From a virus (Duplodnaviria; Caudoviricetes): a DNA stretch of 40,037 nt. The notes under the pieces are model-generated. The model saw nothing but the letters and a program-made list of their open reading frames with translations. It ran no database searches and was not told the DNA's origin. This document shows positions 1-40,037 of the stretch, piece by piece (within the stretch, counting starts at the first letter, position 1; each line of letters opens with the position of its first letter). The translations under genes and the position numbers were made by a program. The stretch covers positions 1-40,037 of IMG/VR virus record IMGVR_UViG_3300029822_000027. One strand, written 5' to 3'.

Positions 1-1
1 G

Positions 2-3000
2 GGCACGGGCATCACAGCCGGGCAGATGCGCGAGGGCGGCGCGGCCGAGGGCGGGCTCGCCTTCCGCGAGTTTCTCCAGGTGCCGGGCGTCGACCGCAAC
101 GCGGCCCGCGTGGGCGCGGTCATCGTTGCCGCAGTCAACGGCGGGCTCGAGACCATCCCCATCGCCCGCCTGCTGGGGCGAATTCCGGGCCTGGGGCGGC
201 TCGCGAAGACCGGACTGGTGAGGGACGCTATCCGCCGCGTGCTCGCCTCTCCGACGAAGGCAGCGGCCTTCACGCGCCTGTCGGCGCGCATCGTCGAGCA
301 GGGGCTCTTCGAGGGTGTGACCGAGTACGCTCAGGAGTGGTCGAACATCCTCAACGGTGAGGTGGCGGTCGAGCTCTCCCAGTCCGACGCGAACATCGGG
401 CGGCTCGGGAGCCGGCTCGGGCGCGCGGCCGAGAACCCCGCGAACCGGGAGCGGGCGACCGAGTCTTTCGTCGCCGGCGCGCAGGCGGGGCTCGCCCTCG
501 GCGGCGCCGGGAACGCCCTCTCGCTGCGCGCAGACCTGCAGGAGGCGCAGGCCGCCGAGCAGCGGCTTGCCTTCTACCGAAGCCTCGGGGAGACCGTGCA
601 GGAGAGCGAGATCGCCAAGGTGCCCGAGGCGATGCGCGCCTACGCGCAGCGGCTCCGCGAGGAGAGCGGCGGGGCCGTCGAGGAGTTTTCCGCACCGGCC
701 GAAGACCTGCAGCGGCTCTTCCAGGAAGAGGGGCTCGAAGAGGCCGACGTCGCGCGCCTGATGCCCACGGTTGCGCGAGGGCTCGCCGAAGCGGCGAAGA
801 GTGGCGACCCCCGGGCCGAAGTGGTGATCCCCTTCGAGGACTTCGTCACGCACGTGGCGCCGCTCAAGGGCGCCGAGGCGCTGCACGAGAACCTGCGGAT
901 GGGCGACAGCCTGACGGCTGCCGAGGCGAAGGACGTTGTCAAGCAAGCCGAGAAGCTGCGGGCCGAGAAGCCGAAGAAGGGCGCGGCCGAGGATCTCTCG
1001 CCGGCGCAGCGGGTATACAACGACGTCTTCGGCAAGCTCGTGGGCGCCGGCATGGCCGACGAGGTGGCCGAGCAGGATGCGGCAATCTGGGCGGCGATGG
1101 CCGAGAGTCGGGCTTCCCGCGGCGTGGCCGAGGATGCCTGGGTCTACTACCAGAAGCAGACCCTCACCGTGCAGCAGGGCGAGGAGCCGGCGGGGCTTGA
1201 GCAGCGCGACGGGCCGCAGGTCGGAAAGGTCTACTCGCACGCGCAGATGATTGAGTCGGGTGCGGATGGGCATCTGCCGCACGCAATCGTCCTGCGGATT
1301 CCGGTCAGTCAAATTGATGGGCGCGAGCCGACCCCGGACATGGAGGGTGGATACACCAAAGGCACGCCGATCACGCAGCCGGTCGAAGTCGAATATCAGG
1401 AGGATTCGGGGAAGTTCATCCTCTATGCGGGAAATCACCGCGTGACGCAGGCCGGGCTGAATGGCGACGAGACGATCATCGCCTTCGTTCACGAGCCCGG
1501 AAAGCAGTACGCGAAACTCCGCGCTCAATTCGCGACCCCCGCGCAGGTTCTCGAGCAGCGCGCATATCATGGCACCCCGCACCGGGGTATCGAGAAGTTC
1601 TCGCTGCAGAAGATGGGCTCTGGCGAGGGCGCGCAGGTCTACGGGTGGGGGCTCTACTTCGCCGGCAACAAAGAGGTCGGGGAGTACTACCGCGAGCGAC
1701 TCTCCGGCGGCCGCGGCATGCGTCGAGCGCTGAGGTTCGGCGACTTCGTGGCATCCAGGCCGACGACCGGCGCTGGAACGCTCGACCCCGACCAGCAACT
1801 CGCCGCGATGCTCTACGGTCGAGTCGACCTAGGCAGGTCGGTGGCAGAGGTGCGCGCCGAGCTCGCAGACGAAGCGGCGGCGGCGCAGGATCCGGAGGAC
1901 CGGCGCCACTACGAGCGGCTGCTAGAGGCCTACGACAGGATGGCCGCGCACGGCGAGCCTCGTGTCGAGGAGGCTGGTCAGCTCTACGGGGTCGACCTGC
2001 CCGAGGACACCGACCTCCTCGACTACGACAAGCCTATATCCGACCAACCCCCAGGTGTGCTGTCGGCGCTGCGGCGTGCCGGGCTCATCGGGGATATGGA
2101 TTCGCTAATCCAGCGCACAGAGGAGATCAACAAACTTGCCGAGCAGATGCTCCCGTTATCGAGCAAGAGCGACGATTACAAACGGATGGAGCGAGAATTC
2201 GACGCGCTTGACACCGAGGTGAAGGCCCTCGAGCGAGAGCTCGGCCCCGCGCAGTATCTCACCGGCGAACGCCTGTACCGGAATCTCGAGAAAAAGCTCG
2301 GCTCACCGCGCGCAGCATCCGAGGCGCTACTCGAAGCAGGCATCCCCGGAATGCGGTATCTCGACGCCGGGAGCCGCGGAGGTGGCGACGGCACCGCTAA
2401 CTTCGTCATCTGGGATGAAAACCTAGTCGACATCACGCGCACCTACTACCAGTCCACCGACCAGACCGAGACCCCCGAATTCAAGGCGTGGTTTGGCGAT
2501 TCCAAGGTGGTCGACGCGCAGGGGAAGCCGCTCGTCGTCTATCACGGGACGAACTACGCAGGCTTCGACACCTTCCGCGGCGACCTTGCCGACAAGAACG
2601 CGCTCTATGGACCGGGGCTCTACTTCACCGAAAGCGCCGAGGTCGCGTCGTCGTACACTGAGAAGAACGCTCGCACGATCGAAGAAAAGGGCGAGCGTCC
2701 AGCCGTCTATCCGGTGTTCATGTCGATCCAGAATCCGTTCGACGTGTCGAAGCCGGCGAAGGCTTTGGTGCCTGCGCTCAAGCGGTACAAGGCGAAATTT
2801 CCGCCCGCACAGGCCAAGAGGCTCATCGACAACGCACTGCGCGAGGATCCGTCGATTGCTAGCGCCGAAGGATTAGCGGACTGGGTCGACAACACCGAAA
2901 GCGCCTATCGAGAGATGGAGCGCATGGGTGTCGACGCGCGCGACTTTGCCGAGGAGCACTGGCCCTACCTGCTTGCAAAGGCTCGCGACAACATGCTCGC

Positions 3001-6000
3001 GATGATCAGGGATGGAGAGCTGGAGACCGGCGAGGACCTGATCCGACACATCGAGAACAACGTCTTCAAGCGGCTGCAGTCTAACGCGGCCAACATCCAG
3101 GAGGTGCTGCGGGATTTCGGGTTCGACGGGATCACGCACATCGGCGGCAACATCATGGGCGACGGCTCGCTGATGCACCGTGTCTGGATTGCCTTCGACT
3201 CGCAGCAGGTCAAGAGCGCGACCGGCAACCGCGGCACCTTCGACCCGAACAACCCGAGCATCCTCGCGCAGGAGCCGGCCCGGGGCGTCGTGCGTGGCGC
3301 CATCGAATCCGACACCTCCCGATCTTGGTTCCGCGTCACCCTGACCGGCAAGGCGAATCTCTCGACGTTCCTGCACGAGTCGGCCCATGCCTTCTTCGAG
3401 ATGCTGCAGCGCGACGCCGAGGCGGGGCACGCCGAGAGCGCGGCCGACGTCGCGGCCCTGCGTGCCTGGGCCGGCGCGGCCGAGGGCGAGCCGCTCGCAA
3501 CCGAGCACCTCGAGAAGATCGCCCGGGGCTTCGAGGCCTATCTCTGGGAGGGCAAGGCGCCGAGCGTCGAGCTGCGCGGCGTGTTCTCGCGCATCAAGGC
3601 GTGGATGCGCCACGTCTATCGCGCGCTCTCCTCGCTGAACGTCGAGCTTTCCGATGAGGTGCGCGGGGTCTTCGATCGCTTGCTCGCGACCGAGGAGGCG
3701 ATCACCGAGGCCCACGCGAGGCTTGCCCTTGAGGCCTTCCCCGGCGACGAGCGGGCGGCCGAGCTGCACGCGAAGGCGCTAGAGGCCGCCGAGCTCGACC
3801 TCGAGCGCGAGGCTCTCTCGGTCTGGCGCCGCGCCTTCGCGGCCGACTACGAGCGCGTGCGTGGTGATGTCGAGGCAGAGACCGCGGCCGACCCCGCCCG
3901 CAACGCCTGGGAGGTGCTCGCCGGGCGCGAGCGGCTCGACGGTGAGACCGTGCCCGAGGAGCTGCAGGGACGGAAGCTCTCGAAGGCAGCGATCAAAGGG
4001 ATGGCCCTTGATCGGGAGGCGCGCCGGCGCATCGGGCCGCTCGTCGGCAAGGATCATAAGAACGGCACCTCCGACGCGATGATCGACCCCGGTGCGGCCG
4101 CACCCTTTTTCGGCTTCGATTCGGGCGTCGAGCTCGTGCAGGCTCTCGCCGCGCTCGAGCCCCGGGCCCGGTACGTCAAAGCCGAGACCGATCGGCGCTT
4201 GGCCGAGAAATACCCCGGCTATGATGCCGATCCGGCCTGGCTGGAGCAGAAGGCGCTCGAGGCGCTGCACGGCGATCCGGTGGCGAAGGCGCTTCGGCTC
4301 GACCTCGAGGCCACGGGCCGACAGGTGGGCGCGCCCCCAGCGCGCAGCGTGGCCGAGGCCGCGAAGCTGCTCGCACAAGAGCACGTCGACGGGCTGACCG
4401 GGCTCGAGCTGCAGCCCGACCGATACCGGCGCGCCGAGGTGAAGGCGGCACGGGAGTGGCAGCAGCTCGTAGCGGCGAAGAAATTCGAGGAGGCCTGGGC
4501 CGCCAAGCGGGCGCAGATCTACAACCATTTCGCCTGGAAGCGGGCGGCCGAGGCGCGAGATGAGTTCGAGAAGACCCGCACCTACCTGCTGCGCTTCACC
4601 GACCTGCGCACCCGAAAGAAGATCGGACTCGCCGGGCAGACCTACCTGCAGGCCCTCGACGCGCTGCTCGACAAGCTCGAGCTGCGCAAGGTCTCGACCA
4701 AGCAGGTCGGGCGCCGAGCCTCGCTCGCCTCCTACCTGCGCCAGATCGAGGCCGAGGGCGAGCCCGTGCTCATCTCTCCCGAGCTCGCCGCGGAAACCAC
4801 ACTCAAGAACTACCGGCAGCTGACCGTCGCCGAATTCCGGGCCCTCGGCGACGCGGCGAAGAACATCGAACACCTGGCGCGCATGAAGAACCGGCTGCGG
4901 CTCGGCAAGGAGCAGCGCGACTTCGAGCTCACCACGACCGAGCTCGCCGCGCACATCGCAGCGCGCGCCGGGGCCGACCACGCCGTGCCCGCCAACGCGC
5001 CCCCGAATCCGCGCGCTGGCGCCCGGCTGCGCTCTTGGCTGCGCACCGGCTCGGCGAACCTCAAGAAGGTGGAATTCGTCGCGCGGGCCCTCGACGGTGG
5101 GGAGATCGCCGGCTTCGCGCACAGCCTCATCTTCCAGCCCATCGCCGAGGCCGAGACCCGCAAGGCGAAGATGCTGAAAGACGTCGTGCTCAAGCTCGGC
5201 GAGATCTTCGACGGGCTCACCTGGCGAGACGCGGCGCGCATGGATGAAGAGGTTGATTTCCTGGGCGTGCCGATGCGCCGCTCGGAGGTGCTCGCCGCGT
5301 TCCTCAACATGGGCAACGCGGGCAACAAGGCGCGCCTCTTCGGCGGGGCGAAGACTCGGGGCTGGACCTGGAGCGAAGACGCGGCACTCGTGCGCTTCGA
5401 CGAGCTGCTCACCGATCGGGATCTCGAGCTCGCACAGCAGATCTGGGACACCATCAACAGCTTGTGGCCGGAGATTGTGGCCCTACAAGAACGTGTGGTG
5501 GGCGTGGCTCCGGAGAAGGTTGAGGCAACCCCGGTGATGCTACCCTCCGGGCGCCAGGTTGCCGGCGGCTACTACCCGGTGGTCAAGGATTCGCGGGCCT
5601 CGCACCTGGGTGCGAAGATCGCAAGCCGCAAGGAAGACGTCTTCGAGAATCAATTCATGCTGCCGATCACGGCGCACGGGTTCACCGAGGCGCGCGGGGA
5701 TGACCTGACCTCGCCGCTCCTGCTCGACCTGCGGGTGATCCCCTCGCACCTGACCGAGGTGATCCACTACCTGACGCACTACGAAGCCGTGCGTGCCGTC
5801 GACAAGCTCACGCAGTCGAAGCCCGTGCGCGCAGCCATCGTCGAGGCCCTCGGGCTCGAGACCTACAACGAGATCCGCCCCTGGCTGCAGGCAGTCGCGC
5901 ACGATGGGGATGTCGCCGAGCGCACGGCATTCGACGCGGCGCTGCGGCACTTGCGCTTCGGGGCCACGTTCGTGATGTACGGCTTCAAGATCTCGTCGGC

Positions 6001-6958
6001 GATGATGCAGGCGCTAGGTCTGTCGCAGACTGTGAAAGAGATCGGCCTCGGCGCGACGGCTGCGGGCGCGAAGCTCTTCCTCGGGCACCTCGTGCAGGGC
6101 AAGCCCTTCGAGATCGCTGAGGCCGAGAGCGGGGCTCTCACGATCCTCTCGAAGGGTTACGATCGAGAGGTGCGCCAGATCTTCGAGTCGCACGTCGGCA
6201 GCTTCTCGCGGCTCGGCAAGCTGCGGCACGAGGTCGGCGCCTTCTCTCTAGCCTTCCTCGGGCTCGTGCAACGGTCGGTGAACGTCATCACCTGGCTCGG
6301 CGCGCGGGAGCGGGCCTTCGAGCAGGGGCACCCGGACCCGGTCGCCTACGCCGACGCAGTCGTGCGCCAATCGCAGAGCTCGGGCAGTATCAAGGACCTG
6401 GCCGCAATACAGCGCGGGCCGGAGACGATGAAGCTCTTCACCGTCGCCTACAGCTACTTCTCGGTCCTCTACAACCAGCTCGCGATGCCGCTCGAGCGCG
6501 GGGCGAGCTCGAAGGCGAAGGTGGTCGAGGCTGCAGCCCGGTGGTGGTGGCTCGTGACCCTGCCGGTCGTTGCCGAGGCGCTGATGCGCGGCAAGGCGCC
6601 CGAGGATGACGAGAGCTGGGCGGGGTGGTTCGCGCTGCAGCAGATGCTCTACGCGGCCCGCTCTGTGCCGATGCTCTCCAGCGTGACCGAGGCCGCGGCC
6701 GGTGGAATGGAGCCCCGCACAGCCCCCTGGCTCTCGGCGGTCTACCGCTCGGCGATTGCCGTCGGGAACGCCTTCGATGGGGAGAAGGATCTCTCCGCTG
6801 GCGACGTGCGCGCCCTCGTTGACGTCGCGGGCATGATCGGGCACGCCCCGACCGGCGCGGCCAACAACGCATGGCGCTACCTCGACGCCTTCTCCGATGG
6901 TACGATGGAGGAGCCTGTCAAGAATTTGATCTTTCGCGGACCCCGGGAGTGGAAATAA
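2..6958 (+). CDS. Giant polyvalent internal virion/ejection protein, 5'-truncated (ParB-like, two ADP-ribosyltransferase-like and HExxH zincin-like modules)
   Basis: Frame is open from base 2. Motifs: ILYAGNHR (ParB/Srx-like); AYHGTPH..GEGAQVYGWGLYFA; FKAWFGDSKVVDAQGKPLVVYHGT..GLYFT..QVKSATGNRGTFDPNNPSI (ART-PolyVal-like); STFLHESAH. Follows the internal virion genes when the genome is circularised. Confidence 0.85.
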   Translation, partial: GTGITAGQMREGGAAEGGLAFREFLQVPGVDRNAARVGAVIVAAVNGGLETIPIARLLGRIPGLGRLAKTGLVRDAIRRVLASPTKAAAFTRLSARIVEQGLFEGVTEYAQEWSNILNGEVAVELSQSDANIGRLGSRLGRAAENPANRERATESFVAGAQAGLALGGAGNALSLRADLQEAQAAEQRLAFYRSLGETVQESEIAKVPEAMRAYAQRLREESGGAVEEFSAPAEDLQRLFQEEGLEEADVARLMPTVARGLAEAAKSGDPRAEVVIPFEDFVTHVAPLKGAEALHENLRMGDSLTAAEAKDVVKQAEKLRAEKPKKGAAEDLSPAQRVYNDVFGKLVGAGMADEVAEQDAAIWAAMAESRASRGVAEDAWVYYQKQTLTVQQGEEPAGLEQRDGPQVGKVYSHAQMIESGADGHLPHAIVLRIPVSQIDGREPTPDMEGGYTKGTPITQPVEVEYQEDSGKFILYAGNHRVTQAGLNGDETIIAFVHEPGKQYAKLRAQFATPAQVLEQRAYHGTPHRGIEKFSLQKMGSGEGAQVYGWGLYFAGNKEVGEYYRERLSGGRGMRRALRFGDFVASRPTTGAGTLDPDQQLAAMLYGRVDLGRSVAEVRAELADEAAAAQDPEDRRHYERLLEAYDRMAAHGEPRVEEAGQLYGVDLPEDTDLLDYDKPISDQPPGVLSALRRAGLIGDMDSLIQRTEEINKLAEQMLPLSSKSDDYKRMEREFDALDTEVKALERELGPAQYLTGERLYRNLEKKLGSPRAASEALLEAGIPGMRYLDAGSRGGGDGTANFVIWDENLVDITRTYYQSTDQTETPEFKAWFGDSKVVDAQGKPLVVYHGTNYAGFDTFRGDLADKNALYGPGLYFTESAEVASSYTEKNARTIEEKGERPAVYPVFMSIQNPFDVSKPAKALVPALKRYKAKFPPAQAKRLIDNALREDPSIASAEGLADWVDNTESAYREMERMGVDARDFAEEHWPYLLAKARDNMLAMIRDGELETGEDLIRHIENNVFKRLQSNAANIQEVLRDFGFDGITHIGGNIMGDGSLMHRVWIAFDSQQVKSATGNRGTFDPNNPSILAQEPARGVVRGAIESDTSRSWFRVTLTGKANLSTFLHESAHAFFEMLQRDAEAGHAESAADVAALRAWAGAAEGEPLATEHLEKIARGFEAYLWEGKAPSVELRGVFSRIKAWMRHVYRALSSLNVELSDEVRGVFDRLLATEEAITEAHARLALEAFPGDERAAELHAKALEAAELDLEREALSVWRRAFAADYERVRGDVEAETAADPARNAWEVLAGRERLDGETVPEELQGRKLSKAAIKGMALDREARRRIGPLVGKDHKNGTSDAMIDPGAAAPFFGFDSGVELVQALAALEPRARYVKAETDRRLAEKYPGYDADPAWLEQKALEALHGDPVAKALRLDLEATGRQVGAPPARSVAEAAKLLAQEHVDGLTGLELQPDRYRRAEVKAAREWQQLVAAKKFEEAWAAKRAQIYNHFAWKRAAEARDEFEKTRTYLLRFTDLRTRKKIGLAGQTYLQALDALLDKLELRKVSTKQVGRRASLASYLRQIEAEGEPVLISPELAAETTLKNYRQLTVAEFRALGDAAKNIEHLARMKNRLRLGKEQRDFELTTTELAAHIAARAGADHAVPANAPPNPRAGARLRSWLRTGSANLKKVEFVARALDGGEIAGFAHSLIFQPIAEAETRKAKMLKDVVLKLGEIFDGLTWRDAARMDEEVDFLGVPMRRSEVLAAFLNMGNAGNKARLFGGAKTRGWTWSEDAALVRFDELLTDRDLELAQQIWDTINSLWPEIVALQERVVGVAPEKVEATPVMLPSGRQVAGGYYPVVKDSRASHLGAKIASRKEDVFENQFMLPITAHGFTEARGDDLTSPLLLDLRVIPSHLTEVIHYLTHYEAVRAVDKLTQSKPVRAAIVEALGLETYNEIRPWLQAVAHDGDVAERTAFDAALRHLRFGATFVMYGFKISSAMMQALGLSQTVKEIGLGATAAGAKLFLGHLVQGKPFEIAEAESGALTILSKGYDREVRQIFESHVGSFSRLGKLRHEVGAFSLAFLGLVQRSVNVITWLGARERAFEQGHPDPVAYADAVVRQSQSSGSIKDLAAIQRGPETMKLFTVAYSYFSVLYNQLAMPLERGASSKAKVVEAAARWWWLVTLPVVAEALMRGKAPEDDESWAGWFALQQMLYAARSVPMLSSVTEAAAGGMEPRTAPWLSAVYRSAIAVGNAFDGEKDLSAGDVRALVDVAGMIGHAPTGAANNAWRYLDAFSDGTMEEPVKNLIFRGPREWK

Positions 6959-7932
6959 TGAAGCCCTACCTTGCGTGCATCCTGGCCACACTTCTGCCCG
7001 CGCTCGCCTTCGGACAGGCGATCATCCGGCCCGCCAACACGGGCGGGGATGTGGCATTCGGCAGTATCGATTCGGGAGCGATCACCTCGGACGGGCGCCT
7101 GACCCTGACCTGCACCGCGTGCGCGCCGGCGCTCTCGATCACCGGGGTGGCGGGCGGGGCGAATGCAATCACGATACCGACCGGCGCGAAACTGGCGCTC
7201 GGCAGCGGGCCGAACGATTACCTCACGATTGTCGGCGGACAGGTGTACGCGCCACTTCTCTATGCGACCTCGCTCGCGGTGAACAACACGATCACCAACA
7301 ACTCCGCTACGAACGGTGGCTCCATTGCCATCAACGACGCGACCCGTTGGCTCTCAACCACAACCGCGCTACTGGAGTCGTCGACTGCGGCGACCAGCGG
7401 CACGGACACCGCGTTCACGCTGCGCCCGCTTGTCGAACTCAGTGGCGCAGATCGCGTCCTCGATGTTGTCGACCACGCTGGCACTTCGCGATTTTACGTC
7501 ACGCCTGCCGGGTCGATCGTCAACTCTGGCAGCGCGACACTCGGCACAGTCAGCAGCTCGCTCTATGGGGTGGCCGGAGACAATCCAGTCATTGTTAGGG
7601 GATCGAAGGTTGACGGCGCATCTGCTGTCGGTGTGAGGATTGGAAATCTAAACACTCTTACAACGGCAGGTAGCAAAGTCGTCGCCTTCTGCGCCGACAA
7701 CCCGAGCACCTGCGCTTCCGAGGTCGCGAGCATCGCCCACAACGGCACTGCGACTTTTTCCGGCCGCATCTCCGGCGCAGGCGTGCAGGCAGTCGCAGGC
7801 ACCGAGCCGACCTGCGACGAGTCCGCCCGCGGCCTGATCTGGACCGTCGCCGGCGATACCGGCGTGGCCGACCAGGTGAAGGTCTGCGCGAAGGACGCCG
7901 CCGACGCCTTCGCGTGGCGGACCATCTACTAG
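6958..7932 (+). CDS. Fibre/adhesin-like protein with N-terminal signal peptide
   Basis: TAATG stop/start overlap at 6956-6960; leader MKPYLACILATLLPALAFG; G/S/T/A-rich body; C-terminal PTCDESARGLIW..KVCAKD..FAWRTI fibre-tip-like motif. Confidence 0.7.
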   Translation: MKPYLACILATLLPALAFGQAIIRPANTGGDVAFGSIDSGAITSDGRLTLTCTACAPALSITGVAGGANAITIPTGAKLALGSGPNDYLTIVGGQVYAPLLYATSLAVNNTITNNSATNGGSIAINDATRWLSTTTALLESSTAATSGTDTAFTLRPLVELSGADRVLDVVDHAGTSRFYVTPAGSIVNSGSATLGTVSSSLYGVAGDNPVIVRGSKVDGASAVGVRIGNLNTLTTAGSKVVAFCADNPSTCASEVASIAHNGTATFSGRISGAGVQAVAGTEPTCDESARGLIWTVAGDTGVADQVKVCAKDAADAFAWRTIY

Positions 7933-7943
7933 GAGCCCGAGCA

Positions 7944-8303
7944 ATGACGAACGCCCAGATCGCAGCCATCGCCGCAATCTCGGTTGGCCTCGCCGCCGGC
8001 GGGACCATCCTGCTCTCGTCGGGAGAGCCCGCAGTCGTCACCGCCGAGCATGTCGACGCGGGCCAGGCGCCCGCGGGCGCAGTCCTCCTCGTCGACAAGA
8101 GCACCGGCACGCACGGCTATCTCGCCGACGACGCGACCGGGCGCGCCCTGCTCGAGGCGGCGCTCGTGCTGCGCGGGCGTGAGCCGACGCGCATCGATCT
8201 GTTTCCGGCCGAGGCGTGCGAAAGCGGGCTCGGCTTCGAGGTCTTCGACGCGCTCGGCTACCAATCCGAATGTCTCCCGGCGGGCATCCTGCCGGCACCC
8301 TAA
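7944..8303 (+). CDS. Small protein with N-terminal hydrophobic anchor or signal
   Basis: SD AGGAG before ATG 7944; hydrophobic N-terminus; conserved in the diverged copy at 39818. Confidence 0.7.
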   Translation: MTNAQIAAIAAISVGLAAGGTILLSSGEPAVVTAEHVDAGQAPAGAVLLVDKSTGTHGYLADDATGRALLEAALVLRGREPTRIDLFPAEACESGLGFEVFDALGYQSECLPAGILPAP

Positions 8304-8327
8304 CGCAATCCCTGGAAGGATCACCCC

Positions 8328-9515
8328 ATGCGCCGAATCGCAGCCTTTCTATCCGCTCTACTCGTCTCGACTCCGGCCCTCGCCGACACCTTCACCGTGG
8401 GGGGCACGGTCAGTGGCTTGGCGGGATCCGGCCTCGTCCTACAGAACAACGCCGGCGACGACTTGACGATCGAAACCAATGGTACCTTCACCTTCGAGAC
8501 GGCGCTCGAGGATGAGGCAGCCTACGCCGTGACCGTCGAGACCCAGCCGGGCACGCCGACACAGACCTGCACTGTTGAGGCGGGCACCGGGGTCATCGCC
8601 ACGGCGAACGTGACCGACGTGGCGGTCACCTGCGTGACCGACAGCTTCACCGTGGGGGGCACGGTCAGTGGCTTGATGGGATCCGGCCTCGTCCTGCAGA
8701 ACAACGCCGGCGACGACTTGACGATCGAAGCCAATGGTGCCTTCGCCTTCGCCACGGCGGTTCTTAGCGGGGCCGCATACGCCGTGACCGTCGAGACCCA
8801 GCCGGGCACGCCGACACAGACCTGCACCGTGGAGGATGGGGCGGGCACCGTGGGCGGCGCGGCGGTTGCTGATGTCGCGGTCACCTGCGTCACCGACAGC
8901 TTCGACATCGGGGGCACACTGGTGGGGCTGGAGGCGGGCTCCGTAGTGCTGCAGAACAACGCCGGCGACGACTTGACGATCGAAGCCAATGGTGCCTTCG
9001 CCTTCGATACGGCGGTTCTCAGTGGTGTGGCATACGAGGTGACCGTCAAAACGCTGCCCACCGGGCACACCTGCACCGTGGAGGATGGGGTGGGCACCGT
9101 GGGCGGCGCGGCGGTTGCTGACGTGGCGGTCACCTGCGTGCGGACCACGGTTTGGTCTACCCCTGGCGGACCCTACCCGGCAGCCAAGGCGGCCTGCGCT
9201 ACCGGCTCCGAGCCGGCCCCGCTTCTGGCAACTGACGGGCTGTCGCTCGGCAACCTCAAGGGCGGATTCTCGGTCATCGTCGAGTCTGACGACGGGACCA
9301 CGAACCTGACCGCCGGCGGGAAACTGCTCGCCTACGCCTACCACCCGCTCACCGGATGGGTCCGCGTGCCCGACCTCGACTTGACGGTGAAGGACGCGAC
9401 CACGGCCCGATCGTGGTCCGGGTTTCAAGTGGTGGCGCCGATCGGTCGGATCGCCTTCGTCCCGAACGGGCTCGGGGCCGCAACCGCCGTGAACGTCTAC
9501 ATCACCGGGCGCTAG
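8328..9515 (+). CDS. Secreted protein with three 85-aa Cys-paired beta-rich repeats and a distinct C-terminal domain
   Basis: Signal peptide MRRIAAFLSALLVSTPALA|D; repeats FTVGGTVSGL..LVLQNNAGDDLTI..CTV..VAVTC; SD GAAGGA. Confidence 0.8.
   Translation: MRRIAAFLSALLVSTPALADTFTVGGTVSGLAGSGLVLQNNAGDDLTIETNGTFTFETALEDEAAYAVTVETQPGTPTQTCTVEAGTGVIATANVTDVAVTCVTDSFTVGGTVSGLMGSGLVLQNNAGDDLTIEANGAFAFATAVLSGAAYAVTVETQPGTPTQTCTVEDGAGTVGGAAVADVAVTCVTDSFDIGGTLVGLEAGSVVLQNNAGDDLTIEANGAFAFDTAVLSGVAYEVTVKTLPTGHTCTVEDGVGTVGGAAVADVAVTCVRTTVWSTPGGPYPAAKAACATGSEPAPLLATDGLSLGNLKGGFSVIVESDDGTTNLTAGGKLLAYAYHPLTGWVRVPDLDLTVKDATTARSWSGFQVVAPIGRIAFVPNGLGAATAVNVYITGR
8385..9140 (+). repeat. Three tandem ~255-bp intragenic repeats
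   Basis: Units start at 8385, 8640 and 8895; CAGAACAACGCCGGCGACGACTTGACGATCGAA is identical in all three. Confidence 0.95.
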
Positions 9516-10918
9516 TCGAGCACCGGATCCCACCAGCCAACCGCATCGAGAAGGGCCGCCTGCGTGCGGCCCTTCTCATGTAGGGATTCGAGCACAGCCC
9601 AGTCGGCATCGCCGGCGAGCAGCGCGTGGGCGGTCACGACAGGCGCGAGCTGCCCGACACGCGAGATCCGGCCGTTGCCCTGCTCCCACAGCTCGTGAGA
9701 CCACGGCAGGGCGAACCAGACCACGGTTGATCCACCCGCCTGCAGGTTGATCCCGTGGCCGGCGCTCTGGGGGTGGGCGAGCAGGAGCGGCAGCTCTCGA
9801 CGATCCCAGGCCTCGACGGCGCCCGGCTCGCGCACCTCGCGCGCCCCCGGGAAGGCCTTCTTGATCCGCTCGAGCTCGTGCCTGAACCAGTAGAAGCAGA
9901 GCATCGGCTCGCCCTGCGCCTCATCTACAAGCTCGCGCAGGGCATCGATCTTCGCGGGGTGGACTTCCTCCCAGGCCTCCTCGGCCTCCTCACCCGGGCG
10001 CAGGTACACGGCCCCGCTCGCGAGCTGGCGCACCTTGCCGCCGAGGGCCGCGGCACCGATGGCGTGCAGCTCCTCGCCGCTCGCGAGCCGGGCCCGGCAC
10101 TCGTGAGCGAGCGTCGCTTCGAGGTCGCGCACCTGGCGCGGGAGCTCTAGCTCGATCGGGTTGACACGCAGCTCGGGCAGGCGCCTCGCGGCGAGCTTCT
10201 CGTCGAGGGAGAACGCCCAGGGTTTGAGCCGCTCGTGGATCTCCTGAGCAGCCCCGAGCTTCGGCTTCCAGGTCGCGAAGCGTAGATCACCCCAGCCCTC
10301 GGGCTCGAAGTACCGCTCGCGAAAGCCGGTGAAGGTCGGCCCGAGCGGCTTCTCACCGGCGACCGCGAAGAGCTCACCCCAGAGGTCGAGGAGCCGGTTG
10401 CCCACGGGCGAGCCCGTGAGGCCGAAGCGCACCGAGATGTCGCGCGCCTTCGCCCGCAGCCGCCTAAACCTCGAGGTGCCGGGGGCCTTGAGCTTGCTTA
10501 ACTCGTCGAAGACGATCGCGTCGTAGCGGCCCGCGAGGTCTCCAACCTCGTCGGTGAGCCAGAGCGCAAGCTCGTAGCTCATCACCTCGATCTTCTGGTG
10601 ACCCCAGCATGGTGGGCAGGCCCCGAGGGCGCGGCGACGCTGGGCGGGGTTTCCCCGCAGCGGCACTACCGAGATGCCCTGCAGGTGCTCCCAGGCCTGG
10701 GACTCCCGACCCCAGACGTTCTGAACCACGACCTGTGCCGGCGCGAGCACCAGCGTGCGCCTAACGTCGAGGTCACGCAGGGCGGTCAGGGTCGTCGCGG
10801 TTTTTCCGAGCCCCGGCTTGAGTAGCACTGCCTGCTGCCGGCGCTCGACCATCCGGCGCGCGGCCTCGGCCTGGTATGGATACAGAGAGGAGCGAGAGCG
10901 CAAGGGCGCAGGCCTCAT
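9512..10918 (-). CDS. SNF2-family (SF2) helicase
   Basis: LYPYQ, KPGLGKT, VFDELS, GLTGSP, SAGHGINLQ, QGNGRISRVGQ; likely start ATG 10918. Confidence 0.92.
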   Translation of the reverse strand: MRPAPLRSRSSLYPYQAEAARRMVERRQQAVLLKPGLGKTATTLTALRDLDVRRTLVLAPAQVVVQNVWGRESQAWEHLQGISVVPLRGNPAQRRRALGACPPCWGHQKIEVMSYELALWLTDEVGDLAGRYDAIVFDELSKLKAPGTSRFRRLRAKARDISVRFGLTGSPVGNRLLDLWGELFAVAGEKPLGPTFTGFRERYFEPEGWGDLRFATWKPKLGAAQEIHERLKPWAFSLDEKLAARRLPELRVNPIELELPRQVRDLEATLAHECRARLASGEELHAIGAAALGGKVRQLASGAVYLRPGEEAEEAWEEVHPAKIDALRELVDEAQGEPMLCFYWFRHELERIKKAFPGAREVREPGAVEAWDRRELPLLLAHPQSAGHGINLQAGGSTVVWFALPWSHELWEQGNGRISRVGQLAPVVTAHALLAGDADWAVLESLHEKGRTQAALLDAVGWWDPVLD

Positions 10919-11159
10919 CGGCTTCGCGTGGGGTGTGGGCGACAAGGACAGTATCCCCTATCGATCGCAGGTACTCGATCCGCAGGATTTGGGCGGCCCG
11001 CAGGCGCCCCTTCGCCTGCTTGAATTCGATCCAGAAGTGGACACCGGACCCGACGAGCACCTGCCGGTCGGGCCAGCCGTCGAAGCCGACCTTGATCGGC
11101 TGGGCGCCGAGCCGCTCGAGCCGTCGGCAGGTCTTGTGCTCGAGCGTCGACTCACGCAT
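10773..11159 (-). CDS. VRR-NUC domain nuclease
   Basis: MRESTLE..GWPDR..FWIEFK..GRLRAAQ; typical position upstream of SNF2. Confidence 0.88.
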   Translation of the reverse strand: MRESTLEHKTCRRLERLGAQPIKVGFDGWPDRQVLVGSGVHFWIEFKQAKGRLRAAQILRIEYLRSIGDTVLVAHTPREADEACALALSLLSVSIPGRGRAPDGRAPAAGSATQAGARKNRDDPDRPA

Positions 11160-11295
11160 CGCCGCTCATCGCTGCGAAGGCGGCCGAGGCGAGCGCATCA
11201 ACCCAGGCGGCTTGCCAGTCGCCAACCGCGGCGTGCCCGACGAGCAGGGCCCAGAAGGCGACGGCACAGAACGCTGCGGCACGCGAGACATTCAT
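11152..11295 (-). CDS. 47-aa small hydrophobic protein (absent from the ORF track)
   Basis: SD GGAGGT upstream; MNVSRAAAFCAVAFWALLVGHAAVGDWQAAWVDALASAAFAAMSGDA*; fills the gap between its neighbours. Confidence 0.6.
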   Translation of the reverse strand: MNVSRAAAFCAVAFWALLVGHAAVGDWQAAWVDALASAAFAAMSGDA

Positions 11296-11308
11296 CCCCC
11301 ACCTCCGG

Positions 11309-11554
11309 CTATCCAGCGATGAGACCCGAGACCTGCTGCGACAGAGCTCCGCGGTAGAGCGCGCCGAGCCGAGCGATGATGCGCGAGCAGAGCGCCAGCC
11401 TCTTGCGCCCGCGCGCCTCGACGACGAGCAACGCGAGGAGCGTATCCTCGTCGAGCTTGGGCAGCGCCTTGGTGAGCACCCGCTCGTTGGCGAGCAGCGG
11501 CACGACGTGCGCCTCCCTGTCCTTCGACACCCGAACCTTCGACAGATCGATCAT
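11309..11554 (-). CDS. Hypothetical protein (81 aa)
   Basis: ATGA overlap with the polymerase stop; MIDLSKVRVSKDRE... Confidence 0.7.
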   Translation of the reverse strand: MIDLSKVRVSKDREAHVVPLLANERVLTKALPKLDEDTLLALLVVEARGRKRLALCSRIIARLGALYRGALSQQVSGLIAG

Positions 11555-13509
11555 TTCCGGTACCTCTCGCACTCGAAGCTCTCGGCCTCGATAGGCAGAC
11601 CATCCGCCCATTTCGGGGCAACAGTTAGCAGCTTATGAAATTCCTGTAAAGTGCCTTTCCCACTTTTCTCGGCGATCACCTCGTCATGGACGGTGCCGAC
11701 AAGCGGATACCCGGCGGCTTCGAGCCGCAGCATCGCTTCGGCGATTACGTCCCGGCTGACCGCCTGCGTGACGTTCTCAGCGATCTTTCCCCCGTAGGTC
11801 GGGCACGGGCCCCAGCGGCCGCCGTTGCGCAGGTCTCGCCCGTAGTAGCGAATCGACCCGTCGGGCCGGATCTCGGGTCGGCCGTAGCGGATCCGGCGCC
11901 CGCTCGGCAGCTCGATCCACGCATAGTCAAGCCCGCCGACCACCTCCAGGCCCATGAAGAGCGCGACACCCCCGGGCGCCTGGACCCGGATCCGGTCCGA
12001 GCGATTGCGTATCGCGTGGGCGAGCCCGGCTTCGAGCAGGCGCCAGAAGCGCACTATTGCGGGGTTGGCCGTGCGGTAGGTTTTGATCACACGCCGGGCG
12101 AAGGAATCCTCGATCTGGACGTCGTAGGTCTCATCGAGCAAGCCAGAGAAGCCCTTCGATCCGAGCCCATAGCCCGCGCCCAAAACGACCTGCTTGCCCA
12201 TGAATCGCTCGGCCTTATCCTTCTTCACGACCGGCCGCCCGTAGATCTTCGCAGCCATCATGCAGTAGGGATCCGCCTTGTCGCGGAAGGCCTGTACGAG
12301 ATCCGCCTGCCCGGCGAGCCATGCAAGGGTGCGCGCCTCAATCTGCGCCAGGTCACCCACCCAGAACGGGCCGACGAGGTATCCCCGCAGCATGTCGGCC
12401 ACGACCGAGACGTCGTCAAGGGGAGGCTCGGGCGGGTCTTTCGGCTCCCCGACGAAGGCCAGGCTGAGGGCCCCCGCGTGCAAGGCTCGGAAGGCAAGCT
12501 CTGTCTGCTCTCCGAGACCCCGGCGCAGGTTCTGGAGCTGCGCGCCGCTCGAGCTCCATCGGCCGGTTCGCTCGGCGCCACAGAAGGTGAAGGCTCCCCG
12601 CAACCGGCCGTCCCGGGTCGTGCGCCACTCGAAGGCCTCGAGCTTGGCGGTAGAGCTGCGCGAGAGCTGGACGAAGATCTCGAGGGCCCGGCGGGTTCGC
12701 GCGGGCAGGTCGGGCCGGCGCAGCGCCTTGCGCACGGTGGGCTTGCGGACATTCTCGAGCCCGAGGCTCTCGGCGACCTTCGCGTAGCTTTTCACCGGGC
12801 GGCCGACCAGGGCGCGAAACTCCTCGGCGAGCTCGCGCGTGGAGCCTTCCAGGTGCTCCTGGGCCGGGCGGATGCTGGCCGTGTCGATTCGGATGCCGCG
12901 GCGGTTCATCCGGGCGGTCATCTGCCGGATCTCTTCCTCCTGCGGGTCGAGGGCGCGCAGCCGCTTATGTGCGGCGCGCATCACCTCGACATCCTGGGCA
13001 CAGTAGGGGTAGAGCCGCTCAAACTTCTCGGGTGCCGTGCGCGGTGTCCACCAGCGATCGGGGTTCTCCTGGCTCGGGCGCCGCGGCTTCGTGAGCTGCA
13101 GCATGATCCGGCTGCCTTCCATATCCTTCGCCTTGTCGGGCTCGTCGGGCCAGAGGTAGATGGCGAGATCCTCGAGCTTGCGCGGAAGGCCCATCCCGGC
13201 GGCGAGCGCGGCGGTGTCCAGCCAAGGCCAGTCGGCCAGATCGAGGACGCTCGCCTCGAATTCGACGTTGTGAGCGACGAGGGTGAGCCCGTCATCCTTC
13301 CCGATGCACACCCCGTGGAATCGGTCGAGCTCGTCGCGGGATAGAGACCCGTCGGGCTCATCCCCCTGCCACACCCGCACCGGAGCATCCCCGAGGGCAT
13401 ACGCGATGCAGAGCACGCGCGTGCTTGGGTGTTCTGCATATGCGTAGGGTCCGACCTTGGTAACGTCGAGCTCGCTGCGGGTTTCGATGTCGAGGTAGAG
13501 GAAGGGCAC
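11551..13509 (-). CDS. polA: Family A DNA polymerase with 3'-5' exonuclease (BPP-1/APSE-like)
   Basis: Exo motifs LDIETRS, VAHNVEFE, YCAQDV; RTGRWSS..QLQN; motif A DLAQIEAR; motif B RFMGKQVVLGAGYG; motif C TVHDE; probable GTG start at 13509. Confidence 0.95.
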   Translation of the reverse strand: MPFLYLDIETRSELDVTKVGPYAYAEHPSTRVLCIAYALGDAPVRVWQGDEPDGSLSRDELDRFHGVCIGKDDGLTLVAHNVEFEASVLDLADWPWLDTAALAAGMGLPRKLEDLAIYLWPDEPDKAKDMEGSRIMLQLTKPRRPSQENPDRWWTPRTAPEKFERLYPYCAQDVEVMRAAHKRLRALDPQEEEIRQMTARMNRRGIRIDTASIRPAQEHLEGSTRELAEEFRALVGRPVKSYAKVAESLGLENVRKPTVRKALRRPDLPARTRRALEIFVQLSRSSTAKLEAFEWRTTRDGRLRGAFTFCGAERTGRWSSSGAQLQNLRRGLGEQTELAFRALHAGALSLAFVGEPKDPPEPPLDDVSVVADMLRGYLVGPFWVGDLAQIEARTLAWLAGQADLVQAFRDKADPYCMMAAKIYGRPVVKKDKAERFMGKQVVLGAGYGLGSKGFSGLLDETYDVQIEDSFARRVIKTYRTANPAIVRFWRLLEAGLAHAIRNRSDRIRVQAPGGVALFMGLEVVGGLDYAWIELPSGRRIRYGRPEIRPDGSIRYYGRDLRNGGRWGPCPTYGGKIAENVTQAVSRDVIAEAMLRLEAAGYPLVGTVHDEVIAEKSGKGTLQEFHKLLTVAPKWADGLPIEAESFECERYRK

Positions 13510-13524
13510 GGGCGAGCCTGGAGT

Positions 13525-13559
13525 GAAAAGGGCCCGGCGCCAAATTGCCGCCGGGCCCT
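13525..13559 (-). terminator. Intrinsic terminator-like hairpin between the SSB and polymerase genes
   Basis: 11-bp stem AGGGCCCGGCG/CGCCGGGCCCT running into a T tract (TTTTCAC) on the minus strand. Confidence 0.7.
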
Positions 13560-13583
13560 GCGTGGTGCGCTTGTGGCTAGCGG

Positions 13584-14189
13584 CTAGTCGAGCAGATCGT
13601 CGGTGCCGGTGGCGGCCGCCGCGGGCTCCTCCTCGAAGACGCAATCATCGAACGCCTTCGACGCATCGATCCCACCGTCGAGCCGCTCACCCTTCTTCAC
13701 GACCTGCAGGGCGAGCAGGCCGAGGGCCACACCCTTGTTGCCGCCTTTGTCGTAGGCGTAGGGCTGGACGATGGCGCGGAAGAAGCAGCCCGAGTAGCAG
13801 TCAGCCTCGTCGAAGACCGGGTTGCGCTTGCCGTCGACAACCTGCGGCTTGCGGTTCGCCTTGCTCTTCGCGGACACGTAGATCTTGCCCGCGTAGACCG
13901 CATCCTCGGGCCGCTCGATATCACCGTCGCGGAACGGGGAGTCCAACTTCTTGTTCTTCGGCACGTCCTTGCCGAAGAGCTTCGCCGCGTCGGGCCCGAA
14001 CTTCTTGGTTGCGACCTCGATGACCGCAGCCTTGAGGGCCTTGAGTCCAGCCATCGCCTCCTTGTCAGTCTTCGACCAGAGCAGGCCGATCGAAAACTTC
14101 GGCTCCTGCCCCTCCTCGATGGCGCGGGGCTCGAAGACGGTGACATAGCTGCCGAGAGCGATGGGGGTGGTGATCTTGGGGTTTGCCAT
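13584..14189 (-). CDS. DUF2815-family ssDNA-binding protein (T7 gp2.5-like)
   Basis: SYVTVFEPR, PFRDGD, YSGC, GNKGVALGLLALQVVKKGERLDG, acidic tail DDLLD. Confidence 0.9.
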   Translation of the reverse strand: MANPKITTPIALGSYVTVFEPRAIEEGQEPKFSIGLLWSKTDKEAMAGLKALKAAVIEVATKKFGPDAAKLFGKDVPKNKKLDSPFRDGDIERPEDAVYAGKIYVSAKSKANRKPQVVDGKRNPVFDEADCYSGCFFRAIVQPYAYDKGGNKGVALGLLALQVVKKGERLDGGIDASKAFDDCVFEEEPAAAATGTDDLLD

Positions 14190-14246
14190 TTTGTCGTTTC
14201 TCCGTTTAAGTTTTCTGCGATTCGGCGATTTTGTGTTGCGATTGGG

Positions 14247-14276
14247 AATCTACGCGAGGGGCGGGCGGGGTGTCAA
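14247..14276 (-). promoter_or_regulatory. Sigma70-like promoter for the SSB/polymerase genes
   Basis: TTGACA-N18-TAGATT on the minus strand, upstream of an A-rich leader and SD GGAG. Confidence 0.7.
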
Positions 14277-14280
14277 GTGG

Positions 14281-15438
14281 CTACTCGATCATCTCGAATT
14301 CGGGCTCGAGCGCGGGCCGGGGGTCGTCGGAGCGCACGAGGATGGGATCACCCTCGGGCTTCTCGATGAGCGGCTGCAGCACTGCGGCGCCGGCCTTGCC
14401 TGCCTTCTTCTCGGCCTGGGCCGGGGTGACGAGCTTGCGCGGGGCGTACTCGTCGGGGTCGAGGCCGATCCCCTCGAGCGCCCTCATCGCCCGCTTCTCG
14501 TCGACCCATCGCCGATGCTTGCCGGTCGACAATACCCGCTTGAACCCGGGCACCGCCGTGCCCATCGAGAGCAGGCGCGCGGCGTGGGCACGCACGGCTG
14601 CGATGTAGCTCTCGATCGCGCTCGCCTTCTCGAGCACCTCGGCGACCTGCTCTGGGGCGATGGTGCCCGGGTCCGCGAAGGCGCCCTGCGCGAGCCGCAG
14701 GGCCTGCCCGCGCGCCTCGGGGCAGTGGACCCGACCTCGGCACCACTTGCACTGAGCCTCTCCAGGCACGCGGGGGCTCTCGGGGTCGAGGGCCGCATCG
14801 ATGAGCGGGCGCCAGGTGTTGACGAGCCCGTGGACCTTCGACATCGGCACAACCTCTTCCTTCACCCCGCCATTGCGCGGCTGCAGGATGACCGTGCGCA
14901 CGCGGTCGAAGCCGAAGACTGCCTCCCGGTGCTCGAGGCCGAGCGCGTAGAGGAGAAGCTGTTTATTCTCGGAGACGTCAACGTCGCCATAGCCGAACTT
15001 GAAATCCAAGACGACGAGCTCCTCGGGGGTGACGATGCAGACGTCAGCCGTACCCCAGAGGCACGTCTTCCCCGTCGCGGGGTCGACGGGCAGGCCGAAC
15101 GCAAGGCCGATGTCGACCTCCTGCTCGAGGTAGAGGACGTGGTCGGGGTGAGCCTCTAGGTAGGCGCGTACCCAGTCGATGCACTCCTGCACCCACTCGG
15201 CCATATCCTCGGTGAAAGTGACGGGCTCCTGACCCTTGCCGACCGAGACCTTCTCACCGATGTAGAGCTTCGCGCTCTTGCCGCGGCGCAGGCATCGTTC
15301 GGCGATGGCGTGACACGCCGTGCCCTCATTGCTCGCTGCGTTGCCCTCGTCGGGCTCCTGCGGCAGGTGGAGTGAACCGGGGCAAGCGAGCCATCTCGAC
15401 GCGCCGGAGGGGGAGAGTTTCGCGTGGGACTCAGGCAT
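14281..15438 (-). CDS. DUF2800 Cas4-like PD-(D/E)XK exonuclease
   Basis: HAKLSPSGASRWLACPGS, GTAD, VLDFKFG, QLLLYALG, QCKWC..CP. Confidence 0.9.
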   Translation of the reverse strand: MPESHAKLSPSGASRWLACPGSLHLPQEPDEGNAASNEGTACHAIAERCLRRGKSAKLYIGEKVSVGKGQEPVTFTEDMAEWVQECIDWVRAYLEAHPDHVLYLEQEVDIGLAFGLPVDPATGKTCLWGTADVCIVTPEELVVLDFKFGYGDVDVSENKQLLLYALGLEHREAVFGFDRVRTVILQPRNGGVKEEVVPMSKVHGLVNTWRPLIDAALDPESPRVPGEAQCKWCRGRVHCPEARGQALRLAQGAFADPGTIAPEQVAEVLEKASAIESYIAAVRAHAARLLSMGTAVPGFKRVLSTGKHRRWVDEKRAMRALEGIGLDPDEYAPRKLVTPAQAEKKAGKAGAAVLQPLIEKPEGDPILVRSDDPRPALEPEFEMIE

Positions 15439-15503
15439 TTCGTCTACTCCTTGAGAGGAAGGGGCGGCGCCCGAGAAGGCGCCGCGCCCTGGGGTGTTGC
15501 TGG

Positions 15504-16097
15504 CTATCCGAGCAGGTCGTCAACGGCGCTCGGCGGCTCATCTGCGTCGGCCATCGCGGCGAGCACCTCGAACCGGCGGGCCTCGGGGACGTCCGAGACC
15601 TTCTCGGCGCCGCAGGTCTGCTTGAGCAGCTCGACCATCTTCTGCGCGCCCGCCGGCTTACCGCCGTGCGCCTCGATCCACTTCATCACCTGGGCGCGAA
15701 ACTCCTCGAGGGTGGGGATCTTCTTCGCCGCGGGCTCCTCGTCGGCCGGGCACCCCACGTGGATGGTGCGCCCGTCGACCTTGCTCTTCGAGGTGTTCTC
15801 GGGGGTGAGAACCGCGCCGCACGCGCAGGTCTCGGGCTCCTCGGCGCCGAGGTCGAGGGGGTCGGGCCCCTCGGCGGCCGGCTTGATCGGGGTGACGTTG
15901 TTGGGCTTCGCCTCGGCGGCCGCGGCTTCCCGCGCGGCGAGCTCGGCCTTGCTCGGGCGGCCGCGCCCACGCTTGGGCGCCTCGGCCGCCGTGTGGGGCA
16001 CCGTCGCCATACCGTCGGCGATGCGCTCGAGGGCGACGGCTCCGCGCTCGGTGAGGGCGAGGATTGCTGTGATGGTGGCTTCGATCATCTTCAACAT
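15504..16097 (-). CDS. Ala/Glu/Pro-rich hypothetical replication-module protein
   Basis: SD AAGGAG, ATG 16097; AT-hook-like KRGRGRP; CACG..HVGC; acidic tail DDLLG similar to that of the SSB. Confidence 0.75.
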   Translation of the reverse strand: MLKMIEATITAILALTERGAVALERIADGMATVPHTAAEAPKRGRGRPSKAELAAREAAAAEAKPNNVTPIKPAAEGPDPLDLGAEEPETCACGAVLTPENTSKSKVDGRTIHVGCPADEEPAAKKIPTLEEFRAQVMKWIEAHGGKPAGAQKMVELLKQTCGAEKVSDVPEARRFEVLAAMADADEPPSAVDDLLG

Positions 16098-16121
16098 GGG
16101 GTGCTGCTCCTTGCTGCTGGG

Positions 16122-16157
16122 GTGAAAACTCCCGGCCCGGGCCAATCCCGAGCCGGG
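16122..16157 (-). terminator. Terminator/attenuator-like hairpin
   Basis: CCCGGCTCGGG/CCCGGGCCGGG stem followed by AGTTTTCAC on the minus strand. Confidence 0.55.
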
Positions 16158-16187
16158 CTGCCGGCGGGCGCTTTGGTGAACGTCCCC

Positions 16188-16418
16188 CTACGAAGGGTGC
16201 GAGGCTTTCAGCCCTGCCTCGTCATGTTCCCCGCCGGCGACAAGCTGCTCTCTAATCCAGGCGCACAGCTGTGCGTCGGGGTGCTGCCCGGCTTTGTACC
16301 GCGCCCCGAAGGTCGAGGCGAGGAAGAGCCGAAGGTGCTTGGTGCAGAGGGTGCGACGGGCGGGCCCGTCGGCGAGGCGCTTCGTCGCGCCTTTGAATCC
16401 GCAGATTCTGCAGGTCAT
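16188..16418 (-). CDS. Small putative zinc-binding protein
   Basis: CRIC..CTKH; ATGA overlap with the upstream gene. Confidence 0.65.
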   Translation of the reverse strand: MTCRICGFKGATKRLADGPARRTLCTKHLRLFLASTFGARYKAGQHPDAQLCAWIREQLVAGGEHDEAGLKASHPS

Positions 16419-16876
16419 CCCATCATCCTCTCTCGGCAGACGGGCCCTAAGCCCGTGGCGATTGAATCAGGGTCGGTCAATTCACGGTGGCAACGGCTGC
16501 ACACTCCAGAATGCCAGATCTCGGCCTGCTCGAAGAACTTCGCGGGGTTGTTCTCGAGGGTGCGCAGCATCCACGCGAAGGCCTCGACGGGCGCCTGCCT
16601 GGTGACCTTCGGCGAGACTGAGAAGACCATCGAATCCTCTACGTACAGATCGCGAGAATCGAGCCCGCCGATGTATCGGTAGTCGCTTCCGTTGTCCGGG
16701 CCGACGAGCAAGCGGACAAAGCACCATTCATCAAGCTCGTTGCGCGGATTGCGCCGCTCGACCTCGTAGGTATACCGCTTGCCGGTGACCTTCGACACGA
16801 GGGTCAGATGAGCCTTGCCGGCGAAGAGGAAAGCGCGGATTGCCTTCGGATCGGTGATGGGGGCTGCGGGGGCCAT
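16415..16876 (-). CDS. DUF6011-like zinc-ribbon phage protein
   Basis: CSRCHRELTDPDSIATGLGPVC; SD GGAG before ATG 16876. Confidence 0.8.
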   Translation of the reverse strand: MAPAAPITDPKAIRAFLFAGKAHLTLVSKVTGKRYTYEVERRNPRNELDEWCFVRLLVGPDNGSDYRYIGGLDSRDLYVEDSMVFSVSPKVTRQAPVEAFAWMLRTLENNPAKFFEQAEIWHSGVCSRCHRELTDPDSIATGLGPVCRERMMG

Positions 16877-16915
16877 CGTCTGTGCTCCGTCAAGGTTCGT
16901 GTTGCGTGTGCCGTT

Positions 16916-16978
16916 TAGATATGCGATTCCGAGAATCCCGTCAAGTACCTTGCGAAAAAATCTTGCGCGGGGTAGGTT
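16916..16978. promoter_or_regulatory. Back-to-back divergent sigma70-like promoters
   Basis: Minus strand TTGACG-N17-TATCTA (16944-16916); plus strand TTGCGA-N17-TAGGTT (16950-16978); lies at the strand switch. Confidence 0.7.
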
Positions 16979-17018
16979 TCGCCTCGCAACACTTCCACCG
17001 AAAGGACAGACCGAAACC

Positions 17019-18368
17019 ATGCCCACGTTGACGAACGACCAGCAAGCGGCGCTCGAGAAGATCGGCGCCTGGATGCGCGACCCGACGAGCACCGCCTATC
17101 TATTGGAGGGCGGCGCGGGGGTCGGCAAAACCTACCTCCTGCAGGCCATCCTCGAGGAGCAGCTCGGGCGCGGCGAGATCATCGTAGCGACCCCCACGCA
17201 CAAGGCGACGAACGTGATCCGGCGCAAGCTCGACACGGCGGGCCTGCCCTGGACCCGCGGATACGACGCCTATTCACACTGCGGCGGGATCGTGACCGGC
17301 ACCACTGCGGCCCTGCTCGGGATCGCCCCGGTGATCGATGAGCATCAGACGGAGAAAGAGACGAAATTCGGCAAGAGCGGCAAGGGGATCCTCTCCAAGC
17401 TCATTCCGCGCCTGCTCGTGATCGATGAGGTCTCGATGCTCGACTGCGCCTCCTTCCTAGACTTGGTCAAGCTGGGGCGCGACCGCGGCATGAAGATCCT
17501 CGCCGTGGGCGACGCGGGGCAGCTGCCGCCGGTGAAGAAGCAGGCGATCCCCTTCGCGAAGATCAAGAACCAAAGCACGCTGCGGCAGGTCGTGCGCCAG
17601 GCCGAGGGCTCAGCCATCGTCGAGCTCGCCTGGGCGATCCGAGAGGGGCGCCCCTGGCGCAACATCGTAGGGCGCGGGGTGGAGCGGCCCGCGCGCGCTC
17701 TCGACGCCTTCCTCTCGACTGTGTCCAAGCCTGGGGACCTGCCCGAGGAAGACCGGCCGGTGTTCATCGCCTACCGCAACTGCGTCGTCGACACCGCGCA
17801 GGAGGCGGCCTGTCAGAAGGTCTACAGGCACGGAAGGCGGGCCTTCGCCGCGGGAGAGCTCGTGCTGTGCGAGAGCAACCTCTACCGCGACAAGGTGCTG
17901 CTCGCCGCGAACCAAGACGAGCTCATCGTCGAGCGGTTCCACGAGGACCAGCGCGACGAGACCTGCGGGGTGCCGGTGACGTTGCGGCACCGGGCAGGGC
18001 CGCGGGGGAGCTTCCGCGCATACTACCTCTCGCCCGAGGAGATGGCCGACAAGAGGCACCCCTTCAACGTCGAGCTCGCCGAGCGCAGCACGCGCGCCAA
18101 CAACCTGCAGCAGGAATTCGACCGGCTCCCGCGCACCGACTCGCGGAGGGCTGCCGTGGACAGCGAGCGCCGGCAGGCCTGGCGCGCCTTCTTCGAGTGG
18201 CGCGACCAGACGGTGATCAGCTTCCGGCACCCCTTCGCCCTCACCAGTCATAAGAGCCAGGGGAGTACCTACCGGGCCGTCTATGCGGATGTCGCCGACC
18301 TCGCCAAGCATTCGGCGGCTTCGCTTTATGTCGCGGTCACCCGGCCGCGGGAGACTCTCGCGGTCTAG
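17019..18368 (+). CDS. Dda/RecD-like SF1B helicase
   Basis: LTNDQQ, GGAGVGKT, TPTHKA, VIDEVSM, GDAGQLPPV, VVRQ, TSHKSQGSTY, LYVAVTR; SD AAAGGA, ATG 17019. Confidence 0.92.
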   Translation: MPTLTNDQQAALEKIGAWMRDPTSTAYLLEGGAGVGKTYLLQAILEEQLGRGEIIVATPTHKATNVIRRKLDTAGLPWTRGYDAYSHCGGIVTGTTAALLGIAPVIDEHQTEKETKFGKSGKGILSKLIPRLLVIDEVSMLDCASFLDLVKLGRDRGMKILAVGDAGQLPPVKKQAIPFAKIKNQSTLRQVVRQAEGSAIVELAWAIREGRPWRNIVGRGVERPARALDAFLSTVSKPGDLPEEDRPVFIAYRNCVVDTAQEAACQKVYRHGRRAFAAGELVLCESNLYRDKVLLAANQDELIVERFHEDQRDETCGVPVTLRHRAGPRGSFRAYYLSPEEMADKRHPFNVELAERSTRANNLQQEFDRLPRTDSRRAAVDSERRQAWRAFFEWRDQTVISFRHPFALTSHKSQGSTYRAVYADVADLAKHSAASLYVAVTRPRETLAV

Positions 18369-18393
18369 CACCCCATTCGCGCCGTGAAGTGTG

Positions 18394-18423
18394 GGCCCGT
18401 CGGCATTGTCGACGGGCCTTTTT
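18394..18423 (+). terminator. Rho-independent terminator
   Basis: GGCCCGTCG/CGACGGGCC stem followed by TTTTT after the helicase stop. Confidence 0.8.
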
Positions 18424-18463
18424 CTGCCCAAAATCCGCAGCTGTAGCGGCGGCGACGTTTTAC

Positions 18464-18526
18464 CCTTGACGGGCGCGCCCGAACGATAGTATGGGAATCT
18501 GTGAAACCTTGACAGGAGCCGACGAA
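18464..18526 (+). promoter_or_regulatory. Promoter/RBS cassette, copy A
   Basis: CCTTGACGGG...TAGTAT...TCTGTGAA..ACAGGAGCCGAC; 44/60 ungapped identity to 24100-24159. Confidence 0.7.
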
Positions 18527-19057
18527 ATGAATCGACCGCTGCTCAACCACCAGGCCCTCGAGTCGAGAGTCATCGCCGAGGGTTGCCATTGCACGTGCTC
18601 ATCCCCCGAGGTCTGTCCGCTGTGCGGCGCGGCCGAGGCCTCGCCTCACTGCACCATCCACAACGGCGACGAGCTCGCCCGCGCGCTCGAGGAGCGGCAC
18701 GAGCCCTCCGACGAGATGATCAAGGACGCAGCGAGCGAGCTGCTCAACGAAATGCCGCTCTCGGACAAGCTCGAAGGGGTGGAGTCGGGCGCCCTGCTCG
18801 ACTTCATCGAGAAGAACGACTCCTGCGCCATCACCGATTGGCTCGACGAGAAGATGGCCGCTTACGAGAAGCTGCCGACTGCCGAACGCGACCAGGTGAA
18901 GGGGTTGAATCCCGAGCACATCCTCGGCGCATTCACCGGCGAAGCCCTGCTCGCGCACCTCGCCGAGGATCACCGCGAGCTGCTCGCCGAGTGGGCGATC
19001 GCGCACGTGCTCGAGGAGTGGAACCGGATGGTCGCGAAGCGCAAGGAAGGGAGGTAG
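18527..19057 (+). CDS. Hypothetical acidic protein with N-terminal Cys/His cluster
   Basis: SD AGGAG, ATG 18527; CHCTC..CPLC..HC. Confidence 0.75.
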   Translation: MNRPLLNHQALESRVIAEGCHCTCSSPEVCPLCGAAEASPHCTIHNGDELARALEERHEPSDEMIKDAASELLNEMPLSDKLEGVESGALLDFIEKNDSCAITDWLDEKMAAYEKLPTAERDQVKGLNPEHILGAFTGEALLAHLAEDHRELLAEWAIAHVLEEWNRMVAKRKEGR

Positions 19058-19059
19058 CC

Positions 19060-19272
19060 GTGCTGCGAATCATCAAGGGTGAAGCCCAGGAGCCCAAGCC
19101 GGTCGAGGAGCGGCTTACAGCCGCCCGCACGACGCTCGAGAAGCTCGACCCCGACAGCCCTCTCGGCAGGGCCTGGCGGGCGCGGGCCGAGGCGCTCGCG
19201 CACGAGACCGAGGCGCTCTCGGTCGAGGTGCTGCGCAAGGCCATCCAGCGCTTCGGCCGGCGGGGGTATTAG
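19060..19272 (+). CDS. Hypothetical protein (70 aa)
   Basis: SD GGAGG, GTG 19060; MLRIIKGEAQEPKP... Confidence 0.65.
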   Translation: MLRIIKGEAQEPKPVEERLTAARTTLEKLDPDSPLGRAWRARAEALAHETEALSVEVLRKAIQRFGRRGY

Positions 19273-20289
19273 GTGTGGATCTTCCTACCGTCAACGTGCT
19301 GTCCCTCGCCACCGGAGCCGGCGGGCTCGACCTCGGCGTCCGAATGGCGCTCGGAGCTGCTCGCACGGTCTGTGCTGTCGAGATCGAAGCCTATGCCTGC
19401 GCGGTCCTGGCTGCGCGCATGGAAGAAGGGTGGCTGGACCCGTGCCCTGTTTGGACGGATCTGCGAACCTTCGACGGCAAGCCGTGGTGTGGAGTCGTGG
19501 ATCTCGTCACTGGCGGATACCCGTGCCAGCCGTTCTCTCTCGCCGGCAAGCGCCTCGGCGCCGACGACCCCCGGCACTTGTGGCCCCACGTCGCTCGCAT
19601 CGTGCGCGAGGTCGGACCCCGGTGGTGCTTCTTCGAGAACGTCGCCGGGCATCTTTCCTTGGGGTCCGACCTGGTGCTCCGAGAGCTGGGCGAAATGGGC
19701 TACCGCGTTGAAGCGGGACTCTTCACTGCGGCTGAAGTCGGCGCCCCGCACCGCCGGCAGCGGCTCTTCATCCTTGGGGAGCTGGCCAACACCCACGGCG
19801 AGCCTGACGAACGACGGGGAGAGCCCCGAGAGCTTCCTCGCGCGGGCCGAGCGGCTCAAAGCGAAGGGGGTCAACGGCAACGGGGCGGGGGTGCCGCTCA
19901 CGGTGGCCTGCAAGCAGTGGCCGACTCCGAGCGCGACCGACCACAAGGGATCGAGCCGGCCGGGGCAACGCCGGGGGCAACTCTCGGAGGCGGCCGAGCA
20001 GAAGTGGCCGACCCCGACCGTGGGCGACTCGAAGGCGGGCGGCGCGGCGGGGTACTCGACCGAGAGCGGCCGGCACTCCGGGGTGACGCTGACCGATGCG
20101 GCTGTTGGCCCCCGGGGCCCGCTGACCGCGCCGGATGGGCCGCCTTCCTCGAGCGGTTCCCGGGTGCTCAACCCGCTGTTCGTCGAGATGCTGATGGGCT
20201 GGGAGCCAGGGTGGACCGCCTGCGCCTGTGCGGCAACGGAGTCGTGCCGCAGCAAGCCGCCCACGCCTTCCGCTATCTCTGGGGCCTGA
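19273..20289 (+). CDS. Overprinted alternative-frame ORF: putative MTase beta subunit (WPTP repeats plus motif IX-like segment)
   Basis: Three WPTP repeats and RVLNPLFVEMLMGWEPGWT; open across the whole MTase gene; true start uncertain. Confidence 0.65.
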   Translation: MWIFLPSTCCPSPPEPAGSTSASEWRSELLARSVLSRSKPMPARSWLRAWKKGGWTRALFGRICEPSTASRGVESWISSLADTRASRSLSPASASAPTTPGTCGPTSLASCARSDPGGASSRTSPGIFPWGPTWCSESWAKWATALKRDSSLRLKSAPRTAGSGSSSLGSWPTPTASLTNDGESPESFLARAERLKAKGVNGNGAGVPLTVACKQWPTPSATDHKGSSRPGQRRGQLSEAAEQKWPTPTVGDSKAGGAAGYSTESGRHSGVTLTDAAVGPRGPLTAPDGPPSSSGSRVLNPLFVEMLMGWEPGWTACACAATESCRSKPPTPSAISGA

Positions 20290-20306
20290 TGCACCTGCTC
20301 GACTGA
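19275..20306 (+). CDS. C5-cytosine DNA methyltransferase, catalytic (alpha-like) frame
   Basis: Motifs I LATGAGG, IV GGYPCQPFS, VI FENV, VIII PHRRQRLF, X RLRLCGNGVVP; motif IX is not apparent in this frame. Confidence 0.92.
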   Translation: MDLPTVNVLSLATGAGGLDLGVRMALGAARTVCAVEIEAYACAVLAARMEEGWLDPCPVWTDLRTFDGKPWCGVVDLVTGGYPCQPFSLAGKRLGADDPRHLWPHVARIVREVGPRWCFFENVAGHLSLGSDLVLRELGEMGYRVEAGLFTAAEVGAPHRRQRLFILGELANTHGEPDERRGEPRELPRAGRAAQSEGGQRQRGGGAAHGGLQAVADSERDRPQGIEPAGATPGATLGGGRAEVADPDRGRLEGGRRGGVLDRERPALRGDADRCGCWPPGPADRAGWAAFLERFPGAQPAVRRDADGLGARVDRLRLCGNGVVPQQAAHAFRYLWGLMHLLD

Positions 20307-20332
20307 GCACAGCGTGCTACTCTGAACAAAGC

Positions 20333-20370
20333 GAAGCCCCCGGGCCGACGAAAGACCGGGGGCTTCTTTT
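20333..20370 (+). terminator. Intrinsic terminator-like hairpin upstream of the primase gene
   Basis: 11-bp stem GAAGCCCCCGG/CCGGGGGCTTC followed by TTTT. Confidence 0.75.
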
Positions 20371-20394
20371 CACCCTCAAGGAGGCAACGTCGGA

Positions 20395-22653
20395 ATGCTA
20401 CCATTGGAGCTTTTCGAGCGCAACGTCCCGGCCGAGCTCAAGAACCTGGCCGGCTGGATAGCCTGGGGCCCGGACCCGGAGAGCGGCAGGCCGAAGTGCC
20501 CGCTCAAGATCTCGAACCGCCAGCGGCGCGCCTCGACGCGCAGGCCCGAGACGTGGAACGACTGGCGCTCGGCGCGCGCCTTCTACGGCAAGCACGGCGA
20601 TGGGGAGAAGTGGGGCGTGGGGTTCGTCTTCACCCCCGAGGCGAGGCTCGTCTACGTCGACCTCGACGACGCTCTGACCCCCGAGGGCCAGATGCGCGAG
20701 TGGGCCGAGCCCTTCATCCGCCCCTTCGCCGGCAAGGCGTACATGGAGCGATCCCCAAGCGGCAGGGGCCTGCACATCATCACCCGCGGCACGCTGCCGG
20801 GCGGGGCGACCGGGGGCGCGGCGAAGTTTCCAAGCGCGACCTCGGGCTTGGCCGGCGCCGACGGGCGGCCCCGCGTGCCCGAGGTCGCGATGTTCTCGGC
20901 CTTCAAATACACGACCCTGACCGGCGATGTCTGGAAGAAGCAGGCGACCATCGGCGATGGCACCGAGGCCGCGGCGCAGGTGTGGGAGTCAGCCGGGATT
21001 GCCGCGGCGAAGTACGACGCGGGGGCGGGCCCGGCGCCCAAGCCCGAGCACCTCCCGAAGCCCGGCAAGGTGCCATCCTCGGTCAAGCGGGAGCTCAAGG
21101 AATGCAGCGCGGCCGACGCGGAAGATCGGAGCGCGGCGCGATTCGGCTTCTACTGCGAGGCGATGCGCGGGGGCTTGGAGCCAGAGGAGCTCTTCGCCCT
21201 GGTGCTCGATTCGGACTGGTACGGCTCGAGCGGGGCGAGTGAGAAGGGCCCGGATCACACGTGGGCCGACATTGTCCGGGCCTACGCGAAGGCCGAAGAC
21301 CTGCGGGCGCAGTTTGCCGAGGTCGAGGGGGCTCAGATCGAGGAGAAGAAGCAGGCTCAGGTCTCATGGAAAGACCTCGGATTGCCGGTCACCGTGCGGA
21401 TGACCAAGGGCGGGCCGGTCGTCGAAGTCGTGCAGGGCGTGCAGGCTATGGCCATCACGCTCGAGCGCCATCCGGAGTGGGCCGGGCGGCTGCGGCGCAA
21501 CGGGCTCAAGGAGACCATCGAGCTCGACGGCGAGCCGCTTGAGGAGTACCGCTGGCCCGAGATCGCCGAGCGGCTGCGCTCCTACCTAATGTGGCCCTCG
21601 GAGCCGGCGAAGAACAGCGTGTGGGAGGCCATCACCCTGGCTGCCGAGGCTCTCCGGTATCACCCGGTCGCCGAATACCTGCGGGCGCTGCGCTGGGATG
21701 GGGTCGACCGGATCTCGGACTGGCTCGTACGTGCGGGGTGCGAGGATTCGGCGGTTACCCGGGTGATCGGGCGCAAGTGGATCATATCCCTGGCGGCCCG
21801 AGCGCTTAGGCCCGGGTGCAAATCTGACTGCGTGCTCGTGCTTGAAGGGGATCAAGGGTATCGCAAGAGCTCGCTCTTCGAGGCGCTCGCCGGCGGACCC
21901 GAGTTCTTTACCGACAGCTCGGTGCAGCTCGACAAAGATGGGCTGATGGTCATGTCCGGACACTGGATCGTGGAGGCCGCCGAGCTTGCGAGCTTCAAGA
22001 AGGCCGAGACCGAGACCATCAAAGCCTTCCTCTCGCGCAAGGTGGACACGTTCCGGCCCCCCTACGGTAGGACTACGCTCTCGAAGCCGCGGCACTTCGT
22101 CATCGTCGGCTCGACGAACGATGATGAGTACCTCACCGACACGACTGGCAACCGCCGCTACTGGCCGGTGAGAGTGCCCAAGGGCGTGATGCTCGATGTT
22201 GATCTGGTGCGCACCGAGCGGGATCAACTGCTCGCCGAGGCTGTCACGGCTCTGGAGACTGGCGAGCCGTGGTGGTTCGAGACGCAGCCGCGCGAGCTCA
22301 CCGAGGCCCAGGCCTCACGGCTTGCGGCGGACCCACTTGAGGGCCGGCTCGACATCGCCCTCGAGCAGTCGGAGCGCCCCGTCCACGTGCCGGCGCTGCT
22401 CGAGCTGATGGGGCTGCCGTGCGACCGAAAAGACCTCGCGATGAGGCTCGGGAAATTGCTGCGGGCACGTGGATTTTTCCGCGTGAAGGCGTGGGCTGGA
22501 AATTCGGCTAAATGGGTTTGGCGCGAGGTGGGAATGGGCGATGAGCCCTCGGAAAATCAGAATGTAATTTCGCTGACTACATTGACACACCTGCACAACG
22601 GAACAGGCGCAGGTGTAAAAGATGAAGAAAAATGGCTGGAAGTGCTAGATTAG
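20395..22653 (+). CDS. AEP-type primase fused to a VapE/VirE-family P-loop ATPase/helicase
   Basis: N-terminal VYVDLD and ERSPSGRGLHI; C-terminal YHPVAEYL..WDG, PGCKSD, EGDQGYRKSS, FRPPYGR, GSTN..DTTGNRRYWPV. Confidence 0.9.
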   Translation: MLPLELFERNVPAELKNLAGWIAWGPDPESGRPKCPLKISNRQRRASTRRPETWNDWRSARAFYGKHGDGEKWGVGFVFTPEARLVYVDLDDALTPEGQMREWAEPFIRPFAGKAYMERSPSGRGLHIITRGTLPGGATGGAAKFPSATSGLAGADGRPRVPEVAMFSAFKYTTLTGDVWKKQATIGDGTEAAAQVWESAGIAAAKYDAGAGPAPKPEHLPKPGKVPSSVKRELKECSAADAEDRSAARFGFYCEAMRGGLEPEELFALVLDSDWYGSSGASEKGPDHTWADIVRAYAKAEDLRAQFAEVEGAQIEEKKQAQVSWKDLGLPVTVRMTKGGPVVEVVQGVQAMAITLERHPEWAGRLRRNGLKETIELDGEPLEEYRWPEIAERLRSYLMWPSEPAKNSVWEAITLAAEALRYHPVAEYLRALRWDGVDRISDWLVRAGCEDSAVTRVIGRKWIISLAARALRPGCKSDCVLVLEGDQGYRKSSLFEALAGGPEFFTDSSVQLDKDGLMVMSGHWIVEAAELASFKKAETETIKAFLSRKVDTFRPPYGRTTLSKPRHFVIVGSTNDDEYLTDTTGNRRYWPVRVPKGVMLDVDLVRTERDQLLAEAVTALETGEPWWFETQPRELTEAQASRLAADPLEGRLDIALEQSERPVHVPALLELMGLPCDRKDLAMRLGKLLRARGFFRVKAWAGNSAKWVWREVGMGDEPSENQNVISLTTLTHLHNGTGAGVKDEEKWLEVLD

Positions 22654-22860
22654 GCCGAGGTGGGAAGGGTGGTGGGAATGCCGCAAGTGCCGATTCTGGC
22701 TCAAGCTATTCCCACCTTCCCACCTTCCATCTAACTGAGAAGATCTCTGTAGAAAAACACACCCTATACTGAACAGGTGTATATGTAGGCATGATGTGAT
22801 CGTCATATGGCGAAAGTGTTTGGGGATAGGTGGGAAGGCGGGAAGGTGGGAAGGAAAATT
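22654..22860. repeat. Putative replication origin: GGTGGGAA octamer repeats around an AT-rich core
   Basis: Octamers at 22659, 22671, 22829, 22837 (one mismatch) and 22845; inverted copies at 22709 and 22717; non-coding, low GC, immediately downstream of the primase gene. Confidence 0.65.
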
Positions 22861-22947
22861 CGCCGAGCATTTTCGGCTGAATTTCTCAGGCCGGCGCGTG
22901 CCGGCTCGATTTAGCGCCCCGCGTGGGGCTTCGAAGGAGGCGGAAGC

Positions 22948-23466
22948 GTGGCCCTGCACCCGAAAATCGAGCGGTTCCTGGGCGAGTACCTGATTGACCT
23001 CTCGGCGCCGCGTGCAGCCGAGGTTGCGGGGGTGGCCGTGGGCACCGCGTATGCCTGGCTGCGCGACCCCCGCGTGCAGCAGCGGCTCTCCGAGCTCCAG
23101 GCGGCCAGTGTCCGCCGCGTGGGACTTGAGGCTGACCGCATCCTGCTCGAGCTCGTGCGCCTGGCGATGGTCGACCCCATCCACGCCTTCGACAAGCAGG
23201 GCAACCTGCGCCCCCTAGACCAGATCCCCGAGGACGTGCGCCGGGCGATCAGCGGGATCGAGGTCGAGGAGAAGACCCGAGGCAAGGGCGAAGACGCCGA
23301 GCCCTACCGCGTGAAGAAGGTCAAGTTCTGGAGCAAGGAGAAGGCCCTCGAGCTGCTCGGAAAGCACAAGAAGCTCTTCACCGACAAGGTCGAGGTAGAC
23401 GGGCAGGTCTCGGTCAAGGTGTCCATTTCCGGTATTCGCAAACCCGAAGACACTGTGCTAGATTGA
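22948..23466 (+). CDS. terS: Terminase small subunit
   Basis: FLGEYLIDLSAPRAA..AG HTH; KKVKFWSKEKALELLGKHKKLFTDKVE; SD AGGAGG with GTG start. Confidence 0.9.
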   Translation: MALHPKIERFLGEYLIDLSAPRAAEVAGVAVGTAYAWLRDPRVQQRLSELQAASVRRVGLEADRILLELVRLAMVDPIHAFDKQGNLRPLDQIPEDVRRAISGIEVEEKTRGKGEDAEPYRVKKVKFWSKEKALELLGKHKKLFTDKVEVDGQVSVKVSISGIRKPEDTVLD

Positions 23467-23497
23467 CCGCTCACCCCGCGAGAGGACAGGCGATCCC

Positions 23498-23839
23498 ATG
23501 AGTGACGACCCGAAGGAAGGCATCCAGGCAGCGTGCGACGAGCTCGAGCCGGTCGCCCTCACCGTGCGCGATGCGCATGAAGCCGTGGTGGGCGTGCTCG
23601 CCGACATGCTCGCCGACATGCGCGAGGGCTACGAGGCCGAGCGGAATCAGGCCGCGCCCGAGAGCATCGAGCATCGCAACGCGGCGCTCCTCGTGACCGT
23701 GCTGCGCCAGTACGAGACCGAAGCCTTGGGAGACCTGCGGCGGCTTCAGAAGCTGGGCCCGTCGTTGATCGTCAAGCCGGGCGGGGTGGTGCACCTGACC
23801 GACGAGCAGGCCCTGAGCCTTCTTGGGAAGAAGGCCTAG
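23498..23839 (+). CDS. Hypothetical protein
   Basis: SD GAGGA; 113-aa ORF with phage-like codon usage. Confidence 0.7.
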   Translation: MSDDPKEGIQAACDELEPVALTVRDAHEAVVGVLADMLADMREGYEAERNQAAPESIEHRNAALLVTVLRQYETEALGDLRRLQKLGPSLIVKPGGVVHLTDEQALSLLGKKA

Positions 23840-23861
23840 CGCCGTGGCTCAGGTGCGCCCG

Positions 23862-24068
23862 ATGACGCATCTCGAAGACCGGGGGCCGAACACCGCGGCC
23901 ATCCGGCACTTCCACAGCCGCGGGCTTTGCCCCCACTGCCGGCGGCCCCTGGAGCTTGGCGAGCCCGAGGGCGAGGGCCGCTGGGCTGCCTGCACGCGCT
24001 GCGGGCATCGGGTGCTTGCGCAGAAGCGCAGCGGCCTGCTTCGGCGCCTGCGGGAGCGGATGGCTTGA
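23862..24068 (+). CDS. Small zinc-ribbon protein
   Basis: CPHC..CTRC; start may instead be GTG 23844. Confidence 0.6.
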   Translation: MTHLEDRGPNTAAIRHFHSRGLCPHCRRPLELGEPEGEGRWAACTRCGHRVLAQKRSGLLRRLRERMA

Positions 24069-24099
24069 GCCCGACAATGCCCGCTTCCCCGCAGATAGG

Positions 24100-24163
24100 C
24101 CTTGACGGGAGCACCTGTTCAGGGTTATCGGATTCTGTGAATCCCAAACAGGAGCCGACACCC
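24100..24163 (+). promoter_or_regulatory. Promoter/RBS cassette, copy B, with GGATTC-TGT-GAATCC palindrome
   Basis: Homologous to 18464-18523; directly precedes the MT-A70 gene. Confidence 0.7.
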
Positions 24164-24721
24164 ATGCTGCATCTCAAGCCCGAAGGTGGATTTCAAATCA
24201 TCTACGCCGATCCGCCGTGGAGCTACGATGACAAGAGCTGCAGCGGCGCTGCGGAAGCCCACTACTCGACCATGAAGTTCGCTGACATCGCGGCGCTCCC
24301 GGTCGCCGACATCTGTGCGCCAGACGCGGCCCTCTTCCTCTGGGCGACATTCCCGAAGATCGAAGAGGCGCTCGCCCTCATTCCGAGGTGGGGCTTCACG
24401 TACAAAACCATCGCCTTCTCCTGGCTCAAGTTCTACTCGAGCGGCAAGCCCTTCTTCGGCCTCGGCCGATGGACCCGTGGCAACGTCGAGCCCTGCCTGC
24501 TCGCGGTGCGTGGCAAGCCGAAGCGGGTCTCGGCCTCCGTCTCGCAGATTGTCGCGCACGAGGTCACGCGACACAGTGAGAAGCCCCCGGTAGTGCGCGA
24601 GAAGATCGTCGAGCTGATGGGCGACACCCCCAGAATCGAGCTCTTCGCGCGCAGCGCTGCGCCTGGCTGGAAGGCTTGGGGCGCCGAGGCGCCTTGGCAG
24701 CCGGAGGACGTGCTGCTTTGA
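24164..24721 (+). CDS. MT-A70 family adenine methyltransferase
   Basis: IIYADPPW, LFLWAT, WGFTYKT, HSEKP, RIELFAR; SD AGGAG, ATG 24164. Confidence 0.92.
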   Translation: MLHLKPEGGFQIIYADPPWSYDDKSCSGAAEAHYSTMKFADIAALPVADICAPDAALFLWATFPKIEEALALIPRWGFTYKTIAFSWLKFYSSGKPFFGLGRWTRGNVEPCLLAVRGKPKRVSASVSQIVAHEVTRHSEKPPVVREKIVELMGDTPRIELFARSAAPGWKAWGAEAPWQPEDVLL

Positions 24722-26130
24722 GCGAGGTCTCGGTCAGCTTCGACGCACCCCCGACCCTGGGCCGCTTCCTCGGGTCGGATGCCTTCATCCGGGTGGCGAT
24801 GGGGCCGGTGGGCTCGGGGAAGAGCTCGGCCTGCTGCGTCGAGCTGATGCGCCGGGCGATCGAGACCCCGGCGGGCACCGATGGTGTGCGGCGCAGCCGG
24901 TTCTGTGTGGTGCGCAACACGTATCGGGAGCTCGCGGACACGACGATCAAGACCTTCGAGGAGTGGATCCCCGCACCGATCCGGCACCGGAGCGCCCAGG
25001 AGAACAGCTACACGCTGCGCTTCGACGACATCGAGGCCCTGGTGATGTTCCGCGCTCTCGACCGGCCCGACGACGTTGGGAAGCTGCTCTCGCTCGAGCT
25101 CACCGGCTGCTATTTCAACGAATTGAAAGAGATCCCCAAAGCTGTATGGGATCTGATGCAAACCCGCGTCGGGCGTTATCCGGCCCCGCGCAGCCTGCCC
25201 CCGGGCACGCGCTATTGGTTCGGCATCTGGGCGGACACGAACCCGCCCGATAATGACCACTGGGTTTACAAGCTCTTTGAGGAGACGCGGCCGGAAGGGC
25301 ACGAGCTCTTCAAACAGCCTGGCGGGCTCGAGCCCGACGCGGAGAACCTCGAGAACCTGCAGCCGGGCTACTACGAGCGGCTCGGGCTCGGCAAAGACCC
25401 GGAATGGATCAAGGTCTATCGCGATGGGCAGTACGGCTTCCCGCGTGACGGCAAACCCATCTACCCGGAGTGGCAGGACAGGATCCACTGTGTGGAGTGC
25501 CTGCCCGACCCGCGCGCCGAGATCATTCTCGGGATGGATTTCGGCTTGACTCCAGCAGCCGTGCTCCTGCAGCGCGACCCGCGCGACGGGCAATTGCAGG
25601 CCTTCGATGAGCTCGTCTCCACCGACATGGGCGCGGTCACCTTCGCCGGCGAGCTCGCCCGGCTCATCAAGGGCACCTATCCCGGCCGGCGCATCATCGG
25701 CTCGGGCGATCCGGCCGGCGAGCAGCGCGCCCAGACCGACGAGCGCACCCCGTTCGACGTGGTCAACGCCGCTGGGATCCCTATCTCGCCAGCACCCACG
25801 AATGACTGGATCCTGCGCCGGGAAGCGGTCGCAACGAACCTCACCCGGCTGACCATGCTCGGGCGCCCGGCGCTCGTCATCGATCCGCGCTGCAAGGTGC
25901 TGCGCAAGGCGCACCAGGGCGGCTACTGCTATCGGCGCCTGCAGGTCTCGGGGCGCGAGACCTTCGCGGACAAGCCCGACAAGACCGAGTATTCGCACGT
26001 CGCGGAAGCGCTGCAGTATGCGCTTGTTGGCATCGGCGAGGATCGTCGAGCGGTTGACGCTGGCGAATCCCGGACGGTTGAGCTACGCTTCCGAGTCAAG
26101 CCGACGCTTGCCCGCAATCGCAGGAGATAG
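24718..26130 (+). CDS. terL: Terminase large subunit
   Basis: Walker A GPVGSGKS, Walker B YFNE, DTNPP, nuclease GMDFG, SHVAEALQY; probable TTG start overlapping the MTase TGA, SD GGAGG. Confidence 0.93.
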   Translation: MSEVSVSFDAPPTLGRFLGSDAFIRVAMGPVGSGKSSACCVELMRRAIETPAGTDGVRRSRFCVVRNTYRELADTTIKTFEEWIPAPIRHRSAQENSYTLRFDDIEALVMFRALDRPDDVGKLLSLELTGCYFNELKEIPKAVWDLMQTRVGRYPAPRSLPPGTRYWFGIWADTNPPDNDHWVYKLFEETRPEGHELFKQPGGLEPDAENLENLQPGYYERLGLGKDPEWIKVYRDGQYGFPRDGKPIYPEWQDRIHCVECLPDPRAEIILGMDFGLTPAAVLLQRDPRDGQLQAFDELVSTDMGAVTFAGELARLIKGTYPGRRIIGSGDPAGEQRAQTDERTPFDVVNAAGIPISPAPTNDWILRREAVATNLTRLTMLGRPALVIDPRCKVLRKAHQGGYCYRRLQVSGRETFADKPDKTEYSHVAEALQYALVGIGEDRRAVDAGESRTVELRFRVKPTLARNRRR

Positions 26131-26135
26131 ATCCC

Positions 26136-27869
26136 GTGGCCCTCTCGACCGAGCACCTCCGCGCCAACTACGAATCGCTCAAGGCGGGCCGCTCGAACGT
26201 CGAGCAGGTGTGGGCCGAGATCGAGAAGTTCATCGGGCCCTTCGGCTCGGGCCGCTTCGCGGGCGATGCCGGTGGGGAGGGCGCAGTCGACTGGGAGCGC
26301 TCGGAGGTCTGGGATTCTACGGCCATCGTCGGCAGTGAGAAGCTCGCCGCGAACATCCACGGTGGGGTCACACACCCCAGCGTGCGTTGGTTCCGGCTCG
26401 AGTGGGATGACGCGGATCTCAAGCGCGACAAGGATGCAGTTGAGCACCTCGAGAGGGTCTCGGATGAGATCTACGCGCAGCTCCAGGCCTCGGACTTCAA
26501 CGCCGAGGTCGGCTCCTGCTACCTCGATTTCACCCGGCTCGGAAACTTCGTGCTCTGCTGTGAGGTTGCGAAGGAGAAGGAGCGCTGGGATGGCCTCGAC
26601 TTCACTGCGATCCCCCTGCGGGATGCCTACTTCGAGCTCTCGCCGCGTGGGCACGTAACGCGCTTCTTTCAGCGGCTCAATTGGACCCCGCGGCAGATCG
26701 TCGACCGATTCGGCGAGGGGGGCGTGCCCGAGCACATCCGCCTGAAAGCAGAGCAGCCGAGCGCAACCGAGCCGATCGAGGTGGTCTTCGCGGTCTTCGA
26801 GCGCCGGGAATTCCTGGGCACCGGCTTCGAACCGGATGGCAAGCCAAAGGTGCTCGCCCCCGAGCGCAGGCCGATCGGCTTCCGGTACTTCCTGGCCGGA
26901 AGCGCTGAGCAGCTCGGCGAAGATGGTGGGTACTACCGGATGCCGGTCTTCGCCGGCGGCTGGCAGCGTGCGGCCGGCTCTCAGTGGGCGTATGGGCCTG
27001 GGCACCTTGCCCTGCCTGCCGTGAGGTTACTCAACTCGCTGTGTGAGGCCGACCACGGATCGAGTTCCAAGGCGGTCGACCCGCCATCGCTCGTTGACGA
27101 GCGCGGCCTGCTTACGGACCTCGACCTGCGCCCCGGTGGGATGACCGTGGTGCGCGACGTAGAGAAGAGTATCCGGGTGCTCGATACCGGCTATCGGCCC
27201 GACATCGCCGACCGGAAGATCTTCGACCTGCGCAACGAGATCCGCGCCTTCTTCCACGTCGACGAATTGCAGCTCAAAGACTCGCCAGCGATGACGGCCA
27301 CTGAGGCGCAGATCCGTTACGAGTTGATGAACCGGCTGCTCGGTGGAACCCTTGCGCGCCTGCAGTCCGAAGTGCTCGACATGCTGGTGATGCTCGTCTA
27401 TGAGACCCTGCTGCGGGAAGGTTTGCTGCCCGAAGTGCCGGCAAGCGTCAAGCAGAAGGCGCAGCGCGGCGGGGGATCGCTCAAGGTCAACTATCTGGGG
27501 CCGCTCTCGCGCGCCCAGCGCACCGACGAGGTGGCGGCCATCGAGCGCGGTGCCTCTTTCGTGGCGGCCCTCACGAAGATGGGCTTGATCACCCCGGAGC
27601 AGGCGCAGGACAGCTTCGACCCCGACAGCTCGATTCGCGAGGTGTTCCGGCTCCTCGGCGCGCCGGCGAACATCTTGAGATCCGAGCGCGAGCGCGACAA
27701 CCGGCGCAAGGCGCGGGTTGAGGCCGAGAGCCGCGCGATGCAGGCCGAGGTTGCCCGCGCCGAGGGCGAGGCGCTCGAGCAGCAGGCGATGGGTGCCCAG
27801 GCCGCGGGGCTGCCCGTACCCGCGTCACCCCCGCCGGTCATCGCCCCGACGCTCGGGGGTGGGCAGTGA
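26136..27869 (+). CDS. Portal protein (T7 gp8-like head-tail connector family)
   Basis: WDSTA..LAANI..WF, YGPG, MTATE..R, YLGPLSRAQ; follows TerL. Confidence 0.92.
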   Translation: MALSTEHLRANYESLKAGRSNVEQVWAEIEKFIGPFGSGRFAGDAGGEGAVDWERSEVWDSTAIVGSEKLAANIHGGVTHPSVRWFRLEWDDADLKRDKDAVEHLERVSDEIYAQLQASDFNAEVGSCYLDFTRLGNFVLCCEVAKEKERWDGLDFTAIPLRDAYFELSPRGHVTRFFQRLNWTPRQIVDRFGEGGVPEHIRLKAEQPSATEPIEVVFAVFERREFLGTGFEPDGKPKVLAPERRPIGFRYFLAGSAEQLGEDGGYYRMPVFAGGWQRAAGSQWAYGPGHLALPAVRLLNSLCEADHGSSSKAVDPPSLVDERGLLTDLDLRPGGMTVVRDVEKSIRVLDTGYRPDIADRKIFDLRNEIRAFFHVDELQLKDSPAMTATEAQIRYELMNRLLGGTLARLQSEVLDMLVMLVYETLLREGLLPEVPASVKQKAQRGGGSLKVNYLGPLSRAQRTDEVAAIERGASFVAALTKMGLITPEQAQDSFDPDSSIREVFRLLGAPANILRSERERDNRRKARVEAESRAMQAEVARAEGEALEQQAMGAQAAGLPVPASPPPVIAPTLGGGQ

Positions 27870-28099
27870 GCCGCGCTCGCGAGGAGCTTCGGCGCAGGCT
27901 CGCCGAGCGCAACGCAGGGGCCGTTCGCGTGCTCAACACGCCTGACGGCAAGGATCTCGTCGAGGCGCTCGAGCGCGCCTTCATTTTCGGCGATCTGCTC
28001 GGGGAGACCCCCGAGCAAACCGCCTTCAACCTCGGGGCGCGCGAGGTCGCGCTATGGCTGCGCGGGCTCCGAGCTCTCGGACAGGAGGGTGCGGATTGA
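27866..28099 (+). CDS. Small conserved post-portal protein (Bbp19-like)
   Basis: TPDGKDLVEAL..TAFNLGAREVALWL; GTGA overlap with the portal stop. Confidence 0.75.
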   Translation: MSRAREELRRRLAERNAGAVRVLNTPDGKDLVEALERAFIFGDLLGETPEQTAFNLGAREVALWLRGLRALGQEGAD

Positions 28100-28995
28100 A
28101 TACCAGGACAGGCAGGGCAGGGTTTCTCGGCAGCAGGCTTACTCGCGTTCTCGCCCCCGACGGTGACCCCGGCGCGGGCGGCTCCGATTGGCGCAGCAGC
28201 ATCCCTGAAGACCTCCGCAAGGCAGAGGCGCTCGCCGACGTCAAGGACGTCGCGACGCTGGCGAAGAACTACGTCGAGACGAAGGCCTTCGTGGGGCAGA
28301 GCCTGCGCATCCCCGGGCCCGAGGCGGGCCCCGAGGCGAAGAAGGCCTTTCTGGAGAAGCTGCACGCGAAGGTGCCCAACGTCGTCTACATGCCCGAGAC
28401 CGACGAAGAGAAGAGCGCCGTCGAGGCGCAGCTCTGGCAGAAGCTCGGGCGCCCGGCCGACGCGAAGGGCTACTCGCTCGAAGGCGTGGACCTCGGCGGG
28501 GTCGAGCTCGACGTCGCGGGGCTCGCGCAGACCGCGGCCGAGATGGGCTTGACGAAGAGCCAATTCGTCGAGCTCGCGAAGCGCCAGGCCGCGGCGCAGG
28601 CCGCCCACGCGAAGGCGCTCGAGACGAACCGCAGCGAGACCAAGAAGGCCTGGGGCGCGGCCTACGACTCGAAGATCTCGACCATCGCCGACATCGCCGC
28701 GAAGCTCGACACCCCGGCCGAGACCATCAATGCGATCAAGGCGGGCGAGCTGCCGCTCGCACAGCTCAAGGTCTGGGATAAGGTCGTCGAGGCTGTCGGC
28801 GGCCAGGGGCGCGCCGCGGGCGACCACGGGCGGGGAGACTCCGGGGCGATCACTCCCGACGAGGCGCGCGAGCGCATCGCGGAGATCCAGGGCAACCCCG
28901 CCTACTGGAACCGCGGGGCGAACGCGGACCTGCACGAGGTACTCAAGGCGAAGATGCTGAAGTACCAAGGGATGCTCGCCGATCTCGAGGACTAG
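28096..28995 (+). CDS. Capsid scaffolding protein
   Basis: DW..SIPEDLR, LAKNY, KLGRP..Y, K.WG.AYD; TTG start with SD AGGAGG. Confidence 0.8.
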   Translation: MNTRTGRAGFLGSRLTRVLAPDGDPGAGGSDWRSSIPEDLRKAEALADVKDVATLAKNYVETKAFVGQSLRIPGPEAGPEAKKAFLEKLHAKVPNVVYMPETDEEKSAVEAQLWQKLGRPADAKGYSLEGVDLGGVELDVAGLAQTAAEMGLTKSQFVELAKRQAAAQAAHAKALETNRSETKKAWGAAYDSKISTIADIAAKLDTPAETINAIKAGELPLAQLKVWDKVVEAVGGQGRAAGDHGRGDSGAITPDEARERIAEIQGNPAYWNRGANADLHEVLKAKMLKYQGMLADLED

Positions 28996-29013
28996 GCCAG
29001 GCCGGGAGGGGTC

Positions 29014-29541
29014 ATGGTCGCGCGCTGGGAACCGAAGCCCATCACCGAAGTGAACGCCCCCGGGGAGCGATCCCCGGAGGCACTTGTGCAGGTGCTCGAA
29101 GCCCTGGGCGTGGAAACCGATCCGCGCTACCGGGCCGAGGGCCCGCGCACGTGGTGCAACATCGCCAACTGGGATGCAACCCGGGCCCTGGGATGCGAGG
29201 TTCCGCACTGGATCGGACTCGACGGCGCGCCGGCGAAGGTGGGCATGGGGCGCGAGCTCAACGCGAACGGCTCAATCCTCTGGCTGCGCGCGATGGGCCC
29301 CCGCTATGGCTGGCGCAAGGCGCCTGAGCACCTCGCCCGCGTGCTGGCTGGCGAGGGCAAGCCGGTGATAGTCGCGTGGGAGAACAAGGCCGGCGGCTCA
29401 GGCCACGTGGCGATGCTGCTGCCGCCCGCAGGGCCCGGCGCTGCCCTCGAGATCTGGCAGGCCGGGAAGACCAACTTTCGACGGGCGCCCCTCGTGCGCG
29501 GCTTCGGCCCGCGTCCGGTCGAATTCTTCGCGCACGACTAG
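29014..29541 (+). CDS. Putative endolysin, papain/CHAP-like cysteine peptidase
   Basis: TWCNI (Cys), GSGHVAML (His) and WQAG; followed by holin-like genes. Confidence 0.6.
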   Translation: MVARWEPKPITEVNAPGERSPEALVQVLEALGVETDPRYRAEGPRTWCNIANWDATRALGCEVPHWIGLDGAPAKVGMGRELNANGSILWLRAMGPRYGWRKAPEHLARVLAGEGKPVIVAWENKAGGSGHVAMLLPPAGPGAALEIWQAGKTNFRRAPLVRGFGPRPVEFFAHD

Positions 29542-29547
29542 GAGGCG

Positions 29548-30000
29548 ATGATGTCCGAAGTGATCACTTCCATCCTGCTCGCGTTCATCACGGCCCTCGT
29601 GCCCGTGGTGGGCATTGTCCTGAAGACCCTGGGGCAGAAGGCGGCCGAGCTCATCCAAGCCAAGGTGGACAATCAGACCGCCGAGGCGGCTTTGCTGCGC
29701 CTGACTGCTGCCGTGACCGATGCGGTCGGCGATGTCTATCAGGCCGAGGCCGGGGCCCTTAAGGAAGCGGCAGCCGATGGCAAGCTGACGCAAGAGGAAA
29801 AGGACCGGCTCAAGCAGATCGCGATTGACCACGCGAAGAGCTACCTGGGTAAGAAGGGCATCGCCATGCTGCTTGAGGTGCTCGGGTTCACCAGCGAGAA
29901 AGACCTCGACAAGGTCATCGCTGGCAAGGTCGACAAGGTGATCTACGACGCCAAGCGCGCCGGCTCGAATCGCATCGACCAGACCACGGCGGCCCTCTAA
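29548..30000 (+). CDS. Putative holin-like membrane protein
   Basis: N-terminal TM helix followed by a helical soluble part (EEKDRLKQIAIDHAKSYL), resembling LL-H-type holins. Confidence 0.55.
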   Translation: MMSEVITSILLAFITALVPVVGIVLKTLGQKAAELIQAKVDNQTAEAALLRLTAAVTDAVGDVYQAEAGALKEAAADGKLTQEEKDRLKQIAIDHAKSYLGKKGIAMLLEVLGFTSEKDLDKVIAGKVDKVIYDAKRAGSNRIDQTTAAL

Positions 30001-30023
30001 TCCAAGGGCAGGAAGGGGCCGCC

Positions 30024-30254
30024 ATGTGTGAAAACCCGGTATGCGCCCGTCGGTTCGACGAATCGGAGCGCCGGCTCGAGAAGCTCGAGAAAGACGACTG
30101 GCGCAAGGAGATCGGCGAGCTGCGCTCGGTGATCTTCGACCTCAAGGCGAGCCTGGCGAACCTCAACGGTCGGATGGTCGGATACCTCGCCGCGGCGGCC
30201 ATCCTCGCCAGCGTGCTTTCTGGCGTGGCTCAGTACGTGTTGCGCGTCAAGTAG
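30024..30254 (+). CDS. Small coiled-coil protein with C-terminal TM helix (lysis accessory-like)
   Basis: ERRLEKLE coiled coil followed by GYLAAAAILASVLSGVAQYVL. Confidence 0.6.
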   Translation: MCENPVCARRFDESERRLEKLEKDDWRKEIGELRSVIFDLKASLANLNGRMVGYLAAAAILASVLSGVAQYVLRVK

Positions 30255-30275
30255 AGATTGCCGTAGACTGTGCAG

Positions 30276-30427
30276 TGTCGGGAGGGGAACTACCGGCAAA
30301 CCGGCTCCCCTCCCACAAGCCCTCAGCGGCGGGCTCAAAGCCGCAAGCCATAGCGGGCCCGGCTCCCCGGACTACTCGCGGCGCGAATCGGACTTTCTTC
30401 CTTTTCGCCCGCTCGAGCGGGCAGGAG
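30276..30427 (+). promoter_or_regulatory. Structured leader of the major capsid gene (candidate cis-regulatory RNA)
   Basis: Two hairpins with ACUA/C internal loops, an H-type pseudoknot between them, and a 16-bp palindrome abutting SD AGGAG. Confidence 0.55.
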
Positions 30428-30435
30428 CCAAGCAG

Positions 30436-31302
30436 ATGGCGATCACGATTACCAAGGCCTACATCAAGACGTTCGAGAGCAACCTTCGGCACCTCGCGCA
30501 GCAGTCGCAGTCCCGGCTGCGGCAGTTCGTGACCGAGAAGGCCAAGGGCACCTCGAGCGACGCCTTCCCGCGCCTGGGTGCGCAGAGCATGACGGCGAAG
30601 AGCTCGGCCCGCACGGCGACCCCCGAGAACGACTCGGTCTGGTCCAACCGCGTCGCGACCCCGGCGACCTACCACGGGGGCGACACGGTCGAGCCCGAGA
30701 ACGTCGTGCAGATGCTCGTCGACCCGAGCTCGAACATCGCGCACGCGCTCGCGATGGCTGCGCGCCGGCAGGTCGACGACATCATCATCGCCGCGGCCGG
30801 CGGCAACGCGGCCGACGAGGCGGGCAACGCGAACGCCTTCCCGGCGGGGCAGACGGTCGGCGGGGCGACGCAGGATTTCGATTTCGACTTCGTCACGCAG
30901 GTGGCCGAGAAGTTCCTCAACAACGACATTGACCCCGACGTGCCGAAGGTCTTCGTCGTCTCGCCCAACTGCGTCAAGAAGATGCTCGCGATGACGCAGG
31001 CGACCTCGAACGACTACGTCAACGCCAAGGCGCTCGCCTCGACCGGCTTCGTCAACAGCTGGATGGGCTTCACCTGGGTGGTCTCCACCCGCCTGCCGCT
31101 GGCCGTCGACGCGACGCTGCAGCGGTACTGCTACGCCTTCACGAAGCAGGCGCTCGGCCTGCTCGTGGTCAAGGACATCTGGGCCCGCGTCGCCGAAGAC
31201 CCCACGAAGAGCTTCATGTGGCGGATCTACACCGCGATGACGATGGGCGCGGTGCGCGTCGAGGACGAGCACATCGTCCGGGCGCACATCCTCGAGAGCT
31301 AA
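30436..31302 (+). CDS. Major capsid protein
   Basis: AQQSQSRLR, DDIIIAAA, SNDYVN.KAL..G.V.SWMGFTW, TMGAVRVEDE; strongly biased codon usage. Confidence 0.9.
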   Translation: MAITITKAYIKTFESNLRHLAQQSQSRLRQFVTEKAKGTSSDAFPRLGAQSMTAKSSARTATPENDSVWSNRVATPATYHGGDTVEPENVVQMLVDPSSNIAHALAMAARRQVDDIIIAAAGGNAADEAGNANAFPAGQTVGGATQDFDFDFVTQVAEKFLNNDIDPDVPKVFVVSPNCVKKMLAMTQATSNDYVNAKALASTGFVNSWMGFTWVVSTRLPLAVDATLQRYCYAFTKQALGLLVVKDIWARVAEDPTKSFMWRIYTAMTMGAVRVEDEHIVRAHILES

Positions 31303-31350
31303 CCGCCGGGCGGCCCTCCGTGATCCTCCGGGGCCGCACGCCGGTTTGCC

Positions 31351-31386
31351 TGGAGACTCCCGGGCCCTGTCCCCCGGGAGTCTCCA
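31351..31386. other. Perfect 14-bp hairpin downstream of the capsid gene
   Basis: TGGAGACTCCCGGG/CCCGGGAGTCTCCA; no U tract, so possibly an mRNA-stabilising or processing stem. Confidence 0.65.
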
Positions 31387-31414
31387 ACTACTACCAGGAC
31401 ACGAGGCCCAACCG

Positions 31415-31660
31415 ATGCGGGACTACCTGATCATGCTGGATGACGTGAAGGCGCGCACCCTCGCCGAGCAGGGCGCGAGCGCCGAGGAGATTACCGAGGC
31501 GCTCGTCAAGGGTGGCGTGGATGCCCGCAAGGCGAAGAGCGCAGCGGTGGCATACCTCGAGGCCGCCAAGAAGGGCAAGAAGCCCGAGGCGAAGACGCCC
31601 AAGGCGCCCAAGGGCAAAGCCGATGGCGAGGGCGAGAAGGCCGCCGACCCGCTTGCCTAG
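31415..31660 (+). CDS. Small Lys/Ala-rich protein
   Basis: ATG 31415 with SD GAGG; MRDYLIMLDD..KKGKKPEAKTPK. Confidence 0.7.
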   Translation: MRDYLIMLDDVKARTLAEQGASAEEITEALVKGGVDARKAKSAAVAYLEAAKKGKKPEAKTPKAPKGKADGEGEKAADPLA

Positions 31661-31687
31661 TCAACCCCTGCCGGATAGAGGCGCACC

Positions 31688-32434
31688 GTGAACAACGTCG
31701 AGATCTGCAATCTGGCCCTGAGCTGGCTTGGCGAGCCGCAGATCACGGCGCTGACCGATGCGACCCCGGCCGCCCGGCTGTGCAACGCGCTGTTCGCTTC
31801 GACGCTCCGGGCCCTTCTCGCCGAACGGGAATGGTCCCGGGCGATCGCCTGGCAGGTGCTCACCCCCGAGGCCGAGGCGCCGGGAAACCCGCGCTTCGAG
31901 CAGCAGTTTGTCGTGCCCGCCGGAACCCTGCGCGTGCTCGAAGTGGTGGCGCTTGATGAGGTGCCCGCCGGGGCTTCGGATCCGGTGGGCCCGGTCGTCG
32001 GTTTCGGGGGCGGGTTCGCTGCGCTCCTCGAGGCGGACACCGACGTTGCCGCCGGCCCCATCGAATTCACCGGCACCGAGTATGACGATGGGACGGGCTA
32101 CAGCGCGGATGCCGGGCGCTACACCGTTGGCCGATCCGGCCGCTGGCGGGTCTCGGCGCAGGTCGAAGTCGCCGGGCTCACCCCGAGTGATTCGGTGCGC
32201 GTCGACATCTACCGCAACGGCACGCTCGCCCTGCGGGGGACGCTCGGGGCTCCGGTGGTCGACGACGAGGCGGACACCAGTTATTCGGCCGGCTCACGTT
32301 GCGAGGCGGTTCTGCTGCTGGAGTCTGGCGACTACCTCGAAGCGCGACTCGCTGCGCAGACCGACGCTCCGGTGATCACCCTGCGTGCCGGGGGCACGCG
32401 GTTTGAGGCGCAGCTGCTGGCGCTCGTGGGATAA
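31688..32434 (+). CDS. N-terminal half of tail tubular protein A (adaptor) fused to a C1q-like domain
   Basis: VEICNLALSWLG..AARLC..W..A..LRVLEV, then IEFTGTEYDDG.GY..GRYTV.RSGRWRVSAQV..IYRNG..LLLESGDYLE..TRFEAQLL. Confidence 0.75.
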   Translation: MNNVEICNLALSWLGEPQITALTDATPAARLCNALFASTLRALLAEREWSRAIAWQVLTPEAEAPGNPRFEQQFVVPAGTLRVLEVVALDEVPAGASDPVGPVVGFGGGFAALLEADTDVAAGPIEFTGTEYDDGTGYSADAGRYTVGRSGRWRVSAQVEVAGLTPSDSVRVDIYRNGTLALRGTLGAPVVDDEADTSYSAGSRCEAVLLLESGDYLEARLAAQTDAPVITLRAGGTRFEAQLLALVG

Positions 32435-32436
32435 CT

Positions 32437-33642
32437 ATGAAGAAGCTCGGAATTATCCTCTTTTTGGTCTGCTCGGCGGTTGCGGCTTTCGTGCTGACAC
32501 CCGCAGCGGTCGAGGCTTGGCCCTCGGTGTTCTTGCGGTCGAGGTCGCCTACCGGGGCCTACTCGGTGAGCGAAGCGACCGGCACCGCGAGTGCCTGGCA
32601 ATTCGACGCGACGAACGCGGCGCACGAGGGGGCGCTCGCGACCTTCGAGCGCGACGGCACGGCGCGGGCGGCAATCGAGCAGGATGGCGCGGTGAGGGTC
32701 GGCTCGGTGGCGTCGGTCGATCTGCGCTCGGGCTGCTCTAGCGGTGAGCTCGTCTGGGACTCCACTACCGCCCGGCTCAAGCTGTGCGTGGATGGGGCGT
32801 GGGTGTCGCTGCCGCAGTACGCGGCGAGCGGGCTTCAAGTCGTCAATGGCACGGTCACCTGCTCGACGGCAGGCCCGGGGCAGATCGGCTGTCTGACTGC
32901 GGCTGCACAGACGATCGCCGGGGCGAAAACCTTCTCCGACCCGATCACCGGCGACCTAATCGGCAACGCTGACACCGCGACTGCGCTCGCCTCGGCGCCG
33001 ACGACATGCTCGGCGGGGCAGTACGCGACCGGCATTGACACGAGCGGGAACGCTCAGGGCTGCACGGCCGAGACTGACACTCTGGCCGCACTGAGCTGCA
33101 ATAACAATGAGTTCGCGCAGCGCGGGGTATCCGCCTGGGTGTGCGGAGCGACGGCGCCCAAGGCGACCGAGCTCGAGAAGAACGGCACCAACTGCAACGC
33201 GGGGTACTACGCCCGCGGGGTGAGCGCGACTGGGGCGGCCGAGTCGTGTTCGGCGGACCTCAACACGACCTACACCGCGGCCTCGCCGCTCGGGCTGTCG
33301 GGCACAAAGTTTCAACTCTCGGCTTGTGCCGATGGGGAGCATCTCGTCTACCGGGGCACGGCCTGGGCGTGCGAGCCGGCCGGCGGGCAATTCGTCGGAG
33401 TCTGCAAGCCCAGCGTATCGGCATTGGCCGCCCCCGCGTGCGAAACGAAGTCGTGCTCGGCCACAGGATTGACCGCCGGCCACCTGATCCTGGCGACGCT
33501 CCAGGAGGCGACCGACGATCTGGCGCTCGTGCGCGCCTGGTCTGGCACCGATGCAGTAAACCTTCGGTTTTGTAGTCGCCGGCTCGACGGGTCGACGACG
33601 GCGCAAGACCCCAAGGTCTTTTGGTCCGCGCACAACGAATAG
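32437..33642 (+). CDS. Cys-rich tail-fibre-like protein with signal peptide
   Basis: MKKLGIILFLVCSAVAAFVLTPAAVEA|W; fibre motifs QTIAGAKTF and GNADTATAL; repeated C.AG.YA.G....G....C; about 17 Cys. Confidence 0.75.
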   Translation: MKKLGIILFLVCSAVAAFVLTPAAVEAWPSVFLRSRSPTGAYSVSEATGTASAWQFDATNAAHEGALATFERDGTARAAIEQDGAVRVGSVASVDLRSGCSSGELVWDSTTARLKLCVDGAWVSLPQYAASGLQVVNGTVTCSTAGPGQIGCLTAAAQTIAGAKTFSDPITGDLIGNADTATALASAPTTCSAGQYATGIDTSGNAQGCTAETDTLAALSCNNNEFAQRGVSAWVCGATAPKATELEKNGTNCNAGYYARGVSATGAAESCSADLNTTYTAASPLGLSGTKFQLSACADGEHLVYRGTAWACEPAGGQFVGVCKPSVSALAAPACETKSCSATGLTAGHLILATLQEATDDLALVRAWSGTDAVNLRFCSRRLDGSTTAQDPKVFWSAHNE

Positions 33643-33651
33643 GGAGCAGCG

Positions 33652-33972
33652 ATGGCGGGCTCGACCACTGACTGGGTGCTGGAGGGCGACCGGATCTTGA
33701 CCAGCGGCGCGGCCGCGGTAGCCGTGCGCTCGCTCGTGCCCGTCAATGCCGAGGATCTGCCCGAATACATGGCGCAGGCCCTCGCCGCTCGAATCGCGAG
33801 CGCGCTCGCCATTCCACTGACCGAAAACCGCGCGCTGCAGGCCGACTACTGGGGGCTCTATCAGCAGCTCCTGCGCGAAGCCGCGGCGCTCGACGGGCTG
33901 CAGGGACGGACCCGGCCACTCAACTCCACTGCGTTCGGCTACGTCGCCGCTGCGGGCCGGGGGAGGCGCTAG
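33652..33972 (+). CDS. C-terminal half of tail tubular protein A (adaptor)
   Basis: WVLEGDRILT..AQALAARIASALAIPLTEN..Y...L.EA..LDG.QG; own SD GGGAG and ATG. Confidence 0.75.
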   Translation: MAGSTTDWVLEGDRILTSGAAAVAVRSLVPVNAEDLPEYMAQALAARIASALAIPLTENRALQADYWGLYQQLLREAAALDGLQGRTRPLNSTAFGYVAAAGRGRR

Positions 33973-36198
33973 ATGCGCGCCGAGCCCATCCAGACGAGCT
34001 TCGCCGGCGGCGAGCTCTCTCGGCGCCTGCGGGGAAGGCTGGATCTCGAGGGGTATCGGGCCGGGCTCGCGCGCTGCGCCGACTGGCAGCCGACCCCGCA
34101 GGGCTCGGTCCGCACCAGGCCCGGCACCCGATACGCGAGCGCCCGCGCTGGAGACGGCCGACTCTTCGTGCTGCCGGTGCAGGGCCGGCACGGCTACCTC
34201 GTCGAGCTGAACCACCAGCAGCTCGTCATCCACAACGCCGACGGGCTGCTCGAGCGCCCGGGGCAGGAGGACACTGGAGACTCCGAGCTCGTGCGGAACG
34301 GGCTCTTCGCCGATGCCGCGGGGGTCTTCTGGGAGAGCAGCTACGACCCGGACCCGGAGAAGTGGGGCGAAGGGGGTACCGGCGTGGTGGCCGGCAACTA
34401 CAACGATCTGCACCTGCTTGACCAGGATGTCTGGGCCGCAAAGATCGGGCTCAACGGCATCCTGCAGCAGCAGGTGACCGTGCGCGAAGCTGGCGCGCAC
34501 CGGCTCCGGTTCTCAGCCCTCTGGGCGGATGCGTCGTACCTGACCGTCACCGTGGGCACGACCGACGGCGGGAGTGATCTCTACTCGATCACCCTGTCGG
34601 CTGCTACCCTGGCATCGATCACCAACAGCGCCGACCGAGGCGAGCTGACATTCGAGGCGACCATCACGATCCCCGCGGGCACCCCCACGGTTTGGATCCG
34701 CTTCGCTCAGACGCTCTGGAGCTATCCGCCGCTCAGTCTCGATCCGAGCTGGAACATCACCGGGGTGAGCCTGCACACACCGACCGGGAACAAAACGCTC
34801 TTCGCTCCCTACCTCTACGAGGATCTCCCCGCCGTGCAGGCGGTACAGGAGCCCGAGCGCGACGCGATCATCTTTCTCCATCCGCGCTATCCGCCGCACG
34901 TGCTGCGCCTCGACCAATATGGGCAGTGGACCCTACAGAAGGCGATGTGGGCCGGCACGCCCGAGGCTTGGAACGAGCGCAGCTATCCGGCCTGCGGCTG
35001 CATCTGGCAGGGCCGGCTCTGGCTGTCGGGCGCTCCTGGAAGCCCGGCAACGATCTGGGCTTCATGCTCGGGTGAGATCTACAACCTGACCGTCGGGGCG
35101 AACGCCGACGATGGGCTCGAGCTGATTCTCGTAACCCGGGGCGCGGTTCGCTGGCTCGCCGGGCAGCAGGCGCTGCTCGTCGGCACCGACCGAGGAGAGC
35201 ACAGCCTCTCGGCGCAGGGCGGGCTTGTCACCCCGGCTGATTTTCACGTGCGCGATGAGTCGGCCTTCGGTTCGGCCGACGCGCCGGCGCTGCTCCTCGG
35301 CGGGCAGCTCGTCTATCTCTCGCGCGACGCTCGCAAGCTGCGGGCGGTCTCCTTTGACCTCAACGCGGATGCCTGGGCGAGCGCGGATCTCACCTTCGCC
35401 GGTGAGCACCTCACAACCCCCGGGGTGCGCGAGCTCGCCTTCGCCGGGGATCCCGACGGGGTGATCTTGGCGCTGCTCGAGGATGACACCCTCGCGTGTT
35501 GCTCCTACGACCGGGGCGCGCGGGTTGCAGCTTGGTGGACGCTTACTCTCCCGGCGACAGTGGAGGCCTTCGGACACGCTCAGGCCCTCGCCGTGGCGGT
35601 CTCGGACGGGCCCGATGGGTCGGTCGCATGGCTTGCGGTCAACCGCACCCGATGGACCGGCACGCCGGGCGACAGTACCCCCGCGGTGGCAATGACGATC
35701 GAGGCGCTGCGCTTTGGTGCGGCGGGCCCGGTCGTCGACTGCGCCCACGTGGTCGAGGCTGACGACTCCAACGTCTTCGCGGCCCCCGGTCTAGTCGGGC
35801 AACAGGCCACGGTGGCGGTCAACGGGGTGCCGCTCTCGGGCACCTACCCGGTGATTGACGGGGATGTGACCATCCCGAACCCGGCGACCGGCACCGTCGA
35901 GATCGGGGTGGGGTTCACCCCGACGCTCGAGACCCTGCCGCCGCTTGGGCCCCAAGGCGAGCTGCGCCGCTGGCCGAAGGTGATGCTGCGCCTCACCGAG
36001 AGCGGGCTTCCGCTCGTCAACGGCGAAACCCTCGACGTGCGCCCGGGGCGCTCGGGCCCGGTCGAGCCGGTCACCGGCGACTTCTCAACTCGGCAGCTCG
36101 GGCATGATAGCGATGGGCAGGTCACCATCACGCAACCCCGGCCGATCGCGACCGAGATCCTGGCCATCTTCGGGGTGCTCACCGGACACGGGGTCTAG
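33973..36198 (+). CDS. Tail tubular protein B (nozzle) with an inserted CBM-like domain
   Basis: IQTSFAGGELS..L.GR.DL..Y, PQG...RPGT, YPACGCIWQGRLW, C-terminal GQVTITQPRP..ILAI. Confidence 0.88.
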   Translation: MRAEPIQTSFAGGELSRRLRGRLDLEGYRAGLARCADWQPTPQGSVRTRPGTRYASARAGDGRLFVLPVQGRHGYLVELNHQQLVIHNADGLLERPGQEDTGDSELVRNGLFADAAGVFWESSYDPDPEKWGEGGTGVVAGNYNDLHLLDQDVWAAKIGLNGILQQQVTVREAGAHRLRFSALWADASYLTVTVGTTDGGSDLYSITLSAATLASITNSADRGELTFEATITIPAGTPTVWIRFAQTLWSYPPLSLDPSWNITGVSLHTPTGNKTLFAPYLYEDLPAVQAVQEPERDAIIFLHPRYPPHVLRLDQYGQWTLQKAMWAGTPEAWNERSYPACGCIWQGRLWLSGAPGSPATIWASCSGEIYNLTVGANADDGLELILVTRGAVRWLAGQQALLVGTDRGEHSLSAQGGLVTPADFHVRDESAFGSADAPALLLGGQLVYLSRDARKLRAVSFDLNADAWASADLTFAGEHLTTPGVRELAFAGDPDGVILALLEDDTLACCSYDRGARVAAWWTLTLPATVEAFGHAQALAVAVSDGPDGSVAWLAVNRTRWTGTPGDSTPAVAMTIEALRFGAAGPVVDCAHVVEADDSNVFAAPGLVGQQATVAVNGVPLSGTYPVIDGDVTIPNPATGTVEIGVGFTPTLETLPPLGPQGELRRWPKVMLRLTESGLPLVNGETLDVRPGRSGPVEPVTGDFSTRQLGHDSDGQVTITQPRPIATEILAIFGVLTGHGV

Positions 36199-36200
36199 CC

Positions 36201-36581
36201 ATGTTTCCAGCGATGGCCGCGGCAAGCTGGGCTCTGCAGTCGATTAGCGCCGGGCTGGACTACTCCGGCAAGCTGCGCCAGGCCGGCGAGCGGCAAGGCG
36301 TGCTAGACGAGCGGATGCGCCGGCTCCGAGCGCAGCAGGAGCAGGTGGTCGGGCAGGCGCGGGCCGCTGGTGCTGCCTCGGGCGTGCGCCCGGGCTCGGC
36401 GAGCCTGCAAACCTACCTCTCCGAGATGCAGGCCGAATTCGCGCGACAGGCCGAATGGGATCGCGCGAGCGGCCAGCGGGCGATTGACCGGGCGAACACC
36501 TCCGCCGGAATCGGCTTCGCCGGCGACATGGTCAGTGCGATGTTCTCCTTTGGGCAGCAAACAAACTGGTGGAAGAGGTAA
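36201..36581 (+). CDS. Internal virion protein (T7 gp14-like position)
   Basis: GQARAAGAASGV..GS motif; A/G/Q-rich; synteny. Confidence 0.7.
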   Translation: MFPAMAAASWALQSISAGLDYSGKLRQAGERQGVLDERMRRLRAQQEQVVGQARAAGAASGVRPGSASLQTYLSEMQAEFARQAEWDRASGQRAIDRANTSAGIGFAGDMVSAMFSFGQQTNWWKR

Positions 36582-36585
36582 TCCG

Positions 36586-38451
36586 ATGCGCTTGCCGGGT
36601 ATCAGCTACGAGCGGGCGGTCTCGGACTCCTCGGCGAGCGCGGCCGCGCCTGAGGCGCTCTCGAAGACCTCGCAATCGATCGCTCAAGGGCTCGAGGCGT
36701 TCGGGCGGGAGCTCGTGCGCACACAGATGATGCAGGCGCGGGCGCGCCTCTCCTCGAGCCTCGACGAGATCGATCGAGACCTGAGCGGCAAGCCCTATGT
36801 CTCGGCAAAGGAGATCCGCGATGCGCTCGGCGACGACATCGAGCGGCTGCCCCCAGGCGTGCGCGAGATGCTCGAGGTGACGACCCCGAGCGGTGAGAAG
36901 GTCGACAATGACCAGATCCCGACCTGGGCGGTTCGCGGCGCGCTCTTCGAGCGGCGCGCTTCGGCCGCGCTCGACTCGGCCGCCGGCGGGGTGACCGCTA
37001 TGGGCTGGCGGGAGGAATTCAAGGCCTCGTCGCAGTCGGCGCTGCAGGAGCGCCGACACAGGCTCAACCAGACCGCGGCAAAGGAGATGCTCGAGTACCA
37101 ACAGAAGACGCAAGGGCAGAGCTTGCGGCTCCAGATGAACACCGCCACGACCCCGCAGGAGTGGTGGGGCGAGGGTGGGATCCACGCGCAGATTGACGAG
37201 TCGCAAGCCCTCGATCCTGCGCAGAAGGATGCCCTGCACGCCGAGGCGCGAAAGACCGAGCAGATCCGGCCGACGCTGGACGCGCTGCGCGAGTGGGATG
37301 AGGAGGGGATGCGGCGTGAGCGTGACCGGCTCAACGATGAGAAGCAGCTCCCCGACGTGGACCCCGAGACCCGCCGGGCGATGGTGCGACAGCTCGAGGC
37401 GCAGATCGGCGCGCTCGACAAGGCGAAGAAGCCCGAGAACCAGCCCGACCCGAAGAAGATCGCCTATGAGCAGGCGATGGGGCAGATGCAACAACTCGTG
37501 CTCGACCGGGAGCGCGGAGGGCAGCCGCTCGGGCCCGCCGACGAGATGACCCTGCTCGGGTTGATGCCCAAGGCGATGGACCTGCACCCGAAGGACTGGG
37601 ATTCGATGCGGGACTTCGTCAAGGAGCTGACGACCGGCTCGGAGATGAAGACTGATGATCTGACATACCTCGCGCTCTATCGGGCCTATGCGAGCGATCC
37701 CGAGGGGTTCAAGAGCGGGAAGGGCTTCACGTACACCGACCCGCGCACCGGCAAGGAGCGCACCGGCGCCAAGCTGCAGGACTTCTTCAGCCGGCTCGCA
37801 GGCCCCGACCGGCAGGAATTTGTGCGCCTCGCCTTCGGGTCCGACAAGGGCGTCAACGTCAACGTCAACGTCAACAACGGGCCGCTCTCGGACATGGATC
37901 TCGTGCGGTCCGGGCTGCGAGAGTACGGCTTCGACCTTGACGCGAAAAACGAGAGGAAGCAGGGCGCGGCCGCCGCAGCGCTGCGGCTCGTCAACACGGG
38001 ATTGGCGAACGCCGCAAGCGCCAAGGGCGCGCCGCTGACCGAGGATGAGAAGAGCGCGACCATCCGTCGCGTGCTCAAGTCGAACACGAAGAGGGTCTCG
38101 AGTTGGTTCGGCCCCGATGTCTACGTCTTCAAGGACTCCGAGGCCCCGCCCGAGATCGTTCAAGGCGTGCGCGACATGGCCCGGGCCCGCGGGGTGACCA
38201 TCGGTGATGCCGATGTCGAGGACTACGCGAAGTTCTACATCGAGCAGGAAGAGGCCATCGATAAGGCCTGGGGAGAGGTCTCCCGGGGCGCGCCGCTCGA
38301 CATGCAGAAAGGCGCGGATCTGCTCTGGGAGCTCCAGCGCAACCGGGTTGAAGGCCAGCTCGACAAGGCGATCCGGGGGCAAGGCAAGGATCCAGATGAT
38401 AGGCTGCGGGCACTGACCGCTGCCCGACTCATCGCCAACCGGAGCCGCTGA
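36586..38451 (+). CDS. Internal virion protein (gp15-like position)
   Basis: ATG 36586, MRLPGISYER; helical; lies between the small internal protein and the giant ejection protein. Confidence 0.7.
   Translation: MRLPGISYERAVSDSSASAAAPEALSKTSQSIAQGLEAFGRELVRTQMMQARARLSSSLDEIDRDLSGKPYVSAKEIRDALGDDIERLPPGVREMLEVTTPSGEKVDNDQIPTWAVRGALFERRASAALDSAAGGVTAMGWREEFKASSQSALQERRHRLNQTAAKEMLEYQQKTQGQSLRLQMNTATTPQEWWGEGGIHAQIDESQALDPAQKDALHAEARKTEQIRPTLDALREWDEEGMRRERDRLNDEKQLPDVDPETRRAMVRQLEAQIGALDKAKKPENQPDPKKIAYEQAMGQMQQLVLDRERGGQPLGPADEMTLLGLMPKAMDLHPKDWDSMRDFVKELTTGSEMKTDDLTYLALYRAYASDPEGFKSGKGFTYTDPRTGKERTGAKLQDFFSRLAGPDRQEFVRLAFGSDKGVNVNVNVNNGPLSDMDLVRSGLREYGFDLDAKNERKQGAAAAALRLVNTGLANAASAKGAPLTEDEKSATIRRVLKSNTKRVSSWFGPDVYVFKDSEAPPEIVQGVRDMARARGVTIGDADVEDYAKFYIEQEEAIDKAWGEVSRGAPLDMQKGADLLWELQRNRVEGQLDKAIRGQGKDPDDRLRALTAARLIANRSR
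37852..37878 (+). repeat. In-frame hexamer microsatellite (GTCAAC)4
   Basis: Encodes VNVNVNVNN. Confidence 0.85.
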
Positions 38452-38453
38452 CC

Positions 38454-39806
38454 ATGCCGACGACGCCCGATCCGTACCTGCAGGCCGCTTCCGAAGCGGT
38501 CGGCGGCCCCTCCGACGACACGCTGCGCGAGCTCGTAGCGGCGCAGGATGCCGCTCGCGAGGTGGCGCCCGACGAGGCGCAGAAGGCCTATCGGCAGGCC
38601 GCACGCGAGCAGATGCCCTTCGGCATGGCACTCGACCGGCTGCGCGCCGACCCGAAGCGCGAGGGGCACGACTGGCAGAAGCTCGCGAAGGATGCGCCCA
38701 CGCTTGCGCGAGTCGTCGCCGAGGATGACGGGTTCGCCGCGGCGGCGCAGCGCGACGTCGAGAAGCTCTCGCGGCTCGAGCAGCTCGTGCGCGGGGTCAA
38801 GAACAGTCGTGGTGCCGAGCTCGCGAAGACCGCCGGCAAGGCTCTCGAGGGCGCGACCTCGGCGCCCGAGGCGGTCTATCACCGTGCGGCGCAGGGGCGC
38901 CGGGTAGACCAGATCGGATCTCTCGCCTGGCAGCAGGTGATGGGCGACGCTTCGCCCGAGGTCGAGAAGCTCGTCGCCGAGCTCGAGAAGGCGAACAGCG
39001 CCGCATGGAACCCGAAGCTGGGCTTTGTAGCCGGGATGGCCCCGGCGGCGGCCGAGCAGCTCGCGATGATGACCGGGCGCCTTGAGCGATCGGCAGACCT
39101 CGCCATCGGCGGCTTGCTCGGCGGCGCGGCCGCTGGCGCCGCGGCGGGCTCGGCGGCCCTCGGTGTGGGCGCCGTCCCTGGCGCGGCGGCGGGCTCTCTC
39201 GCCTTCAACGACCCTGTCCGCTTCCTCTCGACCACGACCGCGCTGCTGGAGTCGTCGACTGCGGCGACCAGCGGCACGGACACCGCGTTTACACTGCGCC
39301 CGCTTGTCGAACTCAGTGGCGCCGACCGCATCCTTGATGTCGTCGACCACGCGGGCACGTCGCGATTTTATGTCACTCCTGCCGGGTCGATCGTGAACTC
39401 TGGCAGTGCGACACTCGGCACAGTCAGCAGTGCACTCTATGGAGTGGCCGGAGACAATCCGGTAGTTGTCAGGGGATCGAAGGTTGACGGCGCATCCGCC
39501 GTCGGCGTTCGAGTCGGGAATCTCAATACTCTTACAACTGCTGGCAGCAAGGTCGCTGCCTTCTGCGCCGACAACCCGACAACCTGCGCTTCCGAGGTCG
39601 CTTCGATCGGCTACGACGGCGCGGCGACCTTCGCCGGTCGCGTCTCTGGCGCGGGCGTGCAGGCAGTCGCGGGCACCGAGCCGACCTGCGACGAGTCCGC
39701 CCGCGGCCTGATCTGGACCGTGGCAGGCGGCGCAGGCGTGGCCGATACGGTGAAGGTCTGCGCCAAGGACGCCGGCGACGCGTTCGCATGGCGCACCATC
39801 TACTAG
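38454..39806 (+). CDS. Chimeric ORF: N-terminus of the giant ejection protein (38454-39194) fused in frame to a diverged copy of the 6958 fibre C-terminus
   Basis: Helical N-part ends in Gly/Ala-rich GVGAVPGAAAG, then SLAFND...FAWRTIY collinear with 7321-7932. Confidence 0.7.
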   Translation: MPTTPDPYLQAASEAVGGPSDDTLRELVAAQDAAREVAPDEAQKAYRQAAREQMPFGMALDRLRADPKREGHDWQKLAKDAPTLARVVAEDDGFAAAAQRDVEKLSRLEQLVRGVKNSRGAELAKTAGKALEGATSAPEAVYHRAAQGRRVDQIGSLAWQQVMGDASPEVEKLVAELEKANSAAWNPKLGFVAGMAPAAAEQLAMMTGRLERSADLAIGGLLGGAAAGAAAGSAALGVGAVPGAAAGSLAFNDPVRFLSTTTALLESSTAATSGTDTAFTLRPLVELSGADRILDVVDHAGTSRFYVTPAGSIVNSGSATLGTVSSALYGVAGDNPVVVRGSKVDGASAVGVRVGNLNTLTTAGSKVAAFCADNPTTCASEVASIGYDGAATFAGRVSGAGVQAVAGTEPTCDESARGLIWTVAGGAGVADTVKVCAKDAGDAFAWRTIY

Positions 39807-40037
39807 GAGTCATGGCTATGACGAACGCGCAAATTGTCGCAATCTCGGCCTCGCTCGTCGTCGCTGTGGGCGGCGGAGTGTTGCTGTCCTCGGGCGAGCC
39901 GGCGACCATCACCGATGCGCATGTCGACGCGGGCCAGGCGCCCGAGGGCGCGATTACCCTCGTCAACAAGTCGACTGGCGAGCGTGGCTATCTCGCGGAC
40001 GACGCGACCGGCCGCGCGCTGCTCGAGGCGGCGCTCG
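39192..40037 (+). repeat. Diverged direct copy of 7318-8166
   Basis: Collinear at offset 31874 with one codon indel; 16 mismatches in the first 120 nt counted by hand; many third-position changes. Confidence 0.95.
39818..40037 (+). CDS. Partial homologue of the 7944-8303 protein (runs off the window)
   Basis: MTNAQIVAISAS..HVDAGQAPEGA..GYLADDATGRALLEAAL. Confidence 0.8.
   Translation, partial: MTNAQIVAISASLVVAVGGGVLLSSGEPATITDAHVDAGQAPEGAITLVNKSTGERGYLADDATGRALLEAAL

Follow-up and report, generated by a model that had tools for sequence, protein, structure and literature searches.

Genome Organization

The locus studied here raises the question as to whether the tail adaptor, the essential ring which seals the packaged head of the phage and carries its fibres, can be built from the products of two separate genes, and if so, what the DNA lying between these genes contributes to the virion. 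The window, i.e. the whole 40,037-nt stretch of DNA analyzed here, corresponds to the genome of an uncultured podophage of the ZP6 / VP2 / HTVC010P / Carin-1 type with a GC content of 68%. A single late operon includes the terminase, portal, scaffold, lysis, capsid, adaptor, nozzle, and internal virion protein genes, and replication genes were also identified in the genome on the basis of profile matches. All the features described below are on the + strand. As regards the genes flanking the locus, the major capsid protein gene (30436-31302) matches PF19821 (E 2.2e-51), its product showing 52.5% identity to that of Alteromonas phage ZP6, and the nozzle (tail tubular protein B) gene (33973-36198) matches phrog_376 (E 5e-85). 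No promoter or terminator consensus was found in the region 31200-34100.

In a contig of run X1, which is the likely source run, base 39202 runs on into base 1 of the window, so that the genome closes as a 39,208-nt circle, and this closure completes, in frame, a 2,570-aa virion protein. The size of the circle fits that of a recorded 39,335-nt contig, which is 127 nt longer, the extra 127 nt being what a circular overlap would give. Bases 39203-40037 of the window are an assembly chimera: the segment 39192-40037 is an 83% copy of 7318-8166.

The Two Halves of the Adaptor

Three consecutive ORFs occupy the locus. The first one (31688-32434) has a GTG start and a TAA stop and encodes a 248-aa protein; the second one (32437-33642) encodes a 401-aa protein and ends with TAG; the third one (33652-33972) starts with ATG, encodes a 106-aa protein, and abuts the nozzle gene. 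In a first-pass annotation based on the sequence alone, it was proposed that 31688-~31945 codes for the first half of an adaptor resembling T7 gp11, and that the missing second half is encoded by 33652-33972, which would have its own Shine-Dalgarno site and ATG. Both of these assignments agree with the results of the profile searches. In PHROG 394 (tail protein, 190 positions), the first ORF matches positions 2-88 (E 4.5e-18) and the third ORF matches positions 94-179 (E 2.3e-9), and in our own profile based on 97 intact adaptors, the two halves cover positions 1-90 and 94-183, respectively. The halves therefore correspond to consecutive parts of one and the same adaptor profile, with no overlap and with about 3 positions unaccounted for, and the full phrog_394 profile is matched only by the two ORFs jointly and not by either of them singly. 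The single polypeptide characteristic of the T7 gp11 / Carin-1 family is replaced here by two ORFs 1.7 kb apart, and the position of the gene typical of the family, downstream of the capsid gene and directly upstream of the nozzle gene, has been kept. No second adaptor gene was detected in the closed genome, the only two adaptor matches in the window being the halves themselves.

The secondary structure of the halves was read from the model of P0015, the closest intact relative. The N-half (aa 1-88; 31688-31951), which also matches the 8CK1 connector (E 7e-6), would contribute bundle helices 1-2 along with the three initial strands of the fibre-dock sheet, and the three final strands, helices 3-4, and the C-terminal arm would come from the C-half. 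In the P0015 model (pLDDT 93.8), which matched the Carin-1 connector 8CK1 (E 1e-12, TM 0.79) as well as T7 gp11, the helix bundle, the beta dock, and the C-terminal arm of the adaptor family are all predicted to be present, and the break loop lies between strands 80-87 and 97-100. T7 gp11 forms a dodecamer in which every subunit has an embracing helix in addition to a bundle of four helices and a fibre dock of five strands (PMC6702177). As the split assigns two bundle helices and three strands to one chain, leaving the other chain with what remains of the fold, independent folding of either chain seems unlikely.

The loop at profile position 91 carries 247 inserted residues across 50 of the 97 intact adaptors, and its length ranges from 7 to 31 residues (SD 5.1), as compared with SDs of 0.6-1.9 in the case of four other loops. 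The break therefore coincides with the most length-variable loop of the adaptor family, within the fibre-dock domain, in keeping with the initial proposal that about 1.7 kb had been inserted into a surface loop. When the N-half (aa 1-100) and the C-half were co-folded, as this proposal had called for, the predicted complex scored 0.67, versus 0.01 in the best of 3 controls, the mark used being one reached by 51 of the 78 solved pairs and 2 of the 108 mismatched pairs tested; since the halves of split genes tend to pass because of their likeness to solved structures, this score, which may reflect a likeness to solved intact adaptors, is a measure of compatibility and not of binding. The runs agreed in at least 92% of the contacts, with a partner pLDDT of at least 74. 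In the predicted complex the two halves interlock, the helix bundle and the dock sheet each being made up of segments from both chains.

Assembly of the Junctions and Second Strain

Misassembly was considered before any other alternative, given that one end of the window is chimeric. The junctions were checked on assembled contigs rather than raw reads. One Logan contig of run X1 shows 0 differences with the region 29948-39202, but since X1 is the likely source run, this match does not amount to independent data. In run X2, which comes from another study (2020), a single 8,449-nt contig is collinear with the window across both junctions, the identity being about 90% in the N-half and 96% from 33166 on, and run X4, from the same study as X2, has the same right-hand junction. 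Runs X3 and X5 were left out as evidence, the former having given only short pieces and the latter only fragments which fail to bridge the junctions. The phage is present in two studies carried out six years apart, and the split layout, both junctions of which (near 31945 and 33650) are spanned by contigs of X1 and X2, is not a misassembly.

The X2 contig defines a second strain (strain 2). Its fusion of the N-half with the downstream domain (P0003) is likewise 248 aa long and 87% identical to that of the window; its counterpart of the 401-aa protein (P0160, 339 aa) lacks one 62-aa repeat, and its C-half protein shows no amino-acid change.

Maintenance of Both Halves

In the C-half gene, all six nucleotide differences between strain 2 and the window are synonymous, whereas 27% synonymous differences would be expected by chance (p about 4e-4). 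In the N-half, 30 nucleotide differences result in 7 amino-acid changes, giving a p value between 2e-8 and 4e-4, depending on the assumptions made. These patterns indicate that both halves are under purifying selection in the two strains. The changes affect 7 of the 88 residues of the N-half versus 23 of the 143 residues (aa 106-248) of the C1q region downstream in the same ORF, although this greater variability is not significant (p 0.11).

The Shine-Dalgarno site of the C-half (33641-33646), which overlaps the upstream TAG, has a pairing energy of -8.2 kcal/mol, as compared with a median value of -2.4 and a 10th percentile of -5.3 among 65 internal ATGs, and reaches -9.3 in strain 2, where there is one change in this site. 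The TAG, the ATG, and the strong ribosome-binding site are all kept in strain 2. The selection detected and the starts and stops retained in both strains are consistent with the impression, originally gained by inspection, that the two halves are intact rather than decayed, and indicate that this is a real two-gene adaptor under selection.

The C1q Domain Fused to the N-half

The N-half is followed by a linker of about 20 aa leading from the dock loop to the next domain (31952-32014), where the model confidence is low; the adaptor profile stops at aa 90 and the similarity to P0014 starts at aa 96. This places the left junction of the insert at about 31950-31975, the boundaries being approximate. 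A putative C1q/TNF-fold domain then extends in frame with the N-half up to the TAA (32015-32434). In the first ORF, the last 140 aa (~110-248) were modeled as a C1q/TNF jelly roll (pLDDT 62.6, TM about 0.5), and the PDB matches shown all belong to the TNF or C1q family (best E 4.2e-5), viral structures being matched as well. The Pfam match obtained in this region is weak (BclA_C, E 0.064, 13.6 bits versus a cut-off of 38). These fold-search matches, along with a model of moderate confidence, favour the earlier suggestion that the N-half runs into a C1q/TNF-like domain up to the stop.

The closest relative among the matches listed is P0014, the C-terminal domain of which is 45% identical over aa 96-247. 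This 275-aa protein combines a T7-type fibre N-terminus, alignable with the docking domains of fibres from four cultured phages, with a C1q-like C-terminus; both of its Pfam matches are below the cut-offs (21.6 versus 23.7 in the case of C1q), and four remoter matches exceed the C1q cut-off. Since its closest relative is a T7-type fibre with a C1q tip, the domain is most likely a fibre tip which has lost its own anchor. No match with this domain was found among the cultured phages, and none of the 13 distant loci recovered in the C1q alignment has an adaptor match.

The 401-aa Protein and Other Fibre-like Genes

The second ORF (32437-33642) codes for a fibre-like protein containing 17 cysteines and a 62-aa repeat unit, together with a repeat motif of a type known from fibre shafts; its N-terminus (aa 1-27) is a putative Sec-type signal peptide. 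The signal peptide (hydropathy 3.28, 2 basic residues, AxA-like end) is kept in P0160, and a similar signal-like N-terminus is present in most of the 13 distant homologs of this protein. No Pfam, PHROG, NCBIfam, or PDB family and no match among the cultured phages were found for the 401-aa protein, and its Atlas matches are all under 0.9. That a fibre gene lies between the halves, as previously noted, is therefore correct as far as the ORF is concerned, and its sequence features make the product a candidate secreted fibre.

In ZP6, VP2, and Carin-1, a docked fibre or spike gene occupies the slot following the giant virion protein gene. The matching slot in the present genome (6958-9515) carries three ORFs coding for 324-, 119-, and 395-aa proteins with hydrophobic, signal-like N-termini, none of which matched the fibre N-terminal docking profile. 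The fibre-like genes remaining in the genome thus all appear to carry export signals.

A T7 gp17-type docking domain is present in the fibre or spike of all four cultured relatives (ZP6, VP2, HTVC010P, and Carin-1). The docking-domain profile, which was seeded on these four fibres and P0014, recovered 4 further loci beyond the seed. In the window, no docking domain was detected at E values of up to 5 after a second profile round, a search which a very diverged form could escape; PF03906, which is a weak detector in this phage group, likewise had no match in the genome.

In the assembly of tailed phages, an exported protein cannot join the cytoplasm-built tail in the usual way. Since the signal-bearing proteins would be excluded from this pathway, the candidates for host contact made in the cytoplasm would be the C1q domain borne by the dock loop and perhaps an unannotated part of the nozzle.

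Distribution of Split and Decorated Adaptors

All 103 other loci with an adaptor match keep one ORF across the break loop. These loci (53 + 47 + 3 new ones in a third set) include many near duplicates, and 18 loci with no adaptor match were left out of the count; the DNA fetched around the capsid genes of loci L114-L117 contained no adaptor. Since the search patterns were drawn from the N-half, split alleles could have been caught. The comparison between split and intact alleles in related phages, which the first-pass annotation had also recommended, yielded the split only in the second strain, so that this organization is known from two strains of one phage. No relative was confirmed when viral contigs, among which records close to this genome may be missing, were scanned with each of the halves, with the 401- and 324-aa proteins, or with the C-terminus of the giant protein, and a search with the C-half among proteins of 58-186 aa, a range that leaves out longer forms, recovered only the C-half itself.

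Among the 150 representatives listed of the 816 found at E 0.001, five stop at or before the loop (P0022, P0090, P0093, P0143, and P0149). All five were set aside. Two of them have ends which we take to be translations of sequencing adapters, and one of these two clusters with a 191-aa protein; two more have unrelated tails and come from short contigs (569 and 1,205 nt). There may be a second true split among these five representatives.

Decorated adaptors are already known to exist. In P0018, P0024, P0034, P0030, P0035, P0075, L053, and L098, inserts of about 50-310 aa occur in frame in the dock loops, at profile positions 58-65 or 108-113 (that of P0075 being less clearly placed), and those of P0035 and P0075 include CBM5/12. 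Tandem adaptor repeats also occur in the family. Unlike the present locus, the insert-bearing adaptors of these uncultured phages consist of one in-frame chain, and their inserts are not located at 90-94.

A Probable Two-chain Adaptor Displaying a C1q Head

The explanation which best accounts for these data, and to which we assign a probability of roughly 0.74, is that the adaptor subunit is composed of two chains and displays a C1q domain. The single adaptor gene would have been split into two separately started genes, the products of which probably refold into one subunit, and the outer loop of the refolded adaptor would carry the C1q domain derived from a fibre tip as a host-binding or fibre-docking head. 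The event at the origin of this layout may have been the entry into the loop of a piece of a fibre locus, made up of the terminal (3') part of a T7-type fibre gene and the gene following it: a single illegitimate recombination would have fused the C1q domain to the N-half, and the C-half would have restarted at its own ATG. Twelve heterodimers would then form the ring, and the twelve C1q domains, borne by 20-residue linkers, could group as four trimeric knobs; no such symmetry, in which a 12-fold ring bearing four trimers sits on a 6-fold nozzle, was found in the literature consulted.

The C1q head is predicted to help the phage to grip its host. If the head is displayed, there is about an even chance that it binds the receptor directly; that it serves as a dock for exported fibres or is simply a tolerated passenger are two equally tentative alternatives. 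Since the C1q domain is akin to a fibre tip and no adaptor-docking fibre gene was found, the domain would seem to replace the usual fibres rather than being added to them. A more elaborate version, which we regard as doubtful, is that there are no fibres docked in the cytoplasm and that the C1q knobs are sockets for exported, disulfide-matured fibres picked up at or after lysis. The exported fibres would then be the products of the 401-aa gene and the signal-peptide genes in 6958-9515, and the virion would be completed outside the cytoplasm, which is equally doubtful.

Alternative Explanations

If the insert were removed, by DNA excision, a self-splicing intron, ribosomal bypass, or a split intein, a one-chain adaptor would be restored, and the almost exact complementarity of the halves and the short in-frame 5-nt matches between the junction regions are what might be expected in this case. 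The insert is coding from end to end, however, and no relevant Rfam match was obtained in 31300-34300 apart from one chance-level miRNA match. No group I/II intron was recognizable in terms of a ribozyme core or an endonuclease or maturase match in Rfam, Pfam, or PHROG. The longest direct word common to the junctions is only 6 nt long and out of frame, the genome has no match with the two families of tyrosine recombinases and resolvases searched, no intein was matched in Pfam or NCBIfam, no contig skips the insert, and a strong Shine-Dalgarno site of its own precedes the C-half in the two strains, all of which make removal of the insert unlikely.

That a working two-chain adaptor might have arisen from two different adaptor genes, via recombination followed by the loss of the redundant halves, we hold to be just as unlikely. 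The partner would in this case have been a phage with fibre genes just upstream of its adaptor, and fibre genes do occur directly upstream of the adaptor in loci L067 and L108. The half-length trees also differ, the N-half and the C-half being placed in different clades with supports of 0.82 and 0.85. But 16 of the 47 branches are common to both confidence sets, so that tree placement does not reject a single origin; P0015 is best or joint best in terms of identity for both halves (51% and 47%), and two events both ending in the same loop would be needed. An origin of this kind would alter the history of the adaptor and not its working model.

It is improbable, to a greater degree than the two foregoing explanations, that readthrough of the upstream TAG joins the 401-aa fibre to the C-half in a fusion protein that would hold the fibre on the ring. 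The ATG of the C-half does indeed continue the reading frame of the fibre gene, from the TAG of which it is separated by three sense codons, and the change present in these codons in strain 2 is silent in that frame. These three codons also double as the ribosome-binding site, however, and the export signal of the fibre would carry the fusion out of the cytoplasm. Among the late genes checked, 10 of 19 end with TAG, more than with any other stop, so that this codon is not recoded.

The idea of a defective or helper-dependent phage, the broken adaptor of which would be supplied by a co-infecting relative, carries no greater weight than readthrough. The presence of related phage DNA at higher depth in the same run and the failure to find a conventional fibre gene speak in its favour, whereas the purifying selection, with starts and stops kept across a nucleotide divergence of about 10% at the left junction, the presence of terminase, portal, capsid, nozzle, and replication genes, and the occurrence of the phage in two studies six years apart argue against it. 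Lastly, an assembly artefact, which might be suspected in view of the proven chimeric end (39203-40037), is scarcely credible, given that the junctions are spanned both in another assembly of the probable source run and in a diverged strain from another study, and that the fused N-half/C1q protein is recorded on contigs of both 39,335 and 39,860 nt.

Comparison with Known Systems

The two-chain adaptor proposed here resembles T7 gp11 and the Carin-1 connector (8CK1; phrog_394, PF17212) in its sequence and fold family and its location between the capsid and nozzle genes. The latter proteins are single chains of ~190-220 aa on which six trimeric fibres are docked, whereas the adaptor of the present phage is encoded by two genes. 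Here the break disrupts the dock as well as the bundle and is the point at which the C1q domain is attached, and the search for fibres with a docking domain gave no match. The p14 protein of Vibrio phage VP2 (741 aa, C-terminal Ig domains, phrog_9239) is also a related adaptor displaying a surface domain, but it is one chain with a C-terminal extension, and VP2 retains a conventional fibre (p20). In Pseudomonas podophage A1002, a nozzle split into gp39 and gp42 and extra proteins decorating the adaptor dock have been described; the split there concerns the nozzle, however, the adaptor gp47 being one chain (PMC13730344). In HTVC010P-like pelagiphages, C1q domains located near the fibre gene have been proposed, on the basis of read recruitment, to be variable host-recognition modules, but these domains are encoded by separate genes and not fused to the adaptor (PMC3909814). 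A split RNA polymerase has also been reported in pelagiphages (PMC6811365). Neither a two-gene split adaptor nor exported phage fibres were found in the titles and abstract openings of the literature.

What would be new here is that the closest relative of the C1q domain, among the matches listed, appears to be the tip of a T7-type tail fibre, and that the fibre-docking domain of the 4/4 cultured relatives was not found in the closed 39.2-kb circle. If the proposed structure is correct, a natural, selected split through a folded core would mean that an adaptor subunit can assemble from two chains, and the break loop would be a site able to accept entire domains and even entire genes. Given that no conventional fibre gene was detected, this phage might provide a compact test case for the transfer of host recognition onto the neck ring, as well as a concrete candidate socket for the signal-peptide fibres of uncultured phages. 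The two halves are small enough to be suitable for in vitro work with no need to culture the phage.

Closure of the genome and the giant internal virion protein

The last stretch of the window (39203-40037) is an assembly chimera: it is an 83% copy of 7318-8166, comes from a relative and has been joined into the giant virion gene. In the contig from run X1, the likely source of the window, base 39202 runs on into window base 1, and the circle closes at 39,208 nt. The 450-aa fusion of LPD22 with a fibre apparent in the window is not real. The giant internal virion protein (about 2,570 aa) is encoded by 38454-39202 plus 2-6958, and carries LPD22 at its start and the ADP-ribosyltransferase domain ART-PolyVal (E 1e-27).

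Late genes and tail modules

Four late genes, located at 6958-9515 and 32437-33642, encode proteins with hydrophobic, signal-like N-termini, which in three of the four cases show clear AxA-type ends together with 7-17 cysteines. The 395-aa product of one gene of the 6958-9515 group contains three 85-aa repeats. The diverged second strain showed about 85-90% identity with the window upstream of about 33166 (from the capsid to mid-fibre), as against 96% downstream; judging from these sequences, a recombination breakpoint is likely at about 33166, within the 401-aa gene.

The nozzle gene includes a region of about 200 aa (34258-34848) between its two phrog_376 stretches, for which a Pfam search gave no match and which is a possible receptor-binding tip.

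Among the adaptor-related proteins and comparison loci, tandem adaptor domains (2-6 per polyprotein) were observed in P0006-P0013, P0025, P0028, P0012 and P0030, and in L068, L079 and L112, some of these polyproteins also carrying pectate-lyase-like or CBM5/12 domains. In the cultured Vibrio phage VP2, the adaptor (p14; L120:4330-6555) is extended by about 550 residues, in which Ig domains are found. The tail module is rearranged at L067:1024-6591, where a nozzle-like gene is followed by two genes with fibre docking domains and then by the adaptor.

Other genes and repeats

DNA methyltransferase genes are present at 19273-20306, where two overlapping frames each match methyltransferase families, and at 23927-24721. 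A 60-nt repeat (18464-18523 and 24100-24159; 73% identity), starting with TTGACG, might serve as a phage promoter. Between the scaffold and capsid genes lie a holin-like gene and two neighbours (29014-30254), one of which, carrying no annotation, probably encodes an endolysin.
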